A stretch of 64,000 nt of DNA, taken from positions 1-64,000 of the IMG/VR virus record IMGVR_UViG_3300037470_001039. One strand, written 5' to 3'. A program made the position numbers and the translations under genes. The notes under the pieces were generated by a model. The model ran no database searches. It saw nothing but the letters and a program-made list of their open reading frames with translations, and was not told the DNA's origin. This DNA is from a virus. Within the stretch, counting starts at the first letter, position 1, and every line of letters begins with the position of its first letter. Positions 1 through 64,000 of this stretch are shown in pieces.

Positions 1-4
1 CTCC

Positions 5-625
5 GTGCGCCAGGTGTCGGCCCGGTTCCCGAAGTTCAGGGAGCCCGTCAGGGGCAACCCGGTCTTCAAAATCTCGTACACGACCTATCAGCAGTACTGC
101 CGACGTTGCCAAGGATACGGCATCGAGAACGACTACCGCATCCAGGCCGGGGGCGAGCCGCAGACGATCGGCAACGAGAACCTCCTGAACCAGGACGTGC
201 TCAAGGTGCTCAGCACCATCAAGGGGTCGAACCCCTTCCACCCCGAGTACGGCACGAACCTGCTCACCCGGATCGGCACGAAGGCCCTCGGCACGGGGGC
301 CTCCTCGATCAACGAGGACATCATCACGGCCCTCTCCGTCTTCCAGCGTCTCCAGACCGCCGCGGGCAAGTATCAGGAGGTCACGCCGCGCCAGAGACTC
401 GCGTCCATCCTCTCGATCAACACGACGCCGGCCGACTTCGACCCCACCGTTTTCGAGGCGGTCATCGTGGCGGCCAACGCGGCCAACGTGCCCGTGGTGA
501 TCACGATGGTTTTCGCTGCTCCGGGAACTGCCGCGCTCGCCGGTACCAACGGCCTGTCCCTCGGCCTCGAGGGGTTCGGCCTCGACCCGAACACTAGGTA
601 CCTGTCCGGGGTGGCTCCCCAGTGA
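5..625 (+). CDS. Baseplate wedge subunit, gp25/GPW-like (probably 5'-truncated by the window edge)
   Basis: LSTIKGSNPFHPEYGTNL resembles the gp25/GPW T.KGE....P.YG motif; lies directly upstream of a baseplate-J-like gene. Confidence 0.7.
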   Translation: MRQVSARFPKFREPVRGNPVFKISYTTYQQYCRRCQGYGIENDYRIQAGGEPQTIGNENLLNQDVLKVLSTIKGSNPFHPEYGTNLLTRIGTKALGTGASSINEDIITALSVFQRLQTAAGKYQEVTPRQRLASILSINTTPADFDPTVFEAVIVAANAANVPVVITMVFAAPGTAALAGTNGLSLGLEGFGLDPNTRYLSGVAPQ

Positions 626-633
626 GATAGACG

Positions 634-3600
634 ATGGTAGCTACGCCCAAAGTCACCGGTCCAGACGGCGTCCTCCGAGAAGACACCATCTTCTCGACGA
701 CGATGTCCTCTCGTTTCTTCGACGGGACCATCGCGAGCGACACCGTCGACATGCAGGTATCCATCCGAGGAGGGGCCTTCACCTCGGACCCGGACCTCAT
801 CGTCTTCGAGGGCGACACGTTCTCGTTCCCGAACCCGGCCGCGTTCTCGGAGGGTCTCGAGCTCGTGCCGGGGGTGAACCTCATCCGGGTGCGGTCCATC
901 TCCTTCTCGGGCGCCGTATCGGCCGTGGCGACGGTGCAGGTCACTCTGGTGCAGGAGGCCGACATCGGCCTCATCGGGACCCCCCCCACGAACGTCAGCG
1001 TCGAGCGGTTCGACGACTCGGTTGGGGTTCGTGTCGAGGGGGTCGACGAGACGACCTTCCGCGGTGTCAACTTCTACGCATCTCGGTTTCAGGGCGGCGG
1101 AGCCACGGGCTACCAGCGCATCAACGTCAACACGATCACCGACTTCGAGGGGGTGCAGGAGACGTCCAACATCGCGGCGCTCACCATAGACAGCCCGGTG
1201 GCCACCAACCCGGACGGCACTCCGGCCGCGGACCCCCTCTACGTCAAGATCGAGGAGACGCAGACGAGCAGCAACGACGTCCTCGAGAATCTCGAGAACA
1301 TCGTGCTCACTCCCGAGTTCGCCGCCGCCATCACGGAGCAGGAACAGGACGCCCTGCTGCGCACCGACTTCGTAGATGTGTTCGAGGTTCCCGAGAACAC
1401 GATGACCCTGCGCAGCAGCTACACCCTCGACTCGGTGGTCGAGCGCGTCTTCTACACCTTCGACCACCACCGGCAGTTCGGCCCGAGCAACGACCCGCCG
1501 ACGGTCCCCATCGGCGAGTTCTCCAGCACCCCCTCTACGGAGCCCCTCTTCTACGTTGCCACGGCGGTCTTCTACGACGCGTCGCGACAGGTCGAGATCG
1601 AGTCGTCGTTCTCGGCCGAGGTTGTCGGCAAGCCCGTCGTCATCCAGCAGAACATCGGCACGTTCCCGGCTCCGGCACGCCTGACCATCGTCCAGAACAC
1701 GATCGACTCGCTCACCCGGACCACCCCGAACCTCGCGGTGCAGCCCGGAGCGGTCATTCGCGACACCGTGGTCGACCCGACCTCGAACGAAATCACGCGC
1801 CTGCGGTTCCTGGTGGACTTTCTCTACCGCATCCAGTCTTTCGACACGCTTCTTCAGATCGACGGCATCGAGCCTGACGGCACCTCGACGCCGGTGGCGC
1901 GCTCGCCCTACAAGCAGGCGCTGCAGCGCGTCTTCGAGCTCCAGAACCCGTCGGACGTACAGGTCATCATCGACACGTCCTTCGAGCAACTCGCTTCGAG
2001 GAACAATGTGTTCCGCAAGGCCGGCGTCCGCGCCCGAGGTTTCGCCACGTTCTTCACCCGGACCACGCCGACGGCGACAATCTACATTCCGCTCGGCACG
2101 CGGATCGCGAGCGGAGCAGTCCAGTTCGTCACAACGACCGACGCCTCCATCCCGATCAACAACGTCGGCGCGTTCTTCAATCCGAGCACGGGTCTGTTCC
2201 AGGTCGACGTCCCCATCGAGGCTCAGCAGCCTGGCACGCAGGCCAACCTCGGGGCCGGCCAGATCCGCACCATCGTGAGCAGCCTTCCGGGCCTCTCCGT
2301 CACGAACCCGAACCAGACCTTCGGGGGTCGCAACCAGGAGAGCAACCTCGAACTCTCCGTCCGCGCCCGGGCTGCCCTGGCGGCCGTGGACAGTGGTACC
2401 GAGCAGGGTACGCTCCAGACGGCCGCCGACGTGGCGGGCGTCTTCGGGGCCCGCGTGGTGGGTGCGGGGGATCCCCTCATGCAGCGCGACTACGACACCG
2501 ACTTCGACAAGCACGTCGGCGGCAAGGTGGACGTGTGGGTGCGAGGCGAGGCCGTCGGCAACGTGACCGACGTGTTCTCGTTCACGTTCGACGTAGCGAA
2601 CGACGTGCAGTTCCAAGTTATCGGCAACCCGCTGGCCTACACGTTCCGGGCACTCGACCAGAAGCTGTCTCCCGCGAACCCGATCGCCGAGATGCTCGAC
2701 GATTCGGCTCTCGGGCTCGGACTGCGCAACGCGACGACTGGGGCGTTTTTCGATCTGGCCGGGGTCACCATCCTCGACTATCGGACGATCCGGCTCGACC
2801 CCGACAGTGCGCAGCCGACGATCGCCTTCGGCAACATCCTTCTGGGCGACTACCGCTACGTCACGACGATGAACTTCGTGTTCACGCGGCAGCCCGTGTC
2901 CTCGGTGGTCAGCGTCACGGGCCCGGTCTCCGGCGAGTTGTCCACGGATACTTACTCGTTCGTGCGACCCGACGACCCTCTCTTGAACGGACGATCCACG
3001 CGCGCACAGGTGTACCTCAACATCATGCAGGTGGACGGCGTCCCGAGCGGAGAGTCCATCTCGATTTCCAACGAACAGCACATTATGCTCGGGGAGTTCA
3101 ACGAGTTCCTGTTCAACCTCGGGGCCAACCCGCTCACCATTGAGGTCTACAATTCCACGCGAACGGTCCTGTACCGGGGACCCGTCGATCCGAGCGGCGT
3201 GGCCGACTACGTCATCGTCCCGGGTACGCAGACCGTCGCCACCGCCATCCGGCGGACGCCGAACAGCCAGATCCGCAGCGGTCAGACGGTGCTCGTCGAC
3301 TATAAGCACGCGGAGAACTTCACGGTCGAGTACCAGACGAACTTCGTGATCCCCACGGTGCAGCAGTCCCTCGACGCGCAGAAACATTTCACCGCCGACG
3401 TGCTGGCCAAAGGATCGTTCGGGGTGGGTGTGGACGTGACTGCGACCATCGTGACGCAGACGGGCCAGCAGACCTCCTCCGTCGACACCGCCCTCCGCAC
3501 GAACCTCACCACGTTCTTCCGGGCGCGCGGCCAGGGGAGCGCCGTCCGTCAGTCCGACATTGTCGCCGTCCTCGACAACACGCGCGGCGTCTCCTTCGTG

Positions 3601-4182
3601 GAGGTGCCTCTGACCAAGCTGACGCGCACCGCGGGTGGTCTCGTCGTGCGCGAGGAGGTTCCCTCCGAGGCCGGCGATGTGGAGGTCATCCTCGGCAGCA
3701 CGGCGCTGCCATTCTCCACGGACACGGTCAAGACGTGGCTGCTCGAGAACCCGCTCGACAACCCGACGAGCCAGGGAGGAGGCGACGGCATGCAGTTCGC
3801 GGGCGTCTTCAAGGACGACCTGGCGATGACTCTCCAGACCTCCAACCCGGCCGCGCTCAAGGACGGCGCCGACCGGGCATTCATCATCGGGGACGGAGGG
3901 ATCGTCATCCCGAACTACAGCGACGACGCGACGATCCGGGCCAGTTTCCCCGTGGCCAACACTGCCACGGAGATCGAGGCGATCCGTGTCCAGCTCACGG
4001 CGAACCGCATCCTGGTCTCGCTCGCGGCCGACGACCGTCCCGAGCTGCACGACTTCACCTGCACGTACACGGTGGCGTTCGTGGCCGAGCGGGTGCAGGA
4101 TATCGAGGCGAGCTCCATCGAGTTCTTCGAGGTGGGCAACCTGATCTTCACCTTCACGGAGGATGTGCGAAACAGTGGCTAA
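634..4182 (+). CDS. Baseplate J-like wedge protein (1182 aa)
   Basis: J-like segments: PGAVIRD..VDP, IPLGTRIASGAVQFVTT, IEAQQPGTQANLGAGQI, VTNPNQTFGGRNQESNLEL, GGKVDVWVRG. Confidence 0.8.
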   Translation: MVATPKVTGPDGVLREDTIFSTTMSSRFFDGTIASDTVDMQVSIRGGAFTSDPDLIVFEGDTFSFPNPAAFSEGLELVPGVNLIRVRSISFSGAVSAVATVQVTLVQEADIGLIGTPPTNVSVERFDDSVGVRVEGVDETTFRGVNFYASRFQGGGATGYQRINVNTITDFEGVQETSNIAALTIDSPVATNPDGTPAADPLYVKIEETQTSSNDVLENLENIVLTPEFAAAITEQEQDALLRTDFVDVFEVPENTMTLRSSYTLDSVVERVFYTFDHHRQFGPSNDPPTVPIGEFSSTPSTEPLFYVATAVFYDASRQVEIESSFSAEVVGKPVVIQQNIGTFPAPARLTIVQNTIDSLTRTTPNLAVQPGAVIRDTVVDPTSNEITRLRFLVDFLYRIQSFDTLLQIDGIEPDGTSTPVARSPYKQALQRVFELQNPSDVQVIIDTSFEQLASRNNVFRKAGVRARGFATFFTRTTPTATIYIPLGTRIASGAVQFVTTTDASIPINNVGAFFNPSTGLFQVDVPIEAQQPGTQANLGAGQIRTIVSSLPGLSVTNPNQTFGGRNQESNLELSVRARAALAAVDSGTEQGTLQTAADVAGVFGARVVGAGDPLMQRDYDTDFDKHVGGKVDVWVRGEAVGNVTDVFSFTFDVANDVQFQVIGNPLAYTFRALDQKLSPANPIAEMLDDSALGLGLRNATTGAFFDLAGVTILDYRTIRLDPDSAQPTIAFGNILLGDYRYVTTMNFVFTRQPVSSVVSVTGPVSGELSTDTYSFVRPDDPLLNGRSTRAQVYLNIMQVDGVPSGESISISNEQHIMLGEFNEFLFNLGANPLTIEVYNSTRTVLYRGPVDPSGVADYVIVPGTQTVATAIRRTPNSQIRSGQTVLVDYKHAENFTVEYQTNFVIPTVQQSLDAQKHFTADVLAKGSFGVGVDVTATIVTQTGQQTSSVDTALRTNLTTFFRARGQGSAVRQSDIVAVLDNTRGVSFVEVPLTKLTRTAGGLVVREEVPSEAGDVEVILGSTALPFSTDTVKTWLLENPLDNPTSQGGGDGMQFAGVFKDDLAMTLQTSNPAALKDGADRAFIIGDGGIVIPNYSDDATIRASFPVANTATEIEAIRVQLTANRILVSLAADDRPELHDFTCTYTVAFVAERVQDIEASSIEFFEVGNLIFTFTEDVRNSG

Positions 4183-5617
4183 CGAGAAGAAGCCTCTGAT
4201 CCTCCCGAAGGATCCCTACCTCCCCTTCACCCGCGACCAGAACCCGGCTCCGGTTCCGCTCGAGGGACAGCAGGGAGTCAGGGCTCTCCGCAACATCACC
4301 GACGCGATCCTGCGCACGTTCCAGCAGGTCGTCCCGTCGAACTACGTCGCCGAGATCCCGGGCCCCTACTACGTCCTCCAGTACCAGGCCGTGGCCGAGC
4401 AGCTAGCGCGCATCCAGCTCGAGCTCGAGGAGGTGGGTCTCGAGTCCGACGTCGACTTCGCGCGGCCCGAGTTCCTCTGGCAGATGATCGGCACGCTCGT
4501 CTTCCCGAACACGCGGGAGATCCCCGTCGGCATCCCCGAGGTGGACGGCGACCTGACGTATCGCGAGTTCCTGCGCCGCATGATCGTCCTGCTGCTCCAG
4601 GGCGCCACCGAAGACGTTGTCGAGGAGGGTCTCAACCTGCTCACCGAGGCGGTCGTGCAGGTTCTCGCCAAGGTCGATTACTCGGACATGCCGGGCGCCT
4701 ACTGGGGGTTCCCGGACCAGCACACCTTCGAGATCAACGTCCTCTGTCAGACCATCTTCACCGACCCCACCACGGGGGAGCTGATCGAGGGCGCGCTCGG
4801 GACCGGGTTCCCGATCGATCCCTTCAAGACCCTGCGGAACAACATGCGCATCCTCCGGGCCCTCAAGCCCGCGAAGGCGCTGTACGAGTACCGGCACCTG
4901 TTCCTGGACTCGTTCGGAAGTCTGTTCACGGCCGAGCCCTTCATCGAGCTCGACCCCTGGTACTACGAGGACTTCCGCAAGTTCTGCTGCGGCATGAAGG
5001 AGATCACGGGCGACGGCGGCATCACGCTTGGCGTCCAGCTCTTCTCCGACCCCACGCGGGACTTCAGCGCCGTGTGCGTCGGGGCCACGCTCGAGATCTT
5101 CGACGGGCCCAACGCGAGCCCCTCAAACGGAGGGACGGACGCGGCCACGCTCGGGGTGTACCGGGTGACGGGCATCCAGAGGCTGCTGGCCGGAGACGAC
5201 GTGGAGGACGTGGACGCGAGTCCTCAAGTTCCGGTGCCGCGCCCCTACACGACGAGCCCCACGGGGCTCAGCGGCCTCGTGACGACCGTCCTCGGCGAGG
5301 ACGGAGTTCTTGAAGATACGTCGCAGGATTTTTCCGATGCCGTGGAAGGTGAAATTATCACGATGATAACGGCGGGACCGAACGCCGGCAGCTACCGTCT
5401 CGAGACGCTGCTCGGCAACAACGGCGGTCCCGTGGGTCTCGTCGCGCCGGGATCGGGCGTGACTCAAGTGCGCATCGCGCCCAGCATCCTCACCACGCTC
5501 ACGCGGATGCCAGAACCGGCCACGGGACAGTCCTACAGGGTGTCTCTGGAGCGTCTGGGCGTGCGCACTCCCTTCACGGTCCTGGGAGAGGACGCGTCGG
5601 CGCAGTTCTACGTCTAG
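4163..5617 (+). CDS. Baseplate/tail protein (gpI-like position); start may be GTG 4175
   Basis: Follows the J-like gene; YREFLRRMIVLLLQGAT and LRALKPAKALY resemble gpI-like wedge motifs; GGAGG at 4158-4162. Confidence 0.55.
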   Translation: MCETVANEKKPLILPKDPYLPFTRDQNPAPVPLEGQQGVRALRNITDAILRTFQQVVPSNYVAEIPGPYYVLQYQAVAEQLARIQLELEEVGLESDVDFARPEFLWQMIGTLVFPNTREIPVGIPEVDGDLTYREFLRRMIVLLLQGATEDVVEEGLNLLTEAVVQVLAKVDYSDMPGAYWGFPDQHTFEINVLCQTIFTDPTTGELIEGALGTGFPIDPFKTLRNNMRILRALKPAKALYEYRHLFLDSFGSLFTAEPFIELDPWYYEDFRKFCCGMKEITGDGGITLGVQLFSDPTRDFSAVCVGATLEIFDGPNASPSNGGTDAATLGVYRVTGIQRLLAGDDVEDVDASPQVPVPRPYTTSPTGLSGLVTTVLGEDGVLEDTSQDFSDAVEGEIITMITAGPNAGSYRLETLLGNNGGPVGLVAPGSGVTQVRIAPSILTTLTRMPEPATGQSYRVSLERLGVRTPFTVLGEDASAQFYV

Positions 5618-5619
5618 TT

Positions 5620-5634
5620 CGGTGGCCGGCCTAT
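5620..5634 (+). promoter_or_regulatory. Candidate late-promoter motif CGGT-N6-CCTAT
   Basis: Same motif and spacing at 13547-13561; variant at 25216-25230; all intergenic upstream of virion genes. Confidence 0.4.
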
Positions 5635-5678
5635 AGGCCCCCGCAAGAGAGGACCGGCATCTCCGGCCGAGGAAGCCC

Positions 5679-7925
5679 ATGCCCGCATTGATTCAGAGTC
5701 TCGTCAACGGCATCAACCCGGTCGTCGGGGCGAGCCGCGACGACCTCCGCGCCGGGGACGTCGTCCAGCTCGACCAGGTCGGGGGTCCTGCCACCACCTA
5801 CGCCTGGTCGATCGCCTACGCGCCCGAGGACAAGGATCGCAACCCCTCGTCCGCGGTGCTCGTCGGCAACGTGTTCGGGCCCGGTCCCGTCACGTTCATC
5901 GTCGACAACCAGGGCGCGTATCTGATCCGCCTCGTGATCGATGCGGGTCTCCCTACGCAGGACGAGCAGTACGTTCGTCTCCGCTTCGACACGATCTTCG
6001 GAGACCTGCGGCTCGTCGCCGCGGGCGAGCGTCGCGACGGGAGCGGTATCATCCCGGTCGACATCGACGCGACGGGGTGGGCCGACGACCAGAACTATAA
6101 CCTCCACCGTCTCCTGTGCCTCGTCCAGCACGTCTCGGCCAGCGGCCGCATCATCTACGTCGACGCGAACCGCGGCAAAGACAATCTCCAGGCGCCGAAC
6201 GACCCGGTAGTGGCCGAGGGATGGGCGGATTTCTCCACCGTCAGCGAGGCCATCCTCGCCGCCAACACGAACGCTGAGTTCAACGGCGGCATCATGCCGA
6301 GCGCGACGCAGCCGATGATCGTCGCGGTGCGTCCCGGGTTCTACCAGGAAGACATCTCCTTCGCGCCCTACGTCCACGTCATCGGGTGGCCCTCGAGCGG
6401 CGGGGGCATCGGAGACCACCCCGACTTCGACCGCAGCGTGACGATCCGGGCCGCCAACGCGGGCGCACCCGCGGCGACGTTCACGGCCGCGCTCCCGAAC
6501 CTCGGCGAGTACTGCTACGTCTCGAACCTCATCCTCGAGAACGTCGGGGCCACGACGAACGCGCTCCTGCGCAAGACCGGCGACGGCGACGTCTACCTCG
6601 TCAACGTCGAGCTCCTCCAGTCGGGCGGCGCGGCACCGAACCAGGGCGCCGGCATCTCGGTCGAGAGAGGCCGCGCCTTCCTCCACGACTGTCGCGTCGT
6701 CCAGGAGGACACCTTCTCGGGCGACTCGCTGGCCTTCCTGGTCGACGTCTCGGCCGGCACCGCGAGCCTGGTCGCCCACCAGTCGACCTTCATCGGCCCG
6801 AGCATCGGCCAGGTCGATCCGTCCCTGAACGGCGGCGTCACGGCCTACTTCTCGCACTGCACCTTCGAGCAGACGGGGAACGACCCGGCCTCCTTCGCCA
6901 TCCAGACGTGGTCGGAGTCTCTCGTGCTCGACGACTCGACGCTCACGGTCGACCCGGGCGGCGTCGTGACGGTCGGCATCGAGGCGAACCCGACCGCGGC
7001 CGCCGTCCCGGGCGACCTCGCGGTGAACCTGCGACGCACCCGGCTCGGAGACGACAGCGCGGGCGCGCCGGGCTTCCTCGAGATCTCCATCGACGACACG
7101 GGCGTCGTGGGCACCTCCTACCTGCGAGCGGCCTCCTCCGAGTACGCCCCGGACGTCAACATCACGGGCAGCGTCACGCGCCAGGCCCTCACCGACGGGC
7201 GCTCGCTGTTCTACGACAACACCGCGTCTGGCCTGCTCTCGGAGAACGTGCAGGACGCCATCGACGAGATCGCGGGCGGTGGCGGTGGCGGGGCAGCCCC
7301 GAGCACCGCGCCCTTCATCACGCACGCCGTCTCGGGAGCCCTGACCAACAACCGCGTCCTGGCCAACGGCACCGGCACGTCCATCACCAACTCCGGCGTC
7401 GACGACGGCTCGATCCAGGTGGACCTCACCAACACCGGCGTCGCTCCGGGCTCGTACACCCGAGCCGACATCACGGTCGACGCCCAGGGCCGTATCTCGC
7501 TGGCGGCCGACGGCACCGTCGAGTTCACGTACACGACCCCGATGTTCATCCCGACGTCGGCGTTCGTGCCCCCGTTCGTCATCAACGAGTTCAGCGTCTT
7601 CAACTTCGCCAACGGGTTCAGCTTCCTCGGGGGCGCCTCCGGTGCGCTCCAGGTGTACTGGGACACCGACGGCGGCGGGGCCGGCTTCGCCCCTCTCACG
7701 TTCCTCGACGTGTTCGCTGGCCCGGTCGGCGCTCCCGTCTCCATCCTGCCGGTCCCGCTCGACCTGAGCACGCTCGGCCCTGTCCCGACTCTGGCTGCGA
7801 TCACCCTCGCCGCTGGTCCCTTTTCCTTCGCCGCCGGTATCGTCCTCCAGGTCATGGTGACCTACCCGAGCCCGGCCTCCCTGGGGACCGATGGACTCGT
7901 CGTCTCTCTGACGGGGAATATCTAA
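5679..7925 (+). CDS. Tail fibre/spike-like virion protein (748 aa)
   Basis: Beta-helix-like middle region; NVQDAIDEI and TGVAPGSYTRADITVDAQGRI motifs typical of phage fibres; located in the tail module. Confidence 0.6.
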   Translation: MPALIQSLVNGINPVVGASRDDLRAGDVVQLDQVGGPATTYAWSIAYAPEDKDRNPSSAVLVGNVFGPGPVTFIVDNQGAYLIRLVIDAGLPTQDEQYVRLRFDTIFGDLRLVAAGERRDGSGIIPVDIDATGWADDQNYNLHRLLCLVQHVSASGRIIYVDANRGKDNLQAPNDPVVAEGWADFSTVSEAILAANTNAEFNGGIMPSATQPMIVAVRPGFYQEDISFAPYVHVIGWPSSGGGIGDHPDFDRSVTIRAANAGAPAATFTAALPNLGEYCYVSNLILENVGATTNALLRKTGDGDVYLVNVELLQSGGAAPNQGAGISVERGRAFLHDCRVVQEDTFSGDSLAFLVDVSAGTASLVAHQSTFIGPSIGQVDPSLNGGVTAYFSHCTFEQTGNDPASFAIQTWSESLVLDDSTLTVDPGGVVTVGIEANPTAAAVPGDLAVNLRRTRLGDDSAGAPGFLEISIDDTGVVGTSYLRAASSEYAPDVNITGSVTRQALTDGRSLFYDNTASGLLSENVQDAIDEIAGGGGGGAAPSTAPFITHAVSGALTNNRVLANGTGTSITNSGVDDGSIQVDLTNTGVAPGSYTRADITVDAQGRISLAADGTVEFTYTTPMFIPTSAFVPPFVINEFSVFNFANGFSFLGGASGALQVYWDTDGGGAGFAPLTFLDVFAGPVGAPVSILPVPLDLSTLGPVPTLAAITLAAGPFSFAAGIVLQVMVTYPSPASLGTDGLVVSLTGNI

Positions 7926-7951
7926 CCGGAACCAACTTTGTGCTGTGGTAG

Positions 7952-10900
7952 ATGAGCGTCTTCGGCTACGGGCTTGAGCCTTACGGGTACGGACCCTACG
8001 GGGGGCTCGGCGGCGTCACGTTGCCGCCCACGGTCCCTCCAATCGGAGGTTATGGCGGCTACGCGTACGGACTCAACTCTTACGGTTCGCTCGGGGGGTT
8101 CGGCAAGCCGACCATCGCGGTCACCGGAGGATACGGCGGCTGCTCCTACGGCACGAGTTCCTACGGCTGCGTGGATGCTCTCGGAACTCCGCCTGAGGTC
8201 ATCGCGGCGATTTCGATCACCGGGTTCATCATCGAGGTATTTTTCTCCCAGGAGATGTCGCCCGACGCCGACCTCTTCGACCCCGCGAGTTACACTCTCA
8301 TCGACATCACCGGCGCGGCGCCTGTCACGGTCCTGAGCGTCGAGGTTGGAGTCGAGGGATACTGGGGACCGACCTCCGTCCTCCTCAACCACACCGGCAC
8401 GACGCTTGGCGGCCTCTACCGCGTCGTCGTCTCGGGTCCTCGAGACATCGGGGGCACGGCGATCGCCGCTTACGCCCCGCTCAACCAGGCGGACGTACTG
8501 TGCAAGGGCGAGCCTCCGCCGTTCACCATCACGCCGATCTCGGGCACCGAGCTGCTGTACGAATTCGAGTATGACATGCTCGACGAGGCGGGGTTCTCGC
8601 CCGGCATCGAGGAGCTCGACGCCTACGGGTTCATCACCACGTACCCGCAGAACATCCTCCCGCAGTTCGTCACGTTCCCGCACAACGCCGATCTCAAGCA
8701 AATGAAGATGGACGTCATCGGCATGACGTCCGCTGAGTACGTCGGCGTCGTCAGCCCCGCCACGGCCATCGACTACGACGCGACCTACCTGCCCAACGCG
8801 CCGCAGGCAGACTTCATCTCCCAGGAGATCGGCGACGGCACGACGACGCAGGGCGTGAACGAGATCCTGTTCAGCAAGCAGGTGGGTTTCTCCTACGGGT
8901 GGAGATTCCTCGACACGTCGGGACGTCTGCTGCCGGACTCGAGCTACCGGGTCGACATCACCTTCGACGCCGCGGCCGAGGCGTCGAAGATCGACCCGGC
9001 CCCCGCGGCCGCCCCGGTGATCCTCGTCCTCGTCAACGACGGGGCCGTGCAGGTGAGTCTCGGCTTCAAGCGGCTCGCGGGCGTCGACACCCTCGAGATC
9101 GAGTCGGGAGCGTTCAGCGCGAGCTCGAGCATCAACTGGTCCTCGCAGGAGGTCACCGTCTCCCTCGTGCGGAACCAGAAGGCGGACACGTACACCGTCG
9201 TCGTGAACGGAGAGCCCATCGTAGCCGGCCTGACCGCGAGTTTCATGGCTCCTCCCGGGTTCCCTGCCGGTGTCCAGTTCCACCTCGACCCCACCGGCGT
9301 CTACGAAATCCTGGACTTCCCGCTCAAGGGTCTCGTCTTCACCGCCACGCAGACGATCTTCTCGGCCGCGTGGAACTTCCTCCACAACCAGAACGCACCC
9401 TTCGTCGGGAACGGCGCGAACGCGAAGGACTTCCTGCTCACGAAGAAGGGGCCGCTGGTGAAGGGCTGGGGCGACGCCACCCCGGCCACCAAGCAGGACG
9501 TGGTCGTCTACGTGAACGGAACGCCCGTCGAGGTGCTGCTTGTCAACCCGTACTACGGCAAGATCTTTCTGACGATCCCGATCCCGTTCATGCCTCCGGG
9601 CGTGATGGAGGTGACCGTCGACTACATCTGGTTCCCGTCGCCCATCATGGCGATGGCGGGCCTCAACACGCTCGGGCTCGTGCTCAACAAGGCTGACTGC
9701 AAGCCGCTGTGTCCGACGGGCGGCAACTCGGAGGGCGTGGGGCTCCCGGGCGGCGGCACGAACGGCATCGAGTTCTCGCGCTTCCCGATGGGGATTGTGC
9801 TCGGACCTGGCAGGCCGCAGACGCGCAAGCCTCTGCTCCGTAGCCCCCGCTTCATCGCGTTCCAGCAGCAGTACACGGCCGCTCTCAACAGCCCGACGAC
9901 GCTCCTGCTCAACCGGAACCCCGACCAGATCGCGCTCGAGGGGGAGAGACGAGACATCTCCGGCGAGGTCGTGTTCTACGAGGGCACCGTCGATCCCACG
10001 GAGGACACCCCCGCGTGGGAGGAGGTAGGCACCAACGAGATCTTCAGTCTCTCGGAGTTTTCCATCACGGGAGGGGACCCCGACACGTTCGACGGAGATC
10101 CCAATCTCCCCGACAATGTCCTCGCCATCCCGGACGCCCAGGCGCAGGGCATCTACCAGATCTACAAAGTCACGGCCGGTCCTTACGGGGAAGGACAGGT
10201 TGCGTTCTTCAGCCGCGAGATCAACACGAGTTTCCCGTCCTCGATCACCCTCGTGACGCGACTCCAGATCCTCGAGTCCGAGGACGTCAACGTCGAGGAC
10301 CCCGATCTCGACGACATCCCGGTGCCCGACGGTGTGTTCGTGGGGGTGGGTTTCGGGTGCCACACGAACAACCACCTCTATCTCGTGGGGGCGCTCCTGA
10401 TCAACGACGTGCAGCACGTCGGCATGCTTGTCGAGCCCGCCTTCCCCGAACTCGGGGAGTCGTGGGAGTTCGCCTACCAGACTCCCATCCAGGTCCAGGA
10501 CGCCACAACGTTCAGCGCGCAAAGCGACGAGCTGCCGCAGCTCATCCGGGAGCGCCTCATCTCCGACGAGATCGTGCGCTTCCAGATCATGGACGGCACG
10601 CAGGCCGGCGTGTACGATGTGCTCGAGATCATCGACCAGACGGACGGCACAAGCACGGTCTCCATCGACTCCTCAAGCCCCTTCCCGGCCGACCCGAGCC
10701 TGTACGGGAACCGCGACTTCACGGCCGTGTTCGAGGCGCGGTGGGACGGAGACAACGAGGAGAACAACCCCATCACGTACCGTCTCGTCGTCAAGAACGA
10801 CGTGAAGGGCATTCCCGAGGGGTACGCGGAACTCTACGTCGGAGGGTCCTTCTCGGGCGTGGCGCTGACGCTTGAGGGAGCGCCCCCGTTCGCCATCCCT

Positions 10901-13546
10901 CCAGACGGGGTGCTGCTCTACCCGACCGGCAACGAGGGAGAGGTGTTCTGGGGATCGCTTGATCGCCGCGCGAAGAACCTGAGCAACTGGCACTTCGTCC
11001 GCTACGGGCTTGCCCCCGGAGCGACGACGCTGAACTTCCGCCAGATCGTCGTCGCGGCCGAGATGAATGACCTCCCCGAGGACGACCCGAACAACGTGTG
11101 GTTCCTGACACAGGAGTTCGGCTCGCGCGTCATCGACTCGACCGGAGATCAACTCCTGCTCAAGGCGACGAGCGCGGACAACCAGGTCGGGGTCGAGGGC
11201 CAGGATCTCAGCATCGGGTACGCGCGCATCGAACCCTTCCTGACCCGTCGGATGGCCATCGACGTGGACACGACCTTCCAGGTTGACAGCGGAGTGCTTG
11301 GGGCCGGAGACCTGCTGTACAGTGTCAAGGACGGCCGCAAGGAGGTGCGCCTCGCCACGCTCCTCTACGACGAGACGGGATCCGAGCGCGAGCTCCTCTA
11401 TCTTGAGAACGCGTCTCTCTCCGGCCTCCTGCTGCCCGACCAGCAGGAGTGGTTCAAGACCGGCGCCCTCACGACGGAGCGCGTCGAGGGACACCGCATC
11501 CAGTACGAGCAGGTCGCGGGCGATACGCTCATCTACACGTACTCTCTGCTCCAGGCCCCGGCCGTGGCCCTCGCGTCCGACGGGCGCATCTTCGAGGCGA
11601 CGCTCCAGGTCGAGACGGTCGGGACGACCGACGTCGACGGCGACACCGGCATCTTCCTCGGCACGGACGTCGGTCCGATCGGGACCGCCCGGGGCGTGGG
11701 GCTCCAGCTACGCGTGGCCGCGGGAGTCGACCCCGACCAAGTGTTCCTGTTCTCTCTCGAGACCGGGATCGAGGTCGCGGCCTTCGACGTCGCGTGGAAC
11801 GACGGCGAGCCCCACATCTACCGCGTCATCGCGGACAGCGACGTCATGACCGTCTCGGTCGTGGTCGACGACGTGGTGCTCGGCACCGCGGATCTCCTCC
11901 TGTTCGCGCTCTCGTCCACGGACACGGAGGCGACTCTCGGGTTCGCCTCCACCGTCACCTCGTGCACCGTGCAGGTCGAGGACATGTCCGTGGTGGTGCT
12001 GCCGCCGTCAACGGCCAAGCGCACCCTCGGCGTCTGGCTCGGCGGCGACGTGACCGACATCGACAACTGGAAGGTCCCGCGCACGGACACGCTCGACGTG
12101 CCCAACAGCGACCTGTCCGCCGTGGTCGAGGAGATGGACTGGCGCGCGAGAGTCCGCGCCCGAATCCACCGCGATCCCGGATGGGGCGTGACCATCCTGC
12201 GTCCCGACCTGCTGCCTCCCCCCTACTTCACGGGCAACTTCGCCACCGACTTCACCGAGCCGAGCGCGGGCTGGATCAACGTCGAGTACGTTGATCTCCC
12301 GAACGTCGACGCGTCGCAGATCTTCGGCTTCGTGTCCTTCGGCGCGCTCGATCCACAGTCCATCTCGCAGGCTCGCATCGACGAGGTTCGATACCGCATC
12401 TACCGGTACGCGACCGAGGACGTCATCATGCCGCCGCACATGGTGCTGAACCAGTACAACGTCATCACCAGCGGCGAGTTCAACAAGGACGTGACGGTCG
12501 AGGAGGTCTCGATCGTCTCGACCGACTCGACCACCATCGAGCTCAGCGCGACCAACATCACCGCCGACCGGGTGTTCGGGTTCACGTTCGTCAACGCGGC
12601 GGGAGAGACCGTCGAGTACCTGCCGGGGTCCTTTGAGTTCGACCGCGACACGCAGACGATCACCATCACCTCGTACATGACGCTGGGCTACTACCCGTCG
12701 CTCGACGTGCCGGACGACGATCCTGACTTTGTCAACAACCCGAGTCTCAACGACACGCAGAACTTCCCCTACCCGCCCGAGGTACTGCTCGACCCGACCA
12801 ACGCCGAGTTCGAGGGAGGGACGGGCGGCAACGGCTACCCGATCGACGTGCAGGTGCCGATCACGGTCTCGTTCGCGCCCGGCAAGCCGTTGACGCAGAC
12901 GTACCTGTGCTCGCAACCCCTGCTCGACGGGACCACGCTGCTGAACGAAGGAACTCCGCCCTACGAGACCGCACAGACGGCGAAGGCCACGAAATCCCTG
13001 ATGTGGGGTTCGAGGATCAACGATCCCAACGACGTCCTCAACACCGACCCCGACTTCATCCTGAACGACCCGTTCCGGTTCCTCGGGTTCACGCAGGGCA
13101 AGAAGATCCAGTACGAGGACATCGACTTCTGCGAGGTGTCCGAGGGCGACCTGTGTCGCCTGTCTCCCTTCTGCGACGACAACACGCCGGGGGCTTCCGA
13201 GGCCGGGTTTCCGGGCAACGAGCCGGGCGACATCGGCAACGGCCTCATCAACGTCGAGTTCGGTGGCCTCGCGTTCACGGAGACGGACCCCATCTCCTTC
13301 ACCGACGGTCCCGGGGACGGCTTCGGCGGGTTCGCCGGCACGACCTTCCTCGAGTACAGCGGAGGCGACGAGGATGCGGGGGGCAATCTGAACGAGGCCA
13401 TCCTGTTCACCCCGCTCGGACCCAACACGCCGTCGTTCCAGAGTCCCGACGGTAGCGTGGGGTGGAGCGTCTTCGGCCAGCTCTACGACACCACGACGAA
13501 CACAACCACGAATCTCTTCTTCGGCACCGGAGACACTGGTCCGTAG
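7952..13546 (+). CDS. Very large virion structural protein (1864 aa) with Gly/Tyr-rich N-terminus
   Basis: Long ORF with coding-like composition; three GYGxxxYGxxxYG repeats at the N-terminus; acidic and beta-rich; tail module context. Confidence 0.6.
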   Translation: MSVFGYGLEPYGYGPYGGLGGVTLPPTVPPIGGYGGYAYGLNSYGSLGGFGKPTIAVTGGYGGCSYGTSSYGCVDALGTPPEVIAAISITGFIIEVFFSQEMSPDADLFDPASYTLIDITGAAPVTVLSVEVGVEGYWGPTSVLLNHTGTTLGGLYRVVVSGPRDIGGTAIAAYAPLNQADVLCKGEPPPFTITPISGTELLYEFEYDMLDEAGFSPGIEELDAYGFITTYPQNILPQFVTFPHNADLKQMKMDVIGMTSAEYVGVVSPATAIDYDATYLPNAPQADFISQEIGDGTTTQGVNEILFSKQVGFSYGWRFLDTSGRLLPDSSYRVDITFDAAAEASKIDPAPAAAPVILVLVNDGAVQVSLGFKRLAGVDTLEIESGAFSASSSINWSSQEVTVSLVRNQKADTYTVVVNGEPIVAGLTASFMAPPGFPAGVQFHLDPTGVYEILDFPLKGLVFTATQTIFSAAWNFLHNQNAPFVGNGANAKDFLLTKKGPLVKGWGDATPATKQDVVVYVNGTPVEVLLVNPYYGKIFLTIPIPFMPPGVMEVTVDYIWFPSPIMAMAGLNTLGLVLNKADCKPLCPTGGNSEGVGLPGGGTNGIEFSRFPMGIVLGPGRPQTRKPLLRSPRFIAFQQQYTAALNSPTTLLLNRNPDQIALEGERRDISGEVVFYEGTVDPTEDTPAWEEVGTNEIFSLSEFSITGGDPDTFDGDPNLPDNVLAIPDAQAQGIYQIYKVTAGPYGEGQVAFFSREINTSFPSSITLVTRLQILESEDVNVEDPDLDDIPVPDGVFVGVGFGCHTNNHLYLVGALLINDVQHVGMLVEPAFPELGESWEFAYQTPIQVQDATTFSAQSDELPQLIRERLISDEIVRFQIMDGTQAGVYDVLEIIDQTDGTSTVSIDSSSPFPADPSLYGNRDFTAVFEARWDGDNEENNPITYRLVVKNDVKGIPEGYAELYVGGSFSGVALTLEGAPPFAIPPDGVLLYPTGNEGEVFWGSLDRRAKNLSNWHFVRYGLAPGATTLNFRQIVVAAEMNDLPEDDPNNVWFLTQEFGSRVIDSTGDQLLLKATSADNQVGVEGQDLSIGYARIEPFLTRRMAIDVDTTFQVDSGVLGAGDLLYSVKDGRKEVRLATLLYDETGSERELLYLENASLSGLLLPDQQEWFKTGALTTERVEGHRIQYEQVAGDTLIYTYSLLQAPAVALASDGRIFEATLQVETVGTTDVDGDTGIFLGTDVGPIGTARGVGLQLRVAAGVDPDQVFLFSLETGIEVAAFDVAWNDGEPHIYRVIADSDVMTVSVVVDDVVLGTADLLLFALSSTDTEATLGFASTVTSCTVQVEDMSVVVLPPSTAKRTLGVWLGGDVTDIDNWKVPRTDTLDVPNSDLSAVVEEMDWRARVRARIHRDPGWGVTILRPDLLPPPYFTGNFATDFTEPSAGWINVEYVDLPNVDASQIFGFVSFGALDPQSISQARIDEVRYRIYRYATEDVIMPPHMVLNQYNVITSGEFNKDVTVEEVSIVSTDSTTIELSATNITADRVFGFTFVNAAGETVEYLPGSFEFDRDTQTITITSYMTLGYYPSLDVPDDDPDFVNNPSLNDTQNFPYPPEVLLDPTNAEFEGGTGGNGYPIDVQVPITVSFAPGKPLTQTYLCSQPLLDGTTLLNEGTPPYETAQTAKATKSLMWGSRINDPNDVLNTDPDFILNDPFRFLGFTQGKKIQYEDIDFCEVSEGDLCRLSPFCDDNTPGASEAGFPGNEPGDIGNGLINVEFGGLAFTETDPISFTDGPGDGFGGFAGTTFLEYSGGDEDAGGNLNEAILFTPLGPNTPSFQSPDGSVGWSVFGQLYDTTTNTTTNLFFGTGDTGP

Positions 13547-13561
13547 CGGTTTTCGTCCTAT
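13547..13561 (+). promoter_or_regulatory. Candidate late-promoter motif CGGT-N6-CCTAT
   Basis: Exact match in motif and spacing to 5620-5634. Confidence 0.4.
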
Positions 13562-13587
13562 CAGGAGGCAACTAGCAGGGAGTTCCC

Positions 13588-14241
13588 ATGCCCAAGATCA
13601 TTCGTGAAAACATCCAACCGGCGCGTACCGGGTTCAAACTCGGCATGGGACAGCGCTACGCGGAGCCCTCGCTCCTGCGAGTCCACGGGCGCGTGTTCTG
13701 GAAGATGCGCGACGCTCGGTCGGGCGACCTCCAGCTCAAGCGTGAGCAGGACAACGTCGTCACGCTCGACGCCGGGCTGCTCGTCGCTCGCCTCATGAAG
13801 GACCCGAACGAACCCGCCCACGGCATCAACATGCTCGCGGTGGGCACCGGTGCGCTCGGTGCGGTCCTGAATCCTGACGCTCCCACCAACCAGCAGCGGC
13901 GTCTGAACAACGAGATCGCGCGCAAGACCTTCTCGGAGACGACCTTCCGCGACGCGAACGGCGCCGCGGTGGCCTACCCGACGAACGTCGTGGACTTCAC
14001 GACGATCTACGGCGAGTCCGAGGCCGTGGGCCCCCTCAACGAGATGGGCCTGCTTTCCACGATCTCGGACAACACCGCCGTCAAGAACGACAACCCCAAC
14101 TTCGCCGGTCAGGGCGGCGAGCCGTACGACCCGACGATTGACGTCTCGAACTACGACGAGCTCGTCAACTACCTGACCTTCTCCGTCATCACCAAGCCCG
14201 CGACCTCGATCCTGACCATCACCTGGCGATTGAGTTTTTGA
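13588..14241 (+). CDS. Baseplate/tail-fibre attachment protein (217 aa)
   Basis: NVVT, LAVGTG, L.NEIARK, EAVGPLNEMGL and ITK....LTITWRLSF match the pattern of common phage tail-collar/baseplate proteins. Confidence 0.65.
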   Translation: MPKIIRENIQPARTGFKLGMGQRYAEPSLLRVHGRVFWKMRDARSGDLQLKREQDNVVTLDAGLLVARLMKDPNEPAHGINMLAVGTGALGAVLNPDAPTNQQRRLNNEIARKTFSETTFRDANGAAVAYPTNVVDFTTIYGESEAVGPLNEMGLLSTISDNTAVKNDNPNFAGQGGEPYDPTIDVSNYDELVNYLTFSVITKPATSILTITWRLSF

Positions 14242-14248
14242 CGAAGCG

Positions 14249-15034
14249 ATGAAAACGTGCCCCTCATGCGGCGTTGAGAAGGACGCCACTGCCTTCGGCA
14301 GGAACAAGCGTCGCCCCGACGGCTTGTCCTGCTACTGTCGCGACTGCTCGCGCACGAAGGCACGAGAGTTCGCCCGGACGCCCGCGCAGCAAGCCAAGCG
14401 CAGGGCGTACTACGAGGCCAACAAGGGGGTTCTGCTCGCACAAGCGAAGGAGCGGTGGGAGCAGAACAAGGAGCAGTACGAGCCTGCGCGACAGAGGTGG
14501 GCCGCGGGCAACCGCGAAAAGCTGCTCGCGTACTACGCGGACAAGGGAGCCGTGCACCGTACCTTCATCGACGAGATCAAGCACGACAAGCCTTGTCTCG
14601 ACTGTCGCCGCGTCTTCGCGCCTTACATCATGGAGTTCGACCATGTCCGTGGCCGAAAGCGGTTCAACATCGGTAAGATGGCGAACCATAGCCGGGAGCG
14701 CGTGCTGGCCGAGATCGAGAAGTGCGAGCTCGTGTGCTGCGTCTGCCACCGCATCCAAAGTCATGCTCGGCGCCCGGCCGCGAAGACTCCAAAACTCCTC
14801 GCGTTCCGAGAGTGGATCAACGAGATCAAGGATAGGGCCTGTCTCGACTGTCATCGCAGGTTCAACCCCGAGGCCATGGACTTTGACCACGTCGAGGGTC
14901 AGAAGGTTCTTCAGGTTTCTGACATGTGGTCTTGGAGCCGCGAGAAGGTCGTCGCCGAGATCGCCAAGTGCGAGTTGATCTGTGCGAACTGCCCTCGTGA
15001 GCGCACGGTGTTCCGCATGAGAGAGGCTGCGTAG
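14249..15034 (+). CDS. HNH homing endonuclease with two tandem HNH/Zn modules
   Basis: N-terminal CPSC...DGLSCYCRDC, then two copies of CLDC...(E/D)FDHV.G.K...AEI.KCEL.C..C. Confidence 0.8.
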   Translation: MKTCPSCGVEKDATAFGRNKRRPDGLSCYCRDCSRTKAREFARTPAQQAKRRAYYEANKGVLLAQAKERWEQNKEQYEPARQRWAAGNREKLLAYYADKGAVHRTFIDEIKHDKPCLDCRRVFAPYIMEFDHVRGRKRFNIGKMANHSRERVLAEIEKCELVCCVCHRIQSHARRPAAKTPKLLAFREWINEIKDRACLDCHRRFNPEAMDFDHVEGQKVLQVSDMWSWSREKVVAEIAKCELICANCPRERTVFRMREAA

Positions 15035-15036
15035 CG

Positions 15037-18000
15037 ATGCCCACGCGACCCAAGTTCTACCCCGCGTCAGTCAGCCGCTACCTCGACCCGAAGGAGCGGT
15101 CCTGGGACACCGTCGTGGCCCAGATGGGGAAACTCGTCCTCGACGCGGAGAAGAACCTCGAGCAGGACATGCGCGACCTCGAGCGCATCCGCCAGCTCGC
15201 GCGTCAGGTCCCGTCGGGGTGGGTGCGTGGACAGTCCCGCGGGGACGCCTACAACGAGTTCAACTACGACGACCCGTGGCTGCCGGGGCCGGTGCTGAAC
15301 CCCGACTTCGTGCCCAATGCCCTCCACATGCAGAGGGTGCAGGCGCTCGTGGCGGGCATGCTGCTCGACATCGAGTACGTCGACACCGACGCCAAGGGCG
15401 ACAATCTCATCATCCTCGACGCGCCCACGACCTTCGACGGGACGCCGGCCACGTTCAAGCGCACCGACTTCGTGTTCCTCGAAGTCTGGCTCGCGCTCGT
15501 CAGCGAGAGCCCGAACGCCAAGGGCAGCCTGTTCGTGAACGATCCCGTGGCCGTCATGGTCGGCGACACCGTCACCGTCGACGGCGTCGTCCTGACGGCC
15601 GTGCTCGTCCCCCCGGGTCCGCTCCAGTTCCAGATCATCCCGCTCAACCCGGCCACGACGGCGAGCAACCTCGCCGCCAAGATCAACGCGAATGTCCCCT
15701 CCGTCACCGCGGTGGCAATCGTGAACAATGTGCAGATCACGGCCAACGTGCCCGGGGTTGCTGGCAACACCATCACGCTCGGGAGTTCCAACCCCGCAGG
15801 CATCCTCGCGTCGGGCGGCTTCCTGACCGGAGGCGCCGATACCTCGAACAAGCCGACGCAGATGATGGTCTACCGTCACGGCAACGTCGACTCCTCGGCC
15901 GCGGTCGCGCTGCCCGATGACATCGAGGACCCCGCCGTGGGCGTCGAGACGAGCAAGCGCGTGCAGGTGCAGTACCGCATCCGCCATACCGGCGTGGCCG
16001 AGGGCGTCAACTTCAAATTCGAGGGTGACGGGTTCTCCAACCCGAACATCCTCGCGCAGGGCACCAATGTCGCCCCCGTGGCGATGTACCCCTTCGTCCC
16101 GGCCGACCTCAAGTCCGTGATCGACAACAGCGACGCTCGAGACGGCATCGCGGGCACGGACATCGGCTACGGCCTCCTCGACAACGGCCTGTGGATTGCG
16201 GGCAACGGGACGGCCTCCTCCGCCACGGACCTTGGGACGATCGACGGTTTCGTGTATGCCATCCCTCTCTGTTTCGTGTTCCGTCGCAACGATGCTACGG
16301 CCGGCATTGGGTTCAATCCGCTCGAGAACACGAACGGGGGCCTTGCCCACAACCACGGGGGTATTGCGAACCCCAGCCTGTTCAACCCGGTGGCGGTCGG
16401 CGAGTCGGGACGCCCGGATGGAGTATTCGCCGACCAGATCGTCGACAACGACGTCCTCGACCTGCGGCGCCACGTCAAACTCGCCGACCATGATTTCGTA
16501 GGTGAGCTCCAGTACCAGATGCAGTGCCTCCAGGATGGCACCGTCCGTACCTGGGCCATCGACACGGCGTCGAAGCAGGAGCTGGGCGCGGGGTCGGGAG
16601 ACGTGTCCACGCGCAACCTCGTGGCGAATGAGATTGGACGCACCGCGGCTTCGGGCGGCGTGGCCCCGCTGTCTGGCGACACAACCCGCGGCGAGACCAT
16701 CCGCAACTTCGACCACATTGCGCGGCGGTTCGGGGACCAGCCCGTCGTCGAGCGTGTCGTGTTCGCGCTGCTGCCGACGGATGACTCGGTCAGCTTTCCG
16801 GCCAAGTACGTCGTGCGCCCGGGCTACGCGGCCGCCTTCACGGGGTGGGCCGAGGGCGACGAGATCAACATCGACCTTGACGAGTTCAACGCGTCGACCC
16901 TCGGCGACTTCGACCCGGGCAACGTGACCTCGTGGGTCTCCCCGAGCGCGGTCTGGACCGTTCTCGCCCCTCCGGGGAGCACCATCACCGACGTCCTGTC
17001 GATCTACCACGACGACGGCAACTGGGGCGTCGCGGTCGACCAGACGCTCAAGGCGACGACGATCATCGGTCTCGGGACACCTCACCTCCAGATCACCCTC
17101 GACACCAACCCCACGCAGGTGACCGGAGGGATCAACGCCGCCGCCCACGATATGGTGGGAGACAGCATCACGGGCGACGTGGGATCGCCCCGCCGCGTCT
17201 TCGTCGAACTCGAAATCACCTACCCGCTCGGCGTCGGCACGACGGACACCCCCGACCACGAGGTCGTCCCGGACCCGGGCCCATGGCCCTACGGTCCGAT
17301 GCTTGAGAACTGGCTGCCCACCGGTCCCGACCAGCGACCGGCCGACATGGAGGATCGCCGAGCCCCCGCCTTTCGTCAGGGATTCCGGGAGGTCGAGGTT
17401 GAGTACGTCGCCAACGACCCGACCGCCGGAGGCGGCAACGCGGGCATCCCAATCGGCACGCTGACTCTGGAGACGGTCGTGAGTCGCGACCCGCTGAACA
17501 TCGTGCTGCCGCGGAGGTTCTGGGGCGACAGCGTCACCTCCGTGCTCGTGACGGACGTCGACGACGGCAACCCTCGAGACGTGGATGACCCTAACTCGCA
17601 TTACGGGGCCTCGAGCCGCCTCGTGGTGCTCAATAACACGGGTATCCCTCCCGCGGTCCCGCTCTCGGGCGCCGGCCAGACGCTGTGCGAGGTCCGGTTC
17701 TTCGCGCAGGACGCGGTGCCGAACTATGGTCCCGCGGGCGCCGGCTACCAGCAGACGATCTACTACCGGACCAATGCTCCGCAGACCGTGGGAGTCAAGG
17801 AGGGCGTCATCAGCACGACCATCCAGGACTTCCCGTACACGGGGGCCGTCGGCCCGCTGCCGTCAACTCTGCAGGTCGAGCCGCTCTACATCAGCACGAA
17901 CGTATGGACCGGCCAGGTGGGCATGGGTAGTGTGGAACTCCCGTTCCCCTACTACGCGCCGCTCGATCAACTTCCCGTCAACGACGGGCGCACCGAGGTC

Positions 18001-18468
18001 CCGCCAGCTCCCGTCACGTTCCCGGGAGAGTACTACTTCGCCGCCACGGCCAGCATCTCGATCGACGACTTCGACGCCGAGGTAGGCACACTCGCCCTGC
18101 ACTCGCTCGTCCCCGCGGACGGCTCGACGGGCTGGACGGTCGGAGGCACCCCGGTCACGGACGAGCCGTTCAAGGACACTGAATTCCGGGCTGTGTACCC
18201 GGTCATCAACCGGAGCTCACACCGGCCCACGGCGATGGGGCAGGGGATGAGCAACGTGGTGCGCCACAAGGTGTTCGTCCCCGTGCTCGCGCGGTCTCTT
18301 CAAGACAGCTCGCTGTTCCGCAAGGACGAGATCCTCTTGCTGGTCATCACCCGGTGGGCGCTCCTCGATGCGAACAACGACGTTACGTTCGCCGACGCCG
18401 GAGGCAACACGGGCGTCGGAGTCTACCGCACGAAGAACCTCCTCATGACCACGGGGAATCAGGAGTAG
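15037..18468 (+). CDS. Large baseplate/tail structural protein (1143 aa), paralog of 26104..31776
   Basis: Shares DFVFLE.W, ET..RVQ.QYRIR, LGT.DG..YAIP.C..FRRN and RPDG.FAD....DVLDLRR blocks with the 1890-aa ORF. Confidence 0.65.
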   Translation: MPTRPKFYPASVSRYLDPKERSWDTVVAQMGKLVLDAEKNLEQDMRDLERIRQLARQVPSGWVRGQSRGDAYNEFNYDDPWLPGPVLNPDFVPNALHMQRVQALVAGMLLDIEYVDTDAKGDNLIILDAPTTFDGTPATFKRTDFVFLEVWLALVSESPNAKGSLFVNDPVAVMVGDTVTVDGVVLTAVLVPPGPLQFQIIPLNPATTASNLAAKINANVPSVTAVAIVNNVQITANVPGVAGNTITLGSSNPAGILASGGFLTGGADTSNKPTQMMVYRHGNVDSSAAVALPDDIEDPAVGVETSKRVQVQYRIRHTGVAEGVNFKFEGDGFSNPNILAQGTNVAPVAMYPFVPADLKSVIDNSDARDGIAGTDIGYGLLDNGLWIAGNGTASSATDLGTIDGFVYAIPLCFVFRRNDATAGIGFNPLENTNGGLAHNHGGIANPSLFNPVAVGESGRPDGVFADQIVDNDVLDLRRHVKLADHDFVGELQYQMQCLQDGTVRTWAIDTASKQELGAGSGDVSTRNLVANEIGRTAASGGVAPLSGDTTRGETIRNFDHIARRFGDQPVVERVVFALLPTDDSVSFPAKYVVRPGYAAAFTGWAEGDEINIDLDEFNASTLGDFDPGNVTSWVSPSAVWTVLAPPGSTITDVLSIYHDDGNWGVAVDQTLKATTIIGLGTPHLQITLDTNPTQVTGGINAAAHDMVGDSITGDVGSPRRVFVELEITYPLGVGTTDTPDHEVVPDPGPWPYGPMLENWLPTGPDQRPADMEDRRAPAFRQGFREVEVEYVANDPTAGGGNAGIPIGTLTLETVVSRDPLNIVLPRRFWGDSVTSVLVTDVDDGNPRDVDDPNSHYGASSRLVVLNNTGIPPAVPLSGAGQTLCEVRFFAQDAVPNYGPAGAGYQQTIYYRTNAPQTVGVKEGVISTTIQDFPYTGAVGPLPSTLQVEPLYISTNVWTGQVGMGSVELPFPYYAPLDQLPVNDGRTEVPPAPVTFPGEYYFAATASISIDDFDAEVGTLALHSLVPADGSTGWTVGGTPVTDEPFKDTEFRAVYPVINRSSHRPTAMGQGMSNVVRHKVFVPVLARSLQDSSLFRKDEILLLVITRWALLDANNDVTFADAGGNTGVGVYRTKNLLMTTGNQE

Positions 18469-18472
18469 CGCC

Positions 18473-21400
18473 ATGCCTCGCAACGTAGACCCCGGCAGCA
18501 TCAAGAAGGGATCTGGTCTGGCGAACCAGAACTCGGTGGACTCCAACTCGTTCACCGACGAGGTCATCGAGGGCCAGCAGCACGGTCTTGAGGCGCACAT
18601 CAACGATCCGCAGGACGCCCACGACGCGTCCGCGATTTCGACGACGACCTCGGGCGGCATCTACTACGGAGACGACGTCCAGTCCAACCTCGACGAGCTC
18701 AGCGCGCTCGTCCCTCCGCGGCCGCCGTCCATCGGAAACTTCTCCACCTTCCTGGAGTACACGGGCATCCCAGACTGGGGGCGCCTCAAACTCAACGACG
18801 GGGGCTTCGTAGCGCGAGGGCAGGTTGTACCCCCGGACCCGGGCGCGCCCACCAACGATTTCTTCGTGTTCAACGAGTTCTGGTGGCCGCCGTTCGAGGC
18901 GCAGAATATCTTCCCCGCGTCGCCCAACCCCCCGGGAGGCGTCTTCACGACGCCGGGCCAAGACCCGAGCACGGACCCGACCTTCAACGTTCTCGAGGGA
19001 GCCGCGACGCACCAGGGCGGTTTCACTCGGACGATCCCCGTCATCGAGACGGCTCGCGTGCGAGAGAGCGGCGACTTCGAGACGAACGTCTCGGGCACCG
19101 TCTACCCCGCCGACCGTGGCGTCATCGCCCTGTTCCACTGGCCGGCCGGCGGAGACGTGTCCGACTTCCTCGCACAGCCCCTGACGGACCAGGTGGTCGC
19201 GGCGATCCTGTGTGGGCAGGGCATCAATGGAGACTGCGACGGCGACCCGGGGGGTATCTTTGAGGAGGGCGACCCGAACGTGTTCGCGTTCCCTGGTCGC
19301 GCGACGGGACAGTACGACCTCGTCGAGTTGCACTCGGGCACGAACAACCAGACCGGCGACCCGTTGCCCGGAGGCGCCAATTCGGCTGCGGGCCAGGTCC
19401 GGCTCGGGAGCGACCCGGCCGCCGGAGTCCCGGTGGTCGTGGGTGGCATCCCTATCCTCGGGGCCACCTCGATCGCTAACGGTGGCGGAAACAACACCAA
19501 CTTCTTCCGGTACCGGCTCCCCTACCTCGACGATTACTCGGCCGCGACGGGGATCGAGTACACACCAGCCGTCGAGCGTCCGCGCTACTTTGAGAAGCCC
19601 CCGGTCTCGCTCGACCCGGGCGTCGACCTGACGCAGGCCGGCGACTTCCCGGACTTCCCGAAGGACTACTGGACCTTCCAGGTCTGTCGTTTCCGCCACG
19701 AGTTCGACGTGGGCCTCGACTTCCCGGACCACGGCTCCTACCTTCTGCTGCACTTCCGGCGCGAGGCCGACTTCGAGGCGTTCGCCCGTGACGGCATCAT
19801 GCCCGACGACGTCTCCTTCGGGTACGACCTGTGGAGCGCCGGGCTTGTCAACTACAGCTTTCCCGAGAGCACGGATAACCTGATCGACGTGACCGACCCG
19901 CTCGCGCCGGTCACGTCGGCCGCCTACCACGTCCTGCGCGGGGCCATCTTCACGCCCGACAACCCGGGTCTCATCAACACGGCGCTCTCCTTCACCTACG
20001 ACCGCGAGCGCGACGAGGTCATGTTCTGCTCCGGGGTGCAGCATTTCCTGCCCAACGGGAGCGGCATCGGCACGAACTGGCAGATTGACACGCTCTCGTT
20101 CGGCGTCGACAACCTGTTCAACAGCTCGTACCGCCTTGGGTTCAACGCGGGCGCGACCGCCATCACGCCGGGCCTCACCCACATGAACCCGGCCGTCCTG
20201 TACCTCGGCGCCGGGACTGCCGACCAGAACATCGTCAACGGGCTCGGCGTCGGGTACACCGGGACCGCGTTCTACCAGCGCGTGGACTTCGACTACACGG
20301 ACCTCGACTCCGTGAGCGGCCCCTTCGACCTGACCACGGGGCCGACGACGCTCGCCTCGGCCGACATCATCCTGCTCGGGGGGGACACGCCGATCACGTT
20401 CGCGGGCGACGACGCGCAGTGCCACTTCTGGTTCAACGCTCGCGTGCGCATGTTCGTTCGTCGTCCTCCCCTTCACAACGACGCCACGCCGGGCATGACG
20501 GAGTTCACGTTCCCGCTCCCCGGCGGCGATATGGTGCTCATGCACACGACGTCGCACTCGCCGAGTTTCGACAGCGGAGGCGATTATGGCAACTTCAAGA
20601 CAGGCGTTGGGGACTTCCCACCCCGCGCCAACCTCGAGAACCCGCGCAAGGATGTGGAGGAGCGCTTCTACGACGAGGTCTACCGCGTGGCGCAGTCGAG
20701 CATGATCATGCTCGACCCGACCTACAACGGGAGCGTCGGCAACCTGACGGGGCCAGGCCTTCCCTTCGGGCCGCTCGGGCCACTCGAACTCCCCGTGAGA
20801 TTCGCCTCGGAGGCCCTCGTCTCCTTCGGGTTCGCCAGCTACCTGCGCACAGACCTGCACCAGGCCGACCTCGCGCTGAGCCCTCTCGTCGCCGCCCTCG
20901 AGGCGCAGGTGTCCGGGCTCCCGGACCGCTCGCCCCCGGCCACGGACGGCGTCGAGAACCCGTGCCCGTTCAGCGGAATGCTGATCTACCCGCAGATCGA
21001 CTACACGACGGGGTTCCGTCCCTCGATCGCGGGCGGCGACACCACGGTCACGCAGCCCAACTACAGCACCATCGCGGACGCGGACCGCCGCTACATCCGC
21101 GTCTTCGATGCCGCGTACAGCAACCAGGCGGCCGCGGGAGACCGAGAGCCCGGCGTCGTCGGGCAGCCCTTCCTCACGTTCCGCATCGACGGCCTCGAGC
21201 TCGCCGACTTCGCCTACGCGGCGCCGGGGCCCGGATCAGCCCTGATCGCGCTCGAGGTGAAGGTCCCGGGGCTCACGACCTGGATGGACCTGGGGCGTCG
21301 GGACATGGACGGCCCCTCCAAGCAGGACCCCCTCGTGGACGGCGCCGGGTGCCAGATCCTCGATCCGAATGCAACGTTCGACGGGCGCGACGCGGTCACC

Positions 21401-21673
21401 GGTACGGTCTTCTGTCAGGTCCGCATCAATATGGGTCCCGCCATCAACGTGTTTGCCAACACCGGCCTCAACCCTCTCGCTCCTCTGGGAGTGGCTCCCG
21501 TCATGGTCCGTGCCCGGATCAAGGCGGCCGGCGCCGCCTATAACTTCACGCAGGGAGGTCCCGATGCCAGCTCCGACACGCCTCGTGCCCTGACCGGAGT
21601 TACCCTCCTCCGCCACAGCGACGGGCTCGGCCCCAACGACGCGGCGCCATTCGGGCCTCCCGCGTTCCCGTAA
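18473..21673 (+). CDS. Virion structural protein (1066 aa)
   Basis: LEAHINDPQDAHDASAIS...DVQSNLDEL fibre-like motif; within the tail operon. Confidence 0.55.
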   Translation: MPRNVDPGSIKKGSGLANQNSVDSNSFTDEVIEGQQHGLEAHINDPQDAHDASAISTTTSGGIYYGDDVQSNLDELSALVPPRPPSIGNFSTFLEYTGIPDWGRLKLNDGGFVARGQVVPPDPGAPTNDFFVFNEFWWPPFEAQNIFPASPNPPGGVFTTPGQDPSTDPTFNVLEGAATHQGGFTRTIPVIETARVRESGDFETNVSGTVYPADRGVIALFHWPAGGDVSDFLAQPLTDQVVAAILCGQGINGDCDGDPGGIFEEGDPNVFAFPGRATGQYDLVELHSGTNNQTGDPLPGGANSAAGQVRLGSDPAAGVPVVVGGIPILGATSIANGGGNNTNFFRYRLPYLDDYSAATGIEYTPAVERPRYFEKPPVSLDPGVDLTQAGDFPDFPKDYWTFQVCRFRHEFDVGLDFPDHGSYLLLHFRREADFEAFARDGIMPDDVSFGYDLWSAGLVNYSFPESTDNLIDVTDPLAPVTSAAYHVLRGAIFTPDNPGLINTALSFTYDRERDEVMFCSGVQHFLPNGSGIGTNWQIDTLSFGVDNLFNSSYRLGFNAGATAITPGLTHMNPAVLYLGAGTADQNIVNGLGVGYTGTAFYQRVDFDYTDLDSVSGPFDLTTGPTTLASADIILLGGDTPITFAGDDAQCHFWFNARVRMFVRRPPLHNDATPGMTEFTFPLPGGDMVLMHTTSHSPSFDSGGDYGNFKTGVGDFPPRANLENPRKDVEERFYDEVYRVAQSSMIMLDPTYNGSVGNLTGPGLPFGPLGPLELPVRFASEALVSFGFASYLRTDLHQADLALSPLVAALEAQVSGLPDRSPPATDGVENPCPFSGMLIYPQIDYTTGFRPSIAGGDTTVTQPNYSTIADADRRYIRVFDAAYSNQAAAGDREPGVVGQPFLTFRIDGLELADFAYAAPGPGSALIALEVKVPGLTTWMDLGRRDMDGPSKQDPLVDGAGCQILDPNATFDGRDAVTGTVFCQVRINMGPAINVFANTGLNPLAPLGVAPVMVRARIKAAGAAYNFTQGGPDASSDTPRALTGVTLLRHSDGLGPNDAAPFGPPAFP

Positions 21674-21683
21674 GGAATTTACG

Positions 21684-24600
21684 ATGGCCGACTTCACCGA
21701 TCAGGACAAGGCTCTCCTCGACAAACTCCGCAAGGCGTTCGAGGCGAGGGGCAAGACGCGACAGGCTCTTGAGCCGTGGGAGGAGCATCTCGGCCGGGAC
21801 TCCACCGTCTACGCCGCGCGGGCGGCGATGGCCGCGAAGGTCCTCGAGGGGTTCTCTGGGTCCTGGTCGGCGCAGTACCACTACGGCTGGCAGTCCATCG
21901 TCGTTCCCACCGGTGTCGGGTCTGGGGAGGGGGTTTCGACCATCGACCCGCAGGGACCTCCCTCCGTCGTCCACGAGAAGGAGCACCACGTCGGGCGCAA
22001 AGGCGTTCCCGAGATCAACTTCGTTCCCTACAACTGGGGGACCAACGCGTTCGGAAGCAAGGGGCCTTCTCTCGTCGGTCACCCAATCTCGTGGGAGGTC
22101 GTCGGGCCCACGCTCAAGTCGCCCTTCACCGACTGGACGTGGCAGGTGTTGCAGGGGGCAGGGCCCAACGGGGGCGACCTTCTCATTCCCGACGTGCGCC
22201 CAGACGGCACCGTGTCTCCGGTGGTCGGCGGCATCGCCGACATGTACGGCCCACAGATTGATCCCCAGGGTGCCGTGACATGGACCATTGGCACCAACGA
22301 CGAGCCGAACGGCGGCGTGTATCTTCTCGTCACGGACGATGGGGCCACGCCCGGATCGATCTTCCAGCCCGGTGCCGAGCTCCCGATGGGTGCTCTCGCG
22401 CCTTACATCGACACGGCGAGATTCGAGCTGTTTAGGGTCTCGGCCATCCTGGCGGCCGCGATCGAGATTCACCCGAACAAGCGTTTCTCGCAGTTCTTCG
22501 ACCTGCCTCTCGCCGGGACCAGGTACATCCGCGGCATCACGTTGCTGCGGCCATACGTGACGCGGCTTGCCGCCATCCCGCAGTCGGGGGCCGCAGGGGG
22601 CAACGACGGGACCTCGACCTCGGGCCGCGAGCAGACGTTCGTGGTGGTGCCGCCCGAGCGCGCGGCGACCAACGACAACTTCCCCGTCTACGACGGAGGT
22701 AACGGCGGTGGCAGCGGAGACGGCTCGTGGATCGGCGGCGGATTCACGTCGGCGACGCAGCCAAACGCCGGTGTCGTCGTGGGCGAGCCGGCAGCCTACG
22801 GTGGCAAGGCCCGACTTCCCATCCCGATCCCCGTGGCCGAGGCGCTGGGAGACGTTGAGGACACCCTCGCGTTTCCGGCGAGTTTGGTCGGCAGTTGGAT
22901 CATCGAGACCGCCACCGCAGCGTTCACGTCGGGCCTGTTCACGACGCGGTTCCCCATAGTCCGAGTGGTCTCGACGGTCCGCGACGATAATCTCAGCGCG
23001 CTGACCTACGGAACCATCCCTAGCTGTCTGGGATGGTTCGATGTGATCGCCACCGATCCCACCCCTGGGGTTCTCGTGACGCGGGTTCCCGAGACGAGCC
23101 CGGTGACCGGTCTCACCTACTGGGGTCCCGGCCCGTTCATCGCCAACGTTCTTGCCAACAGGGACGTTGGTCTGGCAATGACCCTGCACGAGCCCATCGA
23201 GGCGCTCTGGTACGGCCCCTTCGCTCTCGACAAGGTCGAGGCATCTCGCCTCAAGAACCTCATCGACCCCGACTGGGTGTCGCGCTTCGAGAAGCAGGTT
23301 AGCGGTGTCTTCCCGCCTCCGGGGGGTAGCGGCCCGGGGCGCCCCGACAAGGCGGTTTTCGACACGCGACTGTTCCCGAGCGCCGGCCCTATTCCCCAGG
23401 CCGCGAACCCGGGCAGCCTGATGGACCTCGGATTCCGGGCCGTCTTTTTTCCGGCCAAGGAAGACCCGAACGACTCCTCCAATTTGGTCCCCGACTTCGA
23501 CCGACCCATCTTGGGGCGCGAGGTGCAGATCGACGGTTCCATCGCCGAGAAGCAGTACCTCGAACTCGACTACTCGTCTGGCATCCTCCGGCTCAGTCGT
23601 CCCCCTCCGACCTCGCGGTCGGGCGTGCCGGACGATCCCTCCGAGATCATCCCCAACGGTATCCAGGGCACCGGCGGCAACAACCCTCGTGGAGAGGTTG
23701 TCCTGTACGCGGCGTGCGTCCCCTACTCGATGGAGGACTCGCAGCTCGGGACGGGTAACCGTGTAACGGTGAATCGAGGAGCGGGCTTGCGGGACGTGGA
23801 CGCCTACAGTGAGGAGGTCTTCGCCCACATCGACCTCGACAACACCACGTTCACGGGCGTCGCGCCGTTCATCGGGCTGTCGGTCCCCACCGGCGCCGAT
23901 GACATCATCTTGGATCGCGTCCTCGACTGCCCAGAGACAGGGGTCATCACGATCACCCGAGGAGGGCCTGACTCGCCTCCCCTGGGCCGTTTCGCGTATT
24001 CGCGGCGCACGACGGTGACCGTTGGGCTGCTCGAGCGTACGGCACTCGGAGGCATCAGCTCCGACATCTTCGCCGTGGACCCGGACCCGGGCGCGAGCGG
24101 GGAGGGCCGCTACGTCATGGTGCGTCGCGAGGTCAAGTTCGGCCTGCGTTCCGTGGACGTCTCCCTGGCCGTCGACTTTTATGCTGGCGACACGACCTAC
24201 GGCAGCGAGGCTCGAGCGCACACGATTCGATTCGAGGGATCAAAGGTGCTTCCTCAGGTGGACGGCTCCCTGGTGGTTCGCCGCGATCCCGACCTCGCGG
24301 CACAGCTCGACCGCGTCACGGGGCACCTCCAGCCTTCCAAGCTGTCCCTCCCGATCGACACGCAGATCAACGGTCCCGACTACGCGCGCTCGTACTTCAG
24401 CGAAACCGGCGTCTACACGGGGATGTTCTACGACTGCGATGCCTCCTCCGCGGGGGTTCTCGGCACCGACAACCCGGGCTGTCGCTACTTCCCGGACATC
24501 GGAGGCCCTCAGCCGGACATCGACCGGGGTCCCATCATGCAGTTCAACTCGCCCGGACCCGTCCCGCCGCTGTGGCACGGCGTCATCAACTCTGACAACG

Positions 24601-25199
24601 GGGTCGTCGGAGAGGGTCTTTTCCCGTTCACCAACAACTTCCGTTTCGTGGCCAAGGGCGTGGTGGGCTTCCGGAATGCGGTGGCTGAGTCGACCGGGTT
24701 CATCGGCCTCATCCTCGACGAGACAGCCCCGGGTCTGACCCCGGTGGTCGCCACGCTGAGCGACCCCACGTTGGCTCCGCCCCTCCACACGTACATTGGA
24801 TTCCAGTTCGACACCCGCGTCTCCGCGAACTGGCGCTACTGGACACGGGGCGTTACGGGCGGCGACAACATCATCACCATCCCGGGAGTCACGGCCGATC
24901 GGACAGTCCCCCCTCTCCAGGGTCCCTACTACTTCGTGATCGAGGCCAACCGGATCCCAAACGCGGGCAGCTCGTACTCTCCCGTGTGCAAACTCGGCGT
25001 CTACGACGCGAGCAAGAATCTCATCGCCTCCACGACCGTGAGCAACGTCGATCTTTTGCCGTCGGTCTCGGGCCGCGGGTTTTTTACGAGCATCGCTATT
25101 CGGGAAAATACCGTCGCGATGGGCGGCGCCGACCTGTACCTGTACTTCGCCAAGGTCATCCTCGACAAGGATATTGACGACCTGCCGCCGCTGCCGTAG
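21684..25199 (+). CDS. Large hypothetical virion protein (1171 aa)
   Basis: Long ORF, AAGGA RBS, Gly/Pro-rich, in the tail operon. Confidence 0.55.
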   Translation: MADFTDQDKALLDKLRKAFEARGKTRQALEPWEEHLGRDSTVYAARAAMAAKVLEGFSGSWSAQYHYGWQSIVVPTGVGSGEGVSTIDPQGPPSVVHEKEHHVGRKGVPEINFVPYNWGTNAFGSKGPSLVGHPISWEVVGPTLKSPFTDWTWQVLQGAGPNGGDLLIPDVRPDGTVSPVVGGIADMYGPQIDPQGAVTWTIGTNDEPNGGVYLLVTDDGATPGSIFQPGAELPMGALAPYIDTARFELFRVSAILAAAIEIHPNKRFSQFFDLPLAGTRYIRGITLLRPYVTRLAAIPQSGAAGGNDGTSTSGREQTFVVVPPERAATNDNFPVYDGGNGGGSGDGSWIGGGFTSATQPNAGVVVGEPAAYGGKARLPIPIPVAEALGDVEDTLAFPASLVGSWIIETATAAFTSGLFTTRFPIVRVVSTVRDDNLSALTYGTIPSCLGWFDVIATDPTPGVLVTRVPETSPVTGLTYWGPGPFIANVLANRDVGLAMTLHEPIEALWYGPFALDKVEASRLKNLIDPDWVSRFEKQVSGVFPPPGGSGPGRPDKAVFDTRLFPSAGPIPQAANPGSLMDLGFRAVFFPAKEDPNDSSNLVPDFDRPILGREVQIDGSIAEKQYLELDYSSGILRLSRPPPTSRSGVPDDPSEIIPNGIQGTGGNNPRGEVVLYAACVPYSMEDSQLGTGNRVTVNRGAGLRDVDAYSEEVFAHIDLDNTTFTGVAPFIGLSVPTGADDIILDRVLDCPETGVITITRGGPDSPPLGRFAYSRRTTVTVGLLERTALGGISSDIFAVDPDPGASGEGRYVMVRREVKFGLRSVDVSLAVDFYAGDTTYGSEARAHTIRFEGSKVLPQVDGSLVVRRDPDLAAQLDRVTGHLQPSKLSLPIDTQINGPDYARSYFSETGVYTGMFYDCDASSAGVLGTDNPGCRYFPDIGGPQPDIDRGPIMQFNSPGPVPPLWHGVINSDNGVVGEGLFPFTNNFRFVAKGVVGFRNAVAESTGFIGLILDETAPGLTPVVATLSDPTLAPPLHTYIGFQFDTRVSANWRYWTRGVTGGDNIITIPGVTADRTVPPLQGPYYFVIEANRIPNAGSSYSPVCKLGVYDASKNLIASTTVSNVDLLPSVSGRGFFTSIAIRENTVAMGGADLYLYFAKVILDKDIDDLPPLP

Positions 25200-25255
25200 G
25201 CGAGCGTTCGCGGGCCATTTTTCCCCTTATAGGATCACTCCACTAAGGACGCTTC

Positions 25256-26044
25256 ATGCGCATCGTAGCCACACTCGTCGGGGACGAGATCCTGCAGGTG
25301 GAGCAAAACCCGCCCAACGGGACCCCCGTTTCGCGGAACGGCCAGTACATGGTCCCGATCGCGGAGGGCGTGAAGGTGACTGTTGAGCCCGACAGCTTCG
25401 TGCTGCCGAGCTCGGACCCGAATTCCGTCGTGGCGCGGAACTTCGCGGGGTTGCTCATGCAATTCCCGCAGTACGAGAATGTTCTCTACAACCCCCTGAT
25501 CGAGGGGACGGACGTCGACGACCTCGATCCGGCCGGCGTCCTCAACGAGGGGTCCCCCGTCACGGCCTCCCACATTTCACGATTCCAGATCGGTCGCGGC
25601 ACCGGCGGCCCCCTCCTCTCAGGAAACGCCGCCAACTCGGTGGCCGTCCTCCCGCAGAACGAGGCCGGGGGTGTCGGTTTCGAGCACCCGGGCGTCCTCG
25701 TCACCGATACGATCGACGTGGGACCACTGACCGGCGGAGTGGGTGCGACCGAATTCGTCGTCTACTGGTACGTGTTCAGGTTTTCGACGACCGACGACGT
25801 GAGTACGGACTTCGGATTTTTTGCTGGCATAAACAGCCCGGCGATCCGTCAGGCGTTGGAGGTAGACCAAGAGCCGTCTGATCTCGAGGTGTTTATCTCC
25901 GTGAACGACGGGGCCAATTTTTTCCCGGTAGAGCGCCTGATCCCTATTTCTTTCTGTGACCCCGCCATGCTGATCCGCATCGCATTCAAGAACACCAACC
26001 CGGATCTCAAATACTACGTGGCGCACTACGCCCTGATGTTCTGA
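25256..26044 (+). CDS. Hypothetical virion protein (262 aa)
   Basis: TAAGGA RBS; context between structural genes. Confidence 0.55.
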   Translation: MRIVATLVGDEILQVEQNPPNGTPVSRNGQYMVPIAEGVKVTVEPDSFVLPSSDPNSVVARNFAGLLMQFPQYENVLYNPLIEGTDVDDLDPAGVLNEGSPVTASHISRFQIGRGTGGPLLSGNAANSVAVLPQNEAGGVGFEHPGVLVTDTIDVGPLTGGVGATEFVVYWYVFRFSTTDDVSTDFGFFAGINSPAIRQALEVDQEPSDLEVFISVNDGANFFPVERLIPISFCDPAMLIRIAFKNTNPDLKYYVAHYALMF

Positions 26045-26103
26045 TGAACCCCTCCCACAAACCTGTCCAAGGGCTCCGTCTGGGCCCCACGGAGCTTTGA
26101 GCT

Positions 26104-29100
26104 ATGAGTCAAGATTTCGGCAACGGTGTCAGTCGTACCCTCAGTGCTTTCGCACGGCAGTTCCAGGCCGTGGTGTTCCAGGAGGGTAAGCCTCCTCTCG
26201 ACAGCGAGCTCAACCTCGTCCAGCAGGACCAGGTCGAGCAGCTCGCCCAAATGGTGCGAGCCAAGGCTCACTCCGGGTTCTTCCTCGACCCGACTCGAGC
26301 GCTGGCGGACTACGTGACGAGCCCGTCGTGGTCAAACTTCTTCCGCCTCGCTCAGCAGAAGGATGACCAGAACGGCGATCCCGAGGAGCTCGCTCCCGTC
26401 CTTTACGCGAACGTGAACGGCTGGGTCATCCCGGTCACGGGCACGATCCTGACCAAGGAAGGGTCCACCTCCAACGAGGTGCGTCTCTACCCGCCGCCCG
26501 AGAGCGACGCCCGGATCGACTTCGTGTTCCTCGAGGCGTGGATGGCCCTCGTGGCCCCGAACCCGAGCACTGCGAACAAGCCGGTCGCCAACAAGGTTTG
26601 GAGGTACGGCAACGTCGAGTTCGGCGCCACCAACATCAACGACGACATCACGGACCCCACGATCGGCTACGAGACCACGGAGCGCGTGCAGCTCCAGTAC
26701 CGCATCCGCGTCGTCGGGAGCGGCTCGGGTGCTGGCTCGAGCCCCAATCTCGAGGTGTACCCGGACGGCCTCGGCGATCCCAATGTGTTTGCCCAGGGTG
26801 CTGCAGCCTCTCTCTCGGTCTTCACGTTCACCAACATGCGCAAGGCCCTGGGAGACCCTTCCCTGTGGCGAGCGGGCAATGGAGACTCGTCGAACGCCCT
26901 TGGCACCGTCGACGGCTACTCCTACGCCATCCCGATCTGCGCGATCTTCCGTCGCAACAACCAGCCCTACGTCGCGGCCAACTTCGCGGGAGCCCCAAAC
27001 CAGAACGGCGCCTTCGATCGCAACCCGTCGGCCGTTACCCTGGCCGACCCTCTCGATGGTGCCAAGGCCCTGACCACGATGACGCTGGTCAACGGCCTGC
27101 CCCCGGACCAGTTCGCGGTCGACACCCTCATCGAGGTGGACAACCTGATCGGCTCCGGGTGGGATGACCCAAACATCGATCTCACGAAGGCGTTCATGAT
27201 CATCGACGACGAGGTGATCAACATCTCGGCCGTCGACACGACGGCGTCGCCCAACACCGTCACCATCCTGGCCGACGGGCGCGGACGGTGGGGATCGGAC
27301 ATCGTGACCCACACGGGCCGCGTGGGAGGCAACCCGGGCACCGGCACGGCGGTCCAGTTCTTCAACACGCGCCCCGACGGGCGCTTCGCCGACGAGGTGC
27401 ACGAGGACGACGTCCTCGACCTGCGTCGCGGATGCAACATCGGCGACTGGGACTATAGTCGCCTCCTGCTGCACAACATCGTGGCCGTGATGCGCAACCG
27501 CCTGCGCTCGACGTGGAAGCAGAGTGGAGCTCCCGGCGGCGACACCGAAGGAGTCACTGTCACCGAGGTCGACTACCTTCTTCAAGACGGCGCGACCGCG
27601 GTGCCCGTGGGCACCGAGGCCCTCGACGGCCCCGATGGCATCCGGCAAATCTGGTCCGACGCGGCCACGATCCAGGGCGACGTCACCATGCTCCTCAACC
27701 CGGATGGCACCATCAACGCCGGGTTCATCCAGACCCTCGACGACCTGGTGGACTGGGACGTGGGCGCGGACTTCAAGCCCGCGGCTTTCATGAACAACCG
27801 GAACAACACGACTCCGGGATTCACCGACGGCACGACCATCTTCGTGTACATCGGCGGTGACGACGGATCGAACGGAGCCCGCAAGACCTTCCGAGACGGT
27901 GGCACCCGAGCGGTTCGGTTCGTGAGTCCACGCGAGTACTGGAAGACGCGCTTCCCCGACGACAACACGGGCATGCAGAACCCGACCAACCTGCTTTGGG
28001 TGAGCACCGTTCAGGCGAACGCCGGCGTGGCCGGTCCGGGCGCGGGTCTTCAGGCGCTCTCTCCCGCCGGCCCCGGGGAAGTCCCGAGTGAGCACCCGGG
28101 ACCCCTGTACCCGCTGCAGTCGCAGGACTTCGAGAAGCCGTTCCTCGTTTGCGGAGGAGTCCTCAACAGCGCGCTCGTCGTGACGGGCATCGACGGAGTT
28201 TCGCAACTTATCGGCAATTTCCTTTCGGGGGGCACCATCCCGCTCGGCGAGGGCGAGATTGTGCTTCCAGGCATCGATTTCGACATCAGCGGAGACTGGT
28301 GGAGCACGGACACCAACGGCGCCTTCGCCAATGATCCGAGCGCAATCACGCAGCCTGTGCTCCGAGGGGAGCGCACCCTATGGTCCATGCTGACCAACGG
28401 AGGACGCGACATCACGGGCAATTCGTCCGAGGTGTACCTGATCCTCTTCGGAGACGACGACACCATCGAGAACAATGGCGCCTTCAAGGTCATCGGCGCC
28501 GGCACCACGGCGGCCAACGGAGGCATGACGACGAACCCCGCGTCCACGTCCAACCGCGTCCGCGTCAAGTTCATCTCACAGGGCATCGACGACTTCAACA
28601 ACACCACGACCAAGACCGTTACCGCCGAGGCTCGCTCCCAAACCACCAACTCGGAGGACGGCAACGGATCGGCGGGGGGCCCCGCGGCGCTGACCATCAC
28701 CCTGACGGACCTTCGGGCCGTGGCGGGCGGCGCGAGCAACCCGTGGAACGAGGACAACATCAACCCGGGCGCCAAGCCGGGCTTCACCCTCACGACGCCG
28801 TTCGACTACAAGTGCGTCTGTAACCTGACACTACTGTATCATCCGGGTCGCGGAGCCATGGCTCGCGTGCCCGATCAGATCAGTCGCATCGCGCTCCAGA
28901 CCCCGAACAGCGTGATCCTGCGCCAGAGCGACGCCGTCCTCGACCCGAATTTCCCGAACGAGTCGGGAGCCCCGGGCAACCCGGCCGAGGTCGACTACTG
29001 CCCCACGCACGTCCAGACGTGGAACCGGCTGCCGAGTCTTGGCCTGTGGGCCCCCGACGCTCCGAACTACGGTGGCAACGTCGTGCTCAGCTCGGAGATC

Positions 29101-31776
29101 GACCGCGAGAACGAGAGTTTTTTCGACAACGGGTCGAAGACGCTGCTGTTCCGTCCCTTCCAGCGGAAGGCGATGACGCTTCAGGGTCTCACCATTTCGC
29201 CCGCCGCGTCCACCATCGCGCCGTTCAACTTCCCGACCCTGCTCGGAGCGCCCTGGACGACGAACCCGTTCAACGACACGCAATACCCGAACCCGGCGCT
29301 CATCCTCAACGGCTTCACCGGTCCGAAGGACGACGCGCAGATCTTCACCACGGGTCTCCAGATGGGCTACGAGGTGCCGCATCAGTACATGCCTCGGTTC
29401 GGACGCCAGGACATCCCGTACTACCAGGACAATGGCCCGATCTTCGGCTCGGGTAACTTCCTCGAGGGCATCAATCACCTCTTCCTCGACAACACTGACG
29501 CGAGCCAGCCGGTCTTCAACATCATCGGCGGCGAGGACAACATGACCGGCGGCGCACAAGTCACGTACCTGTACGTGCAGACGGGAGCGACCTCGGGCCT
29601 CGACTACGCCCAGTTCGCCACGATCACCGGCACGCTCAAGCCCGGCTACCAGGGCCGACTGACCACGGAGGTGGGCACTGGCTGCGCCGAGGCGGAGTTC
29701 ATCACGCAAAAACTCAACAGCGTCGTGAGCTCGGACTTCGGGGCCGGCCTCAAGGGCATCATGCTGCCGCCGTACCTGGGCATCGTACGTCTCGTCGGCG
29801 TCTACGATCGTCGGGACTTCGTGGCCAAGGGTGGAGTGACGTACCAGGCCGACCGCGTCACCCCTGAGGCCAACCCGGCGATCAACCTCCTGCGGCGCGA
29901 CGCCGACAAGCAGACCCTCTACATCTGCGAGGATGGTGCATACGACTTGACGGGCCTCCAGGGGGACCACACGTACATCGTCCCGTTCAACGCCATCGAC
30001 ATCACAAAGAGCCCGCACTTCTCCTCGGGAGAGCTGCCCGAGCAGCTTGAGTATGTCCTCGAGATCACCACGTTCGGATTCGGGCACGGGTTCATCAACG
30101 AGAACAACTACGTGATGGCGCGGCGCCACAACGGACAGGGCACCCTCCGGTCCGACGGGGACAACCCAGAACTGTCGGGGGCTCTCATGTGCATCCCCGC
30201 TGCGGCTCCCGACTCACAGCGCCTCTACGTCGCCTACGAGCGCACCGTGTACCAGGGCGACCCTTACTTCTCCCGAGCGGGAGAGGTGCGCACGGTGACC
30301 GACTACGAGAACCGGTACGGGCAGGTGCCGCAGGCGGACGCCTACGGACTCAACAACGAGATCCAGCAGTACGACGCGGATGGCAACCAGATCCCGCAGC
30401 GCCCGAACGGGCGGTCGTTCCAGGTCCTGGCAGCCGTGGACTTCTACACGACGATGGGCACTGGCAACATCGGAGGCAAGTTGTTCGCCGGCACGGTGAC
30501 GGACGTGGCCTTCACGAACGACATGCTGCCCGCGGGCAACCGGATCCCGCCCGCGGTCAACACGCCCGCGTGGCGCATCCTGACCCGCACGTTCACGGCC
30601 GGGCAGGCTCAGGTCAACACGAACCGGGCGGCCGCAGTGCTCGAGGTGGTCGGCGACAACTCGACGTTCGGCTTCCTGACGTCGGCGCTCACCATCTTCG
30701 CCCCGGACGGCACCCCGTACAACTTCGTCGCCGTCAACGGCGCCACGGTTAACCCGGTCGAGTTCGACGCGAGTTCGCCAGACCCGGCCGTCATCGCCCG
30801 CGAGCTGTGGGCGAAGATCAACGCTCGGACCGAACTCCAGGCGGTGGTCAAAGCCTTCAACGACATCGATTCGCCTCAGATCGAAATCGTGGCGTTCGAG
30901 GTCGGCATCTCCGGCAACGAGGTGAAGGTGCAGGTCAACGACCTCGTCAACTTCCTGCTCAAGGTGCCCACCACCGGCGCGCAGGGCCTCAACGCGATGC
31001 TCACGACCACCAACCTCATCGGGGGAGACGATCTGCGTCTCAACGCCGGCAACGGCACGACGCAAATCACCCTCACCGGTATGACGGAGAGACTGCCGCT
31101 TGGCATCCTCCTACAGGACTCCGACTTTCTCGGGGAGAACCCGCTCGGCGACACCGCCTCGGCGGTGAACACGTTCTTCGGGGGCATCCGCCCGGTGCAG
31201 ACGCTCCTGCCTCTCACCGCGTCCGCGGGCGAGGAGTTCACCCGCTTCGCCGGCTCGCCCGGAGAACTCGTCGCACAGGCCGACGGCGCCATCCTCCAGT
31301 ACACGGCCTTCTCGGACACGAACCCGGGGGGCAGCAAGCGGTTCCGCCTGTTCCGAGGGGGCGGCTCGAGCTTCGTGCTCGGCGGCCAGAACCCGGGAGG
31401 CCCCGTGGACTGGTTCTCCGATTCGTTCGCGCCCGCGCTCGAGCCCGTGCTCAAGGGGGGTCTCCTGGCCTGCAAGGCGCTGCTCGTCCGCAACTTCGTG
31501 GAGAAGGCATTCTCGACGGACGACGTCACCACGAACGGCGACGAGATCCAGATGGTCATCCTCACCGAGGGCGTCGGAAACAAGCGGACCGAGCAGCAAG
31601 ACACCGGCATCACCATCGGCGGCATCATCAGCCCGACCGGCTTTGGCGAGGGTTACGCGGCATCCGACCGATACCGCATCAACGGCAAGCCGATGTTCGT
31701 GGGACGCACCCGCGTGACGCCGGATCCCGAGACGGTGCCCCTGGCTCCGTACCCGGGCCGCGACCAGACCGGCTGA
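26104..31776 (+). CDS. Very large baseplate/tail protein (1890 aa) with DUF4815-like N-terminus
   Basis: FQAVVFQEGKPPLDSELNLVQ resembles the N-terminal motif of large phage baseplate/fibre proteins; paralogous to 15037..18468. Confidence 0.65.
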   Translation: MSQDFGNGVSRTLSAFARQFQAVVFQEGKPPLDSELNLVQQDQVEQLAQMVRAKAHSGFFLDPTRALADYVTSPSWSNFFRLAQQKDDQNGDPEELAPVLYANVNGWVIPVTGTILTKEGSTSNEVRLYPPPESDARIDFVFLEAWMALVAPNPSTANKPVANKVWRYGNVEFGATNINDDITDPTIGYETTERVQLQYRIRVVGSGSGAGSSPNLEVYPDGLGDPNVFAQGAAASLSVFTFTNMRKALGDPSLWRAGNGDSSNALGTVDGYSYAIPICAIFRRNNQPYVAANFAGAPNQNGAFDRNPSAVTLADPLDGAKALTTMTLVNGLPPDQFAVDTLIEVDNLIGSGWDDPNIDLTKAFMIIDDEVINISAVDTTASPNTVTILADGRGRWGSDIVTHTGRVGGNPGTGTAVQFFNTRPDGRFADEVHEDDVLDLRRGCNIGDWDYSRLLLHNIVAVMRNRLRSTWKQSGAPGGDTEGVTVTEVDYLLQDGATAVPVGTEALDGPDGIRQIWSDAATIQGDVTMLLNPDGTINAGFIQTLDDLVDWDVGADFKPAAFMNNRNNTTPGFTDGTTIFVYIGGDDGSNGARKTFRDGGTRAVRFVSPREYWKTRFPDDNTGMQNPTNLLWVSTVQANAGVAGPGAGLQALSPAGPGEVPSEHPGPLYPLQSQDFEKPFLVCGGVLNSALVVTGIDGVSQLIGNFLSGGTIPLGEGEIVLPGIDFDISGDWWSTDTNGAFANDPSAITQPVLRGERTLWSMLTNGGRDITGNSSEVYLILFGDDDTIENNGAFKVIGAGTTAANGGMTTNPASTSNRVRVKFISQGIDDFNNTTTKTVTAEARSQTTNSEDGNGSAGGPAALTITLTDLRAVAGGASNPWNEDNINPGAKPGFTLTTPFDYKCVCNLTLLYHPGRGAMARVPDQISRIALQTPNSVILRQSDAVLDPNFPNESGAPGNPAEVDYCPTHVQTWNRLPSLGLWAPDAPNYGGNVVLSSEIDRENESFFDNGSKTLLFRPFQRKAMTLQGLTISPAASTIAPFNFPTLLGAPWTTNPFNDTQYPNPALILNGFTGPKDDAQIFTTGLQMGYEVPHQYMPRFGRQDIPYYQDNGPIFGSGNFLEGINHLFLDNTDASQPVFNIIGGEDNMTGGAQVTYLYVQTGATSGLDYAQFATITGTLKPGYQGRLTTEVGTGCAEAEFITQKLNSVVSSDFGAGLKGIMLPPYLGIVRLVGVYDRRDFVAKGGVTYQADRVTPEANPAINLLRRDADKQTLYICEDGAYDLTGLQGDHTYIVPFNAIDITKSPHFSSGELPEQLEYVLEITTFGFGHGFINENNYVMARRHNGQGTLRSDGDNPELSGALMCIPAAAPDSQRLYVAYERTVYQGDPYFSRAGEVRTVTDYENRYGQVPQADAYGLNNEIQQYDADGNQIPQRPNGRSFQVLAAVDFYTTMGTGNIGGKLFAGTVTDVAFTNDMLPAGNRIPPAVNTPAWRILTRTFTAGQAQVNTNRAAAVLEVVGDNSTFGFLTSALTIFAPDGTPYNFVAVNGATVNPVEFDASSPDPAVIARELWAKINARTELQAVVKAFNDIDSPQIEIVAFEVGISGNEVKVQVNDLVNFLLKVPTTGAQGLNAMLTTTNLIGGDDLRLNAGNGTTQITLTGMTERLPLGILLQDSDFLGENPLGDTASAVNTFFGGIRPVQTLLPLTASAGEEFTRFAGSPGELVAQADGAILQYTAFSDTNPGGSKRFRLFRGGGSSFVLGGQNPGGPVDWFSDSFAPALEPVLKGGLLACKALLVRNFVEKAFSTDDVTTNGDEIQMVILTEGVGNKRTEQQDTGITIGGIISPTGFGEGYAASDRYRINGKPMFVGRTRVTPDPETVPLAPYPGRDQTG

Positions 31777-31779
31777 TCC

Positions 31780-32163
31780 ATGAAGCACCTGTCGCAGCAG
31801 AGGATCTCCATGGAGATGCGTCGTCCCTTCGTCAGGAAGTGGCGGCGCACCCTGCAGAGGCGTCTCGCGTCCCCGGGACTTTCGGCGGACGCGCGTCGCG
31901 TGCTCGAGCGCGACATCCACAACCTCGGGGAGCCCAAGATCTACAACGCGGACGATCCTCCGCCCGTGGGGGCTCGCCGTGGCGGGGAAGGAGCCCCCGT
32001 CAAGATCGACCTGAACGCCGCGACCGCGGAGTCTCTGACCTCGATCCCGCACACGAAACTCTATCTCTACGCCCTCCAGCACGATCTCGAGGTCGCGCCG
32101 GGAGACACCAAGGCCCAGGTCGTGCAGACGATACTGGGCCACGCCAAAGGAGAAGCACCATGA
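31780..32163 (+). CDS. Hypothetical protein, possible C-terminal Rho-N/HeH-like helical domain
   Basis: LTSIPHTKLYLYALQHDLEVAPGDTKAQVVQTIL fits the L....L...A....I......K..L...I pattern. Confidence 0.45.
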   Translation: MKHLSQQRISMEMRRPFVRKWRRTLQRRLASPGLSADARRVLERDIHNLGEPKIYNADDPPPVGARRGGEGAPVKIDLNAATAESLTSIPHTKLYLYALQHDLEVAPGDTKAQVVQTILGHAKGEAP

Positions 32164-32735
32164 AAAACCGAATGATGATGCTGTGGGTCTTCCTCGCAGC
32201 CTCCATGCTCACGAGTCCGGCGACGGCCGCCCCTCCCGAGGAGGACAAGGCCGCGACCGAGGAGAAGGCCGACGAGGCCAAGACCGACGACGTCAAGGCC
32301 GACGAGGAGAAGGCGGACGAGGCCAAGGCGGGGGATGGCGAGACCGGAGGAGAGGCCAAAGCCGACACCGAGGCCAAGGCGGACGAGCCAGCCGAGATCG
32401 AGACCGACGAAGAAGCATTCGACGTCGTGGCACAGCTCGTCGACGCGGCGAAGGGAGGCCAGTGGAGTCTCGTGGCCGCGTTCGTCGTGATGCTGCTGGT
32501 CTACGTCGTGAAGCGATTCGGCCTCAAGGACAAGCTGCCGTCGAAGGCCGTCCCGTGGGTGGCCGCCGGATGCAGCATGGCCGGCTACGTGGCCGCCGCG
32601 CTGATGGTCGAGGGAGCCGCCGTCGGGGAGGCGCTGATCGGAGGCATGGCGACAGGCGCCGCCGCCGTGGGCCTGTGGGAGATGCTGTTCAAGCACTTCC
32701 TGGGCAAGAAGTCGGAGGCCCCCGCCGAGAGCTAG
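32160..32735 (+). CDS. Membrane protein with signal peptide, acidic low-complexity region and about 3 TM helices (holin-like position)
   Basis: ATGA overlap at 32160; MKNRMMMLWVFLAASMLTSPATA signal peptide; KADE repeats; hydrophobic C-terminus; last gene before the terminator. Confidence 0.6.
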   Translation: MKNRMMMLWVFLAASMLTSPATAAPPEEDKAATEEKADEAKTDDVKADEEKADEAKAGDGETGGEAKADTEAKADEPAEIETDEEAFDVVAQLVDAAKGGQWSLVAAFVVMLLVYVVKRFGLKDKLPSKAVPWVAAGCSMAGYVAAALMVEGAAVGEALIGGMATGAAAVGLWEMLFKHFLGKKSEAPAES

Positions 32736-32752
32736 AGGCGCAGGGGACGAAC

Positions 32753-32788
32753 AAGAGAGCCCGGCCGCGCGGTCGGGCTCTCTTTTTT
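32753..32788 (+). terminator. Rho-independent terminator ending the structural operon
   Basis: AAGAGAGCCCGGCC-GCGC-GGTCGGGCTCTCTT stem-loop followed by a T run. Confidence 0.9.
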
Positions 32789-32805
32789 GGTTGGTAGGAT
32801 TCACC

Positions 32806-33078
32806 ATGGACCTCTACGAGCCTCAGTGGATCGTGCTCCGGTGGCCTGTCGGTCTCCTCAACGAGCACCAGCGCGGGCTGCTCGTCGAGTACCTCGACGA
32901 CAACTTCCAGATCGGCACCGTGCGCTTCGAGGCCGGAGATCCCAGCTCGGCCGTGGAGATCCTCGGGTCGGCCCAGAGCGTCGTGAGGAGCGCTGTCCTC
33001 GAGTACATCGAGAAGTTCGTCCTGGCACCCCCCTCCGAGCCCCCGCCCGTCTACGACGCCGAGTACGAGGACGTCTAG
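32806..33078 (+). CDS. Hypothetical protein (90 aa)
   Basis: ATG at 32806 in the provided ORF frame; coding-like composition. Confidence 0.6.
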   Translation: MDLYEPQWIVLRWPVGLLNEHQRGLLVEYLDDNFQIGTVRFEAGDPSSAVEILGSAQSVVRSAVLEYIEKFVLAPPSEPPPVYDAEYEDV

Positions 33079-33133
33079 AGTTCCTATCGGCGCGCGTACA
33101 ATGAGGGGCCGGTCTCGGCACCCACCTTGAGCT

Positions 33134-34819
33134 GTGAGACGAAGAAGGAAGACGCCTGTCAGAATTTCTCGTGGTCTCGACGCCCGGAAGCAGATGCTCG
33201 ACGGGATCGACGAGATGACGCGGGCCGTGGCGGCCACCTACGGCCCGCGCGGGCGTACCGTGATGCTCGACCGTCCGGGAGGCATCCTGTCGACGAAGGA
33301 CGGCGTGTCGGTCGCGTGGGAGATCGAGCCCGCGGACCCCGTGCGCCGTCTCGGCACCCGCGTCGTGCAGGAGGCGTGCAGCAGCGTCAATCGAGCCTGC
33401 GGGGACGGCACCACCACCACGGCCATTCTCGTGCACGCCATCTTGCGGGAGAGCTTGAAGTGGATCGCCGCGGGCGCGCACCCGGTCCTGCTCGCTCGAG
33501 ACTTCCAGCGCGTGGCGGACGACCTCGTCGGGGCAGACGTGTTCGACGTGTGCTGCCCCGTCGCCGTGGAGGACGAGGGGCTCATGAGGGAGGTCGCCTT
33601 GGCCGCGTCCAACGGGGACGAGGAGGCCGCGTCGGCCATCGTCGAGGCGTTCGGGCTCGTGGGCTCCGAGGGCATGATCGTCGTGGAGGAGGGGAAGGGC
33701 CGCGGCATCGAGCTCGTGCACAAGACAGGCATGGAGATCGACCGGGGATGCGAGAGCCTCGAGCTTCTCGACGACGGCGGCTCCCGCCACCTCGACGTCC
33801 CTCTCGTGGCCCTCGTCAACGGCGAACTCACCACGCTGTCCGACGTGGCCCCCATTCTCGAGGAGGCCACGCAGTTCCCTCACCCTCTCGTCATCGTCTC
33901 TCGCGGGTGTTTCGGAGAGGCGGTGAAGGTGCTCGTCGCCAACGACCGCAAACTCGAGAGGGCCGACGGCGGGAAGTTCGAGGTGACGGCGGTGCGGTGC
34001 CCCGGCCACGTCGACTTCATGCGCAGCCGCCTCGACGACCTGGCTGCGCTCACCGGCGCGACGGTGGTCGATCCGAAGGTCGATGCACTCTCCAAGTTCG
34101 AGTCTTGGATGCTCGGGTCGGTGCAGACGGCCACCGTCGACAAGGACAGCGCGAGCTTCGTCGCGTTCGAGGACAAGTACCCGCTGATCGAGGAGCGCGT
34201 CGCACAGCTACGGCACGAGATCGAGTCGACGACCTCGAGCCACGACGTCGAGGAGCTGCGGACCAGGATCGCGCGCCTCACCGACGGGCTCTGCGTCATG
34301 CGGGTCGGAGGATGGTCCGACACGGAGATTCGCGAAAGACGAGGGAGGATCGAGGACGCGCTCGAGGCCGTCCGGGTCGCCGTCGACGGCGGCGTCGTGC
34401 CCGGCGGCGGGATCGCATACCTCGCCCTGGCCAACCTCCTCGAGTGCGGCGTTCACCTCACGCGGGGCGGCACACGCAACTCCCCGATCTTCGCGGTGTC
34501 GGGGCTCGCGGACGAGATCCTCGCCAAGGCCCTCAGGGAGCCTCTCAGGACGCTCGCCAGGAACGCGGGCCACGAGCCTTCCGTGGTCGTCGAGGCCGTC
34601 CTCGCGGCGTCTCGCGTGCCTGGGACCGAGGCGGCGTGTCCCTCGTGGGAGGCCGGCTGGGACGCTACCACGGGCACGATTCGAGACCTCCGCGAGAGCC
34701 CGACCCTCTGCGATCCCCTCGAGGTGGTGAAGGCCACGGTGCTCACGGCCATCTCGACGGCGTCTACCTTGCTCACCGCGGAGGTGGCACTCACCCGCGT
34801 ACAAGGACCGTCCCGATGA
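33134..34819 (+). CDS. groEL: GroEL-like chaperonin (phage-encoded)
   Basis: TYGPRGRTV, TKDGVSVA, GDGTTT, RIEDAL.A...A..GGVVPGGG and DPLEVV motifs. Confidence 0.93.
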   Translation: MRRRRKTPVRISRGLDARKQMLDGIDEMTRAVAATYGPRGRTVMLDRPGGILSTKDGVSVAWEIEPADPVRRLGTRVVQEACSSVNRACGDGTTTTAILVHAILRESLKWIAAGAHPVLLARDFQRVADDLVGADVFDVCCPVAVEDEGLMREVALAASNGDEEAASAIVEAFGLVGSEGMIVVEEGKGRGIELVHKTGMEIDRGCESLELLDDGGSRHLDVPLVALVNGELTTLSDVAPILEEATQFPHPLVIVSRGCFGEAVKVLVANDRKLERADGGKFEVTAVRCPGHVDFMRSRLDDLAALTGATVVDPKVDALSKFESWMLGSVQTATVDKDSASFVAFEDKYPLIEERVAQLRHEIESTTSSHDVEELRTRIARLTDGLCVMRVGGWSDTEIRERRGRIEDALEAVRVAVDGGVVPGGGIAYLALANLLECGVHLTRGGTRNSPIFAVSGLADEILAKALREPLRTLARNAGHEPSVVVEAVLAASRVPGTEAACPSWEAGWDATTGTIRDLRESPTLCDPLEVVKATVLTAISTASTLLTAEVALTRVQGPSR

Positions 34820-35037
34820 CCAACTCCAACGTCCTCGATATTTTCACGTTCTGTGATCACTTCTTCAAGATCGTGCGCCTCGTGGACGGGGACGCCACCA
34901 AGTTCGAGATCGAGGACGAGTACGACACGAAGGCCGCGCTCGAGAACCCCGCGGACCTCAGGGAGGTGAGGGGGGTCTGTGTCACCATCCTCCAGCGGTA
35001 TCGTGCCGAGAGGTCCATGCCGGGAGCTCAGCCATGA
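34816..35037 (+). CDS. Small hypothetical protein (73 aa)
   Basis: ATGA overlaps with both neighbours; AAGGA RBS. Confidence 0.6.
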   Translation: MTNSNVLDIFTFCDHFFKIVRLVDGDATKFEIEDEYDTKAALENPADLREVRGVCVTILQRYRAERSMPGAQP

Positions 35038-35855
35038 GAGGTCGCCTCGTCCAGTTCAAGCGCGGGTCCTGCACTCCCGACACCATCGACGCCCTTCGCA
35101 AACTCGAGAAGCGCGTCTCCAAACTGCGGGCCACCGTGTCCGTCGACGGCCCCGGGCTACTCGAGATGACGTGGGAGAAGGTTCGGGCGGCGCCCGGGCC
35201 CACGGGACTTCCTCCCGAGTGGTCGGCGGTGCCGACGGGCCGCGAGGTCTACCTCAAGCTCACGATCCAGGACGACGACGGTCCAGAGACGTCACGTCGG
35301 GAGCGCGAGCTCGCCATGCTGTGGGCCCTCACCGTGCCGCTCGGGCTCGTCCCGTTCACTCGGTACCCGCTGCCGGGTCCTCACGACTCCGTCTTCCACG
35401 TCTTCGGAGAGTGGGGTCTGCTGCTCGACCACCTCCTCGGGGCCGGGAGAGGCGAGGCCGGGTGGCCCTCCTTCTGCTGCGCGGCGCAGATCGACGTGGG
35501 CAAGTGGGAGGGCGGCCGCGTCACGGAGCGCCTCGTGCAGGCGCACCTGCACCGCATCGGGTTCAACGTCGGCAGCGTCGACGGCATCGTCGGCAACAAG
35601 ACCCAGGGGGCGCTCCGGGCCGCCAACCTGCACTCGCTCCCCTTGGCTGACGTGGCGAAGCAGATCGTGGAAAAGGCGCCGCATATCCCGCCGATCCTGG
35701 AGAGGGACGTTCACGGGCGCATCGACCTCACCGGCGTTGATTTCTCTATTCATCCCTATGGACAGGTACGCGCGACGCGGACCGTTCGTGGGGCCGATCT
35801 TCAAATCTCGGGTCCCGGCCGCGTCGTCCTCGACGTCCGGGACCCGTCTACATGA
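35034..35855 (+). CDS. Peptidoglycan-binding domain protein (possible degenerate M15-like peptidase N-part)
   Basis: VQAHLHRIGFNVGSVDGIVGNKTQGALRA matches the PG_binding_1 DG..G..T..A motif. Confidence 0.7.
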   Translation: MRGRLVQFKRGSCTPDTIDALRKLEKRVSKLRATVSVDGPGLLEMTWEKVRAAPGPTGLPPEWSAVPTGREVYLKLTIQDDDGPETSRRERELAMLWALTVPLGLVPFTRYPLPGPHDSVFHVFGEWGLLLDHLLGAGRGEAGWPSFCCAAQIDVGKWEGGRVTERLVQAHLHRIGFNVGSVDGIVGNKTQGALRAANLHSLPLADVAKQIVEKAPHIPPILERDVHGRIDLTGVDFSIHPYGQVRATRTVRGADLQISGPGRVVLDVRDPST

Positions 35856-36502
35856 CCCTCCACCTCGCCAGCCCCGAAAGAGTCGCCCGGTCGTGGCTCC
35901 TGGAGAAGCTCCTGGGGCCGGAGAAGAAGCCCAGCTCGGCCCCGTCTCGGGGGCGCCCTCTCACCCCTCAGCAGCGGGAACGCGCGCTCGAGGACGCCTA
36001 CAAGTCCCTCAAGGACGACCTCGTCCGCGGGGTGAAGCAGGAGTTCGCGGGGCTCGACGCCGCGGAGAAGCGCATCGCCGGGAAGCACGGCATCGATCCC
36101 CTCTTCTTGAACTGGTACGTGGTCAACGGACAGCACTGGCCCCCGATGCCTGCGCGCACGAAGAGCGCGCTGCGGACCATGCAGAGCGCCCGTATGTGGT
36201 TCGCCGAGGTGCCGAGCAGTTGGGCGAACATGACTGTCCCGAGCATGGACAATGCGCGGTCTCGCGACGCCGCGTTCCGGGAACTCGGCGAGTGGTTCCT
36301 CAAGAACTTCGTCGCCAGCGTGGAGCGTAAATTCACGAACACGATCTGGAAAAAGTCGCGGGAGCTCCTCAGCGTCTTCCACAGCAAGGGCTCGCCGAGC
36401 AAGGCGTCGATCCTCCTGCTGCGGGATTTCAAGAACCGTCTCGGAGAGGATCGGTTCCAACTCAAGCCGGCCGTTCGTCGACTCGTCGAGCTGTTCGACT
36501 AG
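35852..36502 (+). CDS. Hypothetical protein (216 aa)
   Basis: ATGA overlap with the upstream gene; coding-like composition. Confidence 0.6.
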   Translation: MTLHLASPERVARSWLLEKLLGPEKKPSSAPSRGRPLTPQQRERALEDAYKSLKDDLVRGVKQEFAGLDAAEKRIAGKHGIDPLFLNWYVVNGQHWPPMPARTKSALRTMQSARMWFAEVPSSWANMTVPSMDNARSRDAAFRELGEWFLKNFVASVERKFTNTIWKKSRELLSVFHSKGSPSKASILLLRDFKNRLGEDRFQLKPAVRRLVELFD

Positions 36503-36519
36503 GTGCGTATAACGGCGGC

Positions 36520-39500
36520 ATGGATCCCAAGCTCGCGGCAACTTACTCTCGGCTCAAGAAGGTTCGACAGCGAGAGGATCTGTCGCTCAAGCCGACCTCG
36601 CTTCTCAAGCAGACGTACACGGACTTCGACGGGACCGAGCAACCGTTCCGTCACCGGTACTACCAGGTGCAGGGCATCCTGCATCTCGCGGCGATGAACC
36701 GGTTCGTCCTCGGAGACGATACGGGGTTGGGCAAGTGCGTCGTCGGCGACACGCTCGTCAAGACGAGCCGTGGCTTGATCCCCATCCGAGAACTCAACCC
36801 GGGCGTGACCGAGCCGGACGCCTTTGCTTCGCTGAGCGGCGTAGAGGTCGAAGTCGATGGGGCCACGGTGCCTGTGTCCCGGTTCTACTACGGAGGCGAG
36901 AAACCGACGATCAAGGTCCGCACCCGAAGTGGGTACGAGATCGAGGGGTCTCAGATCCATCCGGTCATGGTGCGGCGCGACGGCGTCGACCAGTGGGTCA
37001 AGTTGAGAGATCTGTGCGAGGGCGACTATATCGCAATCGAGAGATCGTGTGACATGAAAACACACGAAGACCGCGTTGAACCCGAGCTTCCGCCCCCGGG
37101 CCAAGGTGCTTCCCATGAGAGGAAGCATCACGTTCCGCGTCGCATGACTCCTGCATTCGCGCGGTTCCTCGGGTACCTCGTAGCCGAGAGTTGGTTCAAC
37201 CGGCATGACTTCTTTCTTCTGAGTCAGCACGCGGAGAAGAACCCGGAAGTCTACGCCGACATGGCCGCCTTGGCCGACGAGGTCTTCGGGATCCAGATGC
37301 GCCCGCTCCATGGCGACAAGGGATTCTCGCTCGCGAGCACGCAGATCATCCGGTTCTTGCGTGGTGTCGGATGTGTCGTTGGGGTCGCGAAGGACAAGGA
37401 GGTTCCGTGGTCGGTGCTGAGGAGTTCCCCTGCTTCCGTCCGAGAATTTCTCCGAGGCTATGTAGACGCGGAGGGATCGACGAGCACTCTCGGGATCGAG
37501 GTCAGCTCGGCCTCGGAGACCCTCCTTCGACAGGTACAAGTCATGCTCCTGTCCTTCGGGATCATCTCCCAACGCAACCCGAAGATGGTCGAAGGGCGCG
37601 ACCACATCTACTGGCGCGTGCAGATCCAAGGCGACAATGCCCGTCTCTTCATGCAGCGCATCGGACTCGTCTCGCACAGGAAAATCGAAGCACTCACTCC
37701 TCTTCTTGAGGGGACCTCCAACCCCAACTACGACGTCGTCCCTCAGGCTGTGGACCAAGTGGGAGATCTGAGGGCAGAGATCTACGCCCGCGCCGGGCGC
37801 CACGGCTACAAAGGGGGTGGCGTCGCGAAGCGATGGGGATCGGCCTTCTACAACACGCTCGGCCATGTCCGCGCTGGGCGGCGTAACCCGACGTATCGAT
37901 ACCTCGAGCGGGTCTTGGAAATCGCACGCGAGGTCGGCGTGTCGGAGATGAACCGCGCCTACGACGGTGTGGCAACCCTCGTCAGGCGCCGGTGGTTCTA
38001 CGACCCGATCGAGGACGTCGAGGACGGGTGGGCGGAGGTATTCGACATTGAGGTCGACGACCAGCGACATGCTTTCGTCGGTAACGGTCTCGTCTGTCAC
38101 AACACGCTCATGAGCATCTCTGGGCTCTGCTACGTGTGGGCTCGCGAGCCTGACCGCAAGGTCATCATCCTCACCAACAAGAGCGTCCTCGGCCAGTGGG
38201 CCCTGGAGTTCGAGAAGTTCTGCGTCCCCGACGCCGTCCAAGTCTTCACGGGGGTGGGGACGCCGGCCAAGCGCCAGAAGGTCTACAAGGCGTTCGAGCA
38301 TGCGACGGGGCCTACCGTACTCATCATGGGGTACGCGACGGCACGGCGGGACATCAAGTATCTCCAAGCCTGGTCGGACTACATCCTCATCGCGGACGAG
38401 TGCTTCTCGTATCACACGCCCGTGACCCTCGGGGACGGGTCGACGGAACTGATCGGCAAACTCGTCTCTCAGAAGGCATCCGTTGAGGTCTTGTCTTGGA
38501 ATCCTGATACCGGAGAAGTCGAACCCAAGAAAATCGTGAACTGGTACCGGAAACCGATGCCGGGGGTCTACGGACGCAGCCCTTCCCAGCGAAGAGCGGT
38601 CATGCGGAAGATGGAATTTCACTGGGGTGGAAACGTGTTCTGCACGGAAGACCATGATTTCTATCGCCTCGACGGATCGAAGACGCGTGCCGCCGATCTT
38701 CAACGCGGGGACAAAGTGGTGCACGTTGAGATGTTTGGCCCTACAGACGACCAGATGCAGATCATCCTCGGATCACTTTTGGGAGACGCTTCTATCTCGA
38801 CTCCGAGGAAAACGTGGGGTGTCTCTTTCGGGCACTCGGATGCGCAGCGGGACTTGCTGGAGTTCAAGCAGACCGTGTTGAGAGGACTCGGAGTTTCTGA
38901 GTTGAGTCTTGTGGAGGAGAATGGCTACTCAGAAACGAATTACTGGCGTTTCCGCATGAACGGTAACTCGTACGTGACCCGCGTACTGGATGAGGGATGC
39001 AGTCTTTTGGTCCCCTACAAGGGAACCAACCCGACCCGGAAACACCGGAAACAGGTGACGGTCGAATGGCTTGAGCGTGTCTCAGGTCTGGGGCTCGCTA
39101 TCTGGCACGCAGATGATGGATCTTTGAGCACCTACGAGCGGTCAGATGGCAGCAAGGGGATGCAGGTCCGACTCAACACCCAAGACTTCACCCGAGAGGA
39201 AGTGAGGTTGCTCGTTGGGTGGCTTCGGTGGCGATGGGGGGTCCAAGCCGCTGTCAAGATCGAAAACAAGCGCTGTGATCGGGAGAAGGGCACTCGGAAA
39301 ACGTACCCGTACATCTTCATTGGGAACGAAGGTGCGAAAAGATGGTTCGACCTTATGCCAGGTGCCGTGCCGGGAACTCTGCACAAGTTCCCGGAGGGGA
39401 TGCCTGTGCTCAGTCCGGCGGTCTTGGAAATTACACCGAAACCCGTGACAATGCCGGACCGTGTGGTGAACAAGTCACGTTGGCGTCCGAGCAACGACGG

Positions 39501-40665
39501 GGAGAGGTACGTCTACGACATCGAGGTTGAAGGTAATCACAACTATTTCGTCAACGGTACGCTTGTGTCGAATTGCACCGCCTTCAAGAACCCGAGCACG
39601 CAGACCTACCAGGTGGTGCGGCACCTGTCGTCGCGCTCGTCGAGGTTCTGGGCCCTGACGGCGACGCTGATCAAGAACAACCTCATCGAGGGCTACGGCA
39701 TCTACTCGCTCGTGGTCCCGGGCCTCTTTCCGAGCTCGAAGAACCGGTTCATGAACGAGTACTGCATGACCCGGCTCCAGGCCATCCCGGGGAGCCGCCG
39801 GCAGATCCCTGTCATCATCGGGTACCGCAAGGACCAGATCGACCGCTTCCGCGAGAAGATCGACCCCTACTTCCTCGCCCGGGCCAAGTTCGACGTGGCG
39901 AAGGAACTCCCGGTCCTCCAGGTGCGCGAGCACAAGTGCGGCATGACGCGCGACCAGGAGCGTGTCTACCGAGAGGCGCTCGCGGGGCTCTTCGAGAAGC
40001 ACACGGGCGAGGAGGTCGAGACGACCAAGCTGACGTCCTTGATCTACTGCCAGCAGATCGTCGACCATCCCGGGCTCGTGGAGGTCGAGGGGGACAGCGC
40101 CAAGATGGACGAGCTGTTCGACATGCTCACCGACGGCGATCTCGTCGGCGAGAAGGTCATTGTGTTTTCCCGGTTCCGCAAGATGATCAACAAGCTCGAG
40201 GAGGTGGCGCACTCCAAGAAGTACGATCTCAAGACGGTGCGCGTCACCGGAAACGAGGACGAGGACGAGCGCAAGGAGGCGATGCGCCAGTTCCAAGACC
40301 CAAACTCGGACATCCAGGTCTGCTGGATCACGGAGGCGGCGAAGGAGGGCATCAATCTCCAGGCCGCGAAGGCGCTCATCTTCTACGACTCTCCGTGGTC
40401 GGCCGGAGACTATCTTCAGTGTCTCGGCCGCATGATCCGTATCGGGTCGAAGCACGACCGCTGCTACGCGATCCACCTCGTCGCGCGCGGTACGATCGAC
40501 GTGAGGGTCATGGGGGTGCTGCGCAAGAAGATGAAGCTGATCGAGCAGGTCATGGGCAAGCGCCTCAAGGGAGACGACATGGACGACGTCTTCGTCTCCG
40601 ACGACAACAGCATCGACGACGTCTTCTCGGCGCTCATGGCAGACGCGAGGAAGTACGCCGCGTGA
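36520..40665 (+). CDS. SNF2-family helicase/ATPase containing two inteins
   Basis: YQVQG, GDDTGLGK|T (Walker A), DE|C (Walker B), LTATLIKN, KVIVFSRF, EGINLQ, Q..GR..RIG. Confidence 0.92.
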   Translation: MDPKLAATYSRLKKVRQREDLSLKPTSLLKQTYTDFDGTEQPFRHRYYQVQGILHLAAMNRFVLGDDTGLGKCVVGDTLVKTSRGLIPIRELNPGVTEPDAFASLSGVEVEVDGATVPVSRFYYGGEKPTIKVRTRSGYEIEGSQIHPVMVRRDGVDQWVKLRDLCEGDYIAIERSCDMKTHEDRVEPELPPPGQGASHERKHHVPRRMTPAFARFLGYLVAESWFNRHDFFLLSQHAEKNPEVYADMAALADEVFGIQMRPLHGDKGFSLASTQIIRFLRGVGCVVGVAKDKEVPWSVLRSSPASVREFLRGYVDAEGSTSTLGIEVSSASETLLRQVQVMLLSFGIISQRNPKMVEGRDHIYWRVQIQGDNARLFMQRIGLVSHRKIEALTPLLEGTSNPNYDVVPQAVDQVGDLRAEIYARAGRHGYKGGGVAKRWGSAFYNTLGHVRAGRRNPTYRYLERVLEIAREVGVSEMNRAYDGVATLVRRRWFYDPIEDVEDGWAEVFDIEVDDQRHAFVGNGLVCHNTLMSISGLCYVWAREPDRKVIILTNKSVLGQWALEFEKFCVPDAVQVFTGVGTPAKRQKVYKAFEHATGPTVLIMGYATARRDIKYLQAWSDYILIADECFSYHTPVTLGDGSTELIGKLVSQKASVEVLSWNPDTGEVEPKKIVNWYRKPMPGVYGRSPSQRRAVMRKMEFHWGGNVFCTEDHDFYRLDGSKTRAADLQRGDKVVHVEMFGPTDDQMQIILGSLLGDASISTPRKTWGVSFGHSDAQRDLLEFKQTVLRGLGVSELSLVEENGYSETNYWRFRMNGNSYVTRVLDEGCSLLVPYKGTNPTRKHRKQVTVEWLERVSGLGLAIWHADDGSLSTYERSDGSKGMQVRLNTQDFTREEVRLLVGWLRWRWGVQAAVKIENKRCDREKGTRKTYPYIFIGNEGAKRWFDLMPGAVPGTLHKFPEGMPVLSPAVLEITPKPVTMPDRVVNKSRWRPSNDGERYVYDIEVEGNHNYFVNGTLVSNCTAFKNPSTQTYQVVRHLSSRSSRFWALTATLIKNNLIEGYGIYSLVVPGLFPSSKNRFMNEYCMTRLQAIPGSRRQIPVIIGYRKDQIDRFREKIDPYFLARAKFDVAKELPVLQVREHKCGMTRDQERVYREALAGLFEKHTGEEVETTKLTSLIYCQQIVDHPGLVEVEGDSAKMDELFDMLTDGDLVGEKVIVFSRFRKMINKLEEVAHSKKYDLKTVRVTGNEDEDERKEAMRQFQDPNSDIQVCWITEAAKEGINLQAAKALIFYDSPWSAGDYLQCLGRMIRIGSKHDRCYAIHLVARGTIDVRVMGVLRKKMKLIEQVMGKRLKGDDMDDVFVSDDNSIDDVFSALMADARKYAA
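36736..38103 (+). mobile_element. Intein (456 aa) with LAGLIDADG-type endonuclease in SNF2 Walker A
   Basis: Begins CVVGDTLV, ends NGLVCHN, +1 Thr; FLGYLVAES and FLRGYVDAEG blocks. Confidence 0.92.
38401..39573 (+). mobile_element. Intein (391 aa) with LAGLIDADG-type endonuclease in SNF2 Walker B
   Basis: Begins CFSYHTPV, ends YDIEVEGNHNYFVNGTLVSN, +1 Cys; ILGSLLGDA and LAIWHADDG blocks. Confidence 0.92.
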
Positions 40666-41940
40666 TCGAGCCCGTGGAGATCCGACGACCGGTCGGAGAC
40701 CGTGCCCCCACGGCGCGGCTCTACTACGGGGCCGACTGTCGGGAGACCCTGCGCGGACTCCCGGAACGGTCTGTCCACTGCGTCGTCACGAGCCCTCCCT
40801 ACTGGGGACTGCGCGACTACGGGGGCGCCGCACAGATCGGTCTCGAGGACAGTCCCGAGCAGTTCGTCGCTCAGCTCGTCGAGGTGTTCCGCGAGGTGCA
40901 CAGGGTGCTCCGCGACGACGGCACCCTGTGGCTCAACCTCGGCGACAGCTACGTGCAGGCGCGAGGGCACGGACACTGGGAGAGCCGAGGAGGTAAGGGG
41001 GACGAGAAGGGGCAGAAGGTCGCGCAGCGGTGGGCCAAGATGGGCGCAGAGGACATCGGGCTCAAGCCGAAGGACCTCGTAGGGGTCCCGTGGATGGTGG
41101 CCTTCGCTCTGCGAGCCGACGGCTGGTACCTCCGGTCAGACATCATCTGGGCGAAGTCGAGCTGCATGCCCGAGAGCATCGGCGACCGCCCGACCAAGGC
41201 GCACGAGTACCTGTTCCTTCTGACCAAGCAGCCGCGGTACTTCTACGACGCCTACGCCATTCGAGAGCCGATCACCACGAAGCCTCAGGGGCGCAAGACT
41301 ACGGAGGCGTTCTCCGACACGAGTCGACCCGACCACCGCAAGGCGTCGATGAGCTACCGGTACGACGGGGTTCCTCCGGGCAACCCCGCCGGTCGTAACA
41401 AGAGGACGGTCTGGACCGTGAATCCAATCCCGTACCCGGGGGCCCACTTCGCCGTCTTCCCTCCGAAGCTCGTGGAGCCGTGCATCCTCGCGGGCACCTC
41501 GGAGAAGGGCTGCTGCCGAGAGTGTGGGGCCCCGTGGCGACGCGTCGTCGAGCGCGACGACGTGCGACCGAGCGACCGAGCGAGCGCGACGACGTGCGAC
41601 CGAGCGACCGCGACGGGGGGGATGACGGTCGAACAGGGGTGGGAGCGCAGCGGCATGTCCCACTTCAAGTACAACGAATGGCTCAAGGAGAACGCGCACG
41701 GTCGGATGGGTGCCTTCGTGCGACTGCGAGGCGGGTGACCCGGTGCCATGCACCGTGCTCGATTCCTTCAGCGGCTCGGCGACGACTGGCCTCGTGGCGT
41801 TCGACCACGGCCGCGACTACGTGGGCCTCGACCTCAACGCCGAGTATCTCGAACTCGGCCGCGCTCGGCTGCTCGGGGAACGGCCCCCGAAGCCCGGCGA
41901 CGGAGATGACGACCGAGGCATATTGGAGTTTTTCGGATGA
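40662..41940 (+). pseudogene. Beta-class N4-C/N6-A DNA methyltransferase, frameshifted near 41697
   Basis: GTG 40662; VTSPPY, RVLRDDG and HFAVFPP in frame 1; TVGWVPSCDC...VLDSFSGSATTG continues in the +1 frame to 41940. Confidence 0.8.
41549..41610 (+). repeat. 32-bp tandem duplication within the MTase variable loop
   Basis: cgagcgcgacgacgtgcgaccgagcgaccg at 41549 and 41581. Confidence 0.85.
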
Positions 41941-44405
41941 GCATCGAGCCTGTCGAGATTTGCAGACCCCTGGGGGACAAGCCCGCCACCGCCACGCTCC
42001 TGTACGGCGCGAGCTGCCTCGAGTCCCTTCGCGAGCTGCCGGAGGGGTCCGTCCACTGCATGGTCACGTCTCCGCCTTACTGGGGTCTCCGGGACTACGG
42101 GGGCGAGTCGCAGGTGTGGGGAGGCGACCCGGCCTGCGAGCACGGGTGGGGCGAGATGGGACCTCCCCACCACCCGAACCAGGTCGAGCAGACCAAGTGG
42201 AAGACGGCCGAGGCCACGGGGAAAGGGCAGACCGCCGGCAGCGGTCAGTTTTGCCAGAAGTGCGACGCGTGGCTCGGCCAGTTCGGGCTCGAGCCTACGC
42301 CGCAGATGTACACGGAGCACCTCGTCGAGATCTTCCGCGAGATCCGCCGCGTGCTTCGAGACGACGGGACGTGTTGGCTGAACCTCGGAGACAGCTACGC
42401 GGGCGCCGGGCCGTTGGGGGCGAGTTACCAGTCCGAGACTACGAAGCGTCAAGCGGGGCAGCAGCACGACGGGAACTTCTCGCTCTCGAAGCGTCTCGGC
42501 GAGCGCGGGCTGACCTACAACGAGAAGAAGCCGGTGCCCCCGCCGGGCCTCAAGAGCAAGGACCTCGTGGGCGTACCGTGGCGAGCCGCCTTCGCGCTCC
42601 AGGACGACGGCTGGTACCTGCGGAGCGAAATTATTTGGTGCCTGAGCGGAGGCACTCGCGTCTACGCCCGGACGAAACGGACTGAAAGTCCGATGATGAT
42701 CCACGAACTCGTGCGTCTCAACCCGGCTGATGTCCAGCTCTGGAACGGAGAGAGGTGGACGCAGGTGCTCGGATGGTCGGAGACCCCACGCCCCGATGAG
42801 ACTTTCGAGATCGAGCTCAGGAACGGAGAACGAATCGGGTGCACGGGGGGTCATGAATGGCCCACGCAACGAGGGATCGTGCGTGCCGATGAAATTCAAG
42901 AAGGTGACGTCATCGAGACTTGCCGCCTCCCCGCACCGCCGGAACTGCAGACTCCAGACCTGCTCCCGGACGAGGAGATCGGTTGGTTCGTGGGCACCTA
43001 CCTCGCCGACGGCAGCAAGGGCGATCACGACACGATTCTTCAGATCGCGAGTCACATGGACGAGGACCGCCGGTTCTCTCGTCTGTCGGACTTGGCCCGG
43101 TCCTACGGGGGGACCTGTGCACGCCACCAGACGTCCGAGAACGGTTGCATGATCAACCTCCATGGGCCCGTGCTTCACGGGATCGTGGAGCAGTACCTTC
43201 GCGGGCGCACGGCCAAGGACAAGCATCTCGATCCCCGTTGCTGGCGGCGCAGCGACGCGTTCCTTGAGGCGCTGATGCGAGGCTACCTCGCCGGAGACGG
43301 ACACCACGACGACCCCAATTCCCGCTGGCGTCTCGGTTTTTGCCAAAACGACAGGCTGGCCGACGACCTGCGGACGGTGTGCGCCCGAATCGGCTGGTCG
43401 TGTCGTCTTCGTCGCTGTCAACACCAGATGGGGGATCGCAAGTTCGCCGGGTGGGGGGGCGACGTTAAAGTAGCCCGCGGGACCCACTGGAACGCGAAAG
43501 AGGACGGTGAGGTCGTGGCGATCCGGCGTTCGCGAGCACGCAAGTTCTGGGACATCGGGGTCGCAGACGAGCCCCATCTTTTCGCGTTGGCCTCTGGAGT
43601 CTTGACGCACAACAGCAAGCCCAACCCCCTTCCGGAAAGCGTGCGGGATCGAGTCACGCGGGCTCACGAGCACATCTTCATGCTCACGAAGAAGGCGCGC
43701 TACTTCTACGATCACGACGCCATCAAGGAGCCGATGACGATGAAACCGCAGCGTCGCCTCACGGCGCGCAGCGGCGATCGTCACGACGCGATGCGTCACG
43801 ACAAGAAGTACGACTACGACGTCAGCGACGAGCCGCACCAGCAGGGGCCCGCGAACGGGCGGAATAAGCGGTCTGTCTGGACCGTGACGCCCAGGCCCTA
43901 TCGGGGCGCCCACTTTGCGGTGTTCCCTCCCGAGCTGATCGAGCCCTGCATCCTCGCGGGCACCTCGGAGAAGGGCTGCTGCCCGATGTGCGGCAACCCT
44001 TGGGAGCGCGTCGTGGAAACGGAGGGGGGCGGCATCGCCTACGAGGGCTCGGGGGAGAACGTCCAGGGTGACCGCAAGGGGCTCGACCCGAAGAACTACG
44101 ACCGGCTCAAGATCAAGGGGGCGAGCCGCGTCACCCCGATGTCGAGGTACCGCGTCGAGTGGAAGCCGACCTGCGGCTGTCCCGAGCACGAGCCGATCCC
44201 ATGCAAGGTTCTCGATCCCTTCTCCGGGAGCGGCACGACGGGTGTCGTGTGCCTCGACAAGGGTCGCGACTACGTGGGGCTCGACCTGAACCGGGAGTAC
44301 TTGGAACTCGCTACGGCACGCCTCCTGGGCGAGGACGCGCCGAGTCGGTCCCGCGAGGACGAGGACGTCGGGATCTTGGAAATTCTGGGGGTAAAAGAGG
44401 GGTGA
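41937..44405 (+). CDS. Beta-class N4-C/N6-A DNA methyltransferase with intein
   Basis: VTSPPY, RVLRDDG, HFAVFPP, VLDPFSGSGTTG; close paralog of the upstream gene. Confidence 0.92.
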   Translation: MSIEPVEICRPLGDKPATATLLYGASCLESLRELPEGSVHCMVTSPPYWGLRDYGGESQVWGGDPACEHGWGEMGPPHHPNQVEQTKWKTAEATGKGQTAGSGQFCQKCDAWLGQFGLEPTPQMYTEHLVEIFREIRRVLRDDGTCWLNLGDSYAGAGPLGASYQSETTKRQAGQQHDGNFSLSKRLGERGLTYNEKKPVPPPGLKSKDLVGVPWRAAFALQDDGWYLRSEIIWCLSGGTRVYARTKRTESPMMIHELVRLNPADVQLWNGERWTQVLGWSETPRPDETFEIELRNGERIGCTGGHEWPTQRGIVRADEIQEGDVIETCRLPAPPELQTPDLLPDEEIGWFVGTYLADGSKGDHDTILQIASHMDEDRRFSRLSDLARSYGGTCARHQTSENGCMINLHGPVLHGIVEQYLRGRTAKDKHLDPRCWRRSDAFLEALMRGYLAGDGHHDDPNSRWRLGFCQNDRLADDLRTVCARIGWSCRLRRCQHQMGDRKFAGWGGDVKVARGTHWNAKEDGEVVAIRRSRARKFWDIGVADEPHLFALASGVLTHNSKPNPLPESVRDRVTRAHEHIFMLTKKARYFYDHDAIKEPMTMKPQRRLTARSGDRHDAMRHDKKYDYDVSDEPHQQGPANGRNKRSVWTVTPRPYRGAHFAVFPPELIEPCILAGTSEKGCCPMCGNPWERVVETEGGGIAYEGSGENVQGDRKGLDPKNYDRLKIKGASRVTPMSRYRVEWKPTCGCPEHEPIPCKVLDPFSGSGTTGVVCLDKGRDYVGLDLNREYLELATARLLGEDAPSRSREDEDVGILEILGVKEG
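42639..43613 (+). mobile_element. Intein (325 aa) in DNA methyltransferase
   Basis: EIIW|CLSGGTRV...SGVLTHN|SKPNP; FVGTYLADG and LMRGYLAGDG endonuclease blocks. Confidence 0.92.
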
Positions 44406-45352
44406 AGCGGCCCTACGCAGACCCCGACTGCCCCAAGTGCAAGGGCGACGGGTGGCTCTACGCCAGGTCCATGATCACGCTACCCGGCGACCGCGGCGGA
44501 CGGGACTGCGACTGCACCCTCGACCACCATCGACGCGCGAACATGGAGCGCGTATGGCCGTCGCTGTCTGGCGCCAAGGAGGCGACGGGGCTCCGCGAAC
44601 CGTGCCCTCTTCTCGGGCTCGTCAAGCGCAATCTGTGGATCACGGCCAAGGAGAACGTCTTCCGCGCCCACCTCAAGGCGGTCTGCTACCGCAAGCACCA
44701 TCTGTGGGACGCCAAGGTGTGGTCGGACAAGGATCTCGTGAAAGCGTGGCTGAACACCGCCTACGCACAGGGCCACAAGGTCTACGACACCGAGCTCGAC
44801 AATGTGCGCGTGACGGCCATGTACATCGACGAACTCGTTGAGTCCTATGAACTCGTCGTCTTCGTCCTCGGCGTGAAGGAGGCTCCGAACAAGGAGACCC
44901 CCTCCGTGCTCCTCGAGGCCATCAAGACGCGACGTCACTTGGGGCGTTCGTCGTGGGTCGTCGACCAGCCGCAGCGTCCTCTGATGACTCCCGAACACCG
45001 GGCGTACAGCGAAGCACTTGAGGGGATGCTGAAGCACTGGCCCCACATCCACATCACCGGCTCGGGTTCCCTCAAGATCGTGGGAGGCTCGGTGCACGAG
45101 TCCGATACGGTCTCGGACGTCGATCCCGACGATCCCGTCGAAGAGGACGAGGCGTCGGCCGAGATCAACAAAGCGCTCTCGAATCTCGACGAGGAGGGCG
45201 AGGAGGGCGAGGACGACGTTGTCGTTTCAGCCAGCATGCGGAGTTTCTTGAACCAGATGGCGCAGAACGAGGAGGTGCAGGAGGAACAGGCGCGTCGCAA
45301 GATGTTCAAGAAACGGTCGAGCAAGAAGCCCCCGCGGGGAGGACGCAAGTGA
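44402..45352 (+). CDS. Zn-binding protein, possible degenerate DnaC/IstB-like helicase loader
   Basis: GTG 44402; CPKCKGDGW...CDC N-terminus as in phage loader proteins; overlaps the start of the dnaB-like gene; no Walker A visible. Confidence 0.45.
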   Translation: MKRPYADPDCPKCKGDGWLYARSMITLPGDRGGRDCDCTLDHHRRANMERVWPSLSGAKEATGLREPCPLLGLVKRNLWITAKENVFRAHLKAVCYRKHHLWDAKVWSDKDLVKAWLNTAYAQGHKVYDTELDNVRVTAMYIDELVESYELVVFVLGVKEAPNKETPSVLLEAIKTRRHLGRSSWVVDQPQRPLMTPEHRAYSEALEGMLKHWPHIHITGSGSLKIVGGSVHESDTVSDVDPDDPVEEDEASAEINKALSNLDEEGEEGEDDVVVSASMRSFLNQMAQNEEVQEEQARRKMFKKRSSKKPPRGGRK

Positions 45353-48213
45353 AGAATCTGCTTCGTTCCTGTTTCATCGCAGCGCCTACCGACAGCGAGC
45401 CGCTGTGCTCCCAGAACTACCACGCGATGGTGGAGTCTGGTCTCGGGTTCGACACGCCCGAGGACGTCATCATCTGGACCTTCCTCCAGGACTTCTTCAA
45501 GACCTACGGGCACGTCCCGAACGTCCAGACGATGCGTCAGCACTTCACGTCGGTGCAGGAGGCCGACGTCGTCGATCGTCTCGAGCGCGTCGCCATGATC
45601 AAGCCCCGCACCCGGGGCGACTTCCTGACCTACCTCGAAGAGAAGGCGAAGGACCGACGCAACCGCGTCACGATCGACCTCTTCAAGGAGGCCGCGAAGA
45701 TCATCTCGACGGGTGTCGAGATCAAGGACCCGCGCGGGAACACCACGAAGCTGCTCGGGGCCCTCGACGCCATCCGGTACGTCCTCGACGGCAGCCACGG
45801 CATCGTCGCGCCGACGCTCGGCAGCAAACTCTCGGGCAACCTGACGCAGGACGGCGAGGACTTCCTGAGCCGTTACGACAGAGTCAAGGCGGACCCACGC
45901 TACGGCGTCGGCCAGTACTGCGGCATCAGCCAGATCGACGCCGCCCTTAAGGGCGCGAAACGGTACGAGCTGTGGATTCACGCCGGCTTCACCGGGTCGA
46001 TGAAGTCCACGTTCGCGTTGCACTGGGCCTACGTGCAGGCGGTCTACTTCGGCTTCTCGGCGGTCTACTTTTCGCTCGAGATGCCCTACGTGCAGTGCCG
46101 CAACATCATCTACACGATGCACACGGCCCACGAGGATTTCGCGGAGATCCGCGAACAGCTCGGCATCGAAGGGATCGGACTCGACTACGAGAAGGTCCGC
46201 GACGGCACTCTGTCCCCCAACGAGGAGAAGTTCCTCAAGGAGTACGTCGTCCCCGACCTCGGCGGCCGGTCCACGGTGCCGCACGGCGGCCCGTACAGCC
46301 TCAAGGCCGAGGAGTACGGGTCGATCCATCTTGAGGTCGCGGACCCGGACAAGTCGGACTTCACCATCGCCGACCTCCGCAGCCGGGCCGAGCTCATCTT
46401 CTCGAAGACGCCCTTCGCGATGATCGTCGTGGACCACGCTGGCCTCATGAGCGCGCGCGGTCGCTACTCCAACACGACGGAGAAACTCAACGAGGTCGTC
46501 CGCGATCTCAAGCGCCTCGCCATGTCGTTCAACCGCGGCATGGGTCTTGCGGTTCTCTGCCTTTTCCAGATCAGCCGAGAGGGATACAGGGCCGCCGAAA
46601 AGAACGGGGGCCGCTACAACCTCACCCACCTCAGCTACGCGAATGAGTGCGCGGTTCGCGCCACCGCGGTACTCACGGACGCGGGAATCGCGCCCATCGA
46701 GCAGATCGAGCCTGGAACTCGCGTGTGGAGCCGTTCTGGGTGGAAACAAGTTCTTCACAGATTCGACCAAGGCAAGCGTCGGGTCTGGCGGGTGACCACG
46801 GACCGAGGGGACATCCTCGAAGTCACCGGCAACCACCGAGTGCGTATCCTTCGGGATGGCGACATTGGCTGGTGTCGCGTGAGAAGCCTAAAGCCCGGAG
46901 ACTGCGTACTCTCCACGCGAGGGGACTATCCGTGGGCGTCCAAGACGCCCCGACTGCCCAAAGGAGGGCGCCCTTCGACGCACCTCACGGAGGCTTTGGC
47001 CTATCTGCTTGGGGCATGGGACGGGGACGGGAAAATTCGTCCCGACAAGATCGCGTTCACGGGGAACCGTAACGAGAAAACGCTGCGGCGTCGCCTCCTG
47101 ACGACGTTCTCCTCCGTGTTCGGAGAGGACCTGTTGAGGTATCTGTTCCCGAGCCGTCCGGGATCTTTCGATGACGAATCAAGAGCCCACCGAGAGCGCA
47201 CGAAGTGGTTCGAGCAGCTCGCAGGACAACGCGGTGTGCAGGTTCCAGAGATCATCCTGCGGTCGCCTGCCCGCTTCGTGATCTCCTACCTGCGTGGCCT
47301 GTGGGACACCGACGGTTGGATCAACTCGCAGAACATCGTGGGCCTCAAGATGAAGTCACGGGAGTTCCTCGCTCAGGTCCAGATGCTGATGACGCACCTC
47401 GGCTACGAGACCAAGCTGGTACGCACGGACACCTTCCTGCGGAAGACTGGAAAATCATACGAAGGATGGACGCTGCGTCTGCTCGGATACGAGTCCCGTC
47501 TCCAGTTCAGCGAGGAGATCGGTTTCACGGAACCATGGAAAAAGCGGCGTCTGACGGCCTCGGTGCAGCAGGCGCCGCAACGCAAAACGACCGACCAAAC
47601 CTACCCGGTTCCTGAAATCTACCTGGGACTTTACGACGACCACACTCCTTACCGTCTCATCGCCGAGGGACGACTGCCGAAGTCGCATTACAACGCGATG
47701 CGAAAAGTTCGGGAAACGGGCCTCGTATGTCGTCAAGCTGCGCAGTCCATGCTGGCTTTCCTCGATGACGAGGGCATCACGGATCCTCGCGCAGAGGCGC
47801 TCCGGCATCTACTTGCTCTCCAAGTGTGTCGTGTGGAATCTGTCGAACGTACTGAGCGCGTCGAAGAGGTCTACGACCTGGAGGTGGACGGTGACCACGA
47901 ATTCCAGACGGGACCCCTCCTGTCGCACAACTGCGAGCGGTCGGCCGACATCGTGACGGCGGCGTGGATCGACGAAGCGCTTCGCAGCATTGACAAGCTC
48001 ATCTTCCAGTGCCTCAAGTCACGCGACCAAGCTCCCTTCGAGCGCGTCCCAGTGCGGGTAGCATTCACGTGTCGTCGTCTTCTGACGGACGACACCCCTA
48101 TGTCCGAGGTTGACGCCGAGATTCAGCATAAGAAGGGCGGCGAAGACGAGGATCAGAAGCAATGGCGCAAGCGGACCAAGAAGCAGCAGGAAACCCCTGA
48201 CCTGGAGTTGTGA
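45349..48213 (+). CDS. dnaB: DnaB-like replicative helicase with intein
   Basis: AGFTGSMKS (Walker A), FSLEM, IVVDH, LKRLA, QISREG, ERSADIV. Confidence 0.9.
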   Translation: MKNLLRSCFIAAPTDSEPLCSQNYHAMVESGLGFDTPEDVIIWTFLQDFFKTYGHVPNVQTMRQHFTSVQEADVVDRLERVAMIKPRTRGDFLTYLEEKAKDRRNRVTIDLFKEAAKIISTGVEIKDPRGNTTKLLGALDAIRYVLDGSHGIVAPTLGSKLSGNLTQDGEDFLSRYDRVKADPRYGVGQYCGISQIDAALKGAKRYELWIHAGFTGSMKSTFALHWAYVQAVYFGFSAVYFSLEMPYVQCRNIIYTMHTAHEDFAEIREQLGIEGIGLDYEKVRDGTLSPNEEKFLKEYVVPDLGGRSTVPHGGPYSLKAEEYGSIHLEVADPDKSDFTIADLRSRAELIFSKTPFAMIVVDHAGLMSARGRYSNTTEKLNEVVRDLKRLAMSFNRGMGLAVLCLFQISREGYRAAEKNGGRYNLTHLSYANECAVRATAVLTDAGIAPIEQIEPGTRVWSRSGWKQVLHRFDQGKRRVWRVTTDRGDILEVTGNHRVRILRDGDIGWCRVRSLKPGDCVLSTRGDYPWASKTPRLPKGGRPSTHLTEALAYLLGAWDGDGKIRPDKIAFTGNRNEKTLRRRLLTTFSSVFGEDLLRYLFPSRPGSFDDESRAHRERTKWFEQLAGQRGVQVPEIILRSPARFVISYLRGLWDTDGWINSQNIVGLKMKSREFLAQVQMLMTHLGYETKLVRTDTFLRKTGKSYEGWTLRLLGYESRLQFSEEIGFTEPWKKRRLTASVQQAPQRKTTDQTYPVPEIYLGLYDDHTPYRLIAEGRLPKSHYNAMRKVRETGLVCRQAAQSMLAFLDDEGITDPRAEALRHLLALQVCRVESVERTERVEEVYDLEVDGDHEFQTGPLLSHNCERSADIVTAAWIDEALRSIDKLIFQCLKSRDQAPFERVPVRVAFTCRRLLTDDTPMSEVDAEIQHKKGGEDEDQKQWRKRTKKQQETPDLEL
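46648..47931 (+). mobile_element. Intein (428 aa) in DnaB-like helicase
   Basis: YANE|CAVRATAVLT...YDLEVDGDHEFQTGPLLSHN|C; LLGAWDGDG and YLRGLWDTDG blocks. Confidence 0.92.
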
Positions 48214-48806
48214 TGGCGCTGCTGATCCGACTCTGGCAGGGCAACTGCCTCGACCACCTCCGAGACCTGCCTGACGCGTCCGTGGACGCTTTCGTGGGGG
48301 ATCCTCCTTACGATCTGTGTTTCATGGCAAAGGAGTGGGACGACAACGACGTCCTGCGCAACGACAAGATCTGGCGCGAGTGCCTCCGCACCCTCATCCC
48401 GGGCGGCATACTCAAGCAGTTCTCGGCCCCGCGCACCTACCATCGCCTGTGCAAGACCCTTGAGACGGTGGGTTTCCTCGACGTTAAATTGCATGCTTGG
48501 GTGCACGGGCAGGGATTCCCCAAAGGGAAAAACATCAGCGCAGCCATCGACAAAATGCTAGGAGTTGAACGAGAAATTGTAGGCTATAAACGGGGAGTGG
48601 AAGGAGAAAACCTGAACGACATCGTTCATGGGCGGAAGGTCCGGCAGACGACGGATCAGGGCGGAAAAGGCGCCAAACAAGTCGCTGTCGACGTTCCCAT
48701 CACTGTTCCCACAACGGAGTTAGCAAAGCTATGGCAGGGGTACAACGTGGCGCTGAAACCCGCGTGGGAGCCTGTCGTGGTCGCGAGGAAATTTGATGCC
48801 GGTTGA
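48210..48806 (+). CDS. DNA adenine methyltransferase N-terminal half (DPPY present, SAM-binding motif I absent)
   Basis: DASVDAFVGDPPY, RTYHRL, GQGFPK, ALKPAWEPVVVARK then stop. Confidence 0.85.
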   Translation: MMALLIRLWQGNCLDHLRDLPDASVDAFVGDPPYDLCFMAKEWDDNDVLRNDKIWRECLRTLIPGGILKQFSAPRTYHRLCKTLETVGFLDVKLHAWVHGQGFPKGKNISAAIDKMLGVEREIVGYKRGVEGENLNDIVHGRKVRQTTDQGGKGAKQVAVDVPITVPTTELAKLWQGYNVALKPAWEPVVVARKFDAG

Positions 48807-49449
48807 ATGCACCTGCGAACACTGCGGCGCCCGTCTTCTACGTTCGCCGTCCCACGTTCGTGGGCGCGTGTTCTGCAGTCGAGACTGTCGTTCGCAGGCG
48901 GCTCACCCCACGCGGATTTGTGAGGGGTGCGGCACCGGTTTCCCGCGGGATCCCAAGCAACCGGAGGCGCGTCACTGCTCTTGGGACTGCTACAGGGGAT
49001 CTCGATTCGTGGAGGAGGTCTGCCACGTCTGCGAGAAGACGTTCCAAGGGTATCTGAGTGAGAGACGCAAACGGCAGCAACGGCGTCACGTCACCTGCTG
49101 TTCTCGGTCGTGTCGCAACGTCTACACCTCCCTCTTGTTGGGGGGTGACGGGACGTGGGTGCTCGGTGGTCGCTACAACAAGAAACGAGATCGAGGCTGG
49201 CCGTGGAGAAAGGTGCGGCTACGGTACCTTCACTTCGTCAACTTTACCTGCGAAGGCTGCGGGGAAGAGGCGACGACAGTCCACCATCTCCATCAAACGG
49301 CTGCCGGCGGTGCTGTCCTGGACCCGACCAACCTGATGGCCGTGTGTAAAGACTGCCACGACAACATGCACGAACAACTCAACGAGGGCGCGTTCTGGTG
49401 TTCTTTCGAGGGGCTGGGGTTCGACCGGACGTTGGCGGAGGTAACCTGA
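48793..49449 (+). CDS. HNH endonuclease with N-terminal CxxC...CSxxC zinc repeats
   Basis: Three CxxC...CSxxC modules, then CEGC...VHH...NLMAVCKDCH. Confidence 0.85.
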   Translation: MMPVECTCEHCGARLLRSPSHVRGRVFCSRDCRSQAAHPTRICEGCGTGFPRDPKQPEARHCSWDCYRGSRFVEEVCHVCEKTFQGYLSERRKRQQRRHVTCCSRSCRNVYTSLLLGGDGTWVLGGRYNKKRDRGWPWRKVRLRYLHFVNFTCEGCGEEATTVHHLHQTAAGGAVLDPTNLMAVCKDCHDNMHEQLNEGAFWCSFEGLGFDRTLAEVT

Positions 49450-49452
49450 TAC

Positions 49453-50115
49453 ATGAAGAACCGACGCGAATTCCTCCAGATGCTCGGGGTCGGCGGCGCA
49501 GGCCTGGTCTTGGCGACGAACGCGGCCGCGAACCCGATCGTCCCGCTGTTCTCCGGGCGCGAATCGAAAATCTGGACGCCGGAGCACACGAGCCTGACGC
49601 GGAGTCATCTCGTCCTCACGCGCCCCCAAGGTGCTCCCTTTGCGTTCCCAAGTACGAGGGGCATGCTGCTCACCCCCTCGGATGAAGATCTCAACATCCC
49701 CTCGGTGAAGGTGCTTCTACATCCTGAGCAAGATCCTCATGAAGCGTTCTACAAGGCTGCGACGGAGATGCGAAGGAGTTTCTCTGAACAGTCCCTGCAG
49801 AGGTTTGCCGGGATCCCGGAGTGGAAACGACGCGATGCCGTCCTGATCACGCTGGTGGACACGGAAATTTTCGCAGGTTCTCTGGAGACGAGCGACGAGG
49901 GGTTCTATCTCGAGGTCAGCTACACCCCCTACCACGTCAGCAGTCCTGATCTGGAGAGCCTCAACCTCAACGGGTGGGGGGTCTACTCGGAGAATGGCGA
50001 GTACCCGATCGAGGTCCCGTCTGAGATCGACATGGATCGCTTGCTCAGTGTCGACTGCCGTATCGTGTGCGGGGAGATGACCACCAGCACCCTCGGCGGC
50101 GTGCTCGTCGGATAA
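49453..50115 (+). CDS. Hypothetical protein with twin-arginine (Tat) signal peptide
   Basis: MKNRREFLQMLGVGGAGLVLATNAAA: RRxFL motif, hydrophobic stretch and AxA site; GGAGG RBS. Confidence 0.7.
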   Translation: MKNRREFLQMLGVGGAGLVLATNAAANPIVPLFSGRESKIWTPEHTSLTRSHLVLTRPQGAPFAFPSTRGMLLTPSDEDLNIPSVKVLLHPEQDPHEAFYKAATEMRRSFSEQSLQRFAGIPEWKRRDAVLITLVDTEIFAGSLETSDEGFYLEVSYTPYHVSSPDLESLNLNGWGVYSENGEYPIEVPSEIDMDRLLSVDCRIVCGEMTTSTLGGVLVG

Positions 50116-50124
50116 CAGACCCGC

Positions 50125-51624
50125 ATGCGCGTCGTGACTCTCAGTCGGAAGCCGTGTGCCGCTTCAAGCACCACGGCCAATGTCGTCAAGCACGAGGCAG
50201 GCGCACTGAACATCGACGGCTGTCGCATCCACTACGCAAGGGATGAACCGGATAGTGGAGTGAACTACTACCGGCATCGGGACCTGGAGATGTCTCAAAA
50301 CCGGCACAACTACTTCCGCGGGCCTGATCGCGTCATGGTGGCGTCACCTCCTGCGGGAGGGCGCTGGCCCGCGAACCTTTTCCTCGTTCATCGAGCCTCG
50401 TGCGAGGTGCGGGGCACAGTTGCGGGGCCGGGCTACACCATCAACCGGTGGAAAGACGGCGCCAAGCCTTTCGGCGGAGGTGCGGGGCACGAGTACGAGT
50501 CTGAGGAGCAGCCGGCCGAGCAGGTCGCCGTGTGGGACTGTGCGGAGAATTGTGCTTCGTGGGCTCTGGGTGAGCAAAGTGGTGTGTGTCCCACGGGTGA
50601 CGTTGCGGCTTACACTCGCAAAAACACAGAGTTCTATATGGGGCGCCAACCCGGCATGGCGACCTCTCTCCATAGAGGAGATACGGGGACTGCTTCTCGC
50701 TACTTCAAGCAGATGAAGGAGGAGGACGACGACATGGACGGAATGCCTCAAGAAATGGTTGACTACCTCGCCACGCTGATCTCGCCGCCTCCGTCGTGCA
50801 ACCCCGTGGTCATCGTTCAGATGAGCCTCAAGGACTACCCGTGGGAGGAGCATGAGGACGCGTCGGTTCACGGGCTCATCACGATGGGCAACCCGGGGCC
50901 ACACATGCAGGACATCGACCGCGTCCTTCGACCTGGAGCGCACCTCCTGATCCTGTCACCCGAGAACGAGCCGACGGGACACACGGGTGCGTGCGCGGTC
51001 GAGGACTTCGGCTACGAGATCCGAGACGCCATCGCCGTGCTCGACACTCCGGGCGATTTCCATTATGTCGCCAAAGCCAGTTCGGCCGAGCGCAACGCGG
51101 GGGTAGAGGCGCGCACGAAGGACAATGGGCGCGTCGTGCAGAACGACCACGAGACGGTGAAGCCAGTGGGCATCATGGAGCGCCTGCTCGCCGACATCCC
51201 CCGAGGTGCGCTCGTCGTGGACGCCTTCATGGGAAGCGGCACCACGGGCATCGCGTGCCTGCGCACGGGGCACGACTTCGTCGGCATCGACCAGGACCCG
51301 CAGTACCTCCAGATCGCCGACCAGCGCGTCAGGCACTGGGACCGAGTCAAGCATTCGTGGAAAGGCGCGACGATCGAGTCGGAGGCGGAGTTCCAGAAAG
51401 AGGAGTCGATGGGTCTCGAGGATCTGTTCGGTTTCGCGGCCCACGACGAGGACGACGACTTCGAGATCGGGGACTGCCCGGTGTGCGAGAAGAGAGACAC
51501 CGAGATCGAGATCAAGGAGAAGGGGGAGCGCCTCAAGGTGTGCTCCGCCTGCGCCGAGGACCGCGAACAGGTACGCCTGTACCTGCTGAAAGAAGCGCGC
51601 AGACGCGTCGAGGAACTGGAGTAG
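50125..51624 (+). CDS. Mosaic DNA methyltransferase middle plus C-terminal part (motif I present, DPPY absent)
   Basis: SRKP...GALNIDGCRI, GRWPAN, ASRYF, AKASSAER, HETVKP, VVDAFMGSGTTG; C-terminal CPVC...CSAC. Confidence 0.85.
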   Translation: MRVVTLSRKPCAASSTTANVVKHEAGALNIDGCRIHYARDEPDSGVNYYRHRDLEMSQNRHNYFRGPDRVMVASPPAGGRWPANLFLVHRASCEVRGTVAGPGYTINRWKDGAKPFGGGAGHEYESEEQPAEQVAVWDCAENCASWALGEQSGVCPTGDVAAYTRKNTEFYMGRQPGMATSLHRGDTGTASRYFKQMKEEDDDMDGMPQEMVDYLATLISPPPSCNPVVIVQMSLKDYPWEEHEDASVHGLITMGNPGPHMQDIDRVLRPGAHLLILSPENEPTGHTGACAVEDFGYEIRDAIAVLDTPGDFHYVAKASSAERNAGVEARTKDNGRVVQNDHETVKPVGIMERLLADIPRGALVVDAFMGSGTTGIACLRTGHDFVGIDQDPQYLQIADQRVRHWDRVKHSWKGATIESEAEFQKEESMGLEDLFGFAAHDEDDDFEIGDCPVCEKRDTEIEIKEKGERLKVCSACAEDREQVRLYLLKEARRRVEELE

Positions 51625-51651
51625 GAGGAGTAGGAGGAGGAGGAGGAGCAG

Positions 51652-52362
51652 ATGGCTGCCGTGTTCGACCTCAACCGCTGCGCCCACGTCGGGATGAACC
51701 CGTGGCGCGGCAATCTTCCTCTCCGAGCCGACCGCACCTTCGCCTTCGACGAGCTGCGGCAGGTGCTGGGGCTCAACTCCGGGCAGCACTTCGTCGACGT
51801 CTCCGTCATCGACAATGTTGCTGGCAACGAGCGTGCCGTGTGGCAGCCCGAGATGGGGACGCAACGTGAACGGGGACGCAACGTGAACGGGGACGCAACG
51901 TGAACGGGGACGCAACGTGAACGGGGACGCAACGTGAACGGGGACGCAACGTGGTCGCGGAACCATCCTGACATCCCTCCGCAGTTCAACCGGCAGGAAC
52001 CTCCGTGGACGCTGGGCGTCCTGCACGGTGACGGAGACAGGGTGATGTGGTGGCAAATCGAGGGGGCGACAACCCGATCGTCCTGGGGCCTGGCCCACGC
52101 TCTTACGACTTCATCGGTTACGTGGATCGGTTACGTGGATCGGCTCGTGCAGCTCAACAATCTTGGGATGCCTGTCTACGTCCACTGCAGGAACGGCACT
52201 GACCGCACTGGAGCCTCCGTCGCGGCCTTTGCCATGCGGGAGATGGGGTACACGCTCGACGAGGCGTTCAAACTCGCCGACAGCGTGAAGGCTGCGGGCA
52301 CGATGAACTCGGACTACGTCGCGCTGGTGAAGGCGTACGTGAGGGAGTCGGGGCTCAAGTGA
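51652..52362 (+). pseudogene. Cys-based tyrosine/dual-specificity phosphatase-like gene interrupted by an in-frame TGA inside a tandem repeat
   Basis: PVYVHCRNGTDRTG (HCx5R); ORFs 51652..51903 and 51934..52362 are in the same frame. Confidence 0.75.
51855..51953 (+). repeat. 17-bp perfect tandem repeat GGGGACGCAACGTGAAC x5 plus a 14-nt partial copy
   Basis: Units start at 51855, 51872, 51889, 51906, 51923 and 51940; no spacers. Confidence 0.95.
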
Positions 52363-53009
52363 GGATCGTGACGGTGGCTCGCAAGCCGTGTGTCGCCTTG
52401 AGCACCACGGTCAACGTTGTCGAGCACCAGGCCGGAGCGCTCAACGTCGACGAGTGCCGAATCAGCTACGCGAGCACGAACGACCTTCGAGAGACGCTAT
52501 CCAGGAATCCCGGCACCGATCGCCGGTTCACGTCGAATCTCTACGACACGGAGAGCGAGACGCGGCTGATGCAGAGGACGAACCCCGCAGGACGGTGGCC
52601 TACGAACGTCATCCTCCTGCACCGACGTGGCTGCAAGATGGTCGGCACACGGAAGGTATCCACTGGTACCGCCCATCGCGAGAACAGCAGCGGACGAACC
52701 ATCTTCTCCGAGACCGAGAAGCCCCCGATGGAGAACATGAGCTACGCAGACGCGGACGGGAAGGAGACCATCCCCGACTGGCAGTGCGAGCCCGGGTGTT
52801 CCGTCGCCGAGATCGACCGGCAGAGCGGGACGCTGACTTCGGGTTCTGGCGCCGTGAAGCGCGCCAGTTCGGCGCAGCGGGAGGGGAACCGGGGTGCCGC
52901 CTACGGTGCCGAGAACCGCGCGGAGGGCACGCCGATGATCTGGTACGGGGACACCGGGGGCGCCTCGCGCTTCTTCAAGGGGTTCGGAGGACAGGGATCA
53001 GGGGCCTGA
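52359..53009 (+). CDS. Stand-alone middle segment of a DNA methyltransferase (neither DPPY nor motif I)
   Basis: ARKP...GALNVDECRI, GRWPTN, GDTGGASRFF; paralogous to the N-part of 50125..51624. Confidence 0.8.
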   Translation: MRIVTVARKPCVALSTTVNVVEHQAGALNVDECRISYASTNDLRETLSRNPGTDRRFTSNLYDTESETRLMQRTNPAGRWPTNVILLHRRGCKMVGTRKVSTGTAHRENSSGRTIFSETEKPPMENMSYADADGKETIPDWQCEPGCSVAEIDRQSGTLTSGSGAVKRASSAQREGNRGAAYGAENRAEGTPMIWYGDTGGASRFFKGFGGQGSGA

Positions 53010-53010
53010 C

Positions 53011-53048
53011 GGGGCCTCCCCCGCGGTTCGGGGCCTGAGCCCCCTTTT
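53011..53048 (+). terminator. Possible intrinsic terminator after the MTase cluster
   Basis: Imperfect GC-rich inverted repeat (GGGGCCTC...GAGCCCC) followed by TTTT. Confidence 0.35.
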
Positions 53049-53094
53049 GTGCAATTAAAGGGTAGGGGCCGATCCCTATCGTAAAACTCCCGAG

Positions 53095-53691
53095 ATGAGT
53101 CGGACCGAGATGTACCTCGTGGACCGCGTCGTCGGCGACGTCGTCCCCCTCGCCACTCTCCAGAACGCGCACGGGGGCGCGATGGCCATCTGGCGCATCT
53201 TCGCGGAGAAGCGCCTCGGCATCTCCGGGATGTCATTCACGATGCTGATGATGGATGGGATGCGTACGATCTTCCAGGCCGCCCGGGAGGGCAAGTTCGA
53301 GCCGTGGGAGACGGTGACACTCATGACCACGACCGACAAGGTGATCGTGCCCACCGAGCACGTTGCCTCCGTCGCCTCCGCGCTCCAGAAGTTCGCCGAC
53401 GAGCACGGCCCCGAGATGGAGGCGAACAACTTCGTGTTCCACGTCGGCGAGCAGGCGAAGGTGCTCCGCGACTACGTCGAGCAGTCCGAGAGGGAGTCCC
53501 TGTGGGACGACGTGCAGCTCACCGAGGAGGAGCATACGCTCGCCGTCGAGGAGGACGGCATCGGTGTGTCGTCGAAGTGGTCTGAGGAGGCGCGGCCCTA
53601 TAACGTCGACAGGGACAACGACGGACACTGGTTCTGGCCCGAGACCCCGAAGGACGCCGCCAACGTCGAGGCGCTCAAGGGCACGGCATGA
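53095..53691 (+). CDS. Hypothetical protein (198 aa)
   Basis: ORF with coding-like composition; ATGA overlap with the next gene. Confidence 0.65.
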   Translation: MSRTEMYLVDRVVGDVVPLATLQNAHGGAMAIWRIFAEKRLGISGMSFTMLMMDGMRTIFQAAREGKFEPWETVTLMTTTDKVIVPTEHVASVASALQKFADEHGPEMEANNFVFHVGEQAKVLRDYVEQSERESLWDDVQLTEEEHTLAVEEDGIGVSSKWSEEARPYNVDRDNDGHWFWPETPKDAANVEALKGTA

Positions 53692-54242
53692 GCCTCGATG
53701 ATTTCCCCGACGCCTTCCTCGCGACTCTCCGCGACATGTTCGGCGGCGTGGACGAGAACAAGATTGAGCACGTCCGACGCCTCTACGCCATCTGGACGGC
53801 GGCGCAGGACGACGAGTGTCGCGCGGCCTTCAGGTTCGTCTCCAAGCAGGTCGAGGGATCGAACGACAAGGCCGAGCGCATGAGGATCTCGTGGCTCCTC
53901 GGTAACGGGACCTACTGGACGAGGATCCCCGACGTGAGGGCGCGTCCGTGGTGGCTCTCCGAGCCCGAGGACTGGAAGGCTCACGTCGCGGACCGGCTCA
54001 AGGTGCGCCGCGTGGGCGTCGATCGGTGGCACGTCTACGACCGGGATGACGGGGAGCACGTCGCCCGCGTCACGAAGGAAGGGGGCGCCTACGAGGTCTG
54101 GCACCTCTCGGACGACCCGAAAGAGGTGGTCGAGGTACGGTTCCACCATATGTGGACCGCCGCGATGCAGGACGTGGTGGCCCGGCAGGTCGTCCGACAG
54201 CATTTCGTGCAGATTGCGCCCCAAGCCCCCGAGAAGGTGTAA
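53688..54242 (+). CDS. Hypothetical protein (184 aa)
   Basis: ATGA overlap; coding-like composition. Confidence 0.65.
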   Translation: MSLDDFPDAFLATLRDMFGGVDENKIEHVRRLYAIWTAAQDDECRAAFRFVSKQVEGSNDKAERMRISWLLGNGTYWTRIPDVRARPWWLSEPEDWKAHVADRLKVRRVGVDRWHVYDRDDGEHVARVTKEGGAYEVWHLSDDPKEVVEVRFHHMWTAAMQDVVARQVVRQHFVQIAPQAPEKV

Positions 54243-54274
54243 AAACTTCGCCGACCCCGTACAGGGAACGACCC

Positions 54275-55036
54275 ATGAGCCAGCGCGACATTCAAGATCT
54301 CGTAGAGCAGCTTCAGCAGGCGCAGGACGCCTACTACAACGGCGATCCCGTGATGTCGGACGCGGAGTTCGACGCTCTCGAGGACGAGCTCCGAGGACGA
54401 GCTCCGAAGAACGCCTACTTCAAGCGCGTGGGGTCCGGCATGGTCAGGTCCCCGGCCGATCTCTACGGCCTCGACGAGGCCAAGCTCGCCGCGCTCACCC
54501 TCTCGGGCAAGAAGGTCGGCGACAGCACGGCCAAGAGGGTCATGAAGAACCTGCGCGCCAAGATGGAGCTTCGCATCGCGGACTTCGTCGGCTCGCTCGG
54601 CATCGACATGTGGGGGCGCTCCATGACGCAGTTCATCGTCGACGCGGGCCTCGACACCCTGGAGAAGATGGAGGACGCCACCGTGGCGCAGATCTCCGCG
54701 ATCCCGGGGGTGGGCGACACCAAGGCCGTGAAGTTCGTCGAGGGGTTCCGCCGGAGTCGCAAGATGATCGACGAGCTTCTCGCGGCCGGCGTGGAGGTGA
54801 AGAAGCCCATCACGGGCGGCAAGCTCTCGGGCGTCTCGTTCTGCTTCACCGGGGTGCGTGACCCGGCCTTCGCCGACGACCTCTTGGAGGCCGGGGGCAC
54901 CGTCAAGAACAGCGTCGGGAAGGGGCTGACCTACCTCGTCGCCAAGGACCCCAAGAGCAACAGCGGGAAGGCCAAGAAGGCTCGAGCACAGGGCACCGAG
55001 GTGATCTCCCTGGAGGAAGCCAAGGCGCTCCTGTAG
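54275..55036 (+). CDS. ligA: Internally deleted NAD-dependent DNA ligase derivative (domain Ia + HhH + BRCT only, 253 aa)
   Basis: AYYNGDPVMSDAEFDALEDEL (Ia), ADLYGL, SLGIDMWG, IPGVGDTKA (HhH), FCFTG...GGTVKNSV...YLV...SGKAKKARAQG (BRCT); no KxDG. Confidence 0.85.
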   Translation: MSQRDIQDLVEQLQQAQDAYYNGDPVMSDAEFDALEDELRGRAPKNAYFKRVGSGMVRSPADLYGLDEAKLAALTLSGKKVGDSTAKRVMKNLRAKMELRIADFVGSLGIDMWGRSMTQFIVDAGLDTLEKMEDATVAQISAIPGVGDTKAVKFVEGFRRSRKMIDELLAAGVEVKKPITGGKLSGVSFCFTGVRDPAFADDLLEAGGTVKNSVGKGLTYLVAKDPKSNSGKAKKARAQGTEVISLEEAKALL

Positions 55037-55055
55037 AGCCCGGGGAACGAGGAAG

Positions 55056-56291
55056 ATGGCGACCGCCTACTACCGCAAGGGCACCTTCCAGATGCTCTGG
55101 GACTGTCCGCAGTGCGGACGCCAGAAAAACCTGGGGGTGGACCATCGCCATTGTCCCGGATGTGGGCAGGTGCAGGAGGAGAGCCTGCGCTACTTTCCGA
55201 AGCCGGGAGAGCGCGTGCCGACCAAGTTCCGGGGCCGCAGTCCAGACGTCGAGTGCGACCACTGCGGGACACCCAACTCGTCGGCCGACAACAACTGCAT
55301 CAACTGCGGGGCGTCCCTCTCCGGGACCAAGCCGGTCCATGTGCGTGCGTCCATCCCGGAGCACGCGGGGGAGAAGGGCGCCGACGCGAAGCGGGACTGG
55401 GACGCCCGCAAGGCCCGGGAGCGAGCAGCACAGGTCGCCCATCAGCAGCCCGAGACACGGAGGTCTCGAGCGCAGGCTCGCGCTCGCCGGGCCGCGCGTG
55501 CCCCCACGAGCCTCGGCGTCGACGACGTCGAGGAGGGCCTTCACGTCTCGAGGTTTCGTCCCGACCGGCGACACGCCGTCGTGGGGGCCGTCGTTGTCCT
55601 GTTCGCGTTCGTGATGACGTGCGTGTTCTGGAAGAAGGAAGCGATCGTCGAGGTGCAGGGGCACACATGGGAACGTCGCGTCGCCATTGAGAGGTACGCG
55701 TCCTACGACGACGAGGACTGGTGCAGCTCGATGCCCGGCGACGCCTACAGCGTGAGCCGGAGGTCCGAGGTGCACCACCACGATCGGGTGCCTGACGGGG
55801 AGGACTGTCACACCGAAGCAGGGAGCTGCACCGAGACGTGCCGCAACGTGGACAACGGGAACGGCTCCTTTTCTGTCGACTGCACGAAAACCTGCAGCCC
55901 CGATCGACGGGTGTGCGAGACGAAATACCGCGACGATCCCGTGTACCGAGACAAGTGCAGCTACACCGTCGACAGGTGGCGCACCGACAGGGATGCTACA
56001 GCTAAGGGATCGAGGCTGTCGCCCGCGCCCTCGTGGCCCGAACCGAAGTTCAGGCAGTGCACGGGCACCCGGATAGGATGCGAGCGTCTCGGAGGCCGCG
56101 CCGCGACGTACAAGGTGCACTTCGTGGCACCCTCGGAAGAGCAGGCGTTCGAGTGCGAGTACGACCAGCGCGCGTGGCAGAGTTACGAGCCCGGCAGCAA
56201 GTGGGTGGCCCGAGTAGGGGTACTGTGGGCACGAATCGACTGCGAGAGCATGAAGTCGACCGAGGCTGTGGAGGGAGGAGGTGTGCTGTGA
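55056..56291 (+). CDS. Zinc-ribbon membrane protein with Cys-rich extracytoplasmic domain (411 aa)
   Basis: WDCPQCG..N....CPGCG and CDHCGTPN....CINCG; one TM (AVVGAVVVLFAFVMTCVFW); DNGNGSF motif. Confidence 0.7.
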   Translation: MATAYYRKGTFQMLWDCPQCGRQKNLGVDHRHCPGCGQVQEESLRYFPKPGERVPTKFRGRSPDVECDHCGTPNSSADNNCINCGASLSGTKPVHVRASIPEHAGEKGADAKRDWDARKARERAAQVAHQQPETRRSRAQARARRAARAPTSLGVDDVEEGLHVSRFRPDRRHAVVGAVVVLFAFVMTCVFWKKEAIVEVQGHTWERRVAIERYASYDDEDWCSSMPGDAYSVSRRSEVHHHDRVPDGEDCHTEAGSCTETCRNVDNGNGSFSVDCTKTCSPDRRVCETKYRDDPVYRDKCSYTVDRWRTDRDATAKGSRLSPAPSWPEPKFRQCTGTRIGCERLGGRAATYKVHFVAPSEEQAFECEYDQRAWQSYEPGSKWVARVGVLWARIDCESMKSTEAVEGGGVL

Positions 56292-56557
56292 CGCCTGACG
56301 AGAAACGGCGCCTCTTCGCACGCATCGACGAGGGCAAGAGCAGCCTGCTGCCGCAGTTCTCGGGGCACTGGGAGCACGTCAACACGCTGGCCTCGTGGCG
56401 CATCTACATCGTCCACGACCCGTGTCACGACGGTGGAGACTTCCAGGACGACCGCAACACCGTCGTCGCCCTCCACGACGGGCACGGCCTGTGGCGCATC
56501 ATCGGTCGCGAGCTGCCTTACGAGCTCGCGCTCGACATCGCGGAGGGACGGCACTGA
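56288..56557 (+). CDS. Hypothetical protein (89 aa)
   Basis: GGAGG RBS; GTGA overlap. Confidence 0.6.
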   Translation: MTPDEKRRLFARIDEGKSSLLPQFSGHWEHVNTLASWRIYIVHDPCHDGGDFQDDRNTVVALHDGHGLWRIIGRELPYELALDIAEGRH

Positions 56558-56973
56558 TGGACATGACTTTCGACGAGTGGGGCGAGCACCTCAAGAAACT
56601 TTCCCAGAAGGTCGTCGCCCGATGGCCCGTCTCCGTCTCCGTGGACAAGGCGACATCGCTGCACGTCGAGATCCGCGACGCGACGGGTGGACGCGTCGAG
56701 CTGGACCTCTCGCGGCAACCCGGCGACGACTGCATGGTCCCGAACGTGCGCGTGGGGAGCGGCTCGGGGCTGCCCTCCGACCTCTCGTACGCGCAGGCGA
56801 AGCTCAACGACATGCGCCTCGTCCTCGAGGCGCTGCACTTCTGCAACGTCTCGTGCTCCAACATCCGTGTGTTCCCCGAGGGGAAGTGCCCGTGCGCGCA
56901 GTGCAGAGGGAGTGGCACCAAGTTCAGGTCTGACGCGCCGTGCGAGGCGTGCAACGGAGAGGGAGTCCGATGA
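56557..56973 (+). CDS. Hypothetical protein with C-terminal CxxCxGxG (DnaJ-type) zinc finger
   Basis: TGATG overlap; CAQCRGSG...CEACNGEG. Confidence 0.65.
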   Translation: MDMTFDEWGEHLKKLSQKVVARWPVSVSVDKATSLHVEIRDATGGRVELDLSRQPGDDCMVPNVRVGSGSGLPSDLSYAQAKLNDMRLVLEALHFCNVSCSNIRVFPEGKCPCAQCRGSGTKFRSDAPCEACNGEGVR

Positions 56974-57293
56974 GCAACCTTCCTGCGAGACGCGGAGAGA
57001 CACGCGTTGGCCTCTACCGCGACCTCGACCGAGCGAAACTCGGGGGCGTCTGCTCGGGCCTCGCCCGGTGGACCGGAATCCCCTCCGTCTTCTGGCGCCT
57101 CGGGTTCGTCGTCGCCTTCTTCGGATGGGGCGTAGGTCTCGGCGTCTACGTGCTGATGTGGTGGCTCATGGACACGGAGCCCGAGTCCGAGAAGAAGCAG
57201 CCCAGCCCCCTGGACCTCGACGAGGACGATCGGGAGATCTGGAACGCGGTCAAGAAGGACATGAAGTCCCTCGACCTGGAGAACGACGGATAG
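56970..57293 (+). CDS. pspC: PspC-domain membrane protein
   Basis: LYRDLDRAKLGGVCSGLARWTGIPSVFWRL...YVLMW matches the PspC signature. Confidence 0.88.
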   Translation: MSNLPARRGETRVGLYRDLDRAKLGGVCSGLARWTGIPSVFWRLGFVVAFFGWGVGLGVYVLMWWLMDTEPESEKKQPSPLDLDEDDREIWNAVKKDMKSLDLENDG

Positions 57294-57331
57294 AGAGCAC
57301 GTTCAGGTACTACGAGGCCCTTGCGTCGCTC

Positions 57332-57750
57332 GTGAGCACGACGTGGAGGTCCAAGAACGAGCCCGGTCGCCACCATCCCGGCGTGAGCAGCGAAATGGTG
57401 GGCGAGCTCGTCGTCCAGGATCTGGCCGAGCGGGCGCACCACGATCCTCTCTTCGCCGAGGGGAAGGTCGTGCCGACCGCGAAAGCACAGGAGGTGCTGG
57501 ACGGCATCGTGCTCACGCCCGACACGCCGGGCGTCGGGGTGCACCTGAGCCACTGCTGTCTCCGCGTGCACGGCTGCAAGTACGGCCACGAGTTCTGTCC
57601 CGTGGAGACCAAGATGCTCCCCCCGACGACGAGAGATGCGGGGCCTGCTACGAGGACGACGAGTGGAACGAGGGTCTCGAGCAGTACGACTCCGGGGATC
57701 TCGCGGACGAGCTGCGTCGTCGCGGATACTCCGTCACGGCGCCTTCGTAA
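57332..57750 (+). pseudogene. Cys/His-rich phage protein with apparent frameshift at a C6 run (57619-57624)
   Basis: HCCLRVHGCKYGHEFCPV in one frame continues as DDERCGACYEDD...LADELRRRGY in another; start uncertain (57332 or 57395). Confidence 0.5.
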
Positions 57751-57848
57751 AATTCGGGATCGCACGCGAGCGGTCCTATCGAGACCCCCGGGTGTGGCAT
57801 CGCGGCTCACCGTCGGCAGGCGGCCGCCCCGAGCGTACAAGGGGGGGC

Positions 57849-58496
57849 ATGAGGCTCTCGGAGGCATACGGGCGGCTGGAACTCGCGCACCCGGTGCAGC
57901 ACGAGCGCAGGATTCTCGAGGAATGCGAGGGCGTCCTGAGCACGCGACGCCTCGGGACGACGGTTCGCACGCTCGTCGAGCTGTACCTCGACCTCGAGAG
58001 GGCGACGAAGTCCATCGGCTGGGCGCACGCGAACCGGGTCAAGTTCCTGTACGTGTGCCTGCACCTGGAGCAGGGGAGGCACCTGCGTCAAGAGCTTCGG
58101 AGAATTCACGGCGTGCTCCGCCTCGACGTCGATCCCCACCAAGTGCAGTTCTTCCCGCACAAGGGTTCTGATCGTCACGTCGGCGGACACGGGTTCTACT
58201 CGTGGAGCATCTTCTGCGATCACTCCGTCAAGGAGCTCGACGGGCACGAGCGCACGTTCGGGCCGTTCGGTCTCGTGCGGTCGATCCAGCGCCGAGGGGA
58301 CGTGTACACCGCGTACGACCGCGACGGCCACCGCGTCTGCTTGCTGACCAAGCAGGGCACGGACGACGTGATCAGTCACTCGACGTGCCCGATCACGTAC
58401 AGCCCGGACCGCGACGTCTCCAGCATCACCTTCGGCGCGTGGTCTAGGAACGATCTCATGTCGGCGATCAGGATGAAGGAGGCATTCGAGCTGTGA
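57849..58496 (+). CDS. Hypothetical protein (215 aa)
   Basis: ATG 57849 within the provided ORF; overlaps the next gene's start. Confidence 0.6.
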   Translation: MRLSEAYGRLELAHPVQHERRILEECEGVLSTRRLGTTVRTLVELYLDLERATKSIGWAHANRVKFLYVCLHLEQGRHLRQELRRIHGVLRLDVDPHQVQFFPHKGSDRHVGGHGFYSWSIFCDHSVKELDGHERTFGPFGLVRSIQRRGDVYTAYDRDGHRVCLLTKQGTDDVISHSTCPITYSPDRDVSSITFGAWSRNDLMSAIRMKEAFEL

Positions 58497-59086
58497 GTCG
58501 CGAGCGCCTGCGCGCCCGGGCCGACCGGGTCAATCAGGAGGCCGACCTCGGGGAGATGCTCGCCGAGTGGGGGTACGCCGTCGTGCCCGACCGACAGCGC
58601 GAGCAGCAGTTCTCGTGCGATCTCCATGGCCCCGACAACAAGCCTTCCGCGCGCTACTACGGTCCGAGCAACTCGACCTACTGCTGGGTGTGCCAGAAGA
58701 CCCGCGACCCCATCGCGTGGATGATGGAGAAGGAGTTCTTCGGTTTCCGCGAGGCCGTCGAGGAGCTCGAGTCTCGATGCGGTTTCGAGTCGCTGCCGTG
58801 GAGCGACGAGCACGAGCGCGTCGTGACGCCCGAGGACGAGATTGGGGAGGCGACGCGCCGGGCGGCGGGTTCCTACGAGGATGAGCGCGATCGACTGCGC
58901 AGGTTCCTCGACACGCTGACGACCGAGCGTGAACTCAACGCGCAGAGGATGCTCGCGTTCTGGGAGGCGTTCGATCGGGTCGAGTACGGCGTCGCCAAGG
59001 AGGGGTGGGAGCAGCGCAAGGGGATCTCGGCCCTGTCCGCGTTGCGAGAACGCGTGCTCGAGGCACTTCGGGAGGCGGAGGGATGA
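58493..59086 (+). CDS. Stand-alone primase CHC2 zinc-finger protein
   Basis: CDLHGPDNKPSA......YCWVC....DPIAWMME...GFREAVEEL; no TOPRIM domain. Confidence 0.8.
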   Translation: MSRERLRARADRVNQEADLGEMLAEWGYAVVPDRQREQQFSCDLHGPDNKPSARYYGPSNSTYCWVCQKTRDPIAWMMEKEFFGFREAVEELESRCGFESLPWSDEHERVVTPEDEIGEATRRAAGSYEDERDRLRRFLDTLTTERELNAQRMLAFWEAFDRVEYGVAKEGWEQRKGISALSALRERVLEALREAEG

Positions 59087-59538
59087 TCGACGGCCTCCGC
59101 TACGTCACCATCCCCGATCCCGAACGCCACGGCGACGTCCTCGTCGCCTACCCACCTCCCCGGGAGGGAGACCCGTGGGGCGTCCTTCGACCGCTGATGG
59201 GGACGAGCTGGGGAGCACAGATCCCGACCGTGACCGGAGAGGCGCTCTCGCACGCACTCCACGGCAGGCCGAAGCCTCTTCGTGAAATGCTGGGACCTCC
59301 TCCGCTGCGGAGAACGATGAGGATTGCACTCGAGGAGCGCGTGTGCCTCGAGCGACAGCAGGGGATCTGCGCGATGGCGGCCCCTCACTGCATGCCCGGG
59401 ACGGGCCGGATGCCCGAGTGCTACGTCCCACCTGCCGAAGATCGGGCTCTCAGGGCGGTGGCGACGGCGGTCGCGCACGCGTGGGACGAGGGGCGCTACG
59501 TCTTCCTCGTCGACGGACCCGAGTTCGTCGTTACGTGA
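59083..59538 (+). CDS. Hypothetical Cys-containing protein (151 aa)
   Basis: GGAGG RBS; ATGA overlap. Confidence 0.65.
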   Translation: MIDGLRYVTIPDPERHGDVLVAYPPPREGDPWGVLRPLMGTSWGAQIPTVTGEALSHALHGRPKPLREMLGPPPLRRTMRIALEERVCLERQQGICAMAAPHCMPGTGRMPECYVPPAEDRALRAVATAVAHAWDEGRYVFLVDGPEFVVT

Positions 59539-59566
59539 AGTTCTGACGGGTAGAACGTCGGAGCCC

Positions 59567-62500
59567 ATGAACTTTCTGGAGAGTTTCGAGGACGCGACAC
59601 GACCTGACATACCCAAGAAGCCGTGGTTCGACGAGGTCTCGATGGGACTCGTGGACTCCATCGAGATGCTGAACCGCGTCGTGGACGAGTGCATCGAGAC
59701 GGGGCGCTACGGCCTCGACCTCGAGACGACGGGTCTCGACAACCGCGTTTTCGACGGCGAGACCAAGGACAAGATCGTCGGCTTCTGTCTCGCGCCCGAC
59801 GGCAAGCGAGGATACTACGCCCCCCTCCGGCACCAGAAGGGGGAGGAGCACAACCTGCCCATCCAGGCGGCCTACGCCTGCATCCGGCGCCTCGTCGAGG
59901 CCGACAGCGTCGCGGTCTTCCACAACGCGAAGTTCGACCACGAGTTCCTGCAGTTCCCGGGCGGGGAGGGCATCGGCATGTGGGACGACCCGAAGACGTT
60001 CGACGACACGAACCTCCTCGGGTGGTTGAGGAACACGCGCGACAAGAACCTCAATCTCAAGCACATGTCCGCGAACGAGCTCGGCAAGGAGATGGTCGAG
60101 CTCGAGGATCTCTTCGGGAAAGACCACCAAGACAAGCTCGACTTCTCGGAGCTCGATCCCTCCTGGGAGCCCTGCATCTGGTACACCTGCTCGGACGCCA
60201 TCTGCACCCTGCTGCTCTACGAGAAGGTCCACCCCGAGGTCGTCGCTCCCGACGGCAAGCGCAGCCTCGGACAGGAGGTCATCTACAACCTCGAGAAGAT
60301 GACGCTCCCGGCCACGAGGTGGATGGAGCGCGCCCGCCTGTGGGTCGACCAGGAGCGCGTCGCAGAGCTGATGCAGCTCGGGCAGGTCGAGCTGTTCCAG
60401 GCGATGTGCGACATCTACGACTTCTGCAACGAGGCGCTCGGGTCGAAGCGGCCGCTGGACCGAGACGAGCACGGGAACACGCATCCGGGCACCGTCGAGC
60501 CCGGATGGTTCCGCGTGCTGCGGAAGAAGTTCGTGCCGGACAACCCGGACTACGACATCAACAAGCAGATCGAGGACTGCCGCCAGGAGGCCAAGCGCAA
60601 GAACATGGACGACCTCGACGCCAAGGGGCACTACTTCAAGCTCGACGTGCCCGAGGGGGACCCCGACCACGGCTCCCCGCAGAAGTACGACATCCTCAGC
60701 CGACAGCAGCTTGGCCCGCTGTTCGAGGAACTCCGCATCCCGGACCTCAACCGCACCGCCAAGTCCGACCAGGTCCAGACGACGCAGGCCGAGATCGAGT
60801 GGCTCGACGAGAAACACGGCCACAAGTACCCGTTCCTCCCCAAGATCAAGCGCCTCGGCGAGCTCCAGAAGGCCCTGGGCACCTACCTCATCTCGCTGCA
60901 TCGCGACGTCGGCCCCGACGGCACCCTCCGGGCGAACTACAAGCAGATGGGCACCGACACCGGACGCTTCACCACGCCGTCGAGCAAGAACCCCGAGGAG
61001 GACGGCGGCACGAAGTTCCCGATCCACGGGGCGCCGGCCACCTACGACAAGAAGCGGCCGCAGTGTCTGCTCGGCATCCGGTCCGCGTTCAGGGCGAGGC
61101 CTGGTCGTACCATGGTCGCCATCGACTGCGGCGGCGTCGAGCTCCGCATCGCGACGATCTACTCGGGCGAGCCCAAGTGGCTGCGCGAGTACTTCCGGTG
61201 CAGCTCGTGCGGCAACGAGTTCGAGGCGGGGGACGGCACCATCACCCCCGAGGCCCCGCCGGCCTACTGCCCCAAGTGCGGAGACGACCGCATCGGCGAC
61301 CTGCACACGCTCACCGGCATCACGTTCTTCGGCGAGGACAAGGTCGGCACGAAGCAGTGGAAGCAGATGCGCCAGGAGGCGAAGTGCGTCCATCCGGACA
61401 CACTCGTGCTGACCCCCTCCGGTTTGGAGCGTATCGGTGCGAAGTTTGAGTTCGGGAAAAGGGACGAATTCCTCGATGTGGAGAATCCCGAAGATGCTGC
61501 CATCTGGAACGGTGACGCGATGCAGCCGGTCAAGGCGTCCTACAACGGGGGATCCAAGAAACTGTTCCACGTCGTCACCCATCGAGGCATCGTGACGTGT
61601 TCGGACAAGCACCGGTTCAAGCTCAAGAACGGGCGCCTCATGTCCATCGAAAAGGGGCTCGCGGAGGGGGTGGGCCTCGTGCTGCCCAATGTTCCTCGGA
61701 TGCCTGTTTTCAGAGGATGGAAACAGATCCAGTACCGGGCCGGCGAGGACGTGCCGCCCACGTACATCGCTCTCGGCCCGGATTTGGCTTACTTCGCGGG
61801 AGTCTACCTCGGTGACGGGATGAAGAGGGGAGGGTGGTCTGTCGGCATCTCCCACGGCCATGTAGAGAAAACCGACAAGATGGGCATCCCATACGCGGAG
61901 TGGCAGGACCATCTCGTGGCCTTGTGTGAGGAGTTGCAGTTCCGTCCCGTGCGTCGCAAACAGTCGGTTTACCTCGGGAGCAGGAAAGTGATCGGGTTCC
62001 TTGGCGCTCTCGGGCTCGTGGGTGATGACGAGAAACGGCGTCTTCGCGTGCCCGACTGGGTCCTCCAAGGAGGACAACTCTCGGCACTGCAATTCCTCGG
62101 GGGTCTGATCGATACCGATGGCACCGTCGACAAGGAGGACGCGGAGATCGCCATCACCACCAAGGACGCGGTGTTTGGCGGTCAGCTCATGGCCCTCCTT
62201 CGGGCCCTTGGGTTCATGCCACGCATGGAGCCCTGCTGGAACAAGACCTACAAGCGGTGGTACTACCGCCTCCATATCCGGGCCTCCGAGGCCCTTCGGT
62301 TGAAAGACGTGATCCGGCACCGGGGGAAAGTGGATCGGCTTCGCAAGGCAAAACTCGGCACGAAGGAGCCGGAGAACCAGGTGCTAGCCATCATCCCGGC
62401 AGGACGACAGCCCTGCGTGGATGTGTCGATGAAGGGGCGTGAGCACTTGTACTGGTGTAACGGCCTGATCACCCACAACAGCGTAAACTTCGCGATGGCC

Positions 62501-63835
62501 TACGGCGGCGGTCCCTCGGCCATCATCCGCGTCATCAAGGGCTGCTCGGAGCAGGAGGCGGCGCGGCACCACCGGTCCTTCAACGAGGCCTACTCCACGC
62601 TGAAGAACTGGTGGGACGAGGTGAAGACGTTCGGTCGCAAGCGCGGCTACGTCACCACGGCGTTCGGACGTCACTACCCCATCCCCGACATCCTGCTGCC
62701 GACGAAGTTCGGCAAGGTCAAGCAGCAGCTACTCGACGAGTATCCCGAGAAGCTCGCCAGGTGGGAGAAGAAGTACGAGGCCGCGAGGACGCCGAAGCAG
62801 CAGGCCCATCTGCTCGAGATCAAGCCCGCCCCCCCGACGGACGCGGCCGTCAAGAAGCAGATGGAGATCAACCGGAAGTTCAAGGCGAAGGCCGAGCGCA
62901 ACGCCACGAACGGTCCGATCCAGGGACTCTCCGCCGACATCACCAAGCTGGCGATGGCGCTGATCTACCGCGAGTGCAAGAAGCGCGGGTGGTTCGAGAA
63001 GGTCTACATGATCATCACGATCCATGACGAACTCGTGTTCGAGGTCGAGGACGACATCCTCGCCGACGCCGTCGAGACGTTCCAGCGCATCATGACGCGG
63101 AACAAGACCATCCTGAACATGAAGTGGCCGGTGCCGCTGACGACCGACTGCGAGGTCGGCTTCGACTGGACGGTGCCGTGGGACATCAAGGACTTCAAGT
63201 ACAGGCGCGTGCGCCCCGACGGCTTCCAGACGGACGAGAAGGGACGGCTGTTCCGCGACAAGGAGACGGGCGAGCTCAAGGCCAAGCGGTGGCCCGAGAA
63301 GTTCGTGAAAATCTTCGGGCCGGCCTACGGCTTCGCCCCGGTCGTCGAGAACCTGACCGAGGAAGAGGGTCGCAAGTTCTTCGGAGCCGAGTGGAAGCCG
63401 CTCACGGAGGCTCCCACGGAGCCCACGGCTCCCGTTCAGGCCCCCGGGCCCTCTCCGGCCCCACAGACGGCACAGGAGACTCCAGAGACGGCCCAGAAGG
63501 CTCCACAGGCCGTCCCGGCCGAGGAGATGTCTGAGGAGGCCGCCTCGACACCGAATTCTCCTGCGGCGCCCTCCAAGGCCCCTGCGGCGCCGACGACGTC
63601 TCATCGACCCTCCGCCTCGACTCTCAAGCAGGGGGAGGTTTTCGAGTACCGTCTGCGCGAGCTGGGCATCGGCGTGGCGGACAAGCTCGCGCACGTCATC
63701 GTGCACTGTCGCGGCCGCGGATCGCATCCTCTGCGCATCGTCGGGCCGAGCGGCGAGCGGTTGCCTTGGCCCGACGCGAGTATCATGGTGAACGATGTCG
63801 AGTTCCTCCACATCGCGGGGCACTACGGGATCTGA
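59567..63835 (+). CDS. polA: Family A DNA polymerase (3'-5' exonuclease + polymerase) with intein
   Basis: DLETTGL, HNAKFD, TGRF, DCGGVELR (motif A), RQEAK|SVNFAMAYG (B), IQG..ADITK, IHDELVFE (C). Confidence 0.95.
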   Translation: MNFLESFEDATRPDIPKKPWFDEVSMGLVDSIEMLNRVVDECIETGRYGLDLETTGLDNRVFDGETKDKIVGFCLAPDGKRGYYAPLRHQKGEEHNLPIQAAYACIRRLVEADSVAVFHNAKFDHEFLQFPGGEGIGMWDDPKTFDDTNLLGWLRNTRDKNLNLKHMSANELGKEMVELEDLFGKDHQDKLDFSELDPSWEPCIWYTCSDAICTLLLYEKVHPEVVAPDGKRSLGQEVIYNLEKMTLPATRWMERARLWVDQERVAELMQLGQVELFQAMCDIYDFCNEALGSKRPLDRDEHGNTHPGTVEPGWFRVLRKKFVPDNPDYDINKQIEDCRQEAKRKNMDDLDAKGHYFKLDVPEGDPDHGSPQKYDILSRQQLGPLFEELRIPDLNRTAKSDQVQTTQAEIEWLDEKHGHKYPFLPKIKRLGELQKALGTYLISLHRDVGPDGTLRANYKQMGTDTGRFTTPSSKNPEEDGGTKFPIHGAPATYDKKRPQCLLGIRSAFRARPGRTMVAIDCGGVELRIATIYSGEPKWLREYFRCSSCGNEFEAGDGTITPEAPPAYCPKCGDDRIGDLHTLTGITFFGEDKVGTKQWKQMRQEAKCVHPDTLVLTPSGLERIGAKFEFGKRDEFLDVENPEDAAIWNGDAMQPVKASYNGGSKKLFHVVTHRGIVTCSDKHRFKLKNGRLMSIEKGLAEGVGLVLPNVPRMPVFRGWKQIQYRAGEDVPPTYIALGPDLAYFAGVYLGDGMKRGGWSVGISHGHVEKTDKMGIPYAEWQDHLVALCEELQFRPVRRKQSVYLGSRKVIGFLGALGLVGDDEKRRLRVPDWVLQGGQLSALQFLGGLIDTDGTVDKEDAEIAITTKDAVFGGQLMALLRALGFMPRMEPCWNKTYKRWYYRLHIRASEALRLKDVIRHRGKVDRLRKAKLGTKEPENQVLAIIPAGRQPCVDVSMKGREHLYWCNGLITHNSVNFAMAYGGGPSAIIRVIKGCSEQEAARHHRSFNEAYSTLKNWWDEVKTFGRKRGYVTTAFGRHYPIPDILLPTKFGKVKQQLLDEYPEKLARWEKKYEAARTPKQQAHLLEIKPAPPTDAAVKKQMEINRKFKAKAERNATNGPIQGLSADITKLAMALIYRECKKRGWFEKVYMIITIHDELVFEVEDDILADAVETFQRIMTRNKTILNMKWPVPLTTDCEVGFDWTVPWDIKDFKYRRVRPDGFQTDEKGRLFRDKETGELKAKRWPEKFVKIFGPAYGFAPVVENLTEEEGRKFFGAEWKPLTEAPTEPTAPVQAPGPSPAPQTAQETPETAQKAPQAVPAEEMSEEAASTPNSPAAPSKAPAAPTTSHRPSASTLKQGEVFEYRLRELGIGVADKLAHVIVHCRGRGSHPLRIVGPSGERLPWPDASIMVNDVEFLHIAGHYGI
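61385..62479 (+). mobile_element. Intein (365 aa) in polymerase motif B
   Basis: AK|CVHPDTLV...NGLITHN|S; FAGVYLGDG and FLGGLIDTDG blocks. Confidence 0.93.
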
Positions 63836-63838
63836 ACA

Positions 63839-64000
63839 ATGCTCAAGCCACTCACGACCGCCTTCCAAGGCCGGGAGATCACTCTCGAGTGCACCCACAA
63901 GCGGGAGTTCCCGCCTCCGCAGATGTACGGGTCTACGCCCGAGGACATCGACACCCTCTGGAAGCAGGGCACGATCGACCAGAACCAGTACCAGCACCTC
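63839..64000 (+). CDS. Hypothetical protein, 3'-truncated by the window edge
   Basis: ATG 3 nt after the polymerase stop; open to the end (MLKPLTTAFQGREITLECTHK...). Confidence 0.5.
   Translation, partial: MLKPLTTAFQGREITLECTHKREFPPPQMYGSTPEDIDTLWKQGTIDQNQYQHL

Follow-up and report, generated by a model that had tools for sequence, protein, structure and literature searches.

Can three separately encoded proteins make up one DNA methyltransferase, and if so, what does each of them contribute? The question is raised by a very large uncultured phage (IMG/VR record IMGVR_UViG_3300037470_001039; the window is the stretch of 64,000 nucleotides, positions 1 to 64,000, that was analysed), in which one DNA methyltransferase appears to be encoded as three separate proteins, A, B, and C, directly downstream of dnaB in the replication module. 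All three reading frames are open and lie on the + strand. A sequence-only reading of the window had given A, B, and C in this order; their coordinates hold, and an HNH gene, a 220-aa ORF, and a phosphatase gene have to be added between them:

48213..48806, + strand: A, catalytic N-half with motifs IV-VIII, matching the N-halves of CcrM, RsrI, and M.BceJIV
About 48796-49449, + strand: insertion at A's 3' end, an HNH homing-endonuclease gene (PF01844, E = 2e-6; phrog_1271/589)
49453-50115, + strand: 220-aa ORF with a twin-arginine-like signal, family-less, a neighbour conserved in the closest relatives only
50125-51624, + strand: B, whole gene, 499 aa, starting MRVVTLSRKPC...GALNIDGCRI
50125..50718, + strand: B residues 1-198, module M1 (alignment A2)
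50719..51060, + strand: B residues 199-312, relic second N-half, weak match to one-piece enzymes
51061..51444, + strand: B residues 313-440, SAM-binding half (PF01555)
51445..51624, + strand: B residues 441-499, C-terminal CxxC...CxxC element and helix (alignment A1)
51934-52362, + strand: dual-specificity phosphatase gene, between B and C
52359..53009, + strand: C, free-standing module M2, 216 aa, with an M1-like frame and other variable stretches

We consider it probable that A, B, and C together make up a single heteromeric DNA amino-methyltransferase of the beta class, whose recognition modules plug in. A is a free 197-aa protein. Its frame is open from GTG 48210, the start proposed by the sequence-only reading, and more likely begins at ATG 48213, which has GGAG ahead of it. 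In particular, A contains VDAFVGDPPYDL, DPPY, RTLIPGG, GQGFPKG, and ALKPAWEPVVVARK; motif IV, (D/S)PP(Y/F), is present as GDPPYDL (residues 29-35), and the protein ends in ALKPAWEPVVVARKFDAG, with the stop at 48806, four residues past ARK (...VVVARK), much as had been read. A is 44-46% identical to the N-halves of one-piece phage beta-class enzymes, and it lacks a SAM-binding half (motifs X and I-III). A Pfam search of A and C gave no family match, N6_N4_Mtase being found in B only, while PHROGs assigns A to phrog_6025/phrog_67 and C to phrog_3008, each annotated 'DNA methyltransferase'. Searches of Pfam, PDB, and PHROGs returned amino-methyltransferase motifs and families only, with none of the PC/ENV motifs of C5-cytosine enzymes, and the DPPY motif makes N6-adenine the probable target.

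B carries the blocks GRWPANL, GDTGTASRYFKQ, and VVDAFMGSGTTG, in that order. Its N-terminal module, M1, consists of a junction strand, a conserved frame (GALNIDGCRI / GRWPAN / H..C...W.C..C / QSG / GD.G.ASRYFKQ), and variable stretches, and occupies the position of the target-recognition domain (TRD) of one-piece beta-class enzymes, between motif VIII and motif X. M1 is presumed to be the TRD of B, a role assigned by fold position alone because the module has no solved relative (a profile search of PDB with the module gave zero matches). The next segment contains RVLRPGAHLL and GYEIRDAIAVL, has a weak match (Bcore positions 61-130) to the segment of one-piece enzymes that A also matches, and is modelled better than the rest of B (pLDDT above 90). 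It has GNPGP in place of DPPY, and the corresponding pseudo-motif IV of B-type relatives (GTPTD, SEPTD, RGVGD, or GKRAD) varies freely and is unconserved; judged by its motifs, this relic second N-half is catalytically dead. The SAM-binding half contains HYVAKASSAER, NDHETVKP, and VVDAFMGSGTTG, followed by the tail motif GLEDLFGF. It matches PF01555 (N6_N4_Mtase) over B residues 333-398 with 56 bits, against a cut-off of 26.7, and in PDB it matches M.BceJIV (6e-21), M1.HpyAVI, CcrM, and MboIIA. SAM motif I is DAFMGSGTTG, with D366, F368, G370, S371, and G372 invariant. The C-terminal CxxC...CxxC element is common to P0002, P0003, P0006, and P0007 only (alignment A1).

C starts at a GTG that overlaps, within GTGA, the stop codon of the phosphatase gene ahead of it, reads MRIVTVARKPC...GALNVDECRI and GRWPTNV, and ends at GDTGGASRFFKG. 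C shares 32% identity with B residues 1-195 (BLASTP E = 9e-27, far beyond chance), and B and C begin, at 50125 and 52359, with the homologous MR(V/I)VT..RKP that the sequence-only reading had recognised. No SAM motif was found in C, which leaves B as its only carrier, also as proposed. Orthologs of C are encoded in contigs L001 (10563-11207, 53% identity) and L081 (10567-11193, 50%), and the best 150 matches include at least 63 clusters of stand-alone modules whose termini are those of C. The predicted fold of C alone is poor (pLDDT 61). C is presumed to be an alternative recognition subunit. The earlier description of B and C as alternative partner modules holds for their shared frame; B, however, is obligatory as the sole SAM-binding part and also holds the dead second N-half, so that the two are not equivalent alternatives.

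The motif order IV-VIII, TRD, X-I-III holds across A, module, and SAM-binding half as it does in one-piece ORFs (DPPY ... GSGFPK ... ARKP, then GALNID..GRWPAN..SRFF, then AKAS.ER..HPTVKP..DPF.GSGTTG). The one-piece beta-class methyltransferases (N6_N4_Mtase; Nala gp101, CcrM, M.RsrI, M.BceJIV, M1.HpyAVI) have the same motifs in the same order; the blocks are contiguous in one-piece phage enzymes, as had been stated, and mycobacteriophage Nala gp101 (410 aa) has A-type half, module, and SAM half in one ORF. The phage system differs from them in having separate genes, duplicated junctions, an extra dead N-half, and free extra modules. Motifs IV (in A) and I (in B) are in different genes, so the enzyme is not one self-folding polypeptide.

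Prediction of a complex of A with B(1-445) gave ipSAE values of 0.89, 0.89, and 0.88 in three runs; the best of 3 controls gave 0.00. In calibration, 58 of 80 solved complexes came up to the ipSAE mark, as did 2 of 110 mismatched pairs, a guide that is only rough here, as custom alignments were used. Contacts agree to at least 81% across the three runs, and partner pLDDT is at least 77. In the model, A residues 24-28 (the strand before DPPY) pair with B residues 363-366 (the strand before FMGSG), A residues 177-185 contact the module frame (B 26-32 and 80-85), and A residues 77 and 80 contact the relic-half helix 286-290 of B. The predicted pairing of the DPPY strand with the motif-I strand is the canonical fold, and the result may therefore partly reflect the model's memory of solved one-piece enzymes. 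The predicted A contacts of M1 fall on the conserved frame. Specifically, the A-touching residues of the B module are 68% identical in C, versus 25% elsewhere, and across 10 modules conservation is 0.80 at A-touching residues versus 0.43 elsewhere (permutation p < 1e-4).

On this reading the roles are divided. A would bring in strands beta4-beta7 of the Rossmann-like fold, with DPPY, as the catalytic half, and the C-terminal half of B would bring in motif X and beta1-beta3 as the SAM-binding half, the two forming a single composite active domain. The eroded second N-half in the middle of B would take, against A, the place that the second protomer has in the usual beta-class homodimer. The module at the N-terminus of B would be the TRD, its leading strand probably completing the relic half. 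C, with the same docking frame and different variable surfaces, would most likely replace B's own module or fill a second equivalent site, and its docking would direct the enzyme to another target sequence. The phage would likely use such an enzyme to methylate its own DNA against several host restriction systems.

Separate genes are kept in nine other phage contigs (L001, L081, L185, L173, L183, L174, L175, L177, and L169), where adjoining genes abut tightly or overlap, mostly by 4 nt at stop and start. Each of these loci contains 1-6 catalytic A halves, 1-7 modules, and always a single SAM-binding body. All 15 A-type halves aligned (from 8 contigs) stop 0-12 residues past the (A/G)RK junction and have GSGFPK, and 14 have DPPY, the L174 copy, as called, beginning downstream of the motif. 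The D.F.GSG motif is present in all SAM-binding bodies, as DPF.GSG in most and as DAFMGSG in the window. The arrangement of modules varies: the fused module is absent in some relatives (e.g. L173, L175, and L169), some have 2-3 modules in tandem within one chain, and the B module of L001 is a mosaic of one part like C of the window and one part like B of the window. In L001 (7206-7997) and L081 (7185-7991), a homolog of the 220-aa ORF separates A from B, while L185 and L173 have none there; no Pfam or PHROG family was found for this ORF, and its protein atlas result was not above chance.

Purifying selection acts on every piece, with dN/dS of 0.18-0.48 (DnaB, as reference, 0.26). Values are 0.18-0.19 for A (versus L001 and L081), 0.26-0.31 for the module and 0.28 for the core within B, and 0.43-0.48 for C; dS is saturated in these comparisons, yet not one frame is broken. 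The value for C, the highest among the pieces, fits a diversifying recognition part and fits relaxed constraint too. The kept split, the purifying selection, and the predicted A-B complex, each a check that the sequence-only reading had proposed, support its suggestion of a multi-subunit methyltransferase assembled in trans.

Another account concerns C and the second specificity that it would confer. A and B could be the enzyme, while C could be a regulator or decoy that competes for docking, could serve A as a chaperone, or could be the partner of another phage methyltransferase. B already has a tethered module, which at a single site should out-compete a free module such as C; C is the least constrained piece; and the record contains further methyltransferase genes (41626-44402 and 67883-68734). 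However, module or junction homology was not found in those other methyltransferases, the A-contacting frame of the B module is kept in C, and relatives with up to 7 diverse tandem modules, some of them lacking any fused module, look more like holders of a specificity library than of one regulator. We regard such roles for C as unlikely.

Less likely still is that the complex serves something other than anti-restriction, for example as a replication-coupled epigenetic marker or as a factor that binds DNA while the ..LEDLFG tail of B ties it to the sliding clamp. The position of the genes directly after dnaB would suit this, as would the acidic, clamp-binding-like [LFM]xx[LFM]F(G) tail that ends all SAM-binding bodies. 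Against it, the catalytic residues of A and the SAM-binding residues of B are intact, and diversified recognition modules are expected under varied host restriction systems; the two roles may also coexist. An anti-restriction role for the enzyme is what we infer.

Decay of a one-piece gene broken by insertion of the HNH homing endonuclease is a very improbable origin of the pieces and is already contradicted. The HNH gene does abut the 3' end of A, whose last residues, FDAG, are unlike the ..ARKP ending of relatives. Nevertheless, most of the nine relative loci are without any homing endonuclease, and the split is present in L081, L185, L173, L183, and L175, where the endonuclease gene is absent; in L001 the HNH site holds a different Cys-rich ORF, HNH-like by eye, for which a Pfam search gave no significant match. 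Although dS is saturated, every frame is open, and dN/dS stays well under 1. At each split the ..ARKP junction strand and the SRFF junction occur on either side, as duplicates and not as the ends of a simple cut. Since the same split occurs in relatives without the endonuclease gene, the split is independent of it, and the HNH gene is an optional later insertion, neither the cause of the split nor part of the enzyme. In phage Aeh1 nrdA/mobE, a homing-endonuclease gene likewise lies between the halves of an enzyme gene, and the enzyme probably still works; the present split differs in predating, and being independent of, the endonuclease gene.

That splicing, frameshifting, or ribosome hopping joins the pieces into a single chain, as the many inteins and homing endonucleases of the region might suggest, is very improbable: an Rfam search of 47800-53300 found no intron, every module and every B has a start codon of its own, always at the homologous residue (at least 63 independent clusters), A and B are about 1.3 kb apart with two ORFs between them (the HNH gene and the 220-aa ORF), and an A-B fusion would hold the ..ARKP strand twice, unlike any one-piece relative.

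The heteromeric enzyme with plug-in modules resembles several known systems in part. In type I restriction-modification, a common methylase is directed by a separate specificity subunit, and HsdM/HsdS specificities are exchangeable by recombination. HsdM is a complete gamma-class enzyme, and HsdS has two TRDs on a coiled-coil scaffold; no Methylase_S-type relation of C to HsdS was found, with no Pfam match for C and no PDB match for the module profile. M.AquI and M.EcoHK31I are natural two-polypeptide DNA methyltransferases, in which the fold is likewise rebuilt from two separately encoded chains (PMC3404938); they are bacterial C5 enzymes with other split points and without spare recognition modules. 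The multispecific C5-cytosine methyltransferases of Bacillus phages SPR, phi3T, and rho11s (Trautner laboratory, cited in PMC7544214 as references 86-87) have one core and interchangeable TRDs, presumably against several restriction systems; the present system, likewise in a phage, would share the use of several recognition modules by one core. Their TRDs are all in tandem in one polypeptide, whereas here an amino-methyltransferase has separate module proteins; per single SAM-binding body there are two modules in the window, and relatives have up to 7.

In the dimers that beta-class methyltransferases form to act, one protomer turns its TRD towards the catalytic site of its partner, a 'division of labor' (PMC7544214) known from the EcoP15I Mod2 and CcrM dimers. 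The heterodimers METTL3-METTL14 and ciliate MTA1-MTA9 combine an active protomer with a dead paralog that has an eroded motif IV and contributes to substrate binding, and the GNPGP of the B relic half is an eroded motif IV in one partner, as in the METTL3-METTL14 type. In those dimers each partner is complete with its own SAM-binding half, whereas here the dead half is fused to the sole SAM-binding half. It is conceivable, if not quite probable, that in huge phages a hard-wired 'one-and-a-half-mer' has been made out of the obligate beta-class homodimer: the sole SAM-binding half would be completed in trans by a free catalytic half, the fused dead half would be a socket, and free recognition modules would plug into it by strand insertion, giving a combinatorial specificity library at the protein level. 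On one scaffold, each module would then give a specificity and, in some phages, each A half a catalytic variant. A literature search found no published description of such a split methyltransferase system; if this reading is true, a combinatorial specificity library for amino-methyltransferases is so far undescribed.

Many short 'hypothetical' phage ORFs may thus be methyltransferase subunits, given the at least 63 stand-alone module clusters among the best 150 matches, and counts of PF01555 matches would misjudge the number of phage methylation specificities. Because recognition and catalysis are on different chains, the system offers a natural test of the beta-class 'division of labor' model, and the spare modules of relatives, up to seven, suggest that several DNA sequences may be marked by a single enzyme, as an escape from host restriction. 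Should the pieces assemble as predicted, beta-class target choice can pass to small exchangeable proteins, which would be a new route for phages to match diverse host restriction systems and a natural minimal scaffold for programmable adenine methylation.

The methyltransferase genes lie in a replication-type gene block on the + strand, from 45.3 to 55 kb of the window:

45349-48213, + strand: dnaB, with a LAGLIDADG intein
48213-48806, + strand: A, the catalytic N-terminal half
about 48796-49449, + strand: HNH gene
49453-50115, + strand: 220-aa ORF with a twin-arginine-like signal
50125-51624, + strand: B, carrying a presumed target-recognition module and the SAM-binding half
51934-52362, + strand: dual-specificity phosphatase gene
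52359-53009, + strand: C, a free-standing module

A contains VDAFVGDPPYDL and ends in ...ALKPAWEPVVVARKFDAG; its likely start is the ATG at 48213, which has GGAG ahead of it and overlaps the dnaB stop. B and C begin with MRVVTLSRKPC and MRIVTVARKPC, respectively, the latter from a GTG start that overlaps the phosphatase stop. B and C have in common GALN(I/V)D, GRWP.N, and GDTG.ASR(Y/F)F, with 32% identity across 195 residues (E = 9e-27). Among the three proteins, only B continues to VVDAFMGSGTTG, and the Pfam N6_N4_Mtase match is confined to B residues 333-398. The sequence-only reading thus described the motifs, the starts, and the restriction of the SAM motif to B accurately. The instance in the window is small, with one catalytic half, one SAM-binding body, and one spare module; A, B, and C each occur once in the entire 95.6-kb source record. 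CheckV gives this record a completeness of 18%, implying that the phage is very large.

We built profiles for A, for the module (B residues 1-198, C, and relatives), and for the remainder of B, and ran them over ~245 fetched loci. When viral and metagenome contigs were first scanned with patterns from the B alignment, which were generic to methyltransferases, most matches were one-piece enzymes; the module alignment performed better. Ordinary phage methyltransferases carry an A-type half, a module, and a SAM half in that order within one ORF, as in mycobacteriophage Nala gp101 (410 aa), the N-half of which is ~45% identical to A. In these one-piece proteins, the strand ..(I/V)(V/L)ARKP and the junction SRFFY.AKAS each occur once. 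In the window, both are duplicated: the first junction as VVVARK at the end of A and RVVT..RKP at each module start, and the second as SR(Y/F)FK at each module end and FHYVAKAS in B after residue 310.

Between its module and its SAM-binding half, B contains a relic of a second N-half. Specifically, B residues 199-312 align weakly but consistently to the one-piece stretch that A also matches (RVLRPGAHLL, GYEIRDAIAVL), and the DPPY position reads GNPGP in B and GTPTD, SEPTD, RGVGD, or GKRAD in relatives, which indicates that the relic half is catalytically dead. Judged from these alignments, the order in B is module, relic N-half, and SAM-binding half, followed by a short extension in the closest relatives only. 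This C-terminal extension (51445-51624) comprises a CPVC...CSAC element and a long helix and is found in the closest homologs only (P0002, P0003, P0006, P0007). We also considered whether B might by itself be an active, complete enzyme in circularly permuted order, and rejected this because relatives do not conserve its pseudo-motif IV.

Complex prediction with A and B residues 1-445, run on custom alignments, gave ipSAE values of 0.89, 0.89, and 0.88, with 0.00 for the best of three controls, at least 81% contact agreement between runs, and a partner pLDDT of at least 77. In the calibration of the method, 58 of 80 solved complexes and 2 of 110 mismatched pairs score this high; the counts apply only approximately here, where custom alignments were used. 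Part of the pass may reflect memory of the fold, since the two halves belong to a fold solved in one-piece form, and the prediction is a measure of likeness, not of binding. In the model, A residues 24-28, the strand just ahead of DPPY, pair with B residues 363-366, the strand just ahead of FMGSG. This is the canonical beta4-beta1 pairing and forms the SAM and catalytic pocket. Further predicted contacts are made by A residues 6-8 with B residues 385-388, and by the A helix at ~77-80 with the relic-half helix at B residues 286-290. The A C-terminal segment (residues 173-189) touches the first strand of B (residues 1-6), the module frame (B residues 15-32, 80-85, and 190-194), the strand at residues 299-306, and the junction at residues 311-317. 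These contacts fit the arrangement of beta-class methyltransferases, which are dimers with the target-recognition domain of one protomer facing the catalytic site of its partner (PMC7544214): A and the C-half of B would constitute the active protomer, with only the relic half and a module left of the recognition protomer. A and B are, in our view, likely to be parts of a single enzyme.

Module residues in contact with A in the model are 68% identical between the B module and C, against 25% elsewhere, and show the highest conservation in a set of ten modules (0.80 vs 0.43, permutation p < 1e-4), suggesting that C keeps the docking frame and varies the remainder. AlphaFold2 predicts C alone poorly (pLDDT 61), with a pLDDT of 43 for its first strand, against 89 for the same strand in B; the low value is consistent with a need for a partner sheet. 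Together, the conserved docking frame and the poorly ordered strand support the two-protomer reading. B alone is predicted with mediocre confidence (pLDDT 68), with Foldseek matches to beta-class enzymes at low TM-scores, and the module profile has no match in the PDB. A free module, despite the tethered module in B, could compete for one socket or use a second site. C could instead be a regulator or decoy; the balance tips slightly towards C being a second specificity.

The split is kept in related phages. Three fetched phage loci have the synteny or layout of the window: L001, a 213-kb viral contig, carries dnaB, A (ending VVIARKP), a Cys-rich ORF, a Tat-like ORF, an intein-bearing B, and C; L081 carries dnaB, A, a Tat-like ORF, and B, followed by five free modules in tandem with 4-nt overlaps between successive ones, and has no endonuclease gene; and L185 carries A, B, and a directly adjoining free module. 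More distant phage contigs vary the number of pieces. L173 and L183 have three genes, encoding A, module, and SAM-binding body, which in L173 occupy 9438-9998, 9998-10651, and 10651-11364, respectively; L175 has six modules, then a body, two A halves, and a seventh module; in L177 (436 kb), an A half accompanies four free modules and a module-body fusion; and in L169 (= L002, 2639-11801) a single body precedes six different A halves with DPPY, some of them with Cys-rich inserts, and six modules, so that in some phages the catalytic half is also multiplied. The SAM-binding body is single at every relative locus. All 15 aligned A halves end no more than 12 residues past the junction and keep GSGFPK, and 14 keep DPPY, the exception being an L174 copy that, as called, starts downstream of the motif.

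A profile search of the whole library found 1,080 proteins at E ≤ 1e-30. The best 150 of these (cluster representatives) include 63 stand-alone modules of 170-250 aa, which start at the junction strand and mostly end just past GGASRFFKQV, eight one-chain enzymes with two modules, and one chain that joins three modules to a relic half and SAM half. Such multi-module chains are in-chain counterparts of the free-module arrays. Two or three tandem modules per polypeptide (A-M-M-C, M-M-M-relic-C) occur in P0121, P0125-P0127, P0145, P0156, and P0168. A profile scan of genome contigs gave a single weak relative, in a Gemmatimonadota MAG, suggesting that the close form of the system is essentially confined to phage contigs; a DNA-level search of cultured phages gave short methyltransferase matches only.

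Splicing or recoding is an unlikely way of joining the pieces: an Rfam search of 47800-53300 detected neither introns nor ribozymes, the modules all have starts of their own at the same residue, and a fused product would contain the junction strand twice. Decay following the HNH insertion, with an intact gene in relatives and neutrally evolving pieces, is contradicted by split relatives that have no endonuclease and by purifying selection. In particular, between the window and L001 and L081, all frames are open despite saturated synonymous sites (pS 0.57-0.70), and dN/dS, at 0.18-0.19 for A, 0.26-0.31 for the B module, 0.28 for the B core, and 0.43-0.48 for C, is well below 1 (DnaB for comparison, 0.26). 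The proposal of a methyltransferase assembled in trans is therefore supported, with refinements, by the retained split, the selection, and the A-B prediction.

Module ends in L081 and the window are conserved as protein only, with third-position identity of ~0.5, suggesting that the termini are under functional constraint. In L175, module flanks are 88-98% identical at the DNA level, pointing to recent duplication or gene conversion. L001 B has a mosaic module, similar to window C in the first variable stretch and to window B in the second, indicating that modules recombine. A repeat search of the window found no near-identical flanks suggestive of DNA-level cassette switching; B and C share only 75% identity across 109 nt at their 5' ends. 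Larger modules have an invariant H...C ... C...C set that is probably a zinc site and corresponds to residues 88, 92, 143, and 147 of C (window about 52620-52802). Short modules, such as L081 9507-9971 and 11193-11633, lack the entire H/Cys-bearing insert.

The A 3' end looks like an insertion hot spot. The HNH gene in the window (48796-49449) and a different Cys-rich ORF in L001 (6672-7196; HNH-like by eye, without a significant Pfam match) occupy the same spot over the last A codons, and other relatives have neither. The window DnaB intein (45349-48213) is missing from L001 and L081 DnaB. The L001 B homolog (8001-10559, 852 aa) has a ~335-residue insertion just ahead of the conserved T.KP motif with intein-like boundaries, Cys at its start and HN ahead of the downstream Thr. 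An intein is probably also present in several further B homologs, ~790-870 aa long (e.g. P0009, P0028, P0044); P0009 and P0028 are named intein/homing endonuclease by their source, and P0044 has a Hint-domain Pfam match. The ORF between A and B (49453-50115), with the twin-arginine-like signal peptide RREFLQMLGVGGAG..., is kept in the three closest phages (window, L001 7206-7997, and L081 7185-7991), inside the replication and methylation operon; it has no family match, and a protein atlas gave nothing beyond chance. A 17-bp tandem repeat (51838-51990, ~6-7 copies of GGGGACGCAACGTGAAC) lies just 5' of the phosphatase ORF (51934-52362) and extends into it. A NAD-ligase-like ORF (54152-55036, 294 aa) fuses a LigA N-terminus to an HhH/BRCT end; the syntenic L001 gene (12301-14259) is a full 652-aa LigA.

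By sequence and motifs, the system is a beta-class amino-methyltransferase that lacks the class feature of a single self-sufficient polypeptide. The multispecific C5 methyltransferases of Bacillus phages similarly have many target-recognition domains on one core, but differ in C5 chemistry and in carrying all of them in a single chain. Type I HsdS is likewise a separate specificity subunit, but unrelated in sequence; METTL3-METTL14-type enzymes likewise pair an active with a dead partner, but there each of the two has a complete fold. M.AquI and M.EcoHK31I occur naturally as two-chain methyltransferases (PMC3404938), but are C5 enzymes and have no spare modules. A literature search of incomplete coverage found no account of split amino-methyltransferases that come with free modules; the architecture is widespread, mainly in large phage contigs, and apparently undescribed.

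All SAM-binding bodies terminate in an acidic stretch followed by [LFM]xx[LFM]F(G), e.g. GLEDLFGF (L001, L081, L169, L173-L185); the B copy is at residues 430-437 (window 51412-51435). Two further methyltransferase ORFs in the window (ends 41940 and 44405) terminate in ..GILEFFG and ..GILEILGV. The body tail resembles a sliding-clamp-binding motif, which hints at coupling to the clamp; such coupling would fit self-protective methylation at the fork, but also a different role.
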